DNA of 64,000 nucleotides. It comes from Deltaproteobacteria bacterium TL4 (GTDB lineage: Bacteria > SAR324 > NAC60-12). A program made the position numbers and the translations under genes. Positions 1 through 64,000 of the stretch are shown here, in pieces. The stretch spans positions 62,891 through 126,890 of the forward strand of contig JBBCAX010000033.1 of NCBI GenBank assembly GCA_051382335.1. The letters are read 5' to 3'. Below the pieces are notes generated by a model. That model ran no database searches. It was given only the letters and a program-made list of their open reading frames with translations, and was not told where the DNA came from. Each line of letters opens with the position of its first letter. Within the stretch, counting starts at the first letter, position 1.

Positions 1-1
1 C

Positions 2-943
2 GGTACCTCAGCCCGTTTTGACCGGCCTGTTAACCTTGTCGCTGGTCCCAATGGCAAGATTATATACATTACGGACTATTACAATCACACGATCCGAACC
101 ATGAACCTCACCTCAAATGCGGTAGGTACCTTGGCTGGGGTTGCCGGAAAGGCAAGTACTACAGAGGCGGCTGTGGCACCTGGAAATCTCTTTTTTCCAT
201 GGGGCCTTACGTCAGATGGTACGTATCTTTATGTGACTGAACCCAAAAGTCATACGATTCGCAGAGTCAGCATTGATACCGGTGTCACAAAAACCATTGG
301 TGGTACCGCTTTTACCCACGGATCCTCTGAGGGAATTGGGACCACAGCCTTATTTAATACACCTTATGGCATTGCCACCGATCTGAAAAACCTGTATGTT
401 GCCGATTCGGAAAACCACGTGATCCGGAAAATGGATCTCCAAACGTTTCGTGTGAGTATCTTTGCTGGGGATCTCGGCACACCAGGATCATCTGGTGGCG
501 TTTCGTCCGCCCAATTCAATCAACCTAAGGCTCTCACTAGCGATGGCGTCAACCTCTATGTCATCGATCAAAATGGAATCCGAATAGTGGAAATGTCATC
601 AGGCAAAGTGAGTACAATTTCTGGAACTTCTGGTTTGAAGAACAGTCTTGGTCTTTCCTCAGACGGAATCAATCTTTATGTGAGTGATACTGATCATCAT
701 CAAGTTCAAAAAGTGGTGATTAAAACAGGGGCTATTGCTATTTTGGCAGGCAATAATAGTGAGGCCCTGAATACGGACACGGTTTGGGATTTAACCTATA
801 CTCCTATGATTACAACGCCCGCACGGTTTCATACACCAGCGGGGATTCTCTTTGGTGATCTTTTCGGAACAGATAAAGAAGAAATTTTTCTGGTTGATGC
901 CGTTGCGGGAACACTTCGGAAAATGGCTCAGCAAAACAACTAA
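2..943 (+). CDS. NHL-repeat (beta-propeller) protein, 5' end outside window
   Basis: Frame is open from base 2 (GTSARFDRPVNLVAGPNGKIIYITDYYNHTIR...). Repeated FNxPxGxxxDGxxLYVxDxxNHxIR units. Confidence 0.85.
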   Translation, partial: GTSARFDRPVNLVAGPNGKIIYITDYYNHTIRTMNLTSNAVGTLAGVAGKASTTEAAVAPGNLFFPWGLTSDGTYLYVTEPKSHTIRRVSIDTGVTKTIGGTAFTHGSSEGIGTTALFNTPYGIATDLKNLYVADSENHVIRKMDLQTFRVSIFAGDLGTPGSSGGVSSAQFNQPKALTSDGVNLYVIDQNGIRIVEMSSGKVSTISGTSGLKNSLGLSSDGINLYVSDTDHHQVQKVVIKTGAIAILAGNNSEALNTDTVWDLTYTPMITTPARFHTPAGILFGDLFGTDKEEIFLVDAVAGTLRKMAQQNN

Positions 944-1090
944 GAGACGTTTTAAAACGTCTAGGCCAAAACGTTTAGCTTTTGTTTTTTATTCCAATTG
1001 AGTATTCCTCTCCATTCACTTCTCGAAAGTGTGAAAAATAGGGCATGCTGATAGGCTTTAGGCGATGATCGGCATGTCTGGCTTTTAGTC

Positions 1091-3571
1091 TTGATACATC
1101 CTTCTTTCTTTCCCTTATCTATGAACATGACTCCTCTTGATTCGTTTTCATTTCGTAATATTCGTCGCTCTCCCTTATTAATTCCCGGTCTGCTCTTTAT
1201 TACGGTGAATTTATGGTATGATTACACATTTTATCATGTGAATACCTCCAAGCTATTGTTTGTTTGTGGTGGTGTCACTTTATTATTTCTGCTGAGCGAT
1301 ATCCTTGCCTTTAGAAAATATAATAAAGGCGCAAAGGACAAAAAACACTGGTTGGTGATGGGAATCGTCGCTTTCCCTCTTTTGGGGATGCTGCCCGGAT
1401 TCATGTTGCATGGAGGAAAGTTCAACTATTATTTGCCGATTGAGGTTTCCAGCACACTTATCTTAATTTTGTGGGTTGGCTATTTATTCAAACGAACTCA
1501 ATCAAGTTTGGATCTCGAAGTTTTTGTGTTTGCACTCAGCCTCACTTCGATTTATTGTTCCCTCTGGGCTTTCTTGGAAAAAACGGGATATCATCCAAAA
1601 TATACTCAAGCCATTGATCGTGTTGCCGCAACTCATGGGAATACTAATTATTTTTCTGGATTTTTAATCCTCTTACTTCCTTTGTTTTTGGCACGGGGCC
1701 TTCCCCTTTATGAACCATCGAAAGGCAACTGTTTTAGGCAGCGCTTGGTTTATAGCAAATTCCAGGGGTACTATTTGTTGACTTTTTGCTTAGGAGTCCT
1801 GTCGTTGTATTGGGCTTCAAGCCGAGCAGCGATTGCTGGTTTTGGAATGAGTCTCCTGGTCTTTATTTTTCTGTACTTGCATTTTTTCTTCGCTTCAGGT
1901 GTTAAAAAAACCTTAGTCCTGACAGGAATTATTATTTTGATCATCGGAGCCGGTTTTATTGGAGTGGTTTTCCTTGAAAAAGGGCTACTTTTCTCAAAAA
2001 TTAATGAACTGACGATGACTTCGGAGTGGGAAGAACGCTTTGTTTCCTGGAGACCGGCTATTGCCTCCATTCGGGAAGCTCCGTGGTTTGGGTATGGTCC
2101 CGGAAGTTCCTACAATTTATTTTTCCAATTTGTAGAACCGATGACGCGAATACGGCTGGACTTCAGGCGGTTTAATCATGTCCATCTGGAACTGCTTGAA
2201 ATCATGCAGGAAGGTGGCGTTTTAAGTTTAGCGGGATTTCTGTTTTTATGGGGAATTGTTTACTGGAAGTTACTAAAAATCATCTTTAATTCCCAGGGGC
2301 ATCGTTTTTTTAAATTGATGGCCATTGGCGTCTTTTGTGGGACACTGGCTCATCATGGTCAAAGTTTTTTTTCAGTGGCTTCCCGGATGATGGTCGTCAA
2401 ATTGCCCTTATATAGCATGATCGGTTTAAGTTTTATCCTGGATTATTTGCAAAAATCTCAGGACATTGCTGAAAAAAAAGACGATCTCTCCCAAGCCATT
2501 ACTTGGAAAAAGCATGTATTCGCTAACCTTGTTCCTACGCTTTGTCTCCTTACAATTTGTTGGGGACTTTTAATCCCTTGGGCTCAAGCCATGTATCATT
2601 ACACTGAAGTTCATGCGCAAGCGCGGAATTTGCGGGATCTAACGTTTAAGCTGGAAAAGCTGATGAAAACGCAACCTAATATTTACGGATTGCAAAAATT
2701 GGCCAAATTGCAGTTTCAAACAAAACGTCCTGATCTGGATAAAATCTGGGTTATGGCGGATGCGTTGATTCCTCATTATGATATGATGGATTATTTCAGG
2801 GCGCTGTATTTTTATGAACAAGGGGCCCTGGAGACCGCTTATCGCTTAGCAAAAGAAGCACAGGCTCGCGATATTTATAATGACGATATTATCGAAATGG
2901 TCGCGCATTTTGCTGCCATAAAAAAAGATGGACCTGAATTTTCGCGGCAGTTGGAATTGATGATCGAGAAAATACTCCTTTATGAGGATATTCTCAGGGA
3001 TCATGATCCAGCTAAGGTGACCTCCACTCTGGTTGAGATGGCTCCTGACTCCTTTGAAATGATCCAAAAAGGCGATTCAGTCCAAATGACGTGGAGGCAG
3101 GATTTGATTGAGAGTCTCATGCTTGGGGTGGGAAGTCGCGAACCCCAATCCATTGCTGGTTATGAAGAAAGAAAACGGTTTCGACAATTATTAAAACAAC
3201 AACTGGGAAGATCCCATTTTTTTCAGCTGACTTATCGTCAAGAGTTCAGTCCCGCAGAAAAGGCGGGTTATCAAAATAATTGGATTAAACTCAATGAATT
3301 GGATGAGGATTATGCTTCAAAGTCAAAGCAGAATGAGCTCAGGCATCGTTACGAAATAGCGCAAGTCCCTTCAGAAAATATAAAACAGCTCAAGGAACAA
3401 TACCTCAAACAAACGAAAATTTTTGAAGAACAGTATCAAGAAAAGCGAAAATCCTATAGGGAGCTCCTCATGAAAAACACGTATTGGGAAGAATTTCAAA
3501 CACATATAAGTATTCTGAAAAAAATTCTGCTGACGATTGATGGCTGGGTTAAGATTGACCCTCGGGAATAA
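1091..3571 (+). CDS. O-antigen ligase (Wzy_C) family membrane protein with long soluble, partly TPR-like C-terminus
   Basis: About 12 hydrophobic segments; [20 protein letters not shown]...PWFGYGPG and NHVHLELLE motifs. Start may be ATG 1121 or 1127. Confidence 0.8.
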
Positions 3572-3599
3572 TTTTTTAATGGTGTTTTCAGAGCATTGT

Positions 3600-5435
3600 A
3601 TGATGACAGAAATAAAAAACCCGGTATCTCCCAAAACCATATTGAGGAACGTGTTTGGTTATTCGGAGTTCCGGGGAAAGCAGGAAGAGATCATTCATCA
3701 TCTCCTTTGCGGAAAAGACGCTTTGGTCCTCATGCCGACAGGAGGAGGAAAGTCCCTATGTTATCAGATTCCTTCAATGATTCGACCTGGAACAGGAATC
3801 GTTGTTTCGCCTTTAATTGCTTTGATGCAAGACCAAGTGAGTGCAATGTATCAACTTGGAGTCAGAGCCGCGTATATCAATTCCTCACTTTCTTATGCTC
3901 AGGTTTGCGCGGTTGAAAACCGGATGCGTGCCGGAGAACTCGACCTCTTATATGTGGCGCCTGAACGTTTGTTAACATCAAGGTTCATCCGCTTATTGGA
4001 ATCTAACCCTATTGCCTTATTTGCCATTGACGAAGCTCATTGTGTCTCGCAATGGGGACATGATTTTCGTCCTGAGTACATTCAGCTTACCCTGTTAAAA
4101 GAACGTTTTCCCCATGTTCCCCGCATCGCCTTAACCGCTACAGCGGATGAAATAACCCGGAAGGAAATTGTGGAAAAATTGGGGCTGGAACAAGCAGTCC
4201 CCTTTATTTCAAGTTTTGATCGGCCCAACATTTTTTATCGGGTGGTTCTTAAAGACAGCGCCAAACTGCAACTTTTGAATTTTATAAAAGGAGAACATGA
4301 GGGCGATGCGGGAATTGTTTATTGTTTGAGTCGGAATAAGGTGGAAGCGACAGCGGAGTGGCTTGCGGGAAAAGGCTACAAAGCCTACCCGTATCATGCG
4401 GGCTTAAGCGCTCAAGTTCGTTATGAAAATCAACAACGTTTTTTACAGGAAGACGGGATTATCATTGTGGCGACGATTGCTTTTGGAATGGGGATTGATA
4501 AACCCGATGTGAGATTTGTCGCTCACTTGGATATTCCCAAAAGCATTGAAGGATACTATCAAGAAACCGGAAGAGCTGGTCGAGATGGCGAAAAAGCCGA
4601 TGCTTGGATGGCTTATAGCTTAAATGATGTGCTCATGCTCAAAAGAATGCTGGCGGAATCTGAGGCCGAAGAAAAATATAAACAAATCGAACAAGGTAAA
4701 TTAGAGGCCATGCTAGGTTTTTGTGAAACGATCTTATGTCGGAGACAAGTATTACTCAAATATTTTGGCGAAAATCTTGCGAAACCTTGCGGCCATTGTG
4801 ACACCTGTTTGGATTTGCCAGAGACTTGGGAGGGCACTCTTGCTGCCCAAAAAGCAATGTCCTGCGTGTTTCACACCCAACAGCGTTTTGGCGCGAATCA
4901 TTTGATTGATGTCTTGATAGGAAAAGAGGATGAGCGCATTCGAAAATGGGGACATCATCAAACCTCAACCTATGGGATAGGAAAAGAGCTTTCTTTCGGA
5001 GAATGGAAGTCTGTTTATCGGCAATTGGTTGCCGCGGATCTTCTGAGTTTGGATCTGGAAGGGCATGGAGGCTTAAGGTTAACCTCAAAATCCCGACCTG
5101 TGCTAAAAGGAGAGCAGAAAATTTTCTTTCGTAAAGATCCTAATCCTTCTAAAAAAGAAAGCAAACCTTTGAAGCAAAGCACCAAAGCCTTGCTGTTAGG
5201 ACCTCCTGAATTGAATGAGCTTTGGACTGTGTTGAGGGAATTACGTAACGAAATTGCAAAAGACCAGGGTGTTCCCGCGTATGTGATTTTTCACAACTCA
5301 ACGTTACAGGAGATGGCGGAGATCCACCCACAAACTCTAGCGCAGTTAGGACGTATTTCAGGGGTTGGAGTGACCAAACTGAAACGCTATGGTGAGCGAT
5401 TTTTAGAAGTGTTGAAGAATCATCCAAAAGCTTGA
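3600..5435 (+). CDS. recQ: ATP-dependent DNA helicase RecQ
   Basis: [39 protein letters not shown], Zn-binding CRR...CGHCDTC, RQC and HRDC domains. ATG 3600 or 3603 is preferred over 3537. Confidence 0.97.
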
Positions 5436-5459
5436 GATGGGCGTTTGTTGTTTTAAGAC

Positions 5460-6161
5460 TTAAACTTTCTTGGTACGTTCTCTCAGGATTCCCTTTAAAG
5501 CTTCCCGTTGACTGAGTCCTGAAAGAGGGTCGTGATACGATTCAACAAATTGCTCCACCCATGTTGGATTGGTATAAGCGTAATCCCGCAAAACCCAACC
5601 GATCGCTTTACGAATAAAAAATTCTTTTTCATGCATTAACATCAGAATCGTTTCTTCCAATAATTCAAGATGGGTTCGCTCTTTATGACGAAGATGAGCC
5701 AGAAGCGAGGTGCGGCGCATCCAAAAATTATTCGATGTTCGCCATTCAAGCAGTTTCTTTTCATGGTTCCTGTTATTTAAAACAAGCTGACTGACCAGGT
5801 TGCCTGCCAACAAATCAACAGTGTCCCAATTCGTCGCGCTTTTTAATAAGTCTTCATACAGCTTTATGGCCTCATCGGTTCGAAAACATTTGTAATGTTG
5901 AGCGATCATTAAAGCAAAATACATTTCTTCACGACTTTCCCCCTCCCAGAGTTCATGAATGATCTCCTCATATTCCTCATAGGATTGAATGTTGAACAAG
6001 ACTTTGGCCTTTTTAAAGATTTCTTTCCTGGTTGGCGTTTGTACTCCATAAAACTTTTGATCTGTTTTCATATAAGCCTGCATTCCTGTGGCTTTTTCCG
6101 GATCAGCGGCTCGTTTTAAAGCCTCTTGAAGATAAACAACAATCGGGTATGGCTCTGTCAT
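5460..6161 (-). CDS. DNA alkylation repair protein (AlkD-like HEAT-repeat glycosylase)
   Basis: MQAYMK..FYGV, NWDTVD, WMRR and EFFIRKAIGWVLR motifs. Confidence 0.9.
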   Translation of the reverse strand: MTEPYPIVVYLQEALKRAADPEKATGMQAYMKTDQKFYGVQTPTRKEIFKKAKVLFNIQSYEEYEEIIHELWEGESREEMYFALMIAQHYKCFRTDEAIKLYEDLLKSATNWDTVDLLAGNLVSQLVLNNRNHEKKLLEWRTSNNFWMRRTSLLAHLRHKERTHLELLEETILMLMHEKEFFIRKAIGWVLRDYAYTNPTWVEQFVESYHDPLSGLSQREALKGILRERTKKV

Positions 6162-6477
6162 CGTATTCCTTTGTTTCTAAGATCTTACTCACAAGATGGT
6201 TCTCAGCAGTTTGATTGATTTTTTAACGGTTGCGATTGATTCTTTAATGATGTTTTCTTCAAATTTCAACTTGCTGTAAATTTTCCTGTGATAGTAGAGT
6301 TTATGCGGCAATACTTTCAGGAAACCAGAGTTGCTGCCATTGATGGTTCAGTTCAACGGTTTTGAGAATAGCTAAGGCTTTGCTACCCTTTGGAATCCAA
6401 CTATTATCATCGGGAAACTTCACTGATGCGCGTAAATAGAAAACTCACTGGAGGAACATAAATCCCGAACACCTATG

Positions 6478-6532
6478 TACCGGTATATTTATTTCGTATT
6501 TGTATCGTTTTTACAAACCAAATATACCGGTA
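6478..6532. repeat. Inverted repeat with 13-bp perfect arms
   Basis: TACCGGTATATTT (6478-6490) and AAATATACCGGTA (6520-6532), plus an inner TTTGTA/TACAAA pair. Confidence 0.75.
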
Positions 6533-6554
6533 TAGTGCTCAAGATAAGTTTTGT

Positions 6555-6609
6555 CCTGGGAACGCGGGCGTCCCGCCCACTTTTGCGGGCAAGATGCCGC
6601 GCTCCCGGG
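6555..6609. repeat. GC-rich REP-like inverted doublet
   Basis: CCTGGGAACGCGGGCGTCCCGCCCAC-TTTT-GCGGGCAAGATGCCGCGCTCCCGGG is an imperfect palindrome in AT-rich intergenic DNA. Confidence 0.7.
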
Positions 6610-6661
6610 GAAAAACTTTCCTGGACAGCTATATATAATAAGGTTAGGAGGAAAAAGGTCC

Positions 6662-6982
6662 ATGGATCATTCTAAGAGTGCAGATCAGATTAAACGCAAC
6701 AAAACTCAGACTGAAATTAGAAAAGCTCATCATCAAACCATGCAACGCTATCGCTCCAAACAACTCATTCAAAAAAAGAGGATTGAGGCATGGATTGAAC
6801 AACCCCAGTGTTTGGAAATTCTCAAAACACAAGCAGGACTCAATCAAATTCAAGTGATTAATCAGATCCTGCTCCTTGTTTCTGATGGCGTGAGTCGAGA
6901 ATTCTTTAAAACGCCACAACAAGCAAAGACAAATGCTGAGTGTATGATGAACCAATTAGTCGAAGTTTTTCAAAAATTATAA
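6662..6982 (+). CDS. Hypothetical protein (106 aa)
   Basis: AGGAGG upstream of ATG 6662; basic helical N-terminus; no family recognised. Confidence 0.5.
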   Translation: MDHSKSADQIKRNKTQTEIRKAHHQTMQRYRSKQLIQKKRIEAWIEQPQCLEILKTQAGLNQIQVINQILLLVSDGVSREFFKTPQQAKTNAECMMNQLVEVFQKL

Positions 6983-7108
6983 TTTTTTCTCAATATGAAA
7001 CTCTTGAGTTCGGAAAAACATAAACAATTTTTGAGAAATCAGACTCTGTGGGGAGATGTCCCAATATCTTGAATTCGTTCCAATGAATCAAGAATTTTTT
7101 CTAACGGA

Positions 7109-7161
7109 GGGGGTGCGTTTTTCGGCTGCCACAGGGGTGCACTTTTCCCTTGCCATAATCA
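7109..7161 (-). mobile_element. Orphan IS21-family-like terminal sequence
   Basis: Minus strand reads TGATTAT-GGCAAGGGAAAAGTGCACCCC-TGT-GGCAGCCGAAAAACGCACCCC: a TG terminus followed by two tandem 21-bp subterminal repeats. No istAB nearby. Confidence 0.55.
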
Positions 7162-7265
7162 TTCGGTTAGAGCATAACAAAATTGAAAAATGAGGAAGAC
7201 CTCTTTCAAAATATTTTTTGTGCAACAACGCCACCCTGATCTGAAAGTATCCTTAAGAGGCTAGT

Positions 7266-7544
7266 ATAGTTAATGGCTTTAAAATCATAGTTTTATTTTT
7301 GATTATGGCAGGTTGCAGTGCTAGTGGTTATCACTACGATAGCAATGCTTTAAATAGTGGAACTGGTATGCATTTACCTTTTCCTAATTTTACTGGGTCT
7401 GGTGAATTTTACATGTGTAGGTGGCGATCACCAGATGGATACGAGAGAGCGGATGAGTTTGGTTCTGTTGAGGAGTGCAACCAGCGCCTTTTTGATAAGT
7501 ACAAGAAGGAAATAAACTGTAACTGTCGACTCGAAAAACGGTGA
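7266..7544 (+). CDS. Small Cys-rich lipoprotein, start uncertain
   Basis: In-frame signal-like stretch VNGFKIIVLFLIMAG-C. AAGAGG precedes an ATA codon at 7266; the ORF track starts at TTG 7299. Confidence 0.5.
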   Translation: MVNGFKIIVLFLIMAGCSASGYHYDSNALNSGTGMHLPFPNFTGSGEFYMCRWRSPDGYERADEFGSVEECNQRLFDKYKKEINCNCRLEKR

Positions 7545-7613
7545 ATCGCTTTTTGTGTAATGAGACCCATCTATGGGGTTTTTAGAACTCTGCTGGGATG
7601 ATGAAACTGAATA

Positions 7614-7895
7614 TCATCCGGTGTCCCGTAATTGATCCGTATTTACTGCCTTATAATTAAGGCTGTCTCTCTTGATCTCAAAGCAATTTTTTACTTTTAA
7701 AAAGAAGCTGTAAACTTTACCGATTTTTTGTGTTTTTATCTTTGAAGTATTCGGTTGTAGAATTGAAATGACTTGTTTTTGTGGAGTAAGAATCGTTTCT
7801 TGTTTTGAGGGAGAGGGCGATTGTTCAGAGATTTCGCGAGGCTTTCGATACTGATCAGCCAACATTTTTCTTTTCGCATGTGCGGATTTTCCCAA
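7614..7895 (-). CDS. Hypothetical small basic protein
   Basis: 93-aa ORF with an ATG start in otherwise unassigned DNA; no motif. Confidence 0.3.
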   Translation of the reverse strand: MGKSAHAKRKMLADQYRKPREISEQSPSPSKQETILTPQKQVISILQPNTSKIKTQKIGKVYSFFLKVKNCFEIKRDSLNYKAVNTDQLRDTG

Positions 7896-8078
7896 GTTTT
7901 TCTGCCGCTAATCACTAGGATCTGTCGCTTTGGTGTGAAGCATGGCCTGGTAAATCACCGAGGGGGTGGTGGGTGCTGCTATTGCGGCAGCGACCAAAAT
8001 AAAGGTGGTAAATCCGCTTTTATTATGAAGGCCTTGCCTGGCCTTTAATTTGCCAAAGGTGGATTCAAGGCTTTCGAG

Positions 8079-8231
8079 CTGTGCAGGTGGTTTGAAAATT
8101 AACCACGAAAAACACGAAAAACACGAAATAAATGATTTTTTAATAAATGAATTCCTCCGTGAAACCCTATTTTGCAGGTTTTATTTCGTGTTTTTAGTGT
8201 TTTTCGTGGTTAAAAAAAGGTACCTGCACAG
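8079..8231. repeat. Nested palindromic element (AACCACGAAAAACACGAAA type)
   Basis: 34-bp arms at 8099-8132 and 8180-8213 match 33/34. Outer 10-bp inverted repeat CTGTGCAGGT (8079-8088) / ACCTGCACAG (8222-8231). Confidence 0.85.
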
Positions 8232-8253
8232 GTGGCAATTATTTACTTAAATG

Positions 8254-8299
8254 TGGTTGGGGTAAGGAGACTCGAACTCCTGACCTCTTCTTACCGAAA
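8254..8299 (-). other. tRNA 3' fragment (possible att site remnant)
   Basis: Minus strand TTTCGGTAAGAAG-AGGTC-AGGAG-TTCGAGT-CTCCT-TACCCCA-A-CCA contains the variable loop, a perfect T-arm, the acceptor 3' strand and CCA. No D-arm or 5' half upstream. Confidence 0.75.
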
Positions 8300-8306
8300 G
8301 TCGTTG

Positions 8307-10082
8307 ATGATGAACATACTGAACAATATAAGGGTAAAGACGTATCCATTGATTGGAGTGCTGTTACTTCTCCTCCACAGTTCCCTCCTATTTGCTCAAG
8401 GCGCCAATGATTGGGTAACGGTCAAGGATCATGTGGTAGAAGTGGATACTCAAGGATGGATGTTTCCTGTCGAAATTGCTTTTGTCCCTAATCCTGGATC
8501 TCACCCTAAGGATCCCTTGTACTACGTGACTGAACTCAGAGGAACCATCAAAGTGGTGACCAACGATCGTACGATTCATACCTATGCCGAACATGTCAAC
8601 GCTTACCGTCCTCCTTCAGAACTTCCCAATACCAACGCTGAAATGGGGTTAACCGGCTTATGCCTGGATCCTGTTCATGGTTATCTTTTTGCCACCACGA
8701 TCTATCCGAACAAGGGGTTGGTTTATAACAAGATTGTTCGTTTTGAGCATGAAACGAATGAGTTTGCGCTCACACCTAAAACGTTTATTGAGTTCACTCG
8801 GATCTTTGAACAGGACGAATCGGGGCCTTCTCACCAAATTGGAACTTGCGCGATTAACAGTCAAGGTCAGTTGTTTGTCGGTGTTGGCGACGGTCATACC
8901 GCATATAAATCTCAAGGCTTAGACAATCCCAATGGCAAACTCTTAAGAATGAATCTCGATTTTTCCGCGCCTAAAGATAATCCTTTTTATAATTCGCTCA
9001 ATCCCGATTCGGTGACCAACTATATTTACGCTTATGGTTTACGTAACCCTTATGGCGTCACTCTGGGTGAAAGGGATACCGTTTATGTTACCGATAATGG
9101 TCCGGATTGGGATCGGATGATTGAAGTGACGCCTGGGAAAAATTATTTATGGGATGGAGATAATCGAAGTATGATCAGTGACGGTTTCTGGGATTGGCAC
9201 GGTTCTGTTGGACCTGCGGGGTTAAGCTACATTGGAAAATCAGCCAGGTTTCCTTATTGGGAAGATCGCTTGCTGGTGGCTCAAGGCGGAACCATTGGAG
9301 AGCTGGGACCCAGCAAAAATGGTAAAATCACGATTAATAGTTTCAAGGTCAAACCCGGAATGGGCTTACAGCAACGTCCCGAAACCTTAGTTTGGTTCCG
9401 AGGCAATTATCAGCAACTCTTGGTTCCCGTTGTGCTTGGACCGGATGGCATTTATTTTTCCGGATTCTTTCCGAACGCTCAGGGCGAGACCTATATTTTG
9501 AAGATCATTCGTCGGGAAGGTGCCATTTCAGAGGAAAGGACACTTTCTGGCGCGCAAATTTATGAACAAAAAGGCTGTGCTGGCTGTCATAAAATCAATG
9601 CTATTGGTGGAAGCATGGGGCCTGCGTTGGACGGGTTAGTGGAACGTTTGAAGCAAAAACTCTTTTCAAAAGAATACGAAGCTCAATTGGTTGAAGTCGA
9701 TAAAGTTACAACCAAACCCCATGTTGATTACCAAAAACAACGACAAACGCTACGAGGCTTGAAAGGCGATGAAAAAATCAAGGTTTGGCTTCATTATCAC
9801 TTAACGGAACCTCGGTTTGATGTCTTGCTCTCCCAAATGCCAAATCTCCCCTTGAGTGATTACGAACGAGCTCAGATGGTACAATATCTAATGACCTTGA
9901 AAAACGCCCAACGCTCAAGATTAACACCGATGCAAGAATGGCATCGGCAGTTTAAAGCCTGGTGGGATACTGATTATAACGCCCGTCCTACCGTTGGTTT
10001 CGTTGTAGGATGCCTTTTTGTTTTGTGTGTTCAGCTTTTCGTCCGTAAAATTCGAAAACGCTTCCGATTTTCGCGGAACTAA
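8307..10082 (+). CDS. PQQ-dependent glucose/sorbosone dehydrogenase-like beta-propeller fused to cytochrome c, with C-terminal TM anchor
   Basis: Signal peptide (LLFA-Q); LFVGVGDG, NGKLLR, YAYGLRNPY; heme motif CAGCH; C-terminal hydrophobic helix. Start is after the tRNA fragment. Confidence 0.85.
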   Translation: MMNILNNIRVKTYPLIGVLLLLLHSSLLFAQGANDWVTVKDHVVEVDTQGWMFPVEIAFVPNPGSHPKDPLYYVTELRGTIKVVTNDRTIHTYAEHVNAYRPPSELPNTNAEMGLTGLCLDPVHGYLFATTIYPNKGLVYNKIVRFEHETNEFALTPKTFIEFTRIFEQDESGPSHQIGTCAINSQGQLFVGVGDGHTAYKSQGLDNPNGKLLRMNLDFSAPKDNPFYNSLNPDSVTNYIYAYGLRNPYGVTLGERDTVYVTDNGPDWDRMIEVTPGKNYLWDGDNRSMISDGFWDWHGSVGPAGLSYIGKSARFPYWEDRLLVAQGGTIGELGPSKNGKITINSFKVKPGMGLQQRPETLVWFRGNYQQLLVPVVLGPDGIYFSGFFPNAQGETYILKIIRREGAISEERTLSGAQIYEQKGCAGCHKINAIGGSMGPALDGLVERLKQKLFSKEYEAQLVEVDKVTTKPHVDYQKQRQTLRGLKGDEKIKVWLHYHLTEPRFDVLLSQMPNLPLSDYERAQMVQYLMTLKNAQRSRLTPMQEWHRQFKAWWDTDYNARPTVGFVVGCLFVLCVQLFVRKIRKRFRFSRN

Positions 10083-10201
10083 CGGTTTTACGGGTTTGAA
10101 AGCTTCTTTGAATCGACATTGAAAACAGTGGTCTCCTAATCGAGTAACGTTTGAAATTAAGTAATAGACGTGTTATCCCTGATAAGCGTAAGGAGGTGGA
10201 T

Positions 10202-10414
10202 ATGTTGGCGATACGATTACCGGATGAAATTGATCAGCGTTTAAGTACTTTAGCAAATAAAACAGGTCGTACAAAAACGTATTGTGCTAAAGAAGCAATT
10301 TTGAAATATTTGGAAGAAATGGAAGAGACTTATATCGCCATTGAAAGATTGGAAACACCAGAAAAGCGATGGACACTCGGAGAATTGGAGCAAGAACGTG
10401 ATTTGGAGTGTTGA
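10202..10414 (+). CDS. Ribbon-helix-helix antitoxin (RelB/CopG/StbD-like)
   Basis: AAGGAGG RBS; MLAIRLPDEIDQRLSTLANKTGRTKT; overlaps the toxin start. Confidence 0.88.
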   Translation: MLAIRLPDEIDQRLSTLANKTGRTKTYCAKEAILKYLEEMEETYIAIERLETPEKRWTLGELEQERDLEC

Positions 10415-10685
10415 ATTTGACGATCGTGCACGTCGAGAACTCCGGAAACTTGATAAACAGGCTCAACAAGAGATTCTAAGTTACCTAAGGGAAAAAATAG
10501 CCACATCAGAAGATGTTAAACGTTTTGGGAAGCCTTTAGTTGCCGATAAACAAGGATTGTGGCGTTACCGCATTAGTGATTATCGGATCATTTGTAGAAT
10601 AGAAAATGAGCAACTTGTTGTTTTGGTTGTCAGGGTAGGACATCGAAAAAATGTTTATGAGAACAAGCTTAATGATTCGATCTAA
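10398..10685 (+). CDS. Type II toxin, RelE/StbE family
   Basis: GTG start; WSVEF..RARRELRKLD, GKPL...GLWRYRISDYRIIC, VRVGHRK. Confidence 0.92.
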   Translation: MIWSVEFDDRARRELRKLDKQAQQEILSYLREKIATSEDVKRFGKPLVADKQGLWRYRISDYRIICRIENEQLVVLVVRVGHRKNVYENKLNDSI

Positions 10686-10827
10686 AATTTGTTTGGTCTT
10701 TACCTTCTGTCGATTTTTTCCAATCCTTGGCATGAAGCAACATCCTACATTGTCATTTCAAAAATAAAAAACAGGCCCCGTTTTGATGTCAAGGCGTCGT
10801 CCCTCTCAAAATTAGGAGAAATTCATC

Positions 10828-13545
10828 ATGAGCACCATAACCCAAACCATGAATATTCATGGGATGACCTGTAGTTCTTGTGCTGTTAACATAGAACGAA
10901 CCGTGAACAAGCTTCAGGGAATCCAGGAGGCCAATGTTAATTTTGCGACAGAACAACTCCGAGTAACCTTCAATACCGAGGAGATGTCTTCAGAAACGAT
11001 CATTGAAGCCATTTCCAGCGCCGGGTATAACGCGGAGATTCCTCAAGAAGGGACGTCCTTGATGTTTACGGTAACAGGGATGACCTGTGCTTCATGTGTC
11101 CGGCATGTAGAACAGGCGTTAACTCAACTTGACGGTGTGATTGCGGCCAATGTCAATTTAGCAAGTGAACGTGTTCGCATTGATTATCATCCGGCTCAGG
11201 TTCGAGTGGATGATCTGAAACAAGCGGTGAGTCAGGCAGGGTATCAGTTGATTGAGATGCTTGCTGAAAACCAGGGTCGTGAAGAAATTCGACGTGAGCG
11301 GGAATTGAAGCTTCTTTTAGCCAAGTTATCAATTTCAATGATATTTGCGATTCCGTTAGTGTTCATTGCCATGTCAGAAATGCTCGGAATTTCCTTACCC
11401 TCTTTCATCAACCCTGATACAAATCCATTAAACTATGCTTTAATTCAGTTGGCGTTAATCCTTCCTATCCTGGGAGCCGGCTTTCATTTTTACACAAAAG
11501 GTTTTGGCACCTTGTTTCGTTTACATCCGAATATGGATTCATTGATTGCGGTGGGAACCTCTGCTGCCGTAGGGTCCAGTGCCTGGAATACCTTGCAGAT
11601 TTTCAAGGGGCATTCTGAATTGGTAATGAGTTTGTATTATGAAACTGCGGGAGTGATCATTGCGCTGATCCTGCTTGGAAAATATATGGAATCTGTGAGT
11701 AAAAGCAGAACCTCAGGCGCTATCAAAGAGTTGATGGGACTGCAACCCAAAACGGCGCTGATCTTGGAAGACGGAAAGGAGCGGGAAGTTGCTATTGAAG
11801 AGGTGCGGGTTGGAGACATACTGTTGGTGAAGCCGGGTGAAAGGATCCCGGTTGACGGCGTTATTTTGGAAGGTAGAACCTCCGTTGATGAGTCTATGCT
11901 CACTGGAGAAAGTCTGCCTGTGGAGAAGAGCCGGGGCGATTCAGTGACTGGCGCAAGCATGAATCAAAATGGAGCCATTCAGTTCAGTGCGACTCATGTC
12001 GGTAAGGATACCGCTTTAGCTCAGATTATTAAACTCGTTGAAGAGGCCCAGGGAAGTAAAGCGCCTATCGCGCGAATGGCGGATGTGATTTCCAGTTATT
12101 TTGTCCCTGTGGTCATGGCCATTGCTGTCCTCACTGGCTTGGCCTGGTATTTTTTCAGTACCATGCCTGCTACCTTTGCGTTAATGATTTTCGTTTCGGT
12201 TTTAGTGATTGCCTGTCCCTGTGCCTTGGGACTCGCGACACCAACTGCAATTATGGTGGGGACAGGGTGCGGAGCCTCTTTAGGAATTCTGATTAAAGGA
12301 GGAGAACCGCTTGAAGTGGCCAGCCGTATAAAAACCGTTGTTTTTGATAAAACCGGCACCCTGACAGAAGGCAAACCCAGGGTTACCGATATTCTGGCTT
12401 TTCATGCTCAGAATGCAGAAGAATTACTCAGCCTTGCGGCATCGGCAGAGCAAGGTTCCGAACATGCTTTAGGAGCAGCCATTCTTGAAGAAGCTCAGCA
12501 ACGAGGACTGTCCTTGAAAAAAAGCACGGACTTCCAAGCGGTTCCAGGACAGGGAATTCAGGTGACGATTGGAGAACATGGAGTGATCCTGGGAAATCTA
12601 AAAATGATGCAGCAGCATCAGATCTTACAAGAAGAACATCCTGAAACTGAGCGGCTCGCGAAAGAGGGCAAAACCCCTATGTACCTTGTCGTAGACGGTG
12701 TGTTTGTCGGGATTATAGCTGTGGCCGATGTGGTAAAATCAGACAGCGCGGTTGCCATCGCGAAGTTACATGAAATGGGAATCAGGACCGTTATGTTGAC
12801 CGGAGATAATCAACAGACAGCACAAGCTATTGCAAAACAAGTGGGCATTGACCACGTAGTTGCCCAAGTTCTGCCAGGAGAAAAATCCGCAAAAATCAAA
12901 GCGCTACAAAACAATGGTGAAAAGGTTGCGATGGTAGGAGATGGAATCAACGATGCGCCTGCTTTAATACAAGCTGACTTGGGAATCGCAATCGGGTCAG
13001 GAACCGATGTCGCCATGGAATCGGCCCAGATTGTTTTAATGAAAAATAGCTTGCTGGGTGTTGTGACCGCGATTCAATTAAGCAGGGCGACACTCCGAAA
13101 TATCAAGCAAAACCTGTTTTGGGCGTTTGCTTACAATAGTGCGGGAATTCCCATTGCCGCAGGGGTACTCTTTTTATTTGGAGGGCCGACCTTAAATCCA
13201 ATGATTGCCGCGGCAGCAATGGCGATGAGTTCCGTTTCTGTGGTGAGCAACGCACTGCGGTTAAGACGGTTTCAACCGGAATCCTTTTCTGTTCCGCTGC
13301 ATTCACTCTCTTCATCTTTAACTAAGGAGCTTCTTATGAAAAAAGTAATAAGTATTAATGGCATGACATGTAAAAATTGCGCGAGGCATGTTACCGAAGC
13401 ATTGAATAAATTGGATAATATCACTTCCGTTGTGGTGAATCTGGATCAAAAAAATGCCGTTGTTGAATCCAGTGCGGATATAAATAATACTGTATTGACT
13501 GCCGCCGTCACCAATGCCGGGTACACGGTAACAGGGATTCGATAA
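10828..13545 (+). CDS. copA: Cu(+)-translocating P1B-1 ATPase with two N-terminal and one C-terminal HMA domains
   Basis: [41 protein letters not shown] and MAMSS motifs; C-terminal GMTCKNC. Confidence 0.95.
13336..13545 (+). CDS. Possible separately translated CopZ-like chaperone nested in frame at the 3' end of copA
   Basis: TAAGGAG at 13323-13329 precedes in-frame ATG 13336 ([15 protein letters not shown]..., 69 aa). Confidence 0.45.
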
Positions 13546-13643
13546 AGAATGCAGGTTGGATTAAAAAACACTTACGGCAGCAGCGCCTTATTACGGCGCT
13601 GAAAACAGATTACGGTGACAACCCATGGAAACCTCAGGGACTG

Positions 13644-15173
13644 CTAATACATTCGATGATAGGTAAACATACCGAAAGCGGCAAATCCTCTATAAATTCC
13701 TGTCAATGGGGTTTCATAGATTCCATATTGTTTGGTGTTTTGCTGTCCATCAAGATCCGAGAACTTCCACAAGGCGGCTCCCAAGCTAACACTTTCAATA
13801 TCGGAGAACGCATATTCTATGGCACCTCCAACGGTCCACATGCCTCCAAGAGGAACTAGAGGAGAAACATACTCGGGTGTATTCGGATCCCCTTCTTTTG
13901 AGAAACCACCTCGTAAGATAATTCTTTCATTCATGTGGAACGCTCCTCCAAATCCCCAGGTCAGCGTATCGACGAACCCGGTTTCAATGGGAATTTGATC
14001 TCCACTATCATAACCCGCAAGAATGAGTGCTCCACTAGGCGTATCGAGATCTACTGTAATGCCGCTAAACACGGAATATCCCATTTGTGTCAGCCTAAAC
14101 TCCACTTCATATTTCGGGTGATCCGGATCGTCTTTCCAACCAAAACCTGTCTCCAAGTGCCAAGGAAACGTCAGACTAACCTTGGCGACGGAGTCTCTCA
14201 AGTACAGATTTTCCAACGCGGAAATACTGGCAATCTTTCCCACGCTTCGCAACGCCCATAACAAACTTTCTCCTTCAGGTGTGACAAAAAACTGAATTTC
14301 GCCATCCATGTTTACTGGAATGGCTGTATTATAATTCGCGGCAAAAAACAGAGAGCCCAGACTTCCCAAGTCGGTACTTCCCAGATAAGAACCATTGAAG
14401 TTATAAGAAAAGCCATGCGCCTGTACTACAATCTTGTCATTCAGCTTAATAACCGGAGCTTTGGATAAAATATTCATGACCCCCTGTGACTGTAAAACAG
14501 ACAAGGCGTCCTCATCACTAATATTGGTCGCCAGAGGTCCTATGATCTGCTTTCCAAAAGATACCAATTCCTGCATGTAGATGGGATTGGTTTGCTCCAT
14601 GGTGACACCGTTACGTCGGTAGTTCATCACATCAGCGTACAAGGTGATGCCTACAGCGACAGAATGGTTTTCATTAAGCTCATAAGCCGCGCTAAAGTTG
14701 CCTCCAAGGGCGGCAAGCAGTACGTCTTGAATGAGACCATTTCCTGCCCATTCCCGATCAAATTTCAAGGCTGCGGCAAAACGGGGTTTAAAAGAAAAAC
14801 CATAAGCCATGTCCTCTTTAACGTAGGCGTAATGAAACATAGGCAGAGGCAGGGGTTCAATGTATGTTTTTTCATTTTCAACAGGGCCAACCACCTCGTT
14901 ACCATTGCTATCATAAGTGACTTCTTGACCTTCCCATTCTACTTGAAATATGGCCAGCGCTCCACCTGCACTGATATGCGTTCCCGGTTGCAAGCGCATC
15001 ATTCCCGCTGGATTGACAGAGTTTATTTCCGCATGACTGGGCATCGTCATGATGGCGTTGGCCTGTCCAAACTGGTTTGCGCTATAGACGGGGGTATAAG
15101 GGCCTGCTCCATAAAGAGAAAAAGGAATCAAGGCCAATAACAGTACTAGTCCTAAACAATTGGAACGTTGCAT
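13644..15173 (-). CDS. FadL/OmpP1/TodX family outer-membrane channel
   Basis: Signal peptide; plug motif NPAGM; amphipathic beta strands; ILRGG; C-terminal aromatic residue. Confidence 0.8.
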   Translation of the reverse strand: MQRSNCLGLVLLLALIPFSLYGAGPYTPVYSANQFGQANAIMTMPSHAEINSVNPAGMMRLQPGTHISAGGALAIFQVEWEGQEVTYDSNGNEVVGPVENEKTYIEPLPLPMFHYAYVKEDMAYGFSFKPRFAAALKFDREWAGNGLIQDVLLAALGGNFSAAYELNENHSVAVGITLYADVMNYRRNGVTMEQTNPIYMQELVSFGKQIIGPLATNISDEDALSVLQSQGVMNILSKAPVIKLNDKIVVQAHGFSYNFNGSYLGSTDLGSLGSLFFAANYNTAIPVNMDGEIQFFVTPEGESLLWALRSVGKIASISALENLYLRDSVAKVSLTFPWHLETGFGWKDDPDHPKYEVEFRLTQMGYSVFSGITVDLDTPSGALILAGYDSGDQIPIETGFVDTLTWGFGGAFHMNERIILRGGFSKEGDPNTPEYVSPLVPLGGMWTVGGAIEYAFSDIESVSLGAALWKFSDLDGQQNTKQYGIYETPLTGIYRGFAAFGMFTYHRMY

Positions 15174-15407
15174 AGATGCTCCATCAGAAAGTGGTGAATT
15201 ATTATAAGGGTCTGTATTCCTCTTAAGCGCTACAACAGTTAAGTGTCAAGATAATGCCGGCTTTTTATCGTAAGAAAGTTGCTCAACAAGTTGTCCCCTC
15301 TTTTCTAAATACCCAATTTTTTCTCAATGGTGTGGCGAAGTGGAATCAAAGGAAGGCGTATGCCGGGTTGCTGAAACAGGCTCGTAAGTCAGGAATGGAC
15401 TCTTTGA

Positions 15408-16697
15408 TTATGAAAACTTTATTTTGAAGGAAGTGCCCTTTGCTCTGTCTATCTCGATTGTCCCCTTGAGTTGGTCTGTTAAAATATTGACTAATTGTAA
15501 CCCCAATGCCTCAGTTTCCCGGATGTCCAAGTCTTGAGGCAATCCCATCCCATTATCACTGACCAAAAGAGTGTATAGTCCTTCATTATCTTGAAAAAAG
15601 CTTATCTGGACTGTTCCTTTTTCTCCTTCTTTGAATGCGTGTTTAAACACGTTGGACAGTAACTCGTTGATGATCAAACCACAGGGAATGGCCTTTTGAA
15701 TGTCTAAAGAAACTTCCAAAACTTTTTTGGTGATCGTAATTCGCTCTGGAACTGAAATATAAGAGGCCAGTAAGGCATTGGTTAACTCGTTGATAAATTG
15801 ATTAAAATCGATCTTGGAAAAATCAGAGGTTTTATAAAGTTTTTCATGAATGAGTACCATGGTCTGGATACGATTCTGCGTTTCAAGGAATAATTCAACA
15901 TCATTGCGATTTTTTACTTTGGGGATCTGCAGTTTGAGAAAAGCCGCAACCATCGCCATATTATTTTTTACTCGATGATGAACTTCCTGCAACAGCACTT
16001 CTTTTTCTTTGAGCGAATTTTGGAGTCTCTGTTCTGCACGCCTGCGTTCCTCAATTTCCTGATGGAGTTTCTCATTGGTTATTTTTAGTTCGCTGGTCCT
16101 TTCTTCTACGCGAATTTCCAATTGATCATGGGCTTTTTGTAATTCCTCATGGGCTTTTTGAAGTGCATCCTTAGTTTGCGTTAATAGTCGGTTCGTCGCT
16201 TCATATTGCTGGGCCTTATGGGTTGTCATTCCTAATTTTTCACTCAAAATCATTGCAAAAAGCCGATATAAAATATCTTTTAATTCTTTTGAATCAGAAT
16301 CGGAATATTGACCGATATCCTGAGCCTGTAGACTGAATAAATCGACAAAGCCGTTGGCAACAACCGTAGCAGAACAGGTTTTTTCGCTGATGACACTCAT
16401 TTCTCCAAAAATATCACCGATCCGCTTGAGTGTTAAAATCAGTTCTCCTGAGGCATAGATGGAGACTTCTCCCCGCGTTAGAAAAAAAACTCTATCGTTA
16501 AACTGACCTTCTGATAAAATCTTATCGCCATCCGAGTATCGGTGTATTTTTACCAAGGGGATTAGGGATTTTAATCGCTCTTGATCTAGATGACCAAAGA
16601 GCCTTGAACGGCTTAAATAGGTTAAAACTTCCCTGTTTTCTTCAAACAAATGTTGATCCATTTCATTTTTCATAAGCCCGTTAGCAAGGAGAGACAT
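15408..16697 (-). CDS. Soluble sensor histidine kinase: cNMP-binding domain, coiled coil, HisKA_2, HATPase
   Basis: GDIFGEMS..SATV (cNMP), LLQEVHHRVKNNM, NELLSNVFKHAF, SDNGMG, LGLQLV. Confidence 0.9.
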   Translation of the reverse strand: MSLLANGLMKNEMDQHLFEENREVLTYLSRSRLFGHLDQERLKSLIPLVKIHRYSDGDKILSEGQFNDRVFFLTRGEVSIYASGELILTLKRIGDIFGEMSVISEKTCSATVVANGFVDLFSLQAQDIGQYSDSDSKELKDILYRLFAMILSEKLGMTTHKAQQYEATNRLLTQTKDALQKAHEELQKAHDQLEIRVEERTSELKITNEKLHQEIEERRRAEQRLQNSLKEKEVLLQEVHHRVKNNMAMVAAFLKLQIPKVKNRNDVELFLETQNRIQTMVLIHEKLYKTSDFSKIDFNQFINELTNALLASYISVPERITITKKVLEVSLDIQKAIPCGLIINELLSNVFKHAFKEGEKGTVQISFFQDNEGLYTLLVSDNGMGLPQDLDIRETEALGLQLVNILTDQLKGTIEIDRAKGTSFKIKFS

Positions 16698-16706
16698 TGA
16701 AAATCT

Positions 16707-17123
16707 TTATAAAACCACTTCTGCCAAGCAAGGCAGTTCCTCTGGTTCATAGACATCGTTTTGCAGGGGTTGGAAGATCCATAAGTGCAAACCCTGTCTG
16801 ATATTGGCAAGAGCATGAAACTGCGCAGCAAATCCCAGCCCATTGGGCTTGCGTACTTGAATCTTTCCAATTTGATGACCTTCCTCTAAAAGAGCTTCCC
16901 ACGTTTCCTGGACTTCCTGTTTATTTTCTTTGAAGATAAAGTTTTCCAACTTCAACTCCAAAAGATACTCTCTGGAAACTCCTAATAATGTAAAGGCTTC
17001 TGGATTAGCATCAACAATATTTTTTTCATCATCCAGCAGTAAAACAGCATCATGGGGAGAGATAAAGAAAGTTCGGCCGTGTTCTTCGGCACTAAATTCA
17101 ATTTCTAAGACGGCCGTTCTCAT
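16707..17123 (-). CDS. Stand-alone PAS domain protein
   Basis: DAVLLLD..IVDANPEAFTLLGVSREYL...RKPNG. Confidence 0.8.
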   Translation of the reverse strand: MRTAVLEIEFSAEEHGRTFFISPHDAVLLLDDEKNIVDANPEAFTLLGVSREYLLELKLENFIFKENKQEVQETWEALLEEGHQIGKIQVRKPNGLGFAAQFHALANIRQGLHLWIFQPLQNDVYEPEELPCLAEVVL

Positions 17124-17137
17124 ACGCCGCGTTCTCC

Positions 17138-17199
17138 ATAAATAGTTATTCGAGGGACATTTCCCTTGATAAATAGTTATTCGAGGGACATTTCCCTTG
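17138..17199. repeat. Perfect 31-bp tandem duplication
   Basis: ATAAATAGTTATTCGAGGGACATTTCCCTTG twice (17138-17168 and 17169-17199). Confidence 0.95.
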
Positions 17200-17343
17200 T
17201 GAATTTTGAGTTAAACCCATGCAATTCAGAATTCACATTCTTATATAGAAAGTCAAACGTATCATAAATAGAAACAAATGAATATTCGCTATTTACTCGT
17301 AAATTACTACGAAGAATCTACGTATATTTTCAGAACAGAAATA

Positions 17344-18078
17344 CTATTTATTGGTGTTCAATATTGCATAACGAAGAAGTTGATTGCTGCTCGAGAATTT
17401 TAGTTTTTTCATAATATTCGAACGATGCGTTTCAGCGGTTCGCGTACTGATACTTAATTGAGTAGCAATATCTTTTATGGAGTATCCAAGGGCAATGAGT
17501 TCAAAAATTTCTGTTTCGCGTGAAGTTAAGGACTGCAAAGAGTGATGTTCTCTTTGAGTACGAACCTCATATTGCTCCAAAAGTTCTTCAACTTTGTTGG
17601 ATATGTATGCATCCAAATTTTCCTGGAGCGTTTCTTTTTTTTCCAGGTATTTTATTTCTTTGTCCTTATAAAGAGCCATTTCAATCGTTGCCTGCAATTC
17701 TTCTGTTTTTACAGGTTTTACCAAGTATCCAAAGGGGGAGGTCAATTTGGCTCGGTCTAACAACTCAGGACTGGTATAGGCGGTCAGGTAAATGATTGGA
17801 ATTTTAAATTGAGAATGTAAATAATTTGCGGTTTCAATTCCATCCATCTCTCCTTCCAAAGCAATGTCCATCAAAATTAAATCTGGACGACTTGTCATCG
17901 TTTTCTGAATAGCCAACTCACCCGATTTTGCAACATCAACTATGTGATACCCTAACCATTTTAACTCATTTTTTAAGCTCAGAGCTAAAACGCCTTCATC
18001 TTCCACAATCAAAATACTTGCTTCGACTGGTTTTTTCGGGTTTTCTGAGAACAGTTCCACTACATTTTCATTCGGCAT
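17344..18078 (-). CDS. Response regulator, REC plus LuxR HTH
   Basis: ILIVEDE, DLILMD, GYLVKP; LTSRETEI...IATQLSISTRTAETHRSNIMKKL. Confidence 0.92.
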   Translation of the reverse strand: MPNENVVELFSENPKKPVEASILIVEDEGVLALSLKNELKWLGYHIVDVAKSGELAIQKTMTSRPDLILMDIALEGEMDGIETANYLHSQFKIPIIYLTAYTSPELLDRAKLTSPFGYLVKPVKTEELQATIEMALYKDKEIKYLEKKETLQENLDAYISNKVEELLEQYEVRTQREHHSLQSLTSRETEIFELIALGYSIKDIATQLSISTRTAETHRSNIMKKLKFSSSNQLLRYAILNTNK

Positions 18079-18362
18079 AAAATTCTGTTGGTCTCTACAA
18101 ATTACGGAGGTGTTATAAAAGGTACCCTTTTGTTATAAGAGCAGGAGGAGCGAAACATAACTTTCCTCCAAAAGGACATCATGGAATCAATAGATACCGA
18201 ATTAAATGTATTTTGTCCATGCCCAAAAAGGGGGCAAGTCTTGATTTGAGTTTGTTTGACGAGTGCAACCGTTAGATTTCGTAGTAAAAATCGCCATTTT
18301 TATCCTAATCCGGAGAAAAAAAAGGCAAGGCCATTGAGAACGGAACAGGAAAGGGGTATCCT

Positions 18363-21300
18363 TTAGGAAAGAGTGTGGATGCTGTTTTTTTGTTGGCAAT
18401 GTTCCATAAATTTTTTAAAACAGAGATTGCTTTTTAAAGCTTCTTCGGAGTGTGCGATGTTGTAAAAAAAGACAGAGCTTCCCACGACGACAAGTTTCTT
18501 TTTCGCTCGTGTGATCACCACGTTAAAACGGTTGGGATTGTTAAGAAATTCCCCTTCAATCTGATCCAAATCTGATACGGTAAAGCCAAACAAAATCACG
18601 TCTCGTTCCGCGCCTTGGATCCGCTCAACCGTATCAATCAAAGGTCTCTGGAAATGATGCTCCTCCATCAGGGGTTGAAGTTTTTCAAGGATTGCATTGT
18701 TTTGTGCCCGATGGGGGGTGATGATTGCGATTTGCTCAGGAGATACCTCATATTCCATGATTAAGGTTTTCGTAAACTCTACCAGCAGTTCCATTTCCGG
18801 AACACATTTTTGCCCAGACCCCCTGTGATCCAGTAAAACCAAACTCACCGGTTGAGCCGGGTTTAAAATGGGACCGTAGGGGTCCGTCAGTTGAAATCGG
18901 GATAGTTTCAAACGTGAATTCTGATTAGAGAGGTGAGGATACAAGGCTCCCTCATACCAGGTCTGACTTGGAAACTCACAGAGTTCTTTATTCATCCGAT
19001 AAGTCACATTTAAGCGTGATTGGAGGGGCGCATCATAGTGTTTCATCAAATGGGCCAGGATGGAGTCTTTTAGATACACTTGCTCTTTTTCTGCGTCATA
19101 TCTTCCTATTACAATCGGTGGTAATTGATTCACATCTCCAAGGAACAGAAAATTACCTTTACCGTACAGCAAACTCAATAACGCTTGAGGGACTAGAACC
19201 TGTGAGGCTTCATCAAAAATAACCCAGTCAAACACAGGGGGGAAATCTCCGTCTTTTCCTTCAAATAACTGATAAAGTCCAAAACCTGTTGCTCCCAAAA
19301 TGGCGTAAGGGTGTTCTGCTAATTCGTTGACATCGTTCAGTAGTTGTACGGTTCTGTCACCGAACGGCTGAGGGGAATCTTCACTCCAACGTCCCCATTT
19401 AAAGCAAGGCGCGGGAAATTCCCGCAGCGAATGTTGATTGAGGAGTTGAAGAACCTTTCGCAGAACCTGGTCAATAGCCTGATGAGTAAGAGCACTGACC
19501 ACGATACGCATGGGGCGATTGTTTTGCTGGGCATGCAGAACCAACGCAATTAAAATCCATCCCAAAAGGTGTGTTTTCCCAGTTCCAGGAGGTCCTTCAA
19601 TCAAACTCAAACGATATTGAAAGGCTTGTTTTAAGGCTTGTTGTTGCGTCTCATTGAGTCCTGAAATCTGACTAAATCTCTTCAACCATTGTTCTGCCCA
19701 GGTTAAAGCGTCTTCATCCTGCTTGAAAGACCATCCTCCAGATAATAAATGAAACAAGGGGTGATTGTGATCCTCTGACAAAACGATTTGTACTCCATGA
19801 AATAATTTATTCGTATTCCAATCCGTTAGATCTTCTTCCAGGGAATAACCCGCGTTTTTATTTAAGTTTATTTTTCCTTGACGAGACCGTAAGCAAATCT
19901 GATTTTGACTTCGATCATAATTTTCAAGAATGACGGGTATTCCCTTTTGAAGATCACTCAAGGAAAGAGGCGCGAGTTTGAGAAAATCCCCTTCTCGAAA
20001 CTTGGAACTCCTGTTGGGGCCCTTGATCCTGAAGAGGTACAAAAACCGTCCTTCCTCATCAAGGACCATTTTCTCGAACTCTAATGGTCCGAGAGAACGG
20101 AACCGTTCAACACGTTCTTGAAATGAAAGTTTCTGTAATTGCAAGATATCGTCTTCCCGTAAACGTTTTTCATTCTCAATAAAATTCAGGTAGGCGTCTT
20201 TGAGTCCCCTCGTTGGATCAAGGTTCGGAGAAGAATCCTGCTGATTCCATTCACTGCGCAGATGTGGCGATAACCACTTCCAGACGGCCAACAGCACCTG
20301 GAGGCGTTGTTTCAACGTTACTTCCATTGCCTGACGTGTTTTCTCGTCAGGATCGTTCGCTATTGAGCCATTCGACCATGAGTCTTGATGGAACAGGCTC
20401 TCCGGAGGAAGTTGATTGAGCGAAATTCCTGTAACTCGACTCAAGGCGTACAGGGTCATTTCCCCTGGAATCGGGAAGTCAAAATGGGAAAAAATGAGGT
20501 GTGAAAGAGAGGTACTGTGCTGGCGTTGAGGATTCCACAGGAAAGACAACTCGGAATCCACAAAAATGTTTTGGAACGATAACCAATCGCTTTCTCTAAA
20601 ATAGAAAAGATGAGGGGTCTGTCCCTCAGATCTTCCCTTGTCCCACACCTTGATCAATTGAGGAATAAAGGTTTTTCGAAAGTGAGAAGACTGTTCTTCA
20701 TCGAAAAACAACCAGGTTTGATTCTGGAGAACCGTTCCCGTATTATCGGTCACACACCACCCCAAACCACAACTTTTTCTGGAAAGAGGGTCTTCTAAAG
20801 TCTGAATGAAAAGGCTCAACGACAGATTGGCGGGAAAGAGACGAGTTACCGGTTCCCTCAAATAAAATTGCCCGGTTTGTAACGATTTTGTTTTTGCCAT
20901 CAACCGTTCACGCTGGTTGGGTGACAAGCCATCATCAATGGAGTCAGAGGTTTGTTCCTTTGAAAAATAGGACTCCACTTGCGTCAAGGAATGCAAGTGC
21001 TGAAGTCTGATTTTTTCCAAAATACCTGCGGTGATTCCTGGCAAAAACAGAATCTCTTGCTCCCCTAAGGAGTGATGATAACAATAATCGAACCAAGGAC
21101 ATGACGTACAAGGAACCTCCAAACGATAGGGCGCTTTTTGCGGAAGTTGCAACAGCGTATTCCGAATGTTTTCCCAAAGCGCGGGGAATGAGGCCCAAAA
21201 GGGGGCAAGCTCGAATTCATGGAGGATCGCTTCACTTCCAGACTCTTGGGAAGGGGTCATTAAAAACCCTGTAGAGGAAATTTGCAGGGGTTCGGAAAAG

Positions 21301-24140
21301 ACCCCTCGCGCGTTGAGTTCTCGCATGAGAAAGGAGTAAAACCCTACTTGCCATTTTTGACTGTATTGAGGGGTTTGGCTCCTTTTGATATCCCCAATTT
21401 GCAAAACGGGCAGGTTTTCTTTCATCGTAAGTTGAATCAAATCAGGGATTCCAACTCCGTCCAGCCGTAATGCAGGGTGAACGCTCAACAAGGACGGAAG
21501 TAACATCACCGCATGTGAGAGTATGAACGTTTGAGAGGGTTCCTGCCGGATTTGTTGGATGCAATGTCTTAGGTATTTCAGCGAGGCTTGAAATCGTTCT
21601 TCCAGGGACATCCTCTCTCCTGAGGAGTGATACTCTTCAATGGTGACCATTTGATCGCAATCGCTTTTCAAATGTTCCAAAACGTTTTGCTCAAATTGCT
21701 TCCCCAACTCCATGCGGAGTAACTCCAGCTCATTATCGACCGGTGTTGATCTCGCGGGAGCCTGTTCCGTTGGTAAAAAGCAAAAGGACAACCACCGCTC
21801 ACATTGTTGTTTCCGGAAGTAATCACCAATGAGGGTTCCTGTGATGGAACGGGGACGATAAGCGAAGGTGTCAGGCCACTTAAAAGAACGGTCTTCTTGC
21901 GTTTTCCAGCGTTGCTTTTCCTCCTCCAATAGAAAGGCTGCGGCTGTTTTTTCTTTGAGAGCCACCACGGTTTGATCTTTTTGAGGCTCTTGAATTTTGA
22001 GCCAGCCCAATTCACCCGAAACCCCTTCAGACGAAGCACTGAGGTATTGATCAAAAGTTGTTGCTAATCGAGCGTCATATAGAAAATCAGTAACTTCATC
22101 CAGTAAAACGTCTAACGGTAAAAAAGTAGAAAACGCATTAAGTGGAAATAAAGCGCAGAGTATTTTGAGGTGTGGGGCTGCCCAATTCCGAAACGCTTTT
22201 TTGCTGGTGGGAAGCGGGAGCCCTTGAAAGTTAACAAGATGCGAACATTCTATGCCTGTCTCATCTCCGGCAATGCTAAAGTCTTCCTGTTTTGCCAAGG
22301 GACTTCCCTCAAGGATCCTTTGCAGAATCATATTTCCGATTGCGCCGATAAAGGTGTGATAACGATAAAGTCCGGTGAGACTTCTTCCCAAACGCATTCC
22401 ATTGGCAAGCGGCAGGGTTTGCTTAAATTGTTCCCGCTCAATTTCCAACAAACGACGTGTACGGCTAAAGAGTCCCCATTCACTTTCCTCTCCTTTGGTA
22501 AGGTCTGATTCCAGAAAGTATTGAATGGCTTGCGCGACCTCATAAGATACCCGGGATCCTGCTCCCAACCAGAAAATCTCTTTTGAACCGATTTGAGTCG
22601 CAGGCAAGGCTAGCACTTTATTTTCTTCACCCTCAATAATTTCAATAATTTGAAGGCGTTTTCCCGCCAATTGAACACAATCGTTGACTTCCAATTGCTT
22701 CACAACCGATTTAGGTAAATCCGCAAGGGATTCCTTTTCCATTTCCAGGAGGTATTCTTCTTCGGTTTCAGGAAAGTTACTCCAAATTTTCCGCTCCAGA
22801 TAATAATCACGATAACGCCAACTGCCTTGAAATAAACCACGTACTGTTTTTTCACGGATCCATCCTTGTTTGCTCATGTGCGAAAAAATCAAGGGTAACT
22901 CCGAGTGTTGGTCAGGAAACAGTTGTTGTAAAGATTGCAAGGAGAGTTGTTTTTTTTCATAGAGGCAGGAAAGGCTTTGTTGTATCAAAACACTTGGAAG
23001 TTGTTTCGTTGAGGGGTGTTCAATCCGCCCCTCTCTGGCTAATTTCAATAATCCCAGAAAACGCAAAAGTTGTCGCTCCGGTTGGGGGCCCCTACAAATT
23101 CCCCAGAAATGAACATTGTTTTGGCGGCGATTTGCCCGTCCAATGCGCTGCAGAAAATTCATTACAGATTCAGGTGGTTCATAAAGCAGAACGCCATCAA
23201 CGTTCCCGATATCAATCCCTAATTCCAAGGTACTGGTTGCAATACAGAGCGCGTGTGTTCGTTTTCGAAACCGTTCCTCCACGCCTCTTCGTGCTTGGGA
23301 TTTCAAGTTGGAGTAATGAAGCTCGGTAACGCCCATGAACGAGCCTGATTGATTCAGAATGGCTAATAAACGGTCACAGGTTCCACGATTATTGGCAAAA
23401 ATCAGGATTTTTTGATAGCCCCAGGTTTGATAACAATCCTCCAAAAGCGCAACCAGCTCTCGTTCATCATTTTTGAGAGAGACGATGTGAGGAATGATAT
23501 TTCGTTGGGTCAGAGAACAGCATCGAAAAGTATTTGGTTGGAAGTTAAAAAAACGGATCACTCCCTCGATATCTTCAATCGTTGCGGAAAGTGCGATTTT
23601 TTGCAAAGGACGGTTTATTCGGCATTCCAAACGTCTCAGCAGAAAACTGAGTTGTTTCCCCCGGTAGGTTTCGAAAAAGGTATGAACCTCGTCAATAATA
23701 ACCATCCGGATTTGCTTCGTGTAGGACCGCATATCGGCATTATTGCTGCCAAGAACAACATCCAGCGATTCTGGCGTGGTTAGCAACACATCAGGGTTTC
23801 CGCCGCCAGTCCGCTTTACATCACCGGTGCGAAGTCCGAGAGAAAGCTCCAAACGAGCTAGTGTCGGGGCGAGCCTTCTCTCCAGATCCATTGCCAACGC
23901 ACGGGTCGGAATGAGGTAAAGAATTTTATTTTTCTGTTGGGAACAGATGAGTTGTTCCACACAAGGGGCAAGAACCGCCTCTGTTTTGCCGGAACCTGTC
24001 GCTGCTTGCAAGATCACATCCCGGCCTTCCAACAGGGGGGCAATCACTTCGATTTGAACCGAAGAAAGTTGCGTGAAGGTGCCGTAAAAAGCACGATAAG
24101 TATTGGGGAGCAGGAGCAGAGGAGAGGCAAAATGGCTCAT
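18363..24140 (-). CDS. Multidomain protein: Lhr-like SF2 helicase, Cas4/Dna2-like PD-(D/E)xK nuclease and Upf1/Dna2-like SF1 helicase
   Basis: AATGSGKT, DEVH, SAT, STLELGIDIG, QRIGR; CERW...GIPDL...GDIK...QVGFY...CTSCPWFDYC; GPPGTGKT, DEASQ, GDVNQLPP, TVERIQGAERD, NVVITRAK. Start taken at ATG 24140. Confidence 0.88.
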   Translation of the reverse strand: MSHFASPLLLLPNTYRAFYGTFTQLSSVQIEVIAPLLEGRDVILQAATGSGKTEAVLAPCVEQLICSQQKNKILYLIPTRALAMDLERRLAPTLARLELSLGLRTGDVKRTGGGNPDVLLTTPESLDVVLGSNNADMRSYTKQIRMVIIDEVHTFFETYRGKQLSFLLRRLECRINRPLQKIALSATIEDIEGVIRFFNFQPNTFRCCSLTQRNIIPHIVSLKNDERELVALLEDCYQTWGYQKILIFANNRGTCDRLLAILNQSGSFMGVTELHYSNLKSQARRGVEERFRKRTHALCIATSTLELGIDIGNVDGVLLYEPPESVMNFLQRIGRANRRQNNVHFWGICRGPQPERQLLRFLGLLKLAREGRIEHPSTKQLPSVLIQQSLSCLYEKKQLSLQSLQQLFPDQHSELPLIFSHMSKQGWIREKTVRGLFQGSWRYRDYYLERKIWSNFPETEEEYLLEMEKESLADLPKSVVKQLEVNDCVQLAGKRLQIIEIIEGEENKVLALPATQIGSKEIFWLGAGSRVSYEVAQAIQYFLESDLTKGEESEWGLFSRTRRLLEIEREQFKQTLPLANGMRLGRSLTGLYRYHTFIGAIGNMILQRILEGSPLAKQEDFSIAGDETGIECSHLVNFQGLPLPTSKKAFRNWAAPHLKILCALFPLNAFSTFLPLDVLLDEVTDFLYDARLATTFDQYLSASSEGVSGELGWLKIQEPQKDQTVVALKEKTAAAFLLEEEKQRWKTQEDRSFKWPDTFAYRPRSITGTLIGDYFRKQQCERWLSFCFLPTEQAPARSTPVDNELELLRMELGKQFEQNVLEHLKSDCDQMVTIEEYHSSGERMSLEERFQASLKYLRHCIQQIRQEPSQTFILSHAVMLLPSLLSVHPALRLDGVGIPDLIQLTMKENLPVLQIGDIKRSQTPQYSQKWQVGFYSFLMRELNARGVFSEPLQISSTGFLMTPSQESGSEAILHEFELAPFWASFPALWENIRNTLLQLPQKAPYRLEVPCTSCPWFDYCYHHSLGEQEILFLPGITAGILEKIRLQHLHSLTQVESYFSKEQTSDSIDDGLSPNQRERLMAKTKSLQTGQFYLREPVTRLFPANLSLSLFIQTLEDPLSRKSCGLGWCVTDNTGTVLQNQTWLFFDEEQSSHFRKTFIPQLIKVWDKGRSEGQTPHLFYFRESDWLSFQNIFVDSELSFLWNPQRQHSTSLSHLIFSHFDFPIPGEMTLYALSRVTGISLNQLPPESLFHQDSWSNGSIANDPDEKTRQAMEVTLKQRLQVLLAVWKWLSPHLRSEWNQQDSSPNLDPTRGLKDAYLNFIENEKRLREDDILQLQKLSFQERVERFRSLGPLEFEKMVLDEEGRFLYLFRIKGPNRSSKFREGDFLKLAPLSLSDLQKGIPVILENYDRSQNQICLRSRQGKINLNKNAGYSLEEDLTDWNTNKLFHGVQIVLSEDHNHPLFHLLSGGWSFKQDEDALTWAEQWLKRFSQISGLNETQQQALKQAFQYRLSLIEGPPGTGKTHLLGWILIALVLHAQQNNRPMRIVVSALTHQAIDQVLRKVLQLLNQHSLREFPAPCFKWGRWSEDSPQPFGDRTVQLLNDVNELAEHPYAILGATGFGLYQLFEGKDGDFPPVFDWVIFDEASQVLVPQALLSLLYGKGNFLFLGDVNQLPPIVIGRYDAEKEQVYLKDSILAHLMKHYDAPLQSRLNVTYRMNKELCEFPSQTWYEGALYPHLSNQNSRLKLSRFQLTDPYGPILNPAQPVSLVLLDHRGSGQKCVPEMELLVEFTKTLIMEYEVSPEQIAIITPHRAQNNAILEKLQPLMEEHHFQRPLIDTVERIQGAERDVILFGFTVSDLDQIEGEFLNNPNRFNVVITRAKKKLVVVGSSVFFYNIAHSEEALKSNLCFKKFMEHCQQKNSIHTLS

Positions 24141-24521
24141 TAAAATTCGTCTGTAAATAATAACACAACAAGTCGACAGAAATTGGTTGAAGCAAATAGA
24201 GGGGTGGCCCGACTTCACCAACTTTTATTCCAGCACCCTTTAAAGTCAAGGTATAAGCGTGGCACAAGAGGTCAATCACTCTCTTCGGATCAAAAACTGG
24301 TCATTACGTGATCGCTTATATTGTGGACTGCTGACACCATTTTTTCGACTCATTGGAAACAAATTTTTCACACCCTTTTCCTTTCCTGAAAAAAAAAAAC
24401 TAAAAAAGTGTCAGAAAATTCTTTTTTTTACTTCCTTTTCTGAAAATTTTGAGATAAATGGCTTTATATGAGATGAGATTTTTAACTTAGGGGAGTTATT
24501 TACTTTATTTAAAAAATAGGA

Positions 24522-27500
24522 ATGGTCATTATGGAAAGATTTTTCGTAAAAATCGTACTAATTCTACTCAGTTTGCTAATCCCTCTTTGGTTTGTTGCTT
24601 GTGAGGGCAAAAAGAATGACTCGACAGATCCCAAAAATGCTGCTGAGGCGACTGGTGTCATTACTGGGATTATCAAAGATACCTCGACGAATAAACCCCT
24701 GAAAGGTGTCGTGATCTCTGCGGTGGCTGGAGAGGCTACTTTTACCGCGGAATCTGCCATCGATGGTAGCTTTATTCTGGAAATAAAACCGGTTCAAAGG
24801 ACGGATGGTTATGATGTTCAGTTTTCCAAAGAGGGGTATGAAGCGGCTACAAAATCTGCGGTTTTCGATCTGCCAAATTTGCGGGTGGAGTTGGGAACGG
24901 TACTCTTGACTCCGGTCAGCACTGAGAAGACTCCCTCTGGCAAAATTATTGGTCTTGTCAAGGATTCAGCTACCATTAAAGGTATAGCTGGAGTCAAAGT
25001 CTCCGTAGATGTTAAAGGGACCATCGTCACTACCGATACTGACTTAACGGGTGCCTTCACACTAGAGGTGAAGGGAGCACAGGCAGGAGAAGGTTATAGT
25101 GTGCAATTCTCAAAAGATGGATATCAGAATGCGACAAGAGCCGCCAGCTTTGATCAAAAATTGGAAGTGGATTTGGACGTTGTTTCTCTAACCCCGTCCA
25201 CAACAAGTGTCACTTCAGGGGGTACCACTTCAGGGGGTACCACTTCAGGAGGGACTACTTCAGGAGGGACTACTTCAGGGGGGACTACTTCAGGGGGGAC
25301 TACTTCAGGAGGGACTACTTCAGGAGGGACCACTTCAGGGGGGACTACTTCAGGAGGGACTACTTCAGGAGGAGACGCTTCGGAAGATGTCATCGAACCC
25401 ACAATCAAGACAGGTGTGATCCAGGGGACAATTAAGGATAACTCGGGTAGTCCACTGAAAGAGGTACAAATATTTTTAAGTATTGGAACTTCCACACTTA
25501 ATATGAAATCGGGAGTCGATGGTACTTTTTCCATGAGTGTTGAAGGCGTTCAAGAAAATGAAAATTACAAAATTGCCTTTAGTAAAGAAGGCTATGAAAA
25601 AAATTCACAGGTGATCAGTTTTGATACCTCCGATTTGAAAGTCGACATGGCAACGGTTTCCTTGACTAACGAGGATATCACACCTGTAGAAACGCACGCA
25701 GGTCAACTGACCGGGATTGTTAAAGATGTTGTTTCTGGAAATCCCCTGGAAGGGGCAAAAATATATGTATTTGTCAATGATCTCTATTACGCTGCGTCGG
25801 GAGTTGATGGCGCGTTCGCACTGGAATTAAATGGAATCCAGGATGCCGCGGCTTCTGCGATTCTGATTAAAAAAACAGGATATCAAGACTTCAGTAATAC
25901 GATCCTTTTTGCCTCACCCACTTATAATTTGGAAATGGGAGTTGTTTCCTTATCTCCAGTTCAGGTGGTAGCCGAAAAGAAAATTGTGGGTACGGTCATT
26001 GACAGTTTTTCCGCTTCCGGTTTGGCCAATGTCTTGGTAACCGTTCAAGATTCAAAGTCAGCAACCAAGACGGCTCTTACCAACGAGAATGGGGAATTCA
26101 GTATTTCTGGAAAAGATTTTTATCTGGAGAGTTCTTATACACTGAGTCTGACCAAAACCAATTATGTCGAACGTTCTGATGTCAGCGTAACGATCAGCGG
26201 GGATACAAACCTCATTGATAAAAGTATTGTTCGACTTTATAAGCAAGCTGGAAAAATTAGTGGCGATATCAAGGATGAGGCTACAGGTACTCCTCTAAAA
26301 GATACGGTTGTAACCGCTACGGACAGCCTGGGCGCTGAAGTCTCGGCAACGACAGACGCACAGGGGCACTTCACACTGGCAAGCGATTACTTCCTTTTGG
26401 GAGAAACTTATCAGGTTGTTGTTTCCGGAGGTTCTGATTTTCACCCTACGCAAACCAGTGTTAAGATTTCTACAACGTCGGATCAATCGCCGAATCTCAT
26501 TAGTGAGGTTACGCTTTTGAAACCTGTCAGTGTATCCGGAATCGTCAAAGACACTAACGGAAATCCCATTTCTAATCTTAAGGTAACTGTTGAGGGACTT
26601 CCGGATGAGGTCATCACGGATGGTGAGGGCAAGTTCACGCTTTCTGGGACAAGCTATCTGAGAAACACGGCCTATAAACTGACATTTACGAAAGAAGGTT
26701 ATACTTCTGAAACAGTAACCTCCTCACTCCTTGGTACTGGGGTAAACATCATGGGTGATATCCAACTTGCGGCTGAAGTCACAACGCCTCCCGTGGAACA
26801 ACCCTCTTCTGGCTGGAGGAGCCTTTCCGGAAAAGTCGTTGATTACTGGAAAGATGCGATAGGTTTGAGTCCGACCGCGCTTCAGGATGCCACTGTGAAA
26901 GTGACAGACGATGGCACTGCCATCCGTTCTGATCTAACCGATGCGAATGGAAGTTTTGAAATCAGTGGAAATTTTACTGTCGCAAAAAATTATACGCTGA
27001 CTATTAGCAAAAGTGGTTTTACCGGAACTCAGGAAATGGAGCTAAAATCGGAGGTAACAATGGGCAACGCTCCTTATACATCAGGAACATTCGCCCTCTA
27101 TCCTCTTGGTGTGTTTACTAAACTCAAACGATCCACGGATAGTAGTTCAACTGAACTCAATTTGAATCAACAGTTGAAACAGACTTATGAAAAATTTCTC
27201 ACCGGCAAAACAGGTTTTACCTTATCGGCCCGGGATGATAACGATCTGAATAAGGCCAACACCTTCTATATCCATCTGGATGACAGTTCTTTTCCCTCTT
27301 CATTACCCAGTGGTTTGGGCAAGCATTCCAATTACCTGGCAGTGGGCGGAGCCCAGAAAAAAGGTGCCTTGACGGAAGGCCTCGGCAGTGACTCCCGAAT
27401 TACAAATACTCAATGGGAAGGAACTACCACAAACTGGGGTTTGAAGAATTTTGTATTGTATCACTTTTATGCGGCTCAGGCTGGGACTTATACCATTGAA

Positions 27501-27995
27501 ACTACCAGTTCCACCGATACTGTTCTGATTCTCTATGATGCCTCAGGTACTAAAAAGATTGAAGATGACAATAGCGGTACCGACAAAAACGCAAAAATAA
27601 CCTATACGGTGCAATCTTCTGACTCAGGTAGTTGGTATTTTGTCCAGGTTAAAGGCGCGAATGACAGTACTTTTGGTCTTTTCGAGATCCAGGTATCAGG
27701 ACCTGAACTTTCAGCTCAGATAACCACTTTGCCGCAAACGTGGGATACCACTACTGCCGATAAAGGAATTGTCCTTTCCTGGTATGATCAGGCTTATCAT
27801 AAGCTTTATATTGCCGCTCCTGATGAAAGCGTTTCTTCCGGTTCTATTACGATCAGCCATTTTGGTGCTATTGGAAAAATTGTCCGAGGGCAATTCCCCA
27901 AAGAGGGTTCTGATGGCGTCATGCGAGCGGTAGACGACAGTGGGGCAACCGTTGAGATTCAAAAAGGTTATTTCAACATTCTAAGAAGCGAGTAG
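24522..27995 (+). CDS. Large lipoprotein with tandem carboxypeptidase-regulatory-like beta-sandwich domains and a C-terminal PPC-like domain
   Basis: Lipobox FVA-C; about 8 repeats of GxVxD...PLxGxxV...TDxxGxF...FSKx[16 protein letters not shown]...DDNSG. Confidence 0.8.
25212..25373 (+). repeat. In-frame 15-bp tandem repeat encoding (TSGGT)x11
   Basis: ACTTCAGG(A/G)GG(G/T)AC(C/T) recurs every 15 bp from 25212 to 25362. Confidence 0.97.
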
Positions 27996-27999
27996 AGAC

Positions 28000-28671
28000 A
28001 TGAAACATAAAACATTCCCGAAGATAGTTCCTGTTTTCTTGATGGTGTTCATGATTGGTGGCATATTATTCTCATTAAGCGCTGATCCAGGCCAGTTAGG
28101 AACAGGACAACTAAAATTCAAAATTGGTGAAAAAGATTATTTATTCCTGAACGCACAGGGAACTGTTGAGACAAAAGCGGGTCAAAAGGTTATTACCGTC
28201 GGTCTGAAGGATGCTCAACAGAAAACAAAATTATACATTACGGCTTTCCTTGCGGATGAAGCTTTGGAAAACCATCTCAGCACCCAGTATCATGAAATCT
28301 CCTTGATGTTCAAGGATCCTGATGCTTCTATTTTTGTGATGCCCGCTGTGCGTCTGGCAAGACAAACCAGTTTCCTCTATGCACAAAAAGTAGGAACAGG
28401 CAGAAACATACGCTATGTAAGAACAGCTCCTGATTGGGCGAATATGTCTAGAAAAGAGCGGCTTGACACGGGTAAAGGGGTGATTCGTCGCAAGCAAATG
28501 GAAGATACCGCTTTCTTTCTGAATTTATATCCAACCTTGAAAAATGGACAACTCGTGGAACTAAAGGGGGTATTTTCCGGAGTGGTAAAACAGAAAAACA
28601 GTACCACCCAGGCAATGCAAAACACCACAATCAATGATGGCGAATTCCGCGTTATTGTTCAGCAGTATTAA
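28000..28671 (+). CDS. Hypothetical exported protein
   Basis: Signal peptide (SLSA-D); starts 4 bp after the upstream gene. Confidence 0.7.
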   Translation: MKHKTFPKIVPVFLMVFMIGGILFSLSADPGQLGTGQLKFKIGEKDYLFLNAQGTVETKAGQKVITVGLKDAQQKTKLYITAFLADEALENHLSTQYHEISLMFKDPDASIFVMPAVRLARQTSFLYAQKVGTGRNIRYVRTAPDWANMSRKERLDTGKGVIRRKQMEDTAFFLNLYPTLKNGQLVELKGVFSGVVKQKNSTTQAMQNTTINDGEFRVIVQQY

Positions 28672-28718
28672 GTTTACTTTGTTGAGGTTTTTGACCCTAT
28701 TTTTAAGAAGGTGTAAAA

Positions 28719-30206
28719 ATGAAAAAATGGAACTATAGACGCATAATAATTTTCGGTTTTTTTATGATGATTCCTTTCAGTATTTATTCCTATACTGACA
28801 ACACTCATCAGAATTTTTCGGAAGACGCTCTCATTTTTATGGAAACAGAGGGTTCCAATCAGATGCGTTGGGTGGCTGATTATTACAAGGCCAAAGCGGG
28901 TGGGCGCTATACAGGGGTCTGTGAGAACAAATCGGATGAGACGAATCCTCTCGAATCTGCCAATGCCGGTCCGGAATGCGGAGCCATTGGTATTGCTCGG
29001 GTGGGTGGCGTAAAGCCTGATTATTTCCGTGATGTGTTCTGGGATGATTTTACGATCTTTCATTGGAACATTCCCAATCCTTTTTATAGAAACAATTTCA
29101 CCTCCTGGTCCCATTTTATTAATCTCTTGCAAAAAGCGGATGAGGGACATGATATCGTTACCAACAACTATAACGATTATGATGGTTATTCTTATAATAA
29201 CTCTTTTGGTTTTCCTTCAATGGGACTCGATTATGCTGTTGCTTCTGGAATGAATAACGCATGGATGACCATTGATCTGCCCCATTGTACCCATAGCAGA
29301 TGTGCCGAGAGATATTCGATTGTCCCCAATCCCAATCCTGCGGTAGACTATAAGCAAAACCGTGCGACAACGTCTTTGGGGACACCTCAAACTGAGAAGA
29401 AATCAGGGGGTGGCAATGGCACGAATTATAATTGTTTTAGCGATTCATCTCTAGGGAATTGTCCTGATTCCGGTTATAGCAAAACCTGTAAATCTGCCAA
29501 CTGCGGATGGTTTAGCTGTAGTGGGCCAAAGAGTGGGGGGCCTTTCCAAATTCCAGGTGACAACATTCATTGTGGAAAAGGCAAGAGTTGCAGTGACAGT
29601 GATGGAGAGTGTGGTCCGGGACAAGGTAACCCCTCTGTGAGTGACGAGGACTGGGTCATCTATGAGCCGGCTGACAATGCGGGAACCTTCTTTTATAATG
29701 AGTTTTTTCTGGAAGGAGGTACCAGTCGAAACACCCAGTTGGATATTGCTGCCGTTGCGGGACGGTATTATTCAATCCAGGGAAATGAGCTGATTCATGT
29801 GTTTGCGCCTTTACACTGGGCAGCGGATTCCGGAGTACAGCCTCACATCTGGGCCACGCTTGGCTATAACCATTCAGAGACGGAAACATGGATTGATGAA
29901 CAGTATGGCAAACGGAAAGTGGGAGGGAACGATGTGAGTAAAAACTACGAAAATTACGACCATGTGAAAGCTTATCTTGCCTCACGACAGAATCACTACG
30001 AAGGTATTGAGCTGGATGATCTTTTTATGGAACAGGCCTTTCTGACTTATCACCTCCGATTGCGAAATGGCCATGATACCCAAAGTAACTCTGACGATGC
30101 CTCCAACAGAAACTATTATATCTGGGCCGTCCCTAATGTCATCACGACGGAAGCTCTGATTATTGAAAAGGGTGTGATGGATTTGAGAAAATATAAGGGT
30201 AACTAA
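28719..30206 (+). CDS. Secreted protein, probable Zn-dependent phospholipase C / P1-nuclease fold with Cys-rich insert
   Basis: Signal peptide then YTDNTH; KPDYFRD, WSHF and LHWAADSGVQPH...NHSETE follow the Zn-ligand order of this fold. Confidence 0.6.
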   Translation: MKKWNYRRIIIFGFFMMIPFSIYSYTDNTHQNFSEDALIFMETEGSNQMRWVADYYKAKAGGRYTGVCENKSDETNPLESANAGPECGAIGIARVGGVKPDYFRDVFWDDFTIFHWNIPNPFYRNNFTSWSHFINLLQKADEGHDIVTNNYNDYDGYSYNNSFGFPSMGLDYAVASGMNNAWMTIDLPHCTHSRCAERYSIVPNPNPAVDYKQNRATTSLGTPQTEKKSGGGNGTNYNCFSDSSLGNCPDSGYSKTCKSANCGWFSCSGPKSGGPFQIPGDNIHCGKGKSCSDSDGECGPGQGNPSVSDEDWVIYEPADNAGTFFYNEFFLEGGTSRNTQLDIAAVAGRYYSIQGNELIHVFAPLHWAADSGVQPHIWATLGYNHSETETWIDEQYGKRKVGGNDVSKNYENYDHVKAYLASRQNHYEGIELDDLFMEQAFLTYHLRLRNGHDTQSNSDDASNRNYYIWAVPNVITTEALIIEKGVMDLRKYKGN

Positions 30207-30217
30207 ATAAGATCTAT

Positions 30218-30287
30218 GGGTTCAGAGTTCAACGCTAAGATCGGTGAGCTCTGAATCTTGAACCCCTGAACCCTTAACCTCTGAACC
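30218..30287. repeat. Short-unit (7-8 nt) TGAAC repeat tract with inverted partner
   Basis: GGGTTCAGAGTTCAA ... TCTGAAT CTTGAAC CCCTGAAC CCTTAAC CTCTGAACC. Confidence 0.65.
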
Positions 30288-30294
30288 ATCACTC

Positions 30295-31608
30295 ATGACC
30301 GCCCAATTCAAAAAAGTGCGGGTCGTCTCCGGACTCGCCCTGATGACCTTATTGCTCCTCATCGCCCTCTTTTTTTTTCTCAAGTTATCCGAACCAGAAC
30401 CCGTTTTGACCTTTCGAGGCGGAAGCATTTCTCAGAATACTTACCATTTTCTTCATCAAACCGAGTATGCCCATCTGAATGATGATGAATTAATTCAAAA
30501 ATTAAAGGATCGAGAAGTTCAGGGAGCTTTGGCGACCAAACAAGGTTTGAAGGATAACAAAATGTATCACTGGGCTTTAAATTTAAGAAGAAGAAGCCGA
30601 TTGAGCCGGGGGGCTCATTTAATTTGGAGAAACTTGGATCCCGCCCATTCAGATGAAAATTTTGAGTATGATCAGATTTGGAAGGACTTGAAATTCGAGA
30701 TAAATCTGGATCACCTCTCTGAGCAAATTACTCAGTATGTGGACAAAAATGAAATTAATCCCCGTTTGAAAATCGATCCTGAGGACTTGATCGCAGGGCG
30801 TTGGAGTGAGGGGGAAATTACCTTGGCTATGTTGAAAAAGGAGATGTTGAGTGAAGAATGGGAACGGATGCTGACTTTTGCGCCTGTTCCTCGCAAACAG
30901 GAATTGAGCGCTGCACTGAAAACCGTGACTGATTTTTTTCTCTACAGTAAAGCGATCAAGCGGTTCCGGGCGGTTGAAGAAGAGCTGATTCGTCAGGATC
31001 ACAATCACGTCGCTGCCATTTATCTCCCTGCCCGTTATGGTCAATCGGCGGGTGCTTTTCCGGTGGACCCCATTCAGATTGAGTTTAAGTCCACAGAATT
31101 ATTTGATCATTTTTTCAAAATCAAAGAGAGCTTAAAAAGAATTAATTGGGTCAAATGTCGTTATGTCGTGGTTAACGATTCAACAACCGCCGAACTTGTT
31201 TATGAACGGCTGAGAAATGGGGATCCCTTTTTATCACTGGCCGAAATCTATGCCATCAATAAAGATTATCTTCAGACGGCTGGTGAAATAAATCAGATCT
31301 ACCGGGTTGATCCCAAATATGGTTTGGAGCGGGATCATCTTCGTCCCTATATTGAACGTGTGATACTCTACATGGCAAAGGAAGAAATACGGTTGCCAAA
31401 GCCGCTTCCCCTGGATAAAGGTTACCTTGTCGCGGATCTTTTGAAGATAGAAAAAGAGAATGAGGAACTCCAATTTAAAGACTTTCGGATCATGGTCAAA
31501 CTGGATCTTCAGAAAGAATTATTGGCACGTCAGTTTCCCATTGATTTGCAGGATATGCGACAGGAACTCAATTTTCAGCAATTTGAAATAAAACCGATAC
31601 CTCAATAA
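30295..31608 (+). CDS. Membrane-anchored PpiC/SurA-PrsA-like foldase
   Basis: N-terminal TM; VKCRYVVVNDSTTAELVYERLRNGDPFLSLAEIY resembles the start of a parvulin domain. Confidence 0.6.
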   Translation: MTAQFKKVRVVSGLALMTLLLLIALFFFLKLSEPEPVLTFRGGSISQNTYHFLHQTEYAHLNDDELIQKLKDREVQGALATKQGLKDNKMYHWALNLRRRSRLSRGAHLIWRNLDPAHSDENFEYDQIWKDLKFEINLDHLSEQITQYVDKNEINPRLKIDPEDLIAGRWSEGEITLAMLKKEMLSEEWERMLTFAPVPRKQELSAALKTVTDFFLYSKAIKRFRAVEEELIRQDHNHVAAIYLPARYGQSAGAFPVDPIQIEFKSTELFDHFFKIKESLKRINWVKCRYVVVNDSTTAELVYERLRNGDPFLSLAEIYAINKDYLQTAGEINQIYRVDPKYGLERDHLRPYIERVILYMAKEEIRLPKPLPLDKGYLVADLLKIEKENEELQFKDFRIMVKLDLQKELLARQFPIDLQDMRQELNFQQFEIKPIPQ

Positions 31609-31666
31609 AAAAGATTTGATGAAAGCCTGACCGAAACAGGTTTCCAGGGAAACGAGAAGCCATTTT

Positions 31667-33649
31667 TTAGAACTTGAAGCGATGGACTAAATTGGTCAGA
31701 CTCGTAGAAAGTTCGCCCATCACATGAGAAACCTTTTCCTGTTCTGTGATGACCTTGTCCATATCCTGAAGTAAGATTGAGTTTTCGTTACTAATATTGG
31801 TTAGGCGATCCATAGAGTCCACAATATTGCGAATACTATCTCTTTGTTCTTGCGTTGAAGAAGAGATGCCGTGAATAATCCCTGCGACTTTTTGTGTTTT
31901 TTGAATAATTTTCTGCAGGGTTCCATGGACATTCTGAGCCGCTTCCTGTCCTCGGTTGATACGGAGGTTGGATTCTTCAATAATTCTTGAAATCTCACTG
32001 GTTGATTCTCCAGAACGTTCCGCCAGTCGACGTACTTCATCAGCGACCACAGCAAATCCCTTTCCCTGTTCTCCGGCTTTGGCGGCTTCAATCGCGGCAT
32101 TGAGTGAGAGCAAGTTGGTTTGGTTGGATATTTCTCCAATGGTGGTAATGATATTATTCATTTGATCCGCACTATCCGCAATCAGTTCCATGCCTCTCAA
32201 CATGTCTTTGACCGCAGTATTTGCTTGCTCGGCTTCATTGCTGGTTTCTGTCATAACGCCAGAGGCTTGCTGTGCATTGTTGGCAATAGCTCCAACGGAA
32301 TCTCGTATTTCTGTAGTCACATCTGAGGTTTGTTGAATGGCGGCAACTTGCTCCCCCGCACCCTGGGTAATCCGATGTGCCGTTTTCGCAATTTCCTTCA
32401 GGGCTCTTTCCAAATTATGCCCAACCGCTGAAACTTGCGTTGCTTGTTTATCGACGGATTTGATGATGCCATGAAGTTGTTCTATAAAGCGATTAAAATA
32501 CTCTGTGATCTTTCCCAGTTCTCCAGAGTCTCGAATATGAAGTCGAGAGCGTAAATCGCCTTCACCTTCAATGAGTTGGTGAAAAGCATTGCTAATAGAA
32601 CGTAGCTTTTTAACCGCTTTCTGCATCAGGAAAACGCAAAGAACAATCAAGATCATGAGAGAAATCCCAATTACCGTAATTTGTGAGATGGCGAAATGGA
32701 TCAATCCTTCAAATAACTCATACCGTTTGTCTACAACAATGAGCTGCAATCCAAATTCAGGCAACATACGGGAGCTATACACCCAATCCGCATACTCACC
32801 AAAGTTAACGTCATCCGCTTCAATCACATGCTTATAAATGGCGGGAGCCAAAAGTTTATCCGGAGCCTGGTTTTGAAAAACCGCCTTTGTGACGTTGAGC
32901 CCCGTAAACGCAATGACCTTATTTTTTCTTTTGTCCGTTTTCTCTCCATTCCTAAAAAACACCTCTTCTTTAAATAAACTCTCCCGTTCAATCAGCAGGG
33001 CGTACCCACTCTCCCCAAGTTGCATTTCTGAAATAATTTTGGTCAGTTCCCCAATACTGATGTCAACAGAAGCAACCCCTACAAATTTACCCTCACTCCT
33101 GATGGGAACACTGACGCGTTTCATAATCATATTTTCTGAGTTTTCATTGGCATAGGCACGAGTCCATATCGGTTTATCCAATTCTTTAGGTGCGTTATAC
33201 CAACTCCAGGTATGGTAGTCATAAGCATCAGAACTCAAAATCCATTCAAATTTGATTTCTCGCTCAGGAGAAGTGGTATAACCTTGAGACATCGCATAAT
33301 TTTTATTATCAAACCACCCAGGCTCAAACGCAAAGGCCGCACCATAAATAGAGGGGTTGCTGACTACAAGATGCTTTGTAAAAAGCCCAATTTTTTCCAT
33401 ACCTTGAGCATTAAAATCTGCAGCGGCTAAGGCCGTAATCTGGGGAATCCCCTGTTGTGCCTGGAAATAGGTGGAAATGCGTGTGCTTAAGGTGTCTACA
33501 TTCTTGGAAAAGTTCTCTTTGATACTCGTTTTCAAAATTCTGCTAATGGAAGAATATCCCGCTACTCCTGAGCCAATAAGCGCAATGGTGCTGATGCAAA
33601 CCAGTAATATCAATATGGCACGAATGGACAATCGTTCTAATATTTTCAT
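31667..33649 (-). CDS. Methyl-accepting chemotaxis protein with dCache sensor and HAMP domain
   Basis: Two TM helices; [48 protein letters not shown]. Confidence 0.95.
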
Positions 33650-34290
33650 GCAATTCTCCTTATTCCTCTATTCTCTGACAAACATTTAAAAAACTGTGAT
33701 TTTTATGTGCACAAGCTTGCACAATCCAGACCTAACTTTTCGTCAAACCCCCAACCCAATGCGAGAAAATAATAACTTCAGTGCCTCAGCTTTCAGGTTT
33801 GCGCTGGGAACAGGAAGGTTTAAAACCTATCTACTCCTTTTCACACAAAACGTAAAGCAATCCTAGTATCCATTATTGACATCTTCTCTTATAAAAAGCT
33901 ATGGGTAAATATGATGTGGAATTTAAATGCCATTTCATTGTTGGGCTTCTAAAGAGTTGTTCTTGCCAAAATAGAAAAAGAAGGAAAGACTTTCGATTAA
34001 AACAAGTAATAGAAATTTTTCATTAAAGAAAATGTTCGTAAGAATTTTTGAAACCATAATTGTTCTCGTTTGCCTAATATTTTGTAATCATGGACTTAAG
34101 ATAGTTGACGACTGCTTATTCAAACTCAACCAGAGGCTACAATGAAAACTATAGAAATCTTCTTGTCGCTCAGGACTCAACTCCCGCCAGTCCACATCCC
34201 TCCACGCCAAAGTCTGTAACAATGGTTCAGACTTTTTCCTCAAGCGATGTTTCGCTTCAGGGTTTGAAGATTTTGGGCTTTCAAGGCCAG

Positions 34291-35028
34291 CTAGGTGGCC
34301 TGTGAAAGAGCCTGAAGCGGATGAAATAAATCGGGGGCATGATGTGCCGACAAGCCTTGGGTGATGTGGTTTAACAACCCTTTTCCTTCATCACTTCCCA
34401 CCTGAATCACCTCCACCGGCATTCCCTTCATGGCCTTTGAGAGTTCCTCCGTCCCTGTTTTTCCTTCACGATGGGGCGCATAGGTTTCCAAAACGATATA
34501 ATTCGAGACCGCTTCCAGTCCCACTAGACAGAGTTGATCCTCATGAAAGGTTTCATCCTCTAACATCGTAATCCGCTTGGGACTCATCCCCGCTGATAAG
34601 CGAGCCCCTTCTTCCTTCTGATAATGACGAATCAACTCCGCCACTTCCTGCCCAAACGAGCTTTGACTCCCGTGAGAGGAACCCACAAAGGACGAACTTT
34701 GACTTAACTCCAAAAAATGGCAGAGGACATCGATTCCACAATGGCCATTTTGTGAAAAACAAAGGTGGGCCGCCAAAACAACTCCTTTGAGAAACTCAAA
34801 TCCGACTGTACTTTCAAAAAATGCCACCACTTCAGGCGGTTGCTTGATCTTTTGTCTTCGTTCATCCCAGTGTCGTACCGTACTTCGAGGTACTCCAATA
34901 GCTTGAGATGCGTTTTCCTGCGTCATTCCGGATTGCCTTATCTGACGATAGTTCTCCAAATGGACAATACCGGATTCTCGACTGGAGTGTGTTACACTGT
35001 TTGTTGCTGGGGTTGGATTGGATGACAT
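34291..35028 (-). pseudogene. Truncated DDE transposase-like gene (DUF6399-type)
   Basis: N-terminal HTH (TQENASQAIGVPRSTVRHW); DETFH, EAVSNYI, SDEGKGL, PDLFH. Early TAG at 34291 with degenerate sequence beyond; possible element end near 35106-35131. Confidence 0.65.
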
Positions 35029-35152
35029 CGGAATTCCTCATAGAGAAAAGTGGAAAAATTCCTTCCTTTTTTCAAATTCCTTCCTGTTTGTCTATCCTTG
35101 GATTGCCTCCATTTTGGCGAAACGATGACTATGGCCCTGAAGGCCTTCAATT

Positions 35153-36790
35153 TCAGCTCAACGATTGATAGGCAAGATTGAGTCCTTCAATCAGATCCAT
35201 GGCGCTCATGTAGGGAGACGTGAGTTTATCTTTCAAACAGTCCGCGGATAAACCGTGCAGATAAACCCCGGCTAATGCGGCTTGAAGCGGATCACAACCT
35301 TGAGCCAGGAAACCGCCAATGATCCCGCTCAATACATCCCCTGAGCCTCCTGTTGCCATGCCTTCATTTCCTGTTGGATTAATAAACACACTTCCCTCAG
35401 GGCTGGCAACCAAACTATTGGCCCCTTTCAGTAAAAGAACAACCTCCCACTCTTCCGCATATTGACGTGCGGTTTCAATTCGACGATTTTGAATTTCTGC
35501 GGTATTCAAGCCGCAAAGTCTCGATAATTCTTTGGGGTGAGGCGTAATCACCGTGGGCCCCTTTCGCTTTTTTAAGAGAGCGGCGTTGATATTATTTAGG
35601 CCATCGGCATCCAGCAAAATAGGCTTTTCTGTGTTAAGGATCAATTCTCGAATGAAAGGACCGGTTTTCGCATGTTGCCCCACGCCACATCCCACAACAG
35701 CGGCATCTCTTAATTGAAGCTGAGCCAGAACAAAGGGAAGCTGAGCTTGGGAAAAGTGTTTACTTTTCCCAGAAGGAACCAGAGTCATGATTTCAGGAGG
35801 TTGGCAGGGTAAGGCGTCTCGCAGACAAGCAGGCACACAGGCGGAAACCAGGCCTGTTCCATTTTTCAAGGCCGCATAGCTTGCCATCGTGGCCGCACCG
35901 CCCATGCCCGCAGAGCCGCAAACTGTCAGTAAATGCCCGAACGACCCTTTATGAGCGCTTGCGGAACGTTTGGGGAGAAGTTGGCGAATGAAAGGATGAT
36001 TCAATAAATAAACTGATTTTTCAGAAGGTTCCCAATATTTTGGAATAGAAATATCGGGTATTTCTATTTTCCCCGCATATTCTGCCCCTGGATATTGATG
36101 ACAGCCTTGTTTTCCTACTTGAAAGCTCACAGTCAGGTCACAGCATGTCGCGATTCCCATAATTCGGCTATCGTCAGAATGGACACCAGACGGAATATCA
36201 ACCGCGACACGAATCGCGGTCAATTGATTGATGGTTTCAATCCACTCCCGATAGATCCCTTCAATCTCGCGCTCTAATCCGGTCCCAAAGATAGCGTCAA
36301 TGAGAATATCAGCCTCCGCCATGAGGGACTGCGCTTCCTTTCCCGGATAGGAGAGACTTGCTCCGAAATGGGACCATAGTTTTTGATTCAACTGCGCGTC
36401 CTCAGACCTCGCCGGTCCTGTTTCTATCACAGTAACCTGATAGCCTCTATTCTTCAACAGCCTCGCGATGGCGTATCCGTCACCTCCATTATTGCCTTTC
36501 CCGCAACAGACCACAATCGTAGCCTCAGGTTTTTCCCTTAGATAATGGTGTTCCACAGAATCCGCAACACTCCTGGCTGCGTTCTCCATGAGCACGATTC
36601 CTGGAATGCCTAAATCCTGAATGGCTCTTCGATCCATTTCTTGCATGGATTTTGCGGTACATAAACGAGTTAAAAGATGAAGATAATTTTTAATCTGAAA
36701 CGTCTGTTTGATCGGCATGGCCTGTAATTCATGAAGTTGTTGCGTGTGCTTCTTGTTGAAGCAATTTACTGTATTATAGAGGAGGAACAC
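35153..36790 (-). CDS. nnr: Bifunctional NAD(P)H-hydrate epimerase/dehydratase
   Basis: LMENAA, GKGNNGGDG, DAIFGTG, AVDIPSG; HKGSFG, LLDADG, TPHPKE, MATGGSGDVL. True start is probably downstream of 36790. Confidence 0.95.
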   Translation of the reverse strand: MFLLYNTVNCFNKKHTQQLHELQAMPIKQTFQIKNYLHLLTRLCTAKSMQEMDRRAIQDLGIPGIVLMENAARSVADSVEHHYLREKPEATIVVCCGKGNNGGDGYAIARLLKNRGYQVTVIETGPARSEDAQLNQKLWSHFGASLSYPGKEAQSLMAEADILIDAIFGTGLEREIEGIYREWIETINQLTAIRVAVDIPSGVHSDDSRIMGIATCCDLTVSFQVGKQGCHQYPGAEYAGKIEIPDISIPKYWEPSEKSVYLLNHPFIRQLLPKRSASAHKGSFGHLLTVCGSAGMGGAATMASYAALKNGTGLVSACVPACLRDALPCQPPEIMTLVPSGKSKHFSQAQLPFVLAQLQLRDAAVVGCGVGQHAKTGPFIRELILNTEKPILLDADGLNNINAALLKKRKGPTVITPHPKELSRLCGLNTAEIQNRRIETARQYAEEWEVVLLLKGANSLVASPEGSVFINPTGNEGMATGGSGDVLSGIIGGFLAQGCDPLQAALAGVYLHGLSADCLKDKLTSPYMSAMDLIEGLNLAYQSLS

Positions 36791-36913
36791 TTCCTTATCA
36801 ATATTTTAATTGGACTCTCAGCGGATGCAAATAATGCTGGTTCAGCAGGGTTCTTACTTTATGATGATTGCGGCACAAAACGATGGGACAAGCTCAATCC
36901 GAGGCTTGGTCGC

Positions 36914-38209
36914 TTAGAAAGTGGTTTGATACGACAGATGGCCTCCATCCCAAAAATTACCCAGTAAATCATCCATATTCCAGCTCGTCGTCAGCAACAA
37001 ATAATCACTCCTTGTATAACGGTATTCCCAGCTAATCCGAAGTTTAGACTCCAAAGAATGCCCCTCTGTATCTTTTTTGACATTGGTTATAAAATCCTGG
37101 AGTTCCTTTGAATCCCCGTTGTATAAGCCAAACTCCCAGGAAGCGTTTTCCGTATAAGCCCTTAAAAGAAGGAGATACAATTGCAGCGTCTGATAATAAT
37201 AATCAAGACTCTGATGCTCATTGGAAAGATTTCTCAGGGTATTTTGAATACGATCATACTGGATTCCCACAGTGAGATGTGATTTGGAAGTGAGTTGATC
37301 CAACCAGTATATATCCGCAGAGTGGTATGACATCTCCTGCTTACTGTTATTGGCACCCTCATCCGTATTCGGGGTCAATCGGGCTTTTTTAAAGTCGAAC
37401 CCCTGGTAAGAGAAACCGAATAAACGCTGGGCTGAGAGAAAGCAGTCCAAAATTATTTTTCCTTCCTGCCCTTCATGAGTGAATGAAGTGTTTTGTTCGG
37501 GAAACTTCATACTTAAGGGATGGTCCCTCCTCCAGGAAAAACGTCCCTGCACCCTATTCGGAAGACGAAACGCCCCTTCTAACCGAGTCTCTCTGGGTTC
37601 TTGAATATAATAGGAATCATCATAAAAATTCTTTTCATTATAAAATACATCCTGATTCAATTGTGAGAATTTCAAGTAATGCCATCGGGAATCGCCAATA
37701 ATAAAACCTCCCCCCAGATCCGCATCCCGTTTGTCATAAGCGGGGGTACCCATTGCGAAAAAAGCCAAAGGTTCCCAAAAATGAAATTCAATTTCTACAA
37801 GCTGCCGCATAGGTTTGATGGCATAAAATTCATTCTGCCACAGTTTTAACTCAACAGTCACCCACTCGGAAAGCTTGCGGCGCCATTTCATTTCCATTGA
37901 GACATACAGTAAATCCACACCCAAACTGCCGCCAGAACCTCTCCAACCACTATCACTTTCGTACCAAAGGTCCTCCATTTCTTTTCGAAATTGATAGGCT
38001 TTCAAATCGAGAAAATTTTCTCGTTTAAAATCAATCAGATTGATTGTCCGGTCATTATCAAAAGCCCACGTCCTCTGTGAAAGAGATAAAAAAGCCATAA
38101 CCATAATAATCCACATCGCATAACAAAGAAACCAACTGATTTTTATAAATATTATGCTATCATCCTGAGTGTTGGAATCATGCATGGTAACCTTCTGGAT
38201 GTAATTCAC
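36914..38209 (-). CDS. Hypothetical outer-membrane beta-barrel protein
   Basis: Signal-like N-terminus (TWA-F); aromatic-rich alternating strands; ends YQTTF. Confidence 0.6.
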   Translation of the reverse strand: MNYIQKVTMHDSNTQDDSIIFIKISWFLCYAMWIIMVMAFLSLSQRTWAFDNDRTINLIDFKRENFLDLKAYQFRKEMEDLWYESDSGWRGSGGSLGVDLLYVSMEMKWRRKLSEWVTVELKLWQNEFYAIKPMRQLVEIEFHFWEPLAFFAMGTPAYDKRDADLGGGFIIGDSRWHYLKFSQLNQDVFYNEKNFYDDSYYIQEPRETRLEGAFRLPNRVQGRFSWRRDHPLSMKFPEQNTSFTHEGQEGKIILDCFLSAQRLFGFSYQGFDFKKARLTPNTDEGANNSKQEMSYHSADIYWLDQLTSKSHLTVGIQYDRIQNTLRNLSNEHQSLDYYYQTLQLYLLLLRAYTENASWEFGLYNGDSKELQDFITNVKKDTEGHSLESKLRISWEYRYTRSDYLLLTTSWNMDDLLGNFWDGGHLSYQTTF

Positions 38210-38333
38210 GAAGAAACGTCTACTAAAATTAGTGAAATTATGGCAGATAACAGGAATAAAGAAAAGACAATGGTAACCTTTATGTCTTTGTGACTTAACG
38301 TCGTTACCATAATCATGGAATTCAGGATTTGAT

Positions 38334-38876
38334 GTGAGAGAAGATCCGATGGCTCTTGGAATAAATCAGTTGACACCAAAGAAGATGAGGAAATGGCTCT
38401 TGATCGTGAGCAGTTTTTTTGTTGCGACGTTCGCACAGGGTTCCCGAGACCCCTTGTCGGATTTTTTTCCAACCTTGGATGGGGGAAAATTTAGTTTCAG
38501 TCAACTTAAAAATTACCCCGTCCTGCTGATTGTCGGCCCTCATCAGGATTTAGCTAAATCGGCTACAGAGTTGTATAATACGTTGTTCCCTCAATATCCT
38601 GAAAAAATCTTTTTACTCCTCTCACCGAATTATTCTTTTTATATCCCAAAGACGCTTGTCTTAACGTTAATGGAAATCGAGGTCCCTGAACAGGCAAAAA
38701 AGCATGTTATTTTAGATTGGACACGAGAACTGGCAAAATATTTTTTTGTTCATGGCAGCGAATTCCCGATGGTTTTCCTTTTGGAAGACAGAGGCGTAAC
38801 CTTGGGAAGATATCGGTATACCACGGTCAAAGACGCAGTAGAATTTGTTTCTGAAACTTTAGCAGATCAATTATGA
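38334..38876 (+). CDS. Hypothetical exported protein, possibly thioredoxin-like fold without CxxC
   Basis: Signal peptide (TFA-Q); FPTLDGGKFSFSQLK..VLLI and VILDW patterns. Start likely 38385. Confidence 0.55.
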   Translation: MREDPMALGINQLTPKKMRKWLLIVSSFFVATFAQGSRDPLSDFFPTLDGGKFSFSQLKNYPVLLIVGPHQDLAKSATELYNTLFPQYPEKIFLLLSPNYSFYIPKTLVLTLMEIEVPEQAKKHVILDWTRELAKYFFVHGSEFPMVFLLEDRGVTLGRYRYTTVKDAVEFVSETLADQL

Positions 38877-39039
38877 ATGCGATAGAGAGTTTCCTTTATA
38901 TGGGCTTACGGATTAAACGGATGATAGGGTTGTTATTGAGGAAAAGGCGATCCCCTTATTTTGAACTCCTTTTTAATCGAGTCGATCCGTGTAATTCTGT
39001 GAGCTATTTTTTTAAAAAGCCATCACTGACGAGGTCCTT

Positions 39040-41295
39040 ATGGAAGTGATTGAATTTTCAAAGTTGATTCATTTTTTAAAACACCCCTCCCGTCAAGTAA
39101 AAATGTGGGCAGCCTTTCAACTGGGTGAATATTGGCAAGAGCGAATAGAGGACTTTGCCGGGATCTTATTGGATTCAGAAATAATGGAAATCAAGGAATC
39201 CGCGATTTATCTGATTGGTCGTTATCGGTTGCAACAATATGCGTTCCCCATCTTTAGGATCTTCAACCAGGCGAATACCCCCCTGAAACAAGCTTGCGCC
39301 ACCACGCTTGCGGAAATTCAATATGAAAACATCGAACAGCCCTTATGGGATTGGTTCCAAACGTTAAGTGAACACAAAGAACTAAAAAACTCAGATCTCC
39401 AATGCGCGGCCCGTAGCCTTTTACTTTATGATTCCAAGGCCTGTTGGTGGAAAATTGAAAAGATCCTGCCACAACACTATGAGAGTCATCTGAAATCCCT
39501 CACTATTTTTGGAGCACTTTGCGATGCGACCCATCAGGGAGATCAGATTAAAGCACTAACCCGGCATTATATCTATTATCGGAAAAATTTTACTGACCCT
39601 CAGTTTTTTCAACACCTGGCCTCAGTTCTTGAAAACCCGGAAATCATAGAACATGTCTGTAACCGAATGGGATTTGGCTATTCCATTCGACTGTTGTATC
39701 AGGAGTGTTTGAATCTGTTGGGATGGAATGTGACACCGGAAGCCATTAGTCTTTTAAATGAAATTGACACTTGTCGAGGCGGAAATGAAACAGAAAAAAT
39801 CCCTGCGAAACTCTTGGCCTTGATCCATAGCTTAAGTGCTGATTCCAACGACTCTCAAGAACGAACATTTTTAGAATGTTTTAATGACATTATTGAATCC
39901 GGATGGGATGAAACTATTTTAAAAATTCAAGAACAGGAAACTTATTTCTTGCTAGCGTTACCTCTCACTTATTTTATCAAACAGTCTGAAAAGGAATGCC
40001 TTGAATCGGCTTTGGAACATTTTCTGCGAATAGCTCGCATTTATCACTCCTCCCTGCTGCGATTCGATTTCATGAATAAAATCATCAATCTTCTCCACAC
40101 GCTTTCCCAGAAAGGACCCATTCCTTCAATACCCGTAACATCCACGATCAACGATTTCCCCAAAGACGCGCTCTGGAAACTGGCCACTCAACGGCTTGAA
40201 ACTACCGATTATCCGTTTCCTTCCGCCTTACCGAAACCTTGGAAATACGAAATCCCTTTTGTTCTTCCCAAGCTTGCTGAGATTTATAAAAAGGATTTTG
40301 ATCATTTGGTAATTTCAGCGCAACACGAACACATTGACTATGCGCTTGAATTATTTACCAAAAAATCGGATCCAGCGGTGATTGAGATGATGCTCAAACA
40401 TTTCCCTTTATTGATTAATCAGCATTTTCATTTGTTTGTTGACTTTATAGAACAAATTCCAGACGAAAGATTCATTGAAAGACTCAAACAGCATTATCGT
40501 GAAGGAGAAGCCGAAATTGCCCAACTCATTGGGCTGATTTGCACGCTGCATGAAATTGAAAACACGCTTCAACCCCAGTTTTTTCAAGATCACCCCCATG
40601 AGTTAGGGCCTTTTGTACGCATCTTGTGCCCTGAATGTCAGGCGTCATACCGCTATGTGATCTCAGTCCTCTATTTTGATAAAGAATTAATGGAGCAACG
40701 CCGATTTTTTACCAATAATGACTTATGGACTTCCAATGTCTTGAACTGCAAGAATTGTAATGCCATCTTACCCTTACAGGTTGATAAGAGTTTTCTTTCC
40801 AATTTATACGCGGAAGTCCTTACCGCTCAGTTGCTTCAGTTGAATGAAGAAGAAAAAAAATTAATGGAACCTTTTAAACCTCTGGTTTTTCCACGATATT
40901 TTGGGAAAAAAACCAATCCCGCTATTTTTTTGAAAAAAGTTGAAGCGGATTTGAGAGGAGATCGGTTATCAATACTTGAACGGAGTGAGTTATTGTTAGA
41001 ATCAGGGAAACTCTATCTTGCGTTGGAACGTCTGGAGGACGCACAGGAAGCCTTCCGCCAAAGTATCAAACTGGTGGGTAATCAACCTCATTCCCTTTTT
41101 CATCTGGGCGTCATTGCGTATAGACAAAAAAATATCTATGATGCCCGTTTATTCTTTTCCCGCTTGATCAGCATCAGTGCTCCTGAAGATTTTGCCTTGG
41201 AGGAAGAAAATCTCTATCAGTTGGCACAACATTACCTGGAAATCTTGAATCGACGGGATTTTAAACGTTCCTCCTTCAAGCTAGTACAATCATAG
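39040..41295 (+). CDS. HEAT-repeat / Zn-ribbon / TPR hypothetical protein
   Basis: GAGG RBS; N-terminal HEAT-like repeats; CPEC...CKNC; C-terminal TPR pair. Confidence 0.75.
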   Translation: MEVIEFSKLIHFLKHPSRQVKMWAAFQLGEYWQERIEDFAGILLDSEIMEIKESAIYLIGRYRLQQYAFPIFRIFNQANTPLKQACATTLAEIQYENIEQPLWDWFQTLSEHKELKNSDLQCAARSLLLYDSKACWWKIEKILPQHYESHLKSLTIFGALCDATHQGDQIKALTRHYIYYRKNFTDPQFFQHLASVLENPEIIEHVCNRMGFGYSIRLLYQECLNLLGWNVTPEAISLLNEIDTCRGGNETEKIPAKLLALIHSLSADSNDSQERTFLECFNDIIESGWDETILKIQEQETYFLLALPLTYFIKQSEKECLESALEHFLRIARIYHSSLLRFDFMNKIINLLHTLSQKGPIPSIPVTSTINDFPKDALWKLATQRLETTDYPFPSALPKPWKYEIPFVLPKLAEIYKKDFDHLVISAQHEHIDYALELFTKKSDPAVIEMMLKHFPLLINQHFHLFVDFIEQIPDERFIERLKQHYREGEAEIAQLIGLICTLHEIENTLQPQFFQDHPHELGPFVRILCPECQASYRYVISVLYFDKELMEQRRFFTNNDLWTSNVLNCKNCNAILPLQVDKSFLSNLYAEVLTAQLLQLNEEEKKLMEPFKPLVFPRYFGKKTNPAIFLKKVEADLRGDRLSILERSELLLESGKLYLALERLEDAQEAFRQSIKLVGNQPHSLFHLGVIAYRQKNIYDARLFFSRLISISAPEDFALEEENLYQLAQHYLEILNRRDFKRSSFKLVQS

Positions 41296-41297
41296 GA

Positions 41298-42500
41298 CTA
41301 AGGAATCACTTTGAGGGTTTGAAGTTTTTTAAATAACTGGAGATACATCGCTTTACTATCTTTTGTTTCTTCAAATCCCGCTTTTCTCGCTTTATCCATG
41401 GAATAAGGACAATCCCAATCAATCATCATAAAAACATCCAAACAGGTTTTCGGCATCAAATCGGTAATGGCGTTCTCTCTAAGGGCATATTTGTTGACCA
41501 TTTCAGGCCAAAGGGTTCCATTTTTTTCTATAATAGCGTCCGTTGAAACGCCATAGTCCTTCAATTGAACCTCCATCTGGAAATAGTTTCCAAATTCAGG
41601 CCACAAATCCGACCATTTGGCGGTATCGCCATTAACAGCGTTAAACACCTCATTTCGCGCGGCAGGAGTGATGGCACTCCAGACCAGTTGTTGTGCCAAC
41701 AAATCCGCACAAGAATTATCAACCGCGGTTTCATAAGTATCCAGGCTCCCGGGAAAAATCAGGGGGCGTCCGAGCTCTTTCATTACAGCAGCATAGGACG
41801 CAATCGAGGTTGCCAAGTTAAAAGGTGACTTTTCAGAATAACCAATAATGGTTGAGGGACGTAATACAGACCATGTCCAAGGTCCTGAACGCTCAGCGAT
41901 ATGATCCTCAACCTGGTAATACCAACTTTCAATGTCAAGTCGGGGAAAGTCTTCACGGAAGGGAACTTCATAATCATACACACCAGGTGCCATAAAAACA
42001 CTGCCATAATACCGTCCTCCCGTCAACGCGGCAACGTGTTGAAGCTTATGAGTCGGTTGAGTTACCGCATCAATCACACTCTTGAACAATTTCAAATTGA
42101 TCCCCTGATCTCCCAACCCCACCGCATTGGCATACGCTTGGAAGAACGCTTTTTCCGAGATCTTTCGCAGCAGCGGGGCCACTTTTTGAACCGCGTCCTG
42201 AAGGTGATGCATCATTCGTAAGCCAAGATCTGACTGGGGAAACCAATCATATTTTGCCCTGAAAATATGGGCTGTATAAAAAACATGCGTAATGCAATAC
42301 TTTTCCAATTTTGAAATCAGCTCTTCCGTGTTTAAAGCATCCGCTTGAATATAAGTCACCTGTTGAAATACAGGATGAGTTGGACAGGGCTGATTGGATA
42401 AAGCCAAAACCTCCCATTCCTGAAGTTTTGATAAATGATGAACTACCGCACTTCCCGCAACCCCTGTCGCCCCCACGACTAACGCTGTTTTCTTTTCCAT
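41298..42500 (-). CDS. Atypical SDR, PRISE (progesterone 5-beta-reductase/iridoid synthase-like) family
   Basis: GATGVAG, ITHVFY, TGGRYYG, PFRED.PR...WYYQVED, WSVLRP, FPG. Confidence 0.85.
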   Translation of the reverse strand: MEKKTALVVGATGVAGSAVVHHLSKLQEWEVLALSNQPCPTHPVFQQVTYIQADALNTEELISKLEKYCITHVFYTAHIFRAKYDWFPQSDLGLRMMHHLQDAVQKVAPLLRKISEKAFFQAYANAVGLGDQGINLKLFKSVIDAVTQPTHKLQHVAALTGGRYYGSVFMAPGVYDYEVPFREDFPRLDIESWYYQVEDHIAERSGPWTWSVLRPSTIIGYSEKSPFNLATSIASYAAVMKELGRPLIFPGSLDTYETAVDNSCADLLAQQLVWSAITPAARNEVFNAVNGDTAKWSDLWPEFGNYFQMEVQLKDYGVSTDAIIEKNGTLWPEMVNKYALRENAITDLMPKTCLDVFMMIDWDCPYSMDKARKAGFEETKDSKAMYLQLFKKLQTLKVIP

Positions 42501-42672
42501 GAATCCTGTTTTTTAAAATGCTACAATCATGCCGGATTGTCACCCCCGACTCCACCCTAAACCTCATGATTATTCACCAGAATCGCAAGCTTTAAACATC
42601 CATAAAGCTCAAGAATGAACGGATTCTACGGCTTTAATGAAGTGAGTGCCCATTTTGCGCTTAATTCGCCAT

Positions 42673-42866
42673 TATAGACGTTCATTTAAATAAATTCATT
42701 TCAATCTAACCTAGACTGTGGAGTACCAAAGCTTACTTTGGCCAAATCCAAAGAAAGGCCTTTGCCTTTCTGGCCAAAGCAAGCTTTGGCACTCCTGAAA
42801 CAGCGTTGTTTAAACGGATCACGCAACAGGATGAGTTTTCTGAATATATTTAAATGAACATCTATA
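42673..42866. mobile_element. MITE-like element with 26-bp terminal inverted repeats starting and ending in TA
   Basis: TATAGACGTTCATTTAAATAAATTCA and TGAATATATTTAAATGAACATCTATA match 24/26; no ORF inside. Confidence 0.7.
42720..42795. repeat. REP-like inverted doublet inside the MITE-like element
   Basis: GGAGTACCAAAGCTTACTTTGGCCA ... TGGCCAAAGCAAGCTTTGGCACTCC; each arm is itself a hairpin. Confidence 0.75.
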
Positions 42867-42984
42867 GTTTTAAAATTAAGCCTTTAAGAAATTGACTTTT
42901 AGCGTTAGATCCTGTTGTATATGCGCCCATATAATGAGTTCTCAACAACTTGACCCTTTGTCCCAATCAACGTGTGTCTCTATC

Positions 42985-43806
42985 ATGAAAACTGCTAATA
43001 ACACCCTTTATGTATTCCTCACTGCGATTTTGCTTTCCATAATTTTGTCTGGTTGCGGCAATGCCCTGGAAGGAACCACTGACAAAGTTCCTGAGCAAGT
43101 GGTATGGCATGATACAGCTAGGGATCATTATCTAGTCATTAAAAAAGATCAGACTTATGTCATGAAAAGATGCAGTGTCAACAACGGTTACGTCGATATC
43201 GAGGGCTTTACAGGAAAAATTTCTGGTGATTCGTTGATTTACAATGGTGAATCTTATAACATAATTGAAACTGAAGACACGCTAACTATTGTGATTGATG
43301 ATTCTTCAGCCAGTAGCTCCATCAACTTGGAGTATGTAAAAGAAACCGAGGTGCCTAAACTATGCACAGGAGACGCAGTCGACATTGGAACGGTGACCCC
43401 CTCAGAACCTATAGTCAATGAAAAAAATGAGTTGGAGTTTGAGTCTATTGAGGTGTTATATCGACTTAACGGTTTAGAAAAGGGAGAAATCAGCATAGGC
43501 TTTAATGTGGACCCTGGTTCCCCTGGAATCGTCAAATTGTTTGCGGAGAAGATCGTGGAGCCAGGGACAGCTTCTGCCGTATTTTATGAGAAACTCTTAG
43601 TTGAACTCAAAACTGACGTCAGTAATGAGAGTACCACAGACAAACTTGATGTCAGTAACGTGAATTTTAAAGTTTTCGCAAACCTTTCACAATTCAATCA
43701 TCCTGCGGCTTGGACCCCCTTGGCCTCAGTCTTTAAAACCATTGCCTTGAAAAGGGCAGAAGTAGATGCTTCCAGTGACAGCTCTCCAAAGAGATCTTGG
43801 GAATGA
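42985..43806 (+). CDS. Hypothetical lipoprotein
   Basis: MKTANN... signal with lipobox LSG-C; stop abuts the convergent gene at 43807. Confidence 0.75.
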   Translation: MKTANNTLYVFLTAILLSIILSGCGNALEGTTDKVPEQVVWHDTARDHYLVIKKDQTYVMKRCSVNNGYVDIEGFTGKISGDSLIYNGESYNIIETEDTLTIVIDDSSASSSINLEYVKETEVPKLCTGDAVDIGTVTPSEPIVNEKNELEFESIEVLYRLNGLEKGEISIGFNVDPGSPGIVKLFAEKIVEPGTASAVFYEKLLVELKTDVSNESTTDKLDVSNVNFKVFANLSQFNHPAAWTPLASVFKTIALKRAEVDASSDSSPKRSWE

Positions 43807-46800
43807 TTATTCCTTAGGTGACGAAAAATTGCAGGTAAGTTGAATGGTACCAGAATCCAGATCTCCATCCTTACAAGCTAAGCCTGTGTCAAAGTTCCAG
43901 TTAATGGGTTCTGCTGGAGTGAGTTTTGTGAAATCAGGAACCCTATAGGAATTACTACAATAATTACTTCCAGCCCAATGTGGAATCCCATTTTCCGCTG
44001 TGACCTCGACATTTTTGTGTAAAAGGGTCCCTCCAACGGAGATTTCAGCAATTCCCTCATTCTCTCCATAGCGGGCGAGCATACAAAGGTTTAAAATACC
44101 CTGAGGATTCGTCTTCTCATCAAAAGTATAACCCTTATAGGCCAAATAGCCATCGTTCTCAGCCTGTAAAATAAAGCCATCGAGCATAAAAAAACGCTCG
44201 CATTCCGTTTCGCATTTTTCAATACGTTCGACACACGCCGCATCGCAAGCTGAAGTTTGGAGACTGGCACACTCTGTCTCGCATCTGTTAGTTTGAAGCT
44301 CAGGACAGGTCTTCTGTAAATTTGACCGATCACAACAGGCTCCCCCCAATGTTGTGATGACACTCCCGCATAAATTGTTTGAAACCTTAACATCAGCAAG
44401 CTTAAAACTAAGGCCATCACTCATCTCTCCGCCCTCATTCCCGGTATAGACGAGCCAATAGTCAGCATGTTCAGGGATGGGGATATCTTCCAGTTTTGCG
44501 ACAAGTTCTTGATCTTTTTTAAATTCTCTAAACAAGAGGGGTTCCTCATTCATAGCCTTCAACTTAAGGCCATCCTGCTCCCCCCAATACACCTTATAAT
44601 AGGTAATGATTGACTCGTCATTTGCTTTGGTTAAGCTCAGTGTCCCAGTGAGTATTCCCTGTTTCGGATTTTCATCCTCAAAACTTATACCCGCCGCTTT
44701 TTCAGAGGGAGGATAATTGTCAATAATCCTCTTAGCTAAATACCCCTCGGATTCGCCAGCATCGTTTGCTTTATATATTAAAAAATAAACGGCACTTTCA
44801 ATAGATTCATTGTTTAGTGAGACTACTGGATTTTCTTTGGATACCGATTTAATCTCTTTTATTTTGCGTTCCTCACTATCACCCCAATAAAAATTATACA
44901 TTGTTACCTGAGTGTCCTTCTCCATTTTACTAAGTGCTAATTCACCTGTGATGACACCTTTGTCAGAGTTTATATCCTTAAATACTATTTCAAGCGTGTC
45001 GGCATCCTTGATTACAACAGGTTTACTGGCATCCTTGATTGGCAAAGAAAAAGGCTTCAGTCCTTCACCCCCCTCAAGGTTAGCCGAATAAACCAAGAAA
45101 TGCGTTGCTCCTTCAGGTATTGTTGCGTCAGTTAACTTAAAATCAGGTTTACCGTCCTTTTCGAATCTTTGAATGGCGGGTATATTTTTAATTATTTCCA
45201 TGCCATTTCCCTCATCCCGCGGCTTTCCCCAGTAAAGAAGGTAATATTCAATTTTGTTGTCTGTTCCTGGGGTAAGCACCATATTTCCTGATAACTTTCC
45301 ACCATTCGGATCACCATCCGTAAATGTGAGGTTTTTAGCCAGACCCGTCGGAGGAGTTCCCAAAGCTGTTCTGACCCAATATCGTTGGCTTACAGCCATC
45401 TCTCCCTTTATATTTTCCTGGCTTGGAAAAGACGCGATAAATTGAATGAGATGATATCCTTGCTTACTCTCAATACCAAAGTTTTCAATAGCAAGGAGTA
45501 CTTCTAGTCCTTCGTTGTCATTGCTGAGGGTTCCTTTGTCAAGGAAATCCAATGTACGCTTTAAATCATCCTTGAGATCCATAGTAATATCATCGACTTT
45601 AACATACAAAGCGAGATCCTTTAAACCGTCTTTGCTCAATGCGGTATTAAACCTCAAAGGAAACTGAATAGATTCTTTTCTCGCTAAGGGCGTAATTGGA
45701 ACAAACACGTTTTCCTTTTCTTGAAGAGAAATCGAACTTCCGGCTTGAGGGACTCCAACCCAAACCGCCTCCTTTTGATTTTTATTTATCGCCTTAACGC
45801 TTACAATATTAGCGCCAGGAGGAATAAATACAGGACAGTTAAAGGCTCCCGATGCAGCCTTAAAAGCATACTGCTCTATCCCATTTTTACCCACAATATT
45901 ATTCACCTCAACCAGTAACGTATTGCCATCAAATTGGGAAAGAGTCCCCTTAATCCACGCATTAACCAGCTTTACTAATGAAACCGAACCTTCACCATTT
46001 TGTGAAAGGCTTGAAGAACAACCTGAGGTTTCACCGTAGAGACTGGGATTTTCCAAAACAAAGGAACTCACCTCAATTGCTGGCTGTAAGTTCGGATCAA
46101 CAGTCTCTTGTAACGATAATATGAGTTGGGGCAAATTTTCCAGTTTCCCGTTACTTAAAAATTCAACCTGATGCTGTGCTTCGTAACGAAGCGAAGCCGT
46201 GACTGAAAAAACAACTGAATGCGAGGCGGGAACATTTTCAAAGCGAAAATTGCCTTTGGAATCACTCACTGTCGAACTGCGAGATCCGCCAACATCAAAA
46301 GAGATGTTGATGTCACGATAATCGGAAGGAGTCGAATTTTCCAATTGGATTGTACCTTTAACAGTAGCGGCAGGTTCATGATAATATTCCTTGCTGATCC
46401 ATGAGGTCACATAGCTTCCCCGGGCATTGGAAACAAGCTTTAAGCGGAAGCGGTTTGAGCCTGATTTCAAAGGAATAGGAAGATCAATGCTGCCATCAGC
46501 TTCGATAAAATCACTAATCGATATCGGTATGGTTAACTCATTCCAAAACAACTGCAAGTCTCCCATACTCTTATCAAAAGCAACGTTTTGGGAAATCTGG
46601 TCATAATAATAATGTTCATAAACAACGCCCTTTATTCTTCCCAAACCTTCCTCATCATTAAAAAAATACAAGGCCGCTATAAAAGGAGCGATTTCACTGG
46701 CTGTTTTTTGATTCACAAAATTTTCATCATTCCTGTTTTGGGGTGTTTTTTTGACAAGAACAAGAGGTTTTAAGTCAAGAAGAGTACTATCCTTGGAATA

Positions 46801-48948
46801 ATAGTTCATCAAAGGGTGCCATTCCCGTTTATCCTTCAATTCATACCCCTCTTTTTCAACTTTTATTTGCAGGTAAGGAAACATGCGGGGATCTATTTCA
46901 TCAAAAGCAAAATTATTGGTATTCCCGTACCGTTCATCCGTACAAGCAAAGACATAGGTCGCCTCCTGTTGAAAAAAGTCGCTATTGCACGTTCCATCCT
47001 CAGTACATAAACTCGGTTTAGTCATTGCGTCAAAAGGATTGCTCTGACAAAAACGACTCATTTCGGTCAGAGTTTGTGTGGCATAAGTTTGTGGATTGGA
47101 GGCATTCCATACAAAAGAATTATGCTTAATGTTTACAAAACCTTCCAGGACTTCATTCCAGGTTTCTCGCTCCTTAGCTTCAAAGGTTATTCGAGGATGT
47201 TTCACAGTGACCTGAATTAGAGCGGTTTGCAAGCCTTGAATCATTGCGTTTTTCAAATAATGGCCCTCATTAAACCCAGTATTTGACCCCAAAGAGGAGA
47301 ACAATTCCGCCTTATTGAACAAGCTCTTGTTATCGACTATAATGTTTTTCACAGACCATTCATATTGGGCACTTTGATGAAACCCTGCCTTGATTAAATT
47401 GTTTTTTTTATCTCTGATTAAATTCAAATTCCAGGGAGAATCAAATTGAACTGGGTTCGGAGGCAAAAGTGCTCCTGTCATTTCCAGTTGATCGAGACTT
47501 AACATCCCTGGAACACGGAGAGTTACTTTGGCTCCTTCAACTAATTTCCCCGTATCACTATTTTCAGTAACTCTTCCGCGAATCATGCCCGCTCTATGTA
47601 TTATTTTTTGTAAAGAAATTGGTTTTACCGAATTCTCTTTAAAGATACTTGAAGCCAAACCTGAGACCCGTGTTCTATAACCAGGAGCTATGATTTCAAA
47701 AAAAGCTTTTACTTCTGCTGTTGCGAAGACAGCCTCAAAAGCTCCCTGATCATCCGGACGATAAGGGATGCCATCCAGTAATACCATGACATCAGACTTT
47801 ATTACCGATTCAGAATCAACGTCTTGAACTGAAAACTTGGAATTTTTGTGCGCAAAACCTGAGGCATTTTCAATTACAATGAAGAGTTCCGACGGCAAAT
47901 GAGCCAAATCCTCTTGTTGTTGCGCAATGGAGATGGGCACCAAACTACACACACCTTCATTTCCATTTAATTCTTTAAATGCTTCATCCTTACAAAAGGC
48001 TTCACCCGTGAGGATCTTAATTACGGCGTCTTCTACATTGCTCGTATAAAAATAACTGGCCTCAGCATCTGACTCTGGAGTTAAAGACTTCCATTTTTCG
48101 GTGCTCTGATCGTAATGATACACGGAAAGTCTCAGATGTTCAGTCTCATCTTTCTTAAAGATTGTTGACACCTCAGCAAACTCGAAACCACGAAACAAAC
48201 GGGTTAGGCCAAACTCAATACTTCCCTCAAACCCTAGTGTTTCCAAGGGGATAACGTCATGCTTGCTGTTAGTTGCGACAATCCCTATTCCAGCAACCAC
48301 TCTTGCTCCCGTTGAAAGCACACTCTTCTTAAATTCATCCAAAGCTTTTGAATCCTGGATGATGCCCATGTGTGACAGAGGTTGTACTTGTAAATAAACA
48401 TCTTCAGAAAGCTGCTTGGTTTCAAGTTTCAACCGGAGGGATCTTTGAGAATCAATTAATATTTGAGAACGGGGAGTGGAAATCTGAGTTCTTAAAGGGA
48501 TAAACGTCCGTACTGGATCCAATGTTATTAAATAATAAAAACTAAAGTTATCCTTGGATGGCTTGGAGAAAGAGGCGCTTTTAAAACGGGGATTATAATA
48601 GCGTCCAGGGGGATTCACCCACAATACGGCTAACTCCTTTGTTCCTTGTAACGCGATATAAATATTGCTTAAAGGCTCGGAACCATCTGAATAAACACCG
48701 CCTTTACAAACGGATTTATTCCCAGCTTGACCTTCAATACATTGAGCTAATTCAAATTTTCCATTACTCAAGGTAAAGGTAGAGGCTAAGAGTCTCATCT
48801 CTGTGGACAGTGCGCTATCAGTTGAGGCCTCAGCTTCAATTGAACTGCCATCGTTGCGGGAGTGATCATAGGAAAGGTTTCTGCAACTACTTAAGATGAT
48901 CCCGGCAATTAACGCAATAACAATCCTTAGAATCCACTTTCGAGCCAT
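43807..48948 (-). CDS. Large lipoprotein (~1710 aa) with beta-sandwich domains, three YWG repeats and a Cys-rich C-terminus
   Basis: Lipobox LSS-C after MARKW; carboxypeptidase-regulatory-like segments; three FxD...GxxxG...YWG...LVY repeats; Cys cluster near the end. Confidence 0.8.
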   Translation of the reverse strand: MARKWILRIVIALIAGIILSSCRNLSYDHSRNDGSSIEAEASTDSALSTEMRLLASTFTLSNGKFELAQCIEGQAGNKSVCKGGVYSDGSEPLSNIYIALQGTKELAVLWVNPPGRYYNPRFKSASFSKPSKDNFSFYYLITLDPVRTFIPLRTQISTPRSQILIDSQRSLRLKLETKQLSEDVYLQVQPLSHMGIIQDSKALDEFKKSVLSTGARVVAGIGIVATNSKHDVIPLETLGFEGSIEFGLTRLFRGFEFAEVSTIFKKDETEHLRLSVYHYDQSTEKWKSLTPESDAEASYFYTSNVEDAVIKILTGEAFCKDEAFKELNGNEGVCSLVPISIAQQQEDLAHLPSELFIVIENASGFAHKNSKFSVQDVDSESVIKSDVMVLLDGIPYRPDDQGAFEAVFATAEVKAFFEIIAPGYRTRVSGLASSIFKENSVKPISLQKIIHRAGMIRGRVTENSDTGKLVEGAKVTLRVPGMLSLDQLEMTGALLPPNPVQFDSPWNLNLIRDKKNNLIKAGFHQSAQYEWSVKNIIVDNKSLFNKAELFSSLGSNTGFNEGHYLKNAMIQGLQTALIQVTVKHPRITFEAKERETWNEVLEGFVNIKHNSFVWNASNPQTYATQTLTEMSRFCQSNPFDAMTKPSLCTEDGTCNSDFFQQEATYVFACTDERYGNTNNFAFDEIDPRMFPYLQIKVEKEGYELKDKREWHPLMNYYSKDSTLLDLKPLVLVKKTPQNRNDENFVNQKTASEIAPFIAALYFFNDEEGLGRIKGVVYEHYYYDQISQNVAFDKSMGDLQLFWNELTIPISISDFIEADGSIDLPIPLKSGSNRFRLKLVSNARGSYVTSWISKEYYHEPAATVKGTIQLENSTPSDYRDINISFDVGGSRSSTVSDSKGNFRFENVPASHSVVFSVTASLRYEAQHQVEFLSNGKLENLPQLILSLQETVDPNLQPAIEVSSFVLENPSLYGETSGCSSSLSQNGEGSVSLVKLVNAWIKGTLSQFDGNTLLVEVNNIVGKNGIEQYAFKAASGAFNCPVFIPPGANIVSVKAINKNQKEAVWVGVPQAGSSISLQEKENVFVPITPLARKESIQFPLRFNTALSKDGLKDLALYVKVDDITMDLKDDLKRTLDFLDKGTLSNDNEGLEVLLAIENFGIESKQGYHLIQFIASFPSQENIKGEMAVSQRYWVRTALGTPPTGLAKNLTFTDGDPNGGKLSGNMVLTPGTDNKIEYYLLYWGKPRDEGNGMEIIKNIPAIQRFEKDGKPDFKLTDATIPEGATHFLVYSANLEGGEGLKPFSLPIKDASKPVVIKDADTLEIVFKDINSDKGVITGELALSKMEKDTQVTMYNFYWGDSEERKIKEIKSVSKENPVVSLNNESIESAVYFLIYKANDAGESEGYLAKRIIDNYPPSEKAAGISFEDENPKQGILTGTLSLTKANDESIITYYKVYWGEQDGLKLKAMNEEPLLFREFKKDQELVAKLEDIPIPEHADYWLVYTGNEGGEMSDGLSFKLADVKVSNNLCGSVITTLGGACCDRSNLQKTCPELQTNRCETECASLQTSACDAACVERIEKCETECERFFMLDGFILQAENDGYLAYKGYTFDEKTNPQGILNLCMLARYGENEGIAEISVGGTLLHKNVEVTAENGIPHWAGSNYCSNSYRVPDFTKLTPAEPINWNFDTGLACKDGDLDSGTIQLTCNFSSPKE

Positions 48949-48992
48949 AAACTTCTTTTGAGTAGCTGAGGACAACACAACCAAGTTTTAAG

Positions 48993-50615
48993 TTAATATT
49001 TGGTACAATCCGCTTCACGTATGATTCTTTGTGCCTCAGGAAACAAATTTTGGGTACATTCTTTGAGAGACGTTTCGGCAAAAACCACATCCACACGTCG
49101 ATTCACTTTTCTCGCGTTATTCAACGCCGCCCCGCTTTTGCCCTCTATAGAAACCATAGGTTGAGTATAGGCAAAACCAATCGTGGAAATCCGCAGGGGA
49201 TCGTAACCCAACTGATTCATCATCAACCAAGCCACAGTAGTGGCACGATCTGCGCTTAATTCCCAGTTTCTGCCCATGCCGCCATCACGAAAGGGCACAT
49301 CATCGGTATGCCCTTCAACACGAATGGAATCATTCGCAAGCTCTTCAAAAACTTTAATTTTCCCTAAAAAAGCTTTTAATGACTCCAGCTTATCCTCTCT
49401 TATCGTCGCGCTGCCACTGGCAAACAGGAAGTCCTCAGGTAACGTCAAGATACACCGGCGTTTGGTCGATATTAATTTAAAACCACCGAATTCAGCGCTG
49501 TTGTTGTTCAAAAAATTTTCAATTCCAGAACAGTCTTTGGTTTTTATCGTGTCGGAAAAAGTAATCTTGTGAGTTTTTCCTTCATACACCACCGCATTTA
49601 AAAGTTCCTGCTCTTTCATGGAAATTTCCAAAGTTTTTTTCCCCTGGATGTTCAGCACATCAATCAAGAGAATTCCTTCCTGTTTCCCTTGAGGAATCAC
49701 AATTTTCGGTTCGCTCGTCAGTCTGTAGTCACTCCCCGGTTGAGCTGTGCCTTTTAACTCCAGCGGGATCTCCACATCCAAGCCACTTGGTTCACTCAAG
49801 ATGGCCGAAATCGCAATTTTTTCCTTGGACCGTACATCACTTTCCTCCTGACGAAACTTCACTACAGGAATCTCATCATCATCATCAATCACCAGGGTCT
49901 GCGACATGATCAATCCGCCCAAGATCCGATCATCAAAGATTTGAGCTCCTTCTTTTACTTGGGGTCGGCCCAAACTAACGCGAATTTCTTCCCGACGTTC
50001 ATTAAGTTTATCATTAATGAGACACAGGACCACTTCCACCGTGTTCTGTTTAGGCGCAAAAACCACCTCTTGTTTGTCTCTGACATAATCAACCCCAATC
50101 ATGACACTCTCTGGCGATATGCCTTGTCCTGGCTTGCACTGGGAATGGACACCACCGTTGACCGCATTGCCTTCAAAGATTAGAGGCACAACGACAGAAT
50201 TGGAAACAGTACGAGTGAGCGTGATTCTTAACACTATCTGCGATTTACTTTCTATAATGTGTGTCTCCACCGATTGAGAAGCAATGATGAATTGATTATC
50301 ATGTTCCGAAGCGACGTTGTCGCCTAAAATCCTATGAATCGCCTCCAAAAAATCAGAATCATTCGCATACGATTCTTTCCTTATACCCGAAGCCCTCAAT
50401 GCGGTAGACATACTTTCAGGAAGTTTTGACTCCAAGATCTTGAGGACTTGATCCGAGAGCATAAACGGAGTAAACAGGTTAACGTTGGGTTTACTTCTAA
50501 GAGACAGGTAAATGAAGAAACAAAGCAGCAAAGTAATCAGATCCGCGAAGGTCAATAACCATTTTGCCACTTTATGAGATTCAGCTTGTTTTCTTTGACG
50601 CACTGGGTCCCTCAA
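48993..50615 (-). CDS. motB: MotB-like stator subunit with two Calx-beta domains and OmpA-like peptidoglycan-binding domain
   Basis: WLLTFADLITLLLCFF (conserved Asp); LFASGSA, IRVEGHTDDVP, NWELSADRA, NRRVDV; two GxA..GxDY...VF/IP Calx-beta units. Confidence 0.88.
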   Translation of the reverse strand: MRDPVRQRKQAESHKVAKWLLTFADLITLLLCFFIYLSLRSKPNVNLFTPFMLSDQVLKILESKLPESMSTALRASGIRKESYANDSDFLEAIHRILGDNVASEHDNQFIIASQSVETHIIESKSQIVLRITLTRTVSNSVVVPLIFEGNAVNGGVHSQCKPGQGISPESVMIGVDYVRDKQEVVFAPKQNTVEVVLCLINDKLNERREEIRVSLGRPQVKEGAQIFDDRILGGLIMSQTLVIDDDDEIPVVKFRQEESDVRSKEKIAISAILSEPSGLDVEIPLELKGTAQPGSDYRLTSEPKIVIPQGKQEGILLIDVLNIQGKKTLEISMKEQELLNAVVYEGKTHKITFSDTIKTKDCSGIENFLNNNSAEFGGFKLISTKRRCILTLPEDFLFASGSATIREDKLESLKAFLGKIKVFEELANDSIRVEGHTDDVPFRDGGMGRNWELSADRATTVAWLMMNQLGYDPLRISTIGFAYTQPMVSIEGKSGAALNNARKVNRRVDVVFAETSLKECTQNLFPEAQRIIREADCTKY

Positions 50616-51496
50616 GTCAAAATATTTCTATAGACAAAATCACGGTCATCATAAGGTCGATAGATTTCCAAATCTTCTAACATTGTGTGAACAGGCTCCT
50701 TACGCTTGATATGAATGATCGCCTCACGAATCATCTCCAACTGTGTGGAGATTGAGGCTTTAAGCTCTTTCCGTTTCGTCGCAACCGGTTCAAAAATCAA
50801 GTTAGTGAGAACCACACCATACAAGGTCGTGAGCAAAGCCACTGACATCCCCTGCATCACCACACTGAGATCATCCTTTGAAGTAAAAATCAAAACCAAG
50901 CCGATAATCGTTCCCATCATTCCAAAAGCGGGAGCGGTTGCGCCCATAAAATTTAAAACCTCAATTTCTTCGTTGGCCCTTTTTTCAAACATATCAATTT
51001 CAGACTCAATAATTTCATTAATCATTATTTCCGAGACATCCCCGTGTTGAATCAGCCGGGACACCCAACGTTTCATCAAACTATGTTTGATTTGGTTGAT
51101 TCCGGCACCACCAATACCACCAGGACTGTTTTGCATTTTTGCGAGACGTTCAGCATCTTGGAAAATATCATTGATATTCTCCTGATCATCATAAGGCTGC
51201 AAGGCCTTGGCAATGTAACGAAAACTGCGCATGGCCCGCTGATAAGGAAACGCGATCATGGTTGAGGCATAAGTTCCCCCCAAAACAATGAAAACTGATT
51301 TTAAGTCCACAAAGCGCGATAATAGGACTAATAGGGAATCTTCAGAGAAATACCTCAATAAAATCAGGTATAAACTTGAATATTCCGCAGGCCAGATCAC
51401 GCCAAACAAAATAAAGAAAATACCCAGAAAAAAACCGCTGATGGTGAATAATTTATTCTTATTAAACCTTTCTTGTGGTGACTCCTCTGTTTTCAT
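50612..51496 (-). CDS. motA: MotA/PomA-like stator subunit
   Basis: FVDLKSVFIVLGGT, APAFGMMGTIIGLV, MSVALLTTLYG...EP; 4-bp overlap with motB. Confidence 0.9.
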   Translation of the reverse strand: MKTEESPQERFNKNKLFTISGFFLGIFFILFGVIWPAEYSSLYLILLRYFSEDSLLVLLSRFVDLKSVFIVLGGTYASTMIAFPYQRAMRSFRYIAKALQPYDDQENINDIFQDAERLAKMQNSPGGIGGAGINQIKHSLMKRWVSRLIQHGDVSEIMINEIIESEIDMFEKRANEEIEVLNFMGATAPAFGMMGTIIGLVLIFTSKDDLSVVMQGMSVALLTTLYGVVLTNLIFEPVATKRKELKASISTQLEMIREAIIHIKRKEPVHTMLEDLEIYRPYDDRDFVYRNILT

Positions 51497-51497
51497 C

Positions 51498-53474
51498 TTA
51501 TTTTCCTCGTTTTAGACTGATTTTTTCCAGGTTAATCACTCCATACTCAACCATTTGGAGAAGTTTTTTCATCATAATACTCTTGTAATATAACGAATTT
51601 TTTAAACTTTCATTATTCTCTTGGCTACTATATTTTTCTTCTTCCAATCGAATCTTATCTTTGATGGTTTGATGGTCTATATATTCTCCACACACCAAAA
51701 TCTTGTTAATGACCTCTTCATTTTGCCCTAACAGAAAAGTCACAATATTAAAATCCTGAAAGTTTCTTTCTACTTCAAGCTTGGTGCTGAACAAGACCTG
51801 TTTGACAATCGTGTCCTCAATATGAGGAATATCCTCAAGGTAAACACTGCGCTGTCCAATTTTATCAATGAAAGAAGACACATTGACCACACTTTTATCA
51901 GCGCTTAATCTTTCCGCGGTTTCTAAAATGCCCTTAAATACTTTGGTCTGTGTTTGAACCAACAGATCTAACACACGCTGCATTCCATCGACATTCTCTC
52001 CTTGACGCATTGCTCTAACCTTGCCCTCAAGAGCCTCCGATAAGGCTTGAACTCGAGTCGAGTCGTAGTTTTTCTCACTCATATCAACCCACGCCGTCAG
52101 AATTTTTTCTTTAGGCAGAATCGGCTGTGACGCACTTTCAAAAATGATTTTCTTATAAGCCTCATAATCGATTCCTTGTAAGTGATAGTTTACGACAAAA
52201 GTAAAATCATCCCGATTTTCAAAGGGGATTTCTTTGATTTTATCCAAGGCGTTTAGAACCGCAGAAGGGAGATTCTGACTCATTTCTTTCAAAGATTCTG
52301 CGGTCAGTTGATAACGATCCTGCTTGCCTAACAACTTGGTCGCCAAATCCGTTTTTACATGGCTAAAAACAATTCCAAGCTCTTCCACAGTACAAGCTTC
52401 AAGCAATTCACGCAGTTCTTGTGAGGATAATTGACGTAAGTAACTGAAAGGCTTTGGCGTGGTTTCACCTTCACTGTCCGCTGAGGCTAAAGCCAACTCT
52501 TGAGTAACCTCTTCCTGCTTTTCAATCAAATTGGCTATTTTCGCGCCTATTTGCGCAATTTGATTGATCGCCCCCATTAAAGGATGATTTTCCTGATCGG
52601 TTTCCAGAGTCACTTTCATGGAACTTTGGTCCTTGCTCTGGCTTGAGGTGGATTTCAACAGGAACATCCCTAACAGCACCACAATGATCAGTAGCGACAA
52701 CAAGGCGATTAAAATCCACTCCAGAGGCGTGGGGGCAAAAACGCCCACCATTTGAGGGTTTTGCGGCAACAGCGTAGTTAAGCCAAAGGTCTGCAATTCA
52801 TTGGGAAGTTCGGAACTAAGCTCCAAAGCATTTTTCAAGGCTGTTTCCGCGGCTTTTGAATCTTCAGTTGCTAACTTTGCTTTGGCTTCCCGAAGATAGT
52901 TGAGATACTTAAATAAGGTCCCCGCATGGGCGGAAAGTTTTTTTTGTGGTTCCCCGGAGTTCAATTGCTGCATCCGCAGAGGATCCACCAGCAGTAATTG
53001 CTCTAAACGATCATTTTGTTCATCCCACTCAATTTTTTGATTGATGATTTTATTCTTAATTTCAGAAAGATTCCTGTCAACACTGTTACTGACAATCAAG
53101 GTGACTGTTTTATGAGTACTGAGCTCTTCACTGTTTTTACCCACAATGACTTTCGCGCCTTCTAAAAAGTCAGATTTTTGGGTATTGATCGTTACCCCGT
53201 AAACACTGTTCATGACAACGACAACATCCACGATTTCCTTGTAGGATCTTATACTTTCATAGATCTTGGTTCTCAGTTCCAGCGCGTTTTTGCTCTGACT
53301 GCTATTCTGAGTCGTAATGTCTTTATAACTGATTTGAGCACCCGACTGAGCAAAACACGGTGTCCCATACAACCACAAAAATAATATCCAGGCTAGAAAG
53401 AAAATTACCGTTTTGCCTGTTCCGTAACTTACAGTATTGAGACTTTTTGAGAGAAATAAAGATATATCAGACAT
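51498..53474 (-). CDS. Membrane-anchored FliG-like protein: signal peptide, periplasmic FliF-ring-like segment, TM helix, FliG middle/C-terminal-like domains
   Basis: Signal (CFA-Q); TM WILIALLSLLIIVVLLGMFLL; PFSYLRQLSSQELRELL...LGIVFSHV...ATKLL (FliG-M-like); VDGMQRVLDLL and VYLEDIPHIEDTIVKQVL (FliG-C-like); ends 1 bp before motA. Confidence 0.65.
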   Translation of the reverse strand: MSDISLFLSKSLNTVSYGTGKTVIFFLAWILFLWLYGTPCFAQSGAQISYKDITTQNSSQSKNALELRTKIYESIRSYKEIVDVVVVMNSVYGVTINTQKSDFLEGAKVIVGKNSEELSTHKTVTLIVSNSVDRNLSEIKNKIINQKIEWDEQNDRLEQLLLVDPLRMQQLNSGEPQKKLSAHAGTLFKYLNYLREAKAKLATEDSKAAETALKNALELSSELPNELQTFGLTTLLPQNPQMVGVFAPTPLEWILIALLSLLIIVVLLGMFLLKSTSSQSKDQSSMKVTLETDQENHPLMGAINQIAQIGAKIANLIEKQEEVTQELALASADSEGETTPKPFSYLRQLSSQELRELLEACTVEELGIVFSHVKTDLATKLLGKQDRYQLTAESLKEMSQNLPSAVLNALDKIKEIPFENRDDFTFVVNYHLQGIDYEAYKKIIFESASQPILPKEKILTAWVDMSEKNYDSTRVQALSEALEGKVRAMRQGENVDGMQRVLDLLVQTQTKVFKGILETAERLSADKSVVNVSSFIDKIGQRSVYLEDIPHIEDTIVKQVLFSTKLEVERNFQDFNIVTFLLGQNEEVINKILVCGEYIDHQTIKDKIRLEEEKYSSQENNESLKNSLYYKSIMMKKLLQMVEYGVINLEKISLKRGK

Positions 53475-53524
53475 GTTTCCCCACTAGTGGAAGCTAATCA
53501 TTAATCGAAGAAAATAAATGTTGA

Positions 53525-53552
53525 ATCCTATGCATTTTTATTCAAATGTCAA
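53525..53552 (-). promoter_or_regulatory. Sigma70-like promoter upstream of the FliG-like/motA/motB genes
   Basis: Minus strand TTGACA-16 nt-TAGGAT, about 50 bp before ATG 53474. Confidence 0.5.
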
Positions 53553-53619
53553 TTTATACTGACAGTGAAAGTAATCCACTTTGACAGTTCGTCACGCTCA
53601 GAGAGGAAGATGAAGAAGC

Positions 53620-54825
53620 TTAAATGTTATTATCTTTCATCCAGGTGTCCAGAGATCTGATCAACTTATCCAACTTGGGATCTCTTCCCCCAACTGCGGC
53701 ACTGGATTCTGAGGTCACCTGCGACATTTCCCAACTTTCCATAGTCAATCGTAACGCTAACGCCCCCCTCATTGTGAGTAATTGCGCTTTATTTTTGGGA
53801 CTGAGGTGAGAGGAGGAATCGCCAAGTCTCTGATCGATAATCAACAAAGACTTTGCCCAGTTTCCCTCAGCATTGGAGGTTTTTATTTCCTTCAGCGATT
53901 CTTCGGTACTCCGACGTTGGAAGGTCGCGAGTTTTTCTTTTTCTATTAATTCCACCGCCAAACGATTAGCAATCTGCTTCTGATCCATTAGAGCATCTGC
54001 CAGGGAACTTGCCAAAGAATCACTATCTAACAGGTGTTTGCTTTCCAAAGACTGCAAGATTTCTCGTATAACCGCTGCCAAGGTGTCCTTCGAAATACCG
54101 GCTTTTATCCGTTTTTCCAGATATTGACCAAAAGGACTATTTTGTTTATCCATGTTCGTCCAGGAGGGATTGTTGATAAAGTCTTCCAGATTGAGATTTA
54201 GCCGCATCTTACGTGAGATAAAATCACCAAACCCGGATTGATCACTCTCTTTGGATTTCCAGGCATCGTTGCTAACGAAATCGTTGACTCTAACCTTAGG
54301 ATTGATATTTCGATTCAAAAAATCCGCGAAAACCGTGGATTTACTTTTCTCTTCAGTCCATGAAGGATCATTCATAAACTCATTAATATCAAACCGGACT
54401 TTCAACAAAGTATTCTGAAACGCGTTATTTTTGGCGAGTTCTTCCGCAAGTTTATGACTCACTTGATCCAGCGTGGAAGCGTTTTGAAGATCCGTAGTGG
54501 TATTCCCATTGGTACTGCCATTGGTATTGGGGGCATAAACCTCATCAATTTCAAAAACAAAGTTATTCAAATCACTGACTCGTTGAGAAACGGACTGAAA
54601 CAATTCCTTGTCCCTCAGGACCCGAACATGTAAAAGCTTTTCACCCTCATGGTGTTCTTCGTATAACTCCACGTTGTATTGATAGGTACTGACATTGAAT
54701 TGTTCTGAGTATAAATGCGTTGACACTCTTCCGGAAGCCTTTTCAGTACGGGAATTGAGTGAACCGCATCCCGTCAGCAAACTCAGCATAACCACAAAAA
54801 TAACGTCTATCCGATCTTTATTCAT
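53620..54825 (-). CDS. Hypothetical lipoprotein with three internal ~26-27-aa repeats
   Basis: Lipobox LTG-C; RFDINEFMNDPSW / KVRVNDFVSNDAW / NLNLEDFINNPSW; helical TPR-like end. Confidence 0.75.
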   Translation of the reverse strand: MNKDRIDVIFVVMLSLLTGCGSLNSRTEKASGRVSTHLYSEQFNVSTYQYNVELYEEHHEGEKLLHVRVLRDKELFQSVSQRVSDLNNFVFEIDEVYAPNTNGSTNGNTTTDLQNASTLDQVSHKLAEELAKNNAFQNTLLKVRFDINEFMNDPSWTEEKSKSTVFADFLNRNINPKVRVNDFVSNDAWKSKESDQSGFGDFISRKMRLNLNLEDFINNPSWTNMDKQNSPFGQYLEKRIKAGISKDTLAAVIREILQSLESKHLLDSDSLASSLADALMDQKQIANRLAVELIEKEKLATFQRRSTEESLKEIKTSNAEGNWAKSLLIIDQRLGDSSSHLSPKNKAQLLTMRGALALRLTMESWEMSQVTSESSAAVGGRDPKLDKLIRSLDTWMKDNNI

Positions 54826-54840
54826 TTCAACCTCTTCTCA

Positions 54841-55881
54841 TTAAAATGCCCATCCCAAAGCCAAATAGTAACCATAAATCGCGACAGGATGATCCTCACT
54901 CACAACGGAATCATTACCAATAAAGTTTAAATAATAAGCGCTCAGTGTAAATTGATTTACGATGAGCGTTCCTCCGGAAACAAAATAAAACGGGGTAAAT
55001 AGGGAGGATTGCATCTGTCCAATCCCAATTCCGATTAAAGCATCGCCCCATCCCAAACTCTGAGCCCACTCCAATTTCCCGTCAATTAAAAAACCTGTTA
55101 ACTCTCCCGCCCGTTGATCCTCTTTAATTTTCTCATTATCATCAAAAAAAAGAGTCACCCCCGTGGTAAAATAAAAAGGCTCAATCAAAGTAAAGGGTTT
55201 GGCCATTCCTATCAAGGAAGCTTGATGCTGAACAATTTTTTCCAGACCAGGCGTTTTGTCATCGGCTCCTTTAACTATTAAACCAATGGGCAGGATCAAG
55301 CCCCCAACGGACATTTCCAACACAGGCAATCCCGGGAGAAGCCAGGGCTCATGAATGATTGGACTTTTTGTCGAATTTTCTTCAACAGTATTATAGAATG
55401 TAGAAACCGCACTGATTTTTCTTCCCTTTTGCTCCACATAAATGACCTGAAATTCTGTAACGTTGAGTTTTTTGGCGATTTCCAGTCGATTGTTAATATT
55501 TTCCAGACCACGGACAATAATCGTTCGATAAGAAATCGAGTCTGCCTGTTGGACCTTAATCGTTCGATGATAGACGAAGCCACAAATCTGACACTCCATC
55601 ATATCCAGCCCTACTATCCCCTTCTGTTGTATTTGCTTTTTAATCGTCGCGAAATTAATATTTTCGACATTATGGTCAAAAATAATCCAATAGGCTTTTT
55701 GTTTGCTTATTTGTTTTCCACCACGTTCCCTATTTCTGTCTTGGCTCAGCTTTGCGTCAAACGGCGGTGCTTCCTTCTTAACCAGAGTTTTTGATCCAGA
55801 ACTGTCGGCTTTTTTTGATAACGCCTGCGCGAAAAGCAAATGAGGTAAGACTAAGATTACAATAATTATTAATTTTTTCAC
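54841..55881 (-). CDS. Exported protein with probable C-terminal beta-barrel
   Basis: GTG start after GAGG; signal LLFA-Q; ends YYLALGWAF. Confidence 0.7.
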   Translation of the reverse strand: MKKLIIIVILVLPHLLFAQALSKKADSSGSKTLVKKEAPPFDAKLSQDRNRERGGKQISKQKAYWIIFDHNVENINFATIKKQIQQKGIVGLDMMECQICGFVYHRTIKVQQADSISYRTIIVRGLENINNRLEIAKKLNVTEFQVIYVEQKGRKISAVSTFYNTVEENSTKSPIIHEPWLLPGLPVLEMSVGGLILPIGLIVKGADDKTPGLEKIVQHQASLIGMAKPFTLIEPFYFTTGVTLFFDDNEKIKEDQRAGELTGFLIDGKLEWAQSLGWGDALIGIGIGQMQSSLFTPFYFVSGGTLIVNQFTLSAYYLNFIGNDSVVSEDHPVAIYGYYLALGWAF

Positions 55882-55938
55882 AAATAGCCTCTATTACGGT
55901 TTCTCCAACAAAATAAACTTTATGGGGTTTGTGATCAT

Positions 55939-58245
55939 TCAATAAAAAACGCCAAACCCTATAAACACGCGCCTTAAGTTTTTCGATTGAGTCCACCGCT
56001 CTTTAACATAAGTGCGCTGTCCCGCAAATTTTGTGATTTTGCTCTCCTCAAAATCATCCTGATATAGGTTCGGAACATAAAACGCGGGTTGAATTCCCAG
56101 ATTAAAATAATAATGTTCATATCCCTGCCACCCTAATTCAGCAAGACCCAAGACACCTCTCGCTCTGGCTCGGTGTTCAAATTTCTTCGAGTCAAACTTA
56201 AATCCTATCCCTTCAGACTCAGAAATGGAATGTCCACGGTAATTCAAGGTTGTGTGTCCAAGCCCGCCACCATACCCCCAATACCCTCCTGCCAACCAGC
56301 CTTGATTTGAAAAAAAAGTCCGGTACGTTACTGAAAATAAAATCCGCTCAATCCGCATTCGGTCTCCTGCAGGGGTGTTGGCCAAAGTGTAGGAATCAAA
56401 GCTTGCATCAATTTTCGATAATAACTCATAAAGAGGCTTTAGGCCTTCACCGGCATAATCCATTTGAAAATGAAGTTGAGTTTTTTGACTTAAGTTATAA
56501 TCAAAAAAAACTGCAACCCCTGTTGCCCCGCCTACAGAAATAATCCCCGATATGCCAAGACTTCTGGGGTCTTCAATTCGCCATTCCGCTCCGTTCTTCA
56601 ACGGATAACCCGGATCTTCGGTGCTTTGCGTTTGACGCTCTGCGTCTTTCTGACTTTTGATGTGGCTTTCACTCATTAAAACAGGTTTCGCAAAGGGAAG
56701 CTTGACACTCACACTTTTTGAACTGAGTTGCCGTAACATGATTTCTTGATACCACTTTTGATCGGTCGTAAACACAATCAAATGTGTGGCTCCCAAGGGA
56801 ATTGGCGTATTTTGAGGAAAAACATACTCAATGGTTTTACGTTTTTTAAGAAGTTTCGCCTCAAATGTTACAATAGGTTCATGATTAGGCAGTCGTTTGC
56901 GTTGACCGCTTCCCCAAAACAATAAATAATGCGAAATGGCTCCTTCTTTACCGCTTCTCGAAATCACAACCTTTCCATTCAAAAACTCTGCTGTAGAGCC
57001 GCTATCGATAAACTGAATTTTTTTTGCCTGAGTTTTAGGAAGTTGGTAATCATTTATTCTTGCGGCCAGCCCTTGACTCATCTCGCCTTCATCATTCCGG
57101 GTGTAAGCCAAGATATGAGTCGCCTCAGACGGAATCTCGTCGATCAACACATACCGATACTCGCGACTGACGGCATAGTAAGGTGAAAATAACTGTTGTC
57201 CCAAAGACTGATACCACGACTTTTTGGGAATAATGGCAATTACTTTTTTGTTCCTTAGCTTATTTTTGGAACCACTTCCCCAATACAGACTATAAGCTGA
57301 AAGATCTCGTTCATCCACAGCCCTCGAAAGAATAATCTCCATTTTTTGTCTATCTTTAGCAAGCTTCTGAGTTGTTATTTTGAGCCCCCTTGCCGCATGC
57401 CCTGGCGCGCCGAGATCTTGTATCGGCATACTCAAGTATTGGTAACGCTGAGTCTGAGAGTTTTTGACCAGCATAAGCAAATGAGTTACATTCTCTGGAA
57501 TGGTACTTTCAACAAACTCATACTGATATGTATTGGGGGAATCAGGATCAGCCGGATATAAGGCTAAAGACACATTCCATTCAAAATCAAGCTCTTGGGT
57601 CACCTGATCCAACGCCTCAAATAAATCCTTTTCATTTCTAAAAATCCGCTGACTTAGTGAACTTATTTGATCCACAACGAGCGACTTGGAATCCTTGTCC
57701 TTGTCCTCGTGAACTAATTTTATTTTAAAAGGGACCATTAACATCAAAGGTAGTTTTAAATCGTAAATTTCAGCCTGATTCGTTCCCCAATACATCACGA
57801 AATCAGACTCAAAGCATGACCGTTTATTCGAGTCCTCCGCGGCATAGAACCATCCGCCACTGGTTTTTACCCAAATTTGCTCCGCTAATTTTATGGAATT
57901 CTGGGGTGCCAACCCTGGATTATGAGCGGAGACCTCGGGCTTTTTAAGCTCAACCTGATTCGTGAGATGTAAATGACAACTACTGTTTCCTGACCAGGTG
58001 GAAGGTTGCTCCGACTCCTTTTGCCTTGAACTCTCTCTGAGAAAGGTCATTTTACCACCGAGTATTCCTCCCGTTGAATTGTTATCCTCAAAACACCAGG
58101 TTCCAATCGTTTTGAATGTTTGACAAACAGGCTCATCGGCATATAAATACGGCACGAATCCAATTAGAAGCAGACACAAAATAATAATCCGCAAAAAGAA
58201 ATACCTCAATACTGTTAACGTACTCAAAACCTTCCTCATTGGCAT
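55939..58245 (-). CDS. Outer-membrane protein: three YWG repeats plus C-terminal beta-barrel
   Basis: Signal LYA-D; YWG/FWG...IP.ATH repeats; Gly/aromatic strands ending VFIGFGVFY. Confidence 0.75.
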   Translation of the reverse strand: MPMRKVLSTLTVLRYFFLRIIILCLLLIGFVPYLYADEPVCQTFKTIGTWCFEDNNSTGGILGGKMTFLRESSRQKESEQPSTWSGNSSCHLHLTNQVELKKPEVSAHNPGLAPQNSIKLAEQIWVKTSGGWFYAAEDSNKRSCFESDFVMYWGTNQAEIYDLKLPLMLMVPFKIKLVHEDKDKDSKSLVVDQISSLSQRIFRNEKDLFEALDQVTQELDFEWNVSLALYPADPDSPNTYQYEFVESTIPENVTHLLMLVKNSQTQRYQYLSMPIQDLGAPGHAARGLKITTQKLAKDRQKMEIILSRAVDERDLSAYSLYWGSGSKNKLRNKKVIAIIPKKSWYQSLGQQLFSPYYAVSREYRYVLIDEIPSEATHILAYTRNDEGEMSQGLAARINDYQLPKTQAKKIQFIDSGSTAEFLNGKVVISRSGKEGAISHYLLFWGSGQRKRLPNHEPIVTFEAKLLKKRKTIEYVFPQNTPIPLGATHLIVFTTDQKWYQEIMLRQLSSKSVSVKLPFAKPVLMSESHIKSQKDAERQTQSTEDPGYPLKNGAEWRIEDPRSLGISGIISVGGATGVAVFFDYNLSQKTQLHFQMDYAGEGLKPLYELLSKIDASFDSYTLANTPAGDRMRIERILFSVTYRTFFSNQGWLAGGYWGYGGGLGHTTLNYRGHSISESEGIGFKFDSKKFEHRARARGVLGLAELGWQGYEHYYFNLGIQPAFYVPNLYQDDFEESKITKFAGQRTYVKERWTQSKNLRRVFIGFGVFY

Positions 58246-60731
58246 AGTTCTTTTTTATTACTATGAAACCGTGGATCACTATTAAAACGTGGAGGATTTT
58301 CAATGTTGTAGAGGCTTCTGTCACTACTGATTCTGATCCAAAAACCACTACCTCCTTGAAGCGCTGCCAAATCCTTACACCCTGCGCTCTTTAACTCCTT
58401 TTGGATCGCTGAATGGGGAGAGTACGCTCTCCACGCATTATCGTTCCAGGTCCAAATTGAATGGACCTTATTCAACATATACCAATCCGGTATCGGATCT
58501 TCGTTTCCACCATCACCGCTCCCACATGCGTACATAAAAAGTAAGGCCACCATCACAGCCAAACCCGCTTTAGGAAACATCACGTCATAGTGAGCTGTAG
58601 GTGACCAACGACTGAGTATTAAATTCCCGCCTAACAATACCAGAAACAACACACCTAAAATCTCAACAAACAGGAGTCCCTCATTCAACATTCCCGAAAT
58701 TTTTGCGGAATGAGTTGAAAAGATCCCTTGTTGAGCATCATCATCCTTTCCAGCATCTCCAGAGAGTGCGACAAAAGTATGATTTTGAATCTTTTTCTTC
58801 TCAGAGAAGTTGATCATTTTAACCACGTCGTCAACACTCAACGTTTCAGAAATTCCTATTAAATTCCACTCGGATTTCAAGGTTTTCAGCCTCGCGGAGA
58901 TAGGATATCCACCCCTGTCTTCAAAATACAACTTTGAGTCGTCAGCACTTTTCACCCAAAACCCCTCACCTGGATTAATAGACTCCAGCAGGCTGACGCC
59001 CTCCAAGGTATATTGTTTGAGTAAACTCTGATCGGGAGTATAAAACGCCCACTTATCTTCTTTCCAAGCCCATACTTCCTGATACTGGCCAAATAGTGCA
59101 CTCAAATCTTCAGCACCAAGCGTTACAGCCCCCGGCAGCGCAACCAGATTATGACCTTTGACTAAATCGACACTCAAAGGTTTCAGACTGAAGGAAACTT
59201 CTTCATCTTTAGCTATCGCTCTGATCTGACCGCATTCTCTTAATTCAGCACTCCCTGAAGTTGACGTGAGACTGGTAAAATCTTGCTCCATTTTTGTGTC
59301 TATCTGAATGCGTGTAGTGCTTGAAGGAGAAACCAAATAGAGAGGATAGGTTTTCGATTTCCCCTTCTCATCAACGCAATCTTTGGTTCCGAGAAAAAAG
59401 CCCTCATTATTTTTAGACTCAGGTTCGGCGATATCCACATTCATTAAATTTTCTTGTTGTCGGGACTTATCTCTTTGCGTTTCGGGAATTGCGGCTTCAA
59501 AACTGACAGTCATTCGCAAGGCTTTGTCTTGCTCAAGCTCTTCAAAGGTCACACCTTGCTCAAATTTAGGAAATAAACTCACTCTGCTAACCGACGTGCC
59601 TGTAGGGGGCACTGAAACCAAAGCCTGGACCGCGCCTGAGGCATTAAGAGAAGCCTTGGTTCGAACGATGGTACTTGCGGAAGAGGGAAATTCGGGAAAA
59701 GCAATCAACGCGGTACCATCCGTCATTATTTTGATTTTACTCCCTTTAAGCGCAGTCACCTGATTCGCGGTGTTCGTACTTTCTCTGTAATAGGAAGAAA
59801 TATTCGCACTGCTTCCGTCCCCTATAAGGGCTGAAGGCTTGTCCAGATAATAGGAAGAAAGTTGGGTTTGACCATATTTACCTACTTCCCCTTTTAGTTC
59901 ACGCTTCAAACCCCCATTGTCAAATTGACTGGTGATGGTGGTCCCAGACTTTGTTCGTTTAAGGCTTGCGCCGCGTTGTGTATCAAAGATCGATTTAGTG
60001 AGGATTCCACTTGCGTTTTCAATTTGCAAAATATTCCTTGCGGAACCATCCTTAAAAAAATACGTTTTGGCAAAAATCTGCCTGATGTCTTGTTCCCTCG
60101 AGGTTTGCCTACTTGCAGAACCTGAATCGCTTTCATTTGGATCAATGGGAATCAAGACCTCTACCAGTTCGTCCTGTTTTTGACCTTCCACCTCAATTTC
60201 TTCCTCAGTTCCAACTTGAATGAGATGTGGAATTCCCGCCTCAGTAGACATCCCTGGAAATTTTTTTGTTTGACTTACCGAACAAAATGATTTGGTTGGA
60301 AGAACCGTACAGGTTTTAACCACGTCAACCTCTTCTCCATTTCCCTCAGAAACAACAGCCCCCGCCTTTGCGGGATCATCAATTTGTATTGATGACGAAC
60401 CATCAAGGTTCACCCTAGTTGTAATGGATGGACCTTCCGAAATTGAAGATTCTACAACCGAAGTTCCTTGGTCATCCACGTTCACTGTGGTTCCCGCCTT
60501 TGCTTCAATTTTTGTGGAGCTTTGATCCTTCACCCCTTTAAACTGAATATTTTGAAAGACTTTCCCCGCTGTATCAATTTTAATCGCAATGACTGGAGCG
60601 GTCTCTCCTGTTCCAAACGTTGTGCTAGAAATTGAAGAACCGTCACCGTTCATATTGGCAACGCTCCCTTGAGGCAGAGTTACCTTAGTCTTCATCTCAC
60701 CTTTTTCGAAAGTATTTTCTAAACTATCCAC
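58236..60731 (-). CDS. Surface-protein-like ORF, probably the C-terminal half of a frameshifted giant protein
   Basis: No signal peptide; S/T/G-rich; two (G/E)(H/W)NL...W.W....W..Y.P...G.GFW repeats; two hydrophobic helices near the end. Confidence 0.65.
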   Translation of the reverse strand: MDSLENTFEKGEMKTKVTLPQGSVANMNGDGSSISSTTFGTGETAPVIAIKIDTAGKVFQNIQFKGVKDQSSTKIEAKAGTTVNVDDQGTSVVESSISEGPSITTRVNLDGSSSIQIDDPAKAGAVVSEGNGEEVDVVKTCTVLPTKSFCSVSQTKKFPGMSTEAGIPHLIQVGTEEEIEVEGQKQDELVEVLIPIDPNESDSGSASRQTSREQDIRQIFAKTYFFKDGSARNILQIENASGILTKSIFDTQRGASLKRTKSGTTITSQFDNGGLKRELKGEVGKYGQTQLSSYYLDKPSALIGDGSSANISSYYRESTNTANQVTALKGSKIKIMTDGTALIAFPEFPSSASTIVRTKASLNASGAVQALVSVPPTGTSVSRVSLFPKFEQGVTFEELEQDKALRMTVSFEAAIPETQRDKSRQQENLMNVDIAEPESKNNEGFFLGTKDCVDEKGKSKTYPLYLVSPSSTTRIQIDTKMEQDFTSLTSTSGSAELRECGQIRAIAKDEEVSFSLKPLSVDLVKGHNLVALPGAVTLGAEDLSALFGQYQEVWAWKEDKWAFYTPDQSLLKQYTLEGVSLLESINPGEGFWVKSADDSKLYFEDRGGYPISARLKTLKSEWNLIGISETLSVDDVVKMINFSEKKKIQNHTFVALSGDAGKDDDAQQGIFSTHSAKISGMLNEGLLFVEILGVLFLVLLGGNLILSRWSPTAHYDVMFPKAGLAVMVALLFMYACGSGDGGNEDPIPDWYMLNKVHSIWTWNDNAWRAYSPHSAIQKELKSAGCKDLAALQGGSGFWIRISSDRSLYNIENPPRFNSDPRFHSNKKELCQ

Positions 60732-63700
60732 TTTAAAATTCGCAGTATTAGTGACCCTCCATTCCCTTTGAATTCAATCTTTTGATCCTCACACACAAAT
60801 TTAGTTCCAAACTGTGCGGGATACTTGACATACGAACCGGTATGCGTCCCCTCCTTGGGACAATCCTCGGTCTTCAGAACTTTGAAATCCAGACAAGCGA
60901 TATTTGACGCATTTTGTTCATCATAGACGGTTAAAGATATTTTTATTGTTAAGTCATTATGCTTTTCAGAAATTTCAGGAGTTTGAAAAGAGGCATTTTG
61001 AGAAGTAGGGTTCTGGACTGTCACCAGCGCGAAGCCATTGATCTCCCACACATAATCTTTAATCAGACTATTGTCACTATACGAACTGGACCCATCTAAC
61101 ATCACCAAACTGTCTTCATTCACCTGCACTAAATTGGTTTGTTCAACACAATTGATGTCCGTTCCATACTCATGGGGCTGATCTTTCGACCCTATAATGG
61201 CTTTAGGCGGTGTATGATCCTCCTCATTATCTTCATTTATAATTCCACTCTCACCGTTTAAAATTTCACTCTTATTGTTGTAGTATTTAGAATCCTCTGA
61301 AGTAGAACTTGCCGTAACCAGAACTCTAACATTGGGATCAAATTCATCATCTTCCAAACCGGTTACGACTTGTTTCTGAGTAGCATTCCAGTTATCAGGA
61401 CTGAAAACCATAGCATATTCCAATAATTCGATCTCATCTTGAGTCTTTTTATCAACTTTAAACTCAATTTTAACATCACCGGCGGGACGACTTAATAATT
61501 TCACATCAAGAACCAATTCCCCATCACTTTGATCTTCAGTTACAATCCAATCCTTATAATCAGGAATCTTCTGCAAATCCTTGTATTTTTTGGGAACAAC
61601 TGGTTTCTTTTCTGTTTCCACCTTGTTTTTTTCCATATAAAACCCATGTTTATCATAGCCATAATCTTCATAATTGAATCCCTTCAAATTAACAGGGTTT
61701 TCCGGTACATCTCTTGTGCTAAACAAACCCTTTCCTTCATCAATCCATACATTGCTGATTTTTCCACCTTCCAGACTGAGGTTTGTCTGATCCGACGCAC
61801 TGTTTTTGATTATCAAAGTAACGGCTGTCTCATTATCCGTCGAATTTACTTCCACATTTTTCAAGGTTAACGTCGCTTTACCACTGAAGTTATAGGAGGG
61901 ATCTGGTGCCATTAATAACTTTGCTGTAGCTGAAGTTGTTTCAGCATCTCCCCCCAGAATCTTTCCAGCCGTCATCTCAATACCAGCCTCAAGCCTCAAG
62001 GTTGCGTTCTTGAAAACTATTTCATCATTATTTTTAGCCATCACCAGGGATTGATTAATACTTAGGAGGGTACCGTCTTTTAGTGTGAGTGTGTGCTCTT
62101 TCAAATTTAAATGACCGATCCTTAATTCTGTACTGCTTATGGACACAGTTCCACGCAACTCTACTATTGAGGCCTGATCGGCTGTCAAATTTTCAATCGT
62201 AAGCGAGGCGCCAAAACCAACATCATTTCCTAAATAAAGCGTGCTTTCTGCTGCCAAAGTAATCGCGCCTCCCGTCAAATCCGCTTTTTTACCCAGAGCC
62301 AGTTTCCCCTCTTCTGAAACTGAAATCGCTCCGCCGGTCATAGTCAAATTTGTGACAAAATCTAAAACACCGCTATTAACCTCAATGGAATCAGTCGATT
62401 GAAGTGCAACAGATCCTGTTAAAATCAGGTTTGATTGTGTCTCAGTACTTTTTAAAGTGAGTTTCTTTCCATTTAATAATAAATTTCTAAAGTCCAATGG
62501 CTGAGCAATTGTCATGGTCACATCCTTACAATCAGCCTCAGAACTTTGTGGATACCTGCAAATATTGAGATCGGTGGAATAATTGGTTTTAATAGAAACC
62601 ACACTTGCTACAGTAAAATCACCTCCAAGCCGCACTTCTGTATTTTGCAGATTCAAATTACCCGCAGTTAAATTCCCCCCTCCGTTAAACGCAAGAACAC
62701 CACCAGTACTTTGAATCACAGTACTGTCAGAATCCATGATGAATTCTTTTGCAAAAGTCAGATCGGCTCCATTGGTGTAAATCCTGCCACTTTTTAAATT
62801 GATAACGGGTTCAGAGGCTCCAGCAATCACTAAATCCGTTTCTTTTGAGGCCAAGGTTAAAGTAAATGAATTCAGATTCAAAGTACCAATAGTTGTCCCT
62901 TCATTGAGTTCTAATAAAATGTTGCCGTTTAAGGTCAAATGAGTTCCTTCGTTAGTTATCAGTTTTCCTACTTGAAAAGGCTTTCCCAACTCCAGGTTAA
63001 TATCGTTAGCAATTAATTGAGTCTGTTGTTCTGTGTTTAGCAGCTTGATCTCGCCATTCGCTACCACGTTTTTCTCAGGATCTAACGTGCCTGCGCCCTT
63101 CAAAGTTAAGGTTGCGTTCTTAGGAACAGATAAAGTATCATTGATCATCAGAGTACAGTTTCCCTTGATGTCCAACACGGTGTTCCTTTCTATCTCAAAT
63201 TTATTCAATGTGAACTTTGTTGCCTCCACAGAGATAAGACCATTTTCCAAGTCCGCATCTGTGGTTACCACGACTTTATTTACTGTTCCACCATTGCCAT
63301 TCAATACTAACTTACTTTTCGGATTTTCCAGAAAAACGTTTCCCTTCAAAGTACCCCCTCCCAGAAGCTCCAAGCGCGCGTTGCTGATACCAATGTCATT
63401 TTCTACCGCCAATTCTGTAGCCTGATCGATATTCACTCTTGCCATATCTTCGAATACCAAAGTAGTGATCCGAGAATTGGCCTTAACGCCCATCTCCCCT
63501 ATCAACGCATTGTCGCTTTTTCCAAAAGCGATTCGAGTCACTTCTACGTTTTCAAGAAAAAGCTGACTATCGGAGGTTCCCAAGGACAGAAAAACATCAT
63601 TTTTGAAAACACTGGAGTCTCGTGTTGCGCCCCTTATTGTTAATTGACGGCCAATATCCAGAAAAGCGTTATTTGTCTCCTTATAGGTGAGCGTCACATT

Positions 63701-63880
63701 TTGACCAATGTCCATTATAGCACCCCCTGCGAATTCAAGAACATTACTCAGCGTCTGATTCACCTTCACCTTAAGGGTCCCCCCTCTAAAAATCAAACGT
63801 GGATTTAGGTAATCGGACTTGGAGGAATCCTCCGAATTAAAGGCTTGATCTATGGTTAAGGTTGTATTTGAAGCAGCGAT
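60719..63880 (-). CDS. Adhesin-like beta-solenoid/Ig-fold ORF, apparently 5'-truncated
   Basis: L/T/G/N-rich LxLNGxxLTL repeats; FSPDNWN cadherin/Calx-like domain; PKD-like VMLDGSSS..YVWE. Frame stays open upstream of TTG 63796 to 63880 with no signal peptide. Confidence 0.65.
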   Translation of the reverse strand: MAASNTTLTIDQAFNSEDSSKSDYLNPRLIFRGGTLKVKVNQTLSNVLEFAGGAIMDIGQNVTLTYKETNNAFLDIGRQLTIRGATRDSSVFKNDVFLSLGTSDSQLFLENVEVTRIAFGKSDNALIGEMGVKANSRITTLVFEDMARVNIDQATELAVENDIGISNARLELLGGGTLKGNVFLENPKSKLVLNGNGGTVNKVVVTTDADLENGLISVEATKFTLNKFEIERNTVLDIKGNCTLMINDTLSVPKNATLTLKGAGTLDPEKNVVANGEIKLLNTEQQTQLIANDINLELGKPFQVGKLITNEGTHLTLNGNILLELNEGTTIGTLNLNSFTLTLASKETDLVIAGASEPVINLKSGRIYTNGADLTFAKEFIMDSDSTVIQSTGGVLAFNGGGNLTAGNLNLQNTEVRLGGDFTVASVVSIKTNYSTDLNICRYPQSSEADCKDVTMTIAQPLDFRNLLLNGKKLTLKSTETQSNLILTGSVALQSTDSIEVNSGVLDFVTNLTMTGGAISVSEEGKLALGKKADLTGGAITLAAESTLYLGNDVGFGASLTIENLTADQASIVELRGTVSISSTELRIGHLNLKEHTLTLKDGTLLSINQSLVMAKNNDEIVFKNATLRLEAGIEMTAGKILGGDAETTSATAKLLMAPDPSYNFSGKATLTLKNVEVNSTDNETAVTLIIKNSASDQTNLSLEGGKISNVWIDEGKGLFSTRDVPENPVNLKGFNYEDYGYDKHGFYMEKNKVETEKKPVVPKKYKDLQKIPDYKDWIVTEDQSDGELVLDVKLLSRPAGDVKIEFKVDKKTQDEIELLEYAMVFSPDNWNATQKQVVTGLEDDEFDPNVRVLVTASSTSEDSKYYNNKSEILNGESGIINEDNEEDHTPPKAIIGSKDQPHEYGTDINCVEQTNLVQVNEDSLVMLDGSSSYSDNSLIKDYVWEINGFALVTVQNPTSQNASFQTPEISEKHNDLTIKISLTVYDEQNASNIACLDFKVLKTEDCPKEGTHTGSYVKYPAQFGTKFVCEDQKIEFKGNGGSLILRILKWIV

Positions 63881-64000
63881 TCAGAGTCTAAATTTAAATT
63901 TTTAAAAAGTTTATGATTTTAATGAGTTAGAAAAATAGGTAAAAAATATTTTTCTGGTTGTTTTTGAACTCCTGTGGGAATAAAATTGTAGAATGCAATC

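Follow-up and report, generated by a model that had tools for sequence, protein, structure and literature searches.

Does a gene that seems to join two helicases and a nuclease in one chain encode a genuine protein, and if so, does that protein work alone or with partners, and for defence or for repair? The gene lies in a window of 64,000 nucleotides (the whole stretch of DNA that was analysed) from Deltaproteobacteria bacterium TL4, and it reads in a single open frame on the minus strand from an ATG at 24140 to a stop at 18363 (Table 1). An in-frame TTG at 24221 is an unlikely start, because it falls within a decayed upstream gene. An earlier note, made from the letters of this DNA, had described complete SF2 and SF1 helicase motif sets on either side of an Fe-S-type nuclease. 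Every motif it named was located where it had placed it, and Pfam agrees, with DEAD and Helicase_C at the N terminus, AAA_11/AAA_12 at the C terminus, and PDDEXK_1 on residues 740 to 1490 (E 7e-5, above its cut-off).

Table 1. Features of the fusion gene and its surroundings, in window positions
Feature	Position	Strand	Basis
Fusion gene, Lhr/BrxHI-like SF2 helicase plus Dna2-like nuclease-helicase	18363..24140	minus	1,925 aa, uninterrupted ORF
Lhr-core-like module, residues 1-710	22011..24140	minus	PADLOC BrxHI, predicted fold
Linker between halves, residues 711-759	21864..22010	minus	low confidence, poorly conserved
PD-(D/E)xK nuclease, residues 760-1030	21051..21863	minus	motifs, Pfam, alignment
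HhH-like element plus RNase H-like (RNase_H_2-type) domain, residues 1031-1330	20151..21050	minus	model, alignment
Helical stalk plus beta barrel, Upf1/Dna2 type, residues 1331-1490	19671..20150	minus	model secondary structure, fold matches
SF1B helicase (AAA_11/AAA_12), residues 1491-1925	18366..19670	minus	Pfam, motifs, fold matches
SF2 Walker A GSGKT	23982-23996	minus	motif search
SF2 DEVH box	23682-23693	minus	motif search
SF2 motif VI QRIGRA	23133-23150	minus	motif search
Nuclease-region Cys motif CERW	21792-21803	minus	motif search
Nuclease motif PDLI	21435-21446	minus	motif search
Nuclease motif GDIK	21384-21395	minus	motif search
Nuclease QxxxY motif QKWQVGFY	21336-21359	minus	motif search
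Cys cluster CTSCPWFDYC	21081-21110	minus	motif search
SF1 Walker A GPPGTGKT	19572-19595	minus	motif search
SF1 DEASQ	19200-19214	minus	motif search
Decayed fragment of the 280-aa gene (first gene of the cassette)	~24157-24345	minus	frameshifted, internally deleted

A full-length protein search returned 331 matches, the best 120 of which comprise the query itself and 119 related proteins (1,710 to 2,174 residues, identity 39 to 58%). Many separate assemblies underlie these best 120 of 331, some with contigs of 3 to 6 Mb, and the source names cover SAR324, Desulfobacter, Desulfobacula, Electrothrix, Gemmatimonadetes, and Latescibacteria. In their alignment, C780, C1014, and C1020 are invariant, C1011 and D900 are each kept in 119 of 120 and K919 in 117, and 114 sequences retain both Walker A lysines, both DE pairs, D900, D/E917, K919, and the four cysteines together. 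Because the relatives are near full length and 114 of the 120 keep all key positions, we conclude on sequence grounds that the fusion is real and under selection. The earlier note had named an assembly artefact as one finding that would overturn its reading, and an assembly of 445 contigs gives such a concern some footing. A chimera is nevertheless vanishingly unlikely, and for the family it is ruled out, since the 119 near-full-length relatives derive from independent assemblies and form one clade on the tree described below.

The N-terminal half resembles the helicases of known defence systems. Residues 22 to 695 match PADLOC BrxHI (E 2e-80), and SngC matches at E 1e-69, so the suggested kinship with BREX type 2 and with Shango is borne out. 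A model of residues 1 to 760 (pLDDT 83, built from 40 sequences) has mycobacterial Lhr (5v9x) as its best fold match at a TM score of 0.64. According to PMC12839542, BrxHI consists of two RecA domains, a winged helix, a small barrel, and an alpha/beta domain at the C terminus, and residues 1 to 710 are predicted to follow the same order (RecA pair, winged helix, barrel, alpha/beta). The mycobacterial Lhr core (5V9X) is also the best sequence match of this half (E 2e-32, 21% identity), but the fusion lacks the glycosylase-like C-terminal region of mycobacterial Lhr and stands nearer to BrxHI and SngC. Membership in the Lhr equivalogs was rejected, as the fusion scores under the curated cut-offs of PRK13767 (150 against 849), PRK09751 (96 against 1496), and TIGR04121 (183 against 850). 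In the linker to the second half, pLDDT falls below 50 at residues 718 to 738 and 744 to 760 (the latter being the cut end of the model), and identity to the G007 orthologue is 20%, compared with 60% for the Lhr part.

The C-terminal half (residues 740 to 1925; model pLDDT 87, pTM 0.83) has Dna2 (5EAN) as its top fold match, at E 6e-34 over 1,225 columns, followed by Ighmbp2 and Upf1. With Lhr (5v9x) and Dna2 (5ean) as the best PDB matches of the two halves, the original domain calls are upheld. The nuclease carries E817, D900, D917, K919, and QxxxY at 931 to 935, and its 1+3 cysteines (C780/C1011/C1014/C1020) are predicted, from Dna2 and AddB (PMC4716839), to form a 4Fe-4S staple. As in Dna2 (5EAN), with likeness to AddB and Cas4, a single chain holds a PD-(D/E)xK nuclease with 1+3 cysteines and, after it, the stalk, the barrel, and the SF1B helicase, and by analogy this part would bind a 4Fe-4S cluster, thread single-stranded DNA, and translocate 5'-3'. 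Mycobacterial Lhr is described as a 3'-5' translocase (PMC5758891), and from their families the two motors of the fusion would be expected to have opposite polarity. In contrast to Dna2, the fusion has an inserted HhH/RNase H-like domain and an attached SF2 motor; the TM score against 5EAN is 0.41 to 0.46 with an rmsd of 25 A over the whole chain, so the packing of the domains either differs or is mis-modelled.

The RNase H-like/HhH domain, which was absent from the first list of domains, sits between the nuclease and the barrel. The RNase H-like assignment is based on secondary structure (strand order beta-beta-beta-alpha-beta in the predicted model), on alignment, and on Atlas feature matches, which are all RNase_H_2 at 0.79 to 0.88 and, being below 0.9, serve as a lead only. 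The HhH label is presumed from the architecture of the TM0106 family. The first-strand acidic pair of the RNase H-like fold is replaced by Q1113 and L1115, and column 1113 is histidine in 98 of the best 120 of 331 matches; the stand-alone relative P0156 keeps D-x-E at this place. With this pair replaced in the family, the domain is predicted to be inactive and probably serves for binding.

A profile of residues 760 to 1340, compared with 1.84 billion representatives, gave 1,052 matches. Among the best 150 of these, the fused family is followed by stand-alone nuclease-helicases of 1,200 to 1,300 residues with the same cysteines. Because these proteins rank next, the C-terminal half is likely a captured TM0106-type, Dna2-like gene. 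P0156 exceeds the TIGR03491 cut-off (score 107, cut-off 97) and reaches 243 bits against the fusion-family profile, and residues 740 to 1925 of the fusion itself gave no match to TIGR03491 (cut-off 97.45 bits) at E 1e-5, so that membership in the TM0106 family fails the score test. Proteins with a TM0106-family nuclease and AAA_11/AAA_12 are the nearest unfused relatives of this half, with alignable nuclease motifs and all four cysteines, but the stand-alone forms of 1,200 to 1,300 residues lack the Lhr half.

The suggestion that the fusion might be a stand-alone gene does not hold for the family, in which it closes a conserved cassette of four genes. The order is a 280-residue protein, a 434-residue ATPase, a 415-residue ATPase, and the fusion, with genes mostly overlapping or a few bases apart. 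Upstream DNA is available for 29 genomes (a duplicate locus and a locus lacking such DNA are left out); by a hand count, 22 of them have one or more BrxD/SngB-like ATPase genes upstream in cis and 20 have all three partners, in one case in pieces. Across 32 clustered stretches we found no conserved neighbour beyond these three genes, and no methyltransferase, PglX, BrxC, PglZ, PglW, or TerB protein within the cassette. Both ATPases match PF10923 and the PADLOC models BrxD and SngB and have intact Walker A and B motifs; those of TL4 match BrxD at E 4e-44 and 4e-24 and SngB at E 2e-35, and the G007 pair scores 150.6 and 72.2 against NCBIfam BrxD NF033438, whose cut-off is 350. The 280-residue protein gave no PADLOC match at E 1e-6 and no NCBIfam or PDB sequence match; at E 0.5 no Pfam family recurred beyond 2 of its 35 members, and its Atlas neighbours are unnamed clusters. 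As a positive control for the search for SngA, that protein was recovered in three loci elsewhere. Five cassettes or similar loci contain insertions of toxin-antitoxin or small ATPase genes (L012, L015 with an unassigned insert, L092, L104, and L114), and the G009 copy of the fusion is interrupted by a 3-kb insertion.

The cassette also occurs in unfused form. A single-protein scan of the genome contigs gave no matches, and an alignment-based scan gave at least 600, mostly distant helicases, of which 80 loci were kept. Six stretches among the 80 loci (one from G720) carry a gene like that of the 280-residue protein, two ATPases, and a helicase of 620 to 750 residues. In a tree of 103 helicase domains (quick method, midpoint-rooted, hand-set labels) the fusion forms one clade of 33 rows with SH-aLRT 100. 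Its branch includes the unfused two-ATPase cassettes as well, and the helicases of BREX and Shango fall on another. Among the labels, L044 and L054 were wrongly marked Shango (they are PglZ-like or without a match), the BREX label of L059 is unchecked, and five rows are labelled as two-ATPase cassettes without a detected 280-residue gene. Judged by this tree, the cassette is a sister lineage of BrxD-BrxHI and SngB-SngC and a member of neither. An unfused cassette lies beside AbiEi/AbiEii and an integrase on the Desulfomonile plasmid pDESTI.01, and another directly behind BrxC, PglX, PglZ, BrxD, and a BrxHI-like gene on Aulosira plasmid 3; no fused copy was found among 72,556 plasmids.

In TL4 (G000) the cassette is split. 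All three partner genes are intact on another contig (C293:16464-19842, minus strand), outside the window, where they are followed by a HigB toxin pair and then by unrelated genes. The observation of the earlier note that no partner genes flank the fusion stands for intact genes in the window, but a decayed fragment of the first gene abuts the ATG, ending about 17 bases before it. The fragment is 74% identical to the C293 copy over 144 nt (local score 89); none of 26 other orthologues and none of 200 shuffles scored above 30. On C293, the DNA downstream of the triplet shows no trace of the fusion (score 28, shuffle maximum 32). The simplest history is that of two cassette copies with reciprocal loss. 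The 5.8-kb frame of the fusion is intact while the adjacent partner gene has decayed, and by a rough estimate the fusion stayed under selection after this decay began, because such a frame would not outlast a neutral drift of a few percent. The C293 partners would act in trans with the fusion of the window, and the split machine likely still works, because three partner genes survive on the other contig.

By tetranucleotide distance from the mean of the genome, contig C33 ranks 89 and contig C293 ranks 100 of 138, a composition that does not suggest contamination and does not by itself prove a shared chromosome. The GC content of the fusion gene is 45% (contig 41%, genome 43%), with no clear anomaly, and the window contains no tRNA; there is therefore no sign of recent insertion. 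Promoter and terminator scans stayed at shuffle level (7 against 9.5 and 11 against 8.4), and the fusion is flanked in the window by ordinary regulators and secreted proteins. The BREX-6 locus of TL4 lies on a separate contig and has its own BrxD. Among the 7 genomes without partners in cis, 6 carry one or more partner genes in another place. Only in TL4 and G552 do the separated parts have unrelated neighbours to either side (G552 being split between the ATPases), and the remaining separated cases could be insertions across contig breaks.

The fusion was found in 5 of 88 genomes of its own phylum; for Desulfamplus, it was found in 7 of 401 genomes sampled across the phylum and in 14 of 301 from the order. 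It is thus accessory and not core, and the cassette is rare and patchy, occurring in about 2 to 6% of the genomes searched; a role as a core repair gene was rejected at this frequency. The 280-residue gene is present in 4 of the 88 genomes, all 4 shared with the fusion, and in 15 of the 301 (plus one distant match), 13 of them shared. This coupling in the 301 genomes has a Fisher p of 7e-20, in a sample in which kin are not independent. The fusion occurs without a detected partner in G600 and G758 and the 280-residue gene without a detected fusion in G471 and G630, all of them fragmented genomes. A RecB-like gene is present in all 5 carriers tested (over the cut-off in 3), and the possibility that the fusion replaces RecBCD/AddAB was discarded, as carriers retain these genes.

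The surroundings of the cassettes were compared with control stretches; the earlier note had proposed that homologues be checked for defence-island enrichment. A toxin-antitoxin, restriction, or PADLOC-candidate gene was found at 10 of 18 cassette loci (within 4 kb or inside; about 106 kb of flank) and, among 18 control stretches taken in these genomes (131 kb, three genomes supplying two controls each), in 4. The excess is there, but it falls short of significance (Fisher two-sided p 0.086), with categories assigned by hand and thresholds of E 1e-8 for controls and 1e-4 or 1e-5 for flanks; all ten positives pass 1e-8. Most of the 10 are toxin-antitoxin pairs, a restriction enzyme adjoins 1 of 18, and many flanks are housekeeping genes. 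Enrichment is therefore weak, and the surroundings read more as a variable locus than as a defence island. G007 and G016, relatives of TL4, have their gene order in common.

Based on this evidence, we consider it reasonably probable that the fusion is the effector of a previously undescribed ATPase-loaded, DNA-degrading module directed against phages or plasmids, with its partners in trans in TL4. The 280-residue protein and the two ORC/Cdc6-type ATPases would recognise a DNA structure or a phage signal and load the Lhr-like motor, which would move 3'-5' and open the duplex. The displaced 5' strand would enter the Fe-S-stapled nuclease tunnel, where the SF1B domain would hold or pull it as in Dna2, and cutting would destroy the DNA of the invader or, as in Hachiman, that of the host. 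A methyl mark is an unlikely signal of self and non-self, because the cassette has no methyltransferase. The nearest characterised modules, BrxD-BrxHI and SngB-SngC, are parts of defence systems (PMC12839542, PMC12278908, bioRxiv 2022.11.11.516204). The cis cassette, the coupling across genomes, the partner genes kept elsewhere in 6 of 7 genomes, the intact frame beside a decayed partner, the kinship to BREX and Shango, the plasmid-borne unfused forms, and the retention of RecB speak for this reading; the weak enrichment of the flanks, the ordinary surroundings in the window, the lack of a plasmid-borne fused copy, the repair roles of Lhr and Dna2, the partnerless G600 and G758, and the 280-residue genes without a detected fusion in G471 and G630 speak against it. 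A more specific version, in which an ATPase pair and a novel adaptor provide a new kind of methylation-independent immunity by loading a two-motor Fe-S nuclease, with both motors active and of opposite polarity, and in which the machine works after its genes are scattered, is conceivable but doubtful. The Dna2 helicase is described as weak and located behind its nuclease (PMC4716839), so two active opposed motors in the fusion cannot be assumed, and by analogy the second motor may grip more than it pulls.

Lhr and Dna2, the best structural matches of the two halves, are repair enzymes, and the cassette might instead be an accessory repair or fork-processing machine, in which ATPase loading serves resection or the clearing of stalled forks or cross-links and has nothing to do with phages. 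The many housekeeping flanks, the non-significant defence enrichment, and the gene order shared by G007 and G016 fit such a role. However, the cassette occurs in only a few percent of genomes, its carriers retain RecB, ATPase-helicase pairs of this kind are otherwise known from BREX and Shango, and unfused forms sit on plasmids and beside BREX, so that we regard repair as unlikely, though a serious competitor. The second motor is Upf1/Ighmbp2/Sen1-like, mycobacterial Lhr is reported to favour RNA:DNA hybrids (PMC8301817), and an RNase H-like fold is embedded in the chain, all of which would suit a machine that acts on RNA:DNA hybrids or RNA (R-loops or phage transcripts) and not on duplex DNA. 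This is quite improbable, as the nuclease is of the DNA-cutting Dna2/AddB/Cas4 type, the first-strand acidic pair is missing from the RNase H-like domain, and Dna2, with the same Upf1-like motor, works on DNA (PMC4716839).

It could also be argued that in TL4 the fusion acts alone, or that this gene and the C293 triplet, no longer coupled, are what remains of two cassette copies in decay. Partners are absent in cis and each locus has lost its complement, the broken G009 copy shows that decay occurs, and G600 and G758 have no detected partner; yet all four TL4 genes are intact and of full length, fusion and partner are found together in 13 of the 14 carriers in the order of Desulfamplus and in 4 of the 5 in the phylum of TL4, and the 22 of 29 genomes with partners in cis point the same way. 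We give this explanation little credence and retain a module for degrading foreign DNA as the preferred reading. Its interest lies in the ATPase-helicase pair of BREX types 2 and 6 and Shango, the mechanism of which is not established; loading of the helicase by BrxD is so far a proposal (PMC12839542). The cassette would be a minimal version of the pair, without a methyltransferase and with the nuclease built in, and DNA cutting would therefore be a direct read-out for testing it. SF2 and SF1B motors around an Fe-S nuclease in one chain would, moreover, be a simple two-motor model of resection. The TL4 copy is split but intact, which suggests that such systems can persist in trans and be missed by tools that rely on adjacency; if so, locus-based defence finders would overlook scattered working cassettes.

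We conclude with the known systems that this cassette resembles. Single-gene defence helicases match in the motor core only and were rejected (score against cut-off: ProA 56/1500, PLuB 143/999, Hhe 43/2000), as were Mokosh MkoA and Dpd DpdJ (PADLOC), whose matches are limited to the SF1 or SF2 core of the fusion. In RecBCD/AddAB, and in a RecQ-type helicase with Dna2, motors of opposite polarity feed a nuclease. The likeness to RecBCD drawn in the earlier note survives as this concept only, since the fusion shows no RecB, RecC, RecD, or AddA homology beyond generic motifs, is one chain with dedicated AAA+ partners, and occurs in carriers that keep RecB; a RecQ-type motor and Dna2 joined in one chain would be the best working analogy, more so than RecBCD. 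A description of the fusion or its cassette was not found in the literature covered, from which subscription journals are mostly missing, and the supplement of PMC12839542 may list such loci. As in BrxD-BrxHI (BREX type 2/Pgl and type 6), an ORC/Cdc6-type ATPase gene directly precedes an Lhr/Ski2-like helicase gene, and loading of the helicase by BrxD is a proposal of PMC12839542. The cassette differs in having two ATPases, a helicase fused to a Dna2-like module, and a separate branch on the tree; it has no BrxC (PglY), PglX, or PglZ, and its ATPases (G007 pair) are below the NF033438 cut-off, so that assignment to BREX type 2 or 6 was rejected, with the BrxHI-like helicase adjoining a BrxD-like ATPase as the shared, homologous trait. 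Shango (SngA, TerB-like; SngB, ATPase; SngC, helicase), whose protection is reported as modest (bioRxiv 2022.11.11.516204), has the same compact order of adaptor, ATPase, and helicase without a methyltransferase. Although SngB-like and SngC-like genes stand in one operon here, the first gene has no SngA/TerB match, there are two ATPases, and a nuclease and second motor are built in; membership in Shango was likewise rejected. Overall, the fusion cassette is a variant of the BrxD-BrxHI/SngB-SngC kind with a built-in two-motor nuclease, which in TL4 is split but complete.

Members of the fusion family vary both in the nuclease site and in the genes that precede the fusion. In four of them (L105, L106, L107 and L108), the PD of the nuclease site is replaced by PG or PS, or the DxK is lost. 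The SF2 and SF1B motors are both intact despite these changes, and thus we suggest, from sequence, that some lineages may retain the machine without cutting. In three genomes that are close relatives of one another (G044, G042 and G720; loci L010, L011 and L115, respectively), a gene for a PIF1-like helicase lies immediately 5' of the fusion, in the place of the ATPase genes, and constitutes a third motor of the operon. Another member of the family is interrupted (L091; see the table). The insert encodes a SEC-C protein and carries a PIN gene as well as a fragment of a group II intron maturase; a type I restriction locus is located in front of the broken gene.

Coordinates of features in the window, elsewhere in the TL4 genome, and at related loci
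Feature	Location	Details
Small toxin-antitoxin pair	window 10151-10685	ParE/RelE-type toxin; upstream 87-residue putative antitoxin
Putative lipoprotein, 1,157 residues	window 24522-27995	carboxypeptidase-regulatory-like repeats
BREX type 6 locus	G000:C43:1915-14944 (L133)	BrxC, PglX-6, PglZ-6, and BrxD each over NCBIfam cut-off
RecD2-like proteins	L017:12065-15835; L018:1607-5317	each adjoins an unfused cassette
BREX locus and unfused four-gene cassette, in tandem	AP018310.1 4762-24287 (L153/L154)	conjugative cyanobacterial plasmid
Interrupted fusion family member	L091:7596-16545 (G009:C38)	break near residue 345; 3-kb insert

Within the window, the putative lipoprotein has the peptide SGGTT repeated in tandem at about 25212-25313, and the three genes that follow the lipoprotein gene (28000-31608) have no Pfam matches. 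The BrxHI-like helicase of the TL4 BREX locus is only 304 residues long and is apparently truncated.

Among the best 150 of 1,052 profile-search matches is a group of shorter proteins (P0186, P0222, and similar; about 750 to 800 residues) with the Fe-S nuclease and middle domain as in the fusion. An SF1 helicase match is absent from this group, as is any NCBIfam or PADLOC match at the thresholds applied. Of the RecD2-like proteins beside unfused cassettes, the one at L017 matches the PADLOC candidate PDC-S68 with 1,611 bits and may be an unfused counterpart of the fusion's second motor.

Follow-up and report, generated by a model that had tools for sequence, protein, structure and literature searches.

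A rotor-like protein with predicted FliF-RBM3-like and FliG parts in one chain, encoded beside a MotAB stator in a SAR324 bacterium

Results

A single reading frame joins periplasmic, membrane and FliG-like parts

The DNA analysed here (the window) is a stretch of 64,000 nucleotides from Deltaproteobacteria bacterium TL4, a member of SAR324. It carries a run of minus-strand genes in the order barrel homolog, 401-aa lipoprotein, rotor-like protein (P0001), motA and motB. The rotor-like frame is intact over 658 codons with GGGG preceding its ATG by four bases, one base separates its stop codon from the start of motA, and motB overlaps motA. The neighbours of P0001 are motAB, the lipoprotein and exported proteins, and no flagellar structural gene was found among those tested with Pfam and NCBIfam.

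54841..55881, minus strand: 346-aa exported protein, homologous to the outer-membrane barrel-like protein encoded first in a paralogous operon
53620..54825, minus strand: 401-aa lipoprotein, tentatively a weak homolog of T438 of that operon, confined to the N-terminal and TPR parts (HMM E 0.003; 2% by hhalign)
51498..53474, minus strand: P0001, 658-aa single-chain rotor-like protein with a likely signal peptide, a predicted RBM3-like domain, a TPR-like hairpin, a TM helix, FliG-M with an insert, and FliG-C
50612..51496, minus strand: MotA of flagellar type, apparently dedicated; channel motifs kept, rotor-contact charges lost
48993..50615, minus strand: MotB, apparently dedicated; plug/TM segment with Asp25, Calx-beta insert and OmpA-like peptidoglycan-binding domain
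43807..48984, minus strand: repeat-containing lipoprotein of 1725 aa, encoded immediately after motB; by position only, a candidate partner at the surface

The proteins at 55939-58245 and 43807-48984 share a repeat of about 107 residues, without a Pfam match, with large proteins on contigs C187 and C34, and a 1025-aa protein (60719-63796) has a weak FecR match and a PKD-like domain.

An earlier note on this DNA had described P0001 as a signal peptide, a periplasmic segment, one TM helix and then FliG-M and FliG-C motifs. Our analysis confirms this architecture, and every segment quoted there is present in the protein (ELRTKIY at residue 66, WDEQNDRLE at 150 and KPFSYLR at 341). Hydropathy gives two hydrophobic segments only, at 23-41 and 254-272. 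The first is likely a cleavable signal, with the predicted cut falling between C-F-A and Q, and 16 orthologs have a comparable junction (x-A/S, then E) just before the conserved mature domain. The FliG portion is in one frame with the second segment, a TM helix, and with the periplasmic domain, which is not the soluble-protein layout of FliG. Searched alone, P0001 matched no FliG or FliF model in Pfam or NCBIfam. The family alignment, A1, comprises P0001 and 14 of its 17 orthologs (one near-duplicate, one sequence with X and one partial sequence were left out), which are 19–25% identical to it. A full-length model made from A1, and thus from the window protein and orthologs only, was poor (mean pLDDT 49.9, pTM 0.23). 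The parts of P0001 are as follows.

53349..53474, minus strand: likely Sec signal peptide, residues 1-42, h-region about 23-36 (hydropathy and ortholog N-termini)
52992..53291, minus strand: predicted ring-building domain of the split, FliF-RBM3-like type, residues 62-161, containing a short beta insertion and ending in the D155 motif (profiles, model, fold search)
52779..52943, minus strand: TPR-like helical hairpin, residues 178-232 (homology to the TPR of T429, model helices)
52653..52721, minus strand: single TM helix, residues 252-274 (hydropathy, model)
52326..52454, minus strand: FliG-M, first part, residues 341-383, starting KPFSYLR, EHPQ motif not kept (PDB profile, model, shuffle-tested profile)
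52119..52322, minus strand: insert of about 68 residues (385-452) inside FliG-M
51996..52118, minus strand: FliG-M, second part, and linker helix, residues 453-493 (alignments, model)
51525..51992, minus strand: FliG-C, residues 495-650, with altered torque-helix sequence near 597-615 (profiles, model, fold search)

The cytoplasmic part corresponds to a divergent FliG-M and FliG-C

Comparisons through the 17 orthologs and two predicted folds show the cytoplasmic part of P0001 to be a divergent FliG-M/FliG-C. Profiles built without P0001 scored 13.8 bits for FliG-M (residues 342-383) and 23.6 bits for FliG-C (496-597), against maxima of 4.0 and 4.1 in 300 shuffles, and the P0001-family and paralog-family profiles align through both domains (96.9% over 199 columns). 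Pfam alone does not part MgtE from FliG, because family members match both: with 15 members searched singly at E<=1, MgtE_N was matched by 14, FliG_M by 13, FliG_N by six and FliG_C by five, and the best single-sequence match to MgtE_N (9.4e-7) was slightly better than that to FliG_M (1.1e-5).

The earlier note had named MgtE-N as the fold that might account for this part instead, and FliG proved the better match by both profile and structure. The best PDB matches of the A1 profile were eight FliG sequences (E 8.5e-8 to 0.003), with MgtE next at 0.03, and a VIA search of the A1-based full-length model against 48,161 chains placed FliG in the top five positions (Z 9.1-9.8). A separate model of residues 338-652, which leans to the FliG fold because sequences of the paralog family and of canonical FliG were in its alignment, shows FliG-C blocks at pLDDT 81-97 and matches T. 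maritima FliG-C with Z 9.2 (rmsd 3.6 Å, 88 residues). Its 13 best Foldseek rows were all FliG (none at E<=0.001), as were its 14 best VIA entries (Z 8.6-10.9, MgtE 4.9), the latter being a second look at Foldseek's matches only. No CBS pair or MgtE membrane domain had a Pfam match in P0001 or in family members. Lower by profile and fold and without these domains, the MgtE assignment is largely refuted.

Residues 275-340, at the position of FliG-N, are predicted with low confidence to hold one helix and contain no clear FliG-N. EHPQ is the FliM-binding motif of FliG; the P0001 columns aligned to EHPQ of the genome's own FliG read CTVE, and the motif is therefore not kept.

The FliG part of this copy has an insert and an altered torque helix

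An extra stretch of roughly 100 aa had been placed between FliG-M and FliG-C. The stretch exists, but it measures about 68 residues and lies inside FliG-M, and it is absent from the 14 aligned orthologs. It is possibly a partial tandem duplication, as the duplication signal reaches 4.9 bits against a shuffle maximum of 4.0 and residues 140-176 of one relative match both the 413-ward and the 448-ward stretches of P0001; no DNA repeat was found at the insert.

The torque helix is predicted in the model, but neither the FliG pattern (conserved Arg, acidic pair) nor the ortholog motif is kept. That motif, E(Y/F)(T/P)(E/D)(E/D)T(R/K), occurs in 16/16 orthologs and is absent from P0001, where this end of the protein taken alone did not rise above shuffles (2.2 bits against a maximum of 3.4). 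The classical FliG charges are also missing from the paralog family, which has its own motif, FPExxR, in 29/30 rows.

The periplasmic part is predicted to be an RBM3-like ring-building domain followed by a TPR-like hairpin

The periplasmic model runs through a helix (62-75), a strand (81-96), a loose insertion, a strand (116-128), a helix (136-145) and a strand (156-161), which matches the split ring-building arrangement reported for FliF RBM3 and SpoIIIAG (PMC4768692). The proposal of a ring-building fold here agrees with this predicted topology, and the ten best Foldseek rows were PrgK, EscJ, the Shigella inner ring and FliF (best E 0.003, none at E<=0.001). In the A1-derived full-length model VIA gave Z 7.9 for EscJ and 7.4 and 7.3 for FliF, but KH domains of ribosomal S3 tie with these at 8.2 and 7.8, and the fold alone is therefore not decisive for RBM3.

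The prediction of RBM3 draws on a chain of profile matches together with this low-confidence model. The chain passes through T429 and T438, two exported RBM3-TPR proteins of the paralogous operon (T438 being a lipoprotein), and through the rotor encoded there: by hhalign, the P0001 family matches T429 at 95.7% (score 53, maximum of 30 shuffles 25), T429 matches the paralog rotor at 51–65%, the paralog rotor matches T438 at 96–98%, and T438 matches FliF RBM3 at 96.4%. Direct profile comparison of the P0001 family was not significant with FliF RBM3 (0.5%, score 15, shuffle maximum 23) or with the paralog rotor's own RBM. One ortholog of T438 scores above the Pfam YscJ_FliF_C cut-off (E 2e-8), and weak matches to the same model fall within paralog-type rotors of other genomes. 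The suggestion that WDEQNDRLE is a diverged form of the FliF motif is supported: D155 is invariant across the family in A1, and this residue aligns with the RGD Asp of the paralog rotor family, itself aligned to the FliF motif.

RBM1 and RBM2 are absent: only some 20 residues separate the signal peptide from the RBM, the profile comparison with FliF RBM1-2 gave 0.08%, and PF01514 had no match at P0001. A homo-trimer prediction for residues 56-170 was uninformative (score 0.00), the fold of the partner itself being uncertain. Between the ring domain and the TM helix sits the TPR-like hairpin, which the earlier note had missed and which is homologous to the TPR of T429 (hhalign 92%, E 5.8e-7; score 38 against a shuffle maximum of 14). 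One polypeptide had been thought to supply both MS-ring-like and C-ring-like parts. The single frame stands, while the content is narrower: RBM3 only (S-ring-like) on one side and FliG only on the other, as there are no FliM/FliN or export genes near P0001.

The adjacent MotA and MotB form a flagellar-type stator with altered rotor-contact residues

By sequence the adjacent pair is a flagellar-type (FIT) stator. Pfam matches above cut-off in the window stator were MotA_ExbB, MotB_plug, Calx-beta and OmpA. MotA best matches MotA/PomA (E 1e-26 to 1e-21, with ExbB/TolQ models at 1e-6) and aligns to them across the cytoplasmic region, indicating that the expanded torque domain is present. In MotB the ion-binding Asp (Asp25) is kept; its periplasmic insert of about 300 residues includes Calx-beta, and the partner MotBs of relatives are also about 520 aa. 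The residues at the rotor-contact positions of MotA have changed. In a pairwise alignment N123, P125, G132 and Q150 stand opposite PomA R88, K89, E96 and D114, whose charges are needed for motility according to PMC10374538. The window MotA reads KM...GAG at this region, where partner MotAs have KR in 34/35 and at least two acidic residues in 35/35.

The rotor ortholog is followed by motA in 6/7 relatives whose wider locus was read, the exception being a genome (G060) with motA on another contig. In a tree of 42 MotAs six flagellar MotAs stand apart, and the window MotA joins 15 ortholog partners at 98/96; it is the longest terminal branch (1.45), its placement carries a long-branch warning, and best-hit scores agree with it. 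These comparisons of sequence and gene order support the view that motAB in the window is a dedicated stator of P0001, separate from the flagellar MotA.

A paralogous operon suggests how the fusion arose

The same genome carries a paralogous operon (G000:C41:15351-27246, L014) that encodes, in order, a barrel-like protein, T438, T429, a rotor (P0002), MotA, MotB and two repeat-rich lipoproteins. P0002 has the same layout as P0001 and passes the Pfam cut-offs for FliG_M and FliG_C. Residues 56-232 of P0001 do not follow P0002's own RBM and are colinear with the RBM and TPR of T429 (hhalign 97.0%, E 9e-11), whereas the TM-FliG part matches P0002. The 401-aa lipoprotein of the window, as a tentative homolog of T438, would have lost its RBMs. 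On the simplest reading, the operon was duplicated and P0001 came from a deletion joining the RBM-TPR gene, T429, to the part of its neighbour that encodes TM-FliG. Within the phylum, three families have the paralog type and one has the window type, and the wider spread of the former suggests that the paralogous operon is older and the window type derived. In several relatives (L134-L138, L084-L094) the paralogous rotor operon lacks an adjoining motAB, with a matching motA elsewhere in the genome.

Window-type matches fall in three genera, and this copy is strongly diverged

Window-type matches were found in 17/63 other genomes of the order (64 searched), all within one family and three genera, and many flagellated relatives had no match to the module. 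A HMMER scan with A1 over 1.84 billion representatives returned 15 at E<=1e-30; P0001 stands alone in that set as a singleton, with a best single match at E 1e-25. Two word-indexed searches of a 5.8-billion set returned only P0001 itself, blanks that reflect sensitivity, since orthologs exist. Identity to four relatives per gene, which are not independent of one another, was 19–23% for P0001, 43–44% for its MotA, 46–50% for the paralog rotor and 62–67% for FliF; within these comparisons the P0001-motAB module has changed more quickly than either the paralog rotor or FliF. In relatives (loci L069, L073 and L075) the module continues with an exported protein of about 420 aa, a FecR-domain protein and large surface proteins.

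Discussion

We favour, with rather more confidence than doubt, the reading that P0001 builds the ring of an envelope rotor-stator machine distinct from the flagellum, with the co-encoded stator acting on the FliG face of this ring and ion-driven work being passed outward. Once the signal is cleaved, neighbouring RBM3-like domains would associate laterally as a periplasmic ring, and this ring would hold FliG-M/C as a second ring under the inner membrane without FliF-FliG docking. A peptidoglycan-anchored MotA5B2 would pass ions and push on FliG-C. From the gene neighbourhood, the TPR hairpin and the co-encoded lipoprotein may transmit the work to the outer-membrane barrel and the large surface proteins, with adhesin export, shedding or movement as candidate outputs. 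Because both contact faces have changed in this copy, the push from MotA to FliG-C would either run through a rebuilt, less charged interface or have been lost, and torque coupling is uncertain here.

There is a lesser but real chance that this copy is mechanically uncoupled, with P0001 serving as a ring scaffold or sensor and MotAB as an ion channel or a TonB/Tol-like energiser that does not turn the ring. The conserved charges are gone from both contact faces together while the MotB Asp and the MotA channel motifs remain, FliG-M is interrupted by the 68-residue insert, and the module has diverged faster than its controls. However, FliG-C is full length and predicted to fold with high confidence, a rebuilt private interface would equally show matched change on both sides, and the classical FliG charges are missing from the paralog family too, although that family has kept a motif of its own.

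It is unlikely that the window operon is a redundant duplicate in slow decay. The long terminal branch of its MotA, the isolation of P0001 in both large sequence sets and the loss of RBMs from the upstream lipoprotein could be taken in this sense, but simple decay is argued against by the retained MotB Asp, the intact frames and the ordinary codon use (CAI at the 57th percentile of 2549 ORFs in the genome). The genes remain tightly spaced despite about 80% divergence, over which neutral drift would be expected to leave stops, and the hydrophobic helix pattern is kept.

We consider it very unlikely that the module belongs to the flagellar motor as an accessory or alternative component, such as a second rotor ring or an extra stator set. 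The genome does contain 11 flagellin matches and twelve FliM/FliN-type domains, most module-bearing relatives have flagellin, and engineered FliF-FliG fusions assemble rings and work (PMC4768692, PMC11481574). Against this, P0001 has no RBM1/RBM2 to house an export gate and no EHPQ, its tested neighbours include no flagellar structural gene, and the module goes unmatched in many flagellated relatives. Moreover, a relative (G069, 90% complete) has the paralogous module and no flagellin or FlhA was found in it, though it keeps a canonical FliG. A second flagellar system is rejected, given a single FliF, FlhA, FliP and FliE in the genome and no housing for an export gate.

A reading with an MgtE-N-like or generic helical repeat in the cytoplasm, a KH-like domain in the periplasm and an incidental likeness to flagellar proteins is barely credible despite the MgtE_N matches, the KH tie and a second Atlas match to an MgtE-named cluster (0.78; all Atlas matches fell below 0.9 and are leads only), since homology spans both FliG-M and FliG-C, the paralog passes FliG cut-offs, the next gene pair is a flagellar-type motAB and there is no CBS or MgtE membrane domain.

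As the subunit of a rotor-stator machine, P0001 is like the flagellar core in how it would work, but by several defining features it is not a member of FliF or FliG. It shares with the core (FliF, FliG and MotA5B2/PomA5B2) an RBM3-type domain before a TM helix, FliG-M/C below it, and a stator with plug, Asp and OmpA-like domain. It differs in being one chain in which a likely signal peptide replaces TM1, without RBM1/RBM2 and with an extra TPR hairpin and a short beta insertion; its FliG has no clear FliG-N and has an insert in FliG-M. The torque-contact charges are changed on both sides, the operon is without export, rod or filament genes, and MotB has a Calx-beta insert.

The Chlamydiaceae FliF-FliG fusion is likewise a natural single chain outside a working flagellum, but as described in PMC4768692 that protein is about 330 aa long with two TM helices, retains RBM2 without an RBM3-type domain, contains FliG-M only and is injectisome-linked, whereas the window system has an RBM3-type domain, both FliG-M and FliG-C and a dedicated motAB. 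P0001 is rejected as a Chlamydia-type fusion on this difference in layout. Engineered Salmonella and Vibrio FliF-FliG chains form rings, and rotate in Salmonella (PMC4768692, PMC11481574), but these are artificial, contain full-length FliF and are part of a flagellum. ExbBD, TolQR, AglRQS and ZorAB are ion-driven 5:2 motors that do envelope work other than swimming (for the GIT class and Zorya, PMC12505986), as proposed here, but have no FliG-bearing partner, while the window stator is of flagellar type and has one. The paralogous SAR324 operon shares gene order and homologous parts with the window; it encodes the RBM-TPR protein and the rotor separately, its FliG is much better preserved and its MotA retains the contact charges.

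FliG with flagellar-type MotAB has hitherto been tied to flagella, and the literature covered, which lies mostly outside subscription journals, contained no description of the P0001 family. A survey of stators treats flagellar-type MotAB as flagellar in the part cited here (PMC12505986). Our broadest proposal is a tentative one: SAR324 may run up to three rotor-stator sets, two of them flagellum-free, each with a one-chain FliF-RBM3/FliG ring and a private MotAB, and powering outer-membrane export or surface motility through a machine not yet described. In that case the window copy would be a fusion that followed operon duplication, with a contact rebuilt without the classical charges, and a natural orthogonal pair.

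If real, a minimal FliF-RBM3/FliG ring with its own stator and neither export gate nor filament would put the motor core to a second use and would model how that core could exist apart from the flagellum. Three cognate rotor-stator pairs in one genome would make rotor-stator specificity testable, and the window pair, with conserved charges lost on both sides, offers a test of the need for electrostatic matching in coupling. Because the paralogous operon lies in the same genome, it offers a direct view of how the fusion would have come about.

The flagellar set of the genome also includes one canonical FliG, with canonical fliE and fliF on contig C21, and there are three flagellar-type MotAs in all. 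On C392, three FliM/FliN-type domains lie beside a 142-aa FliG-M-like ORF. Two stand-alone proteins of 264 and 292 aa (G000:C54:12135-12929 and C146:3581-4459) carry a well-kept FliG-C behind an unrelated N-terminal domain, and at G000:C22:7208-9360 a flagellar motA is followed by two short tandem motB paralogs.
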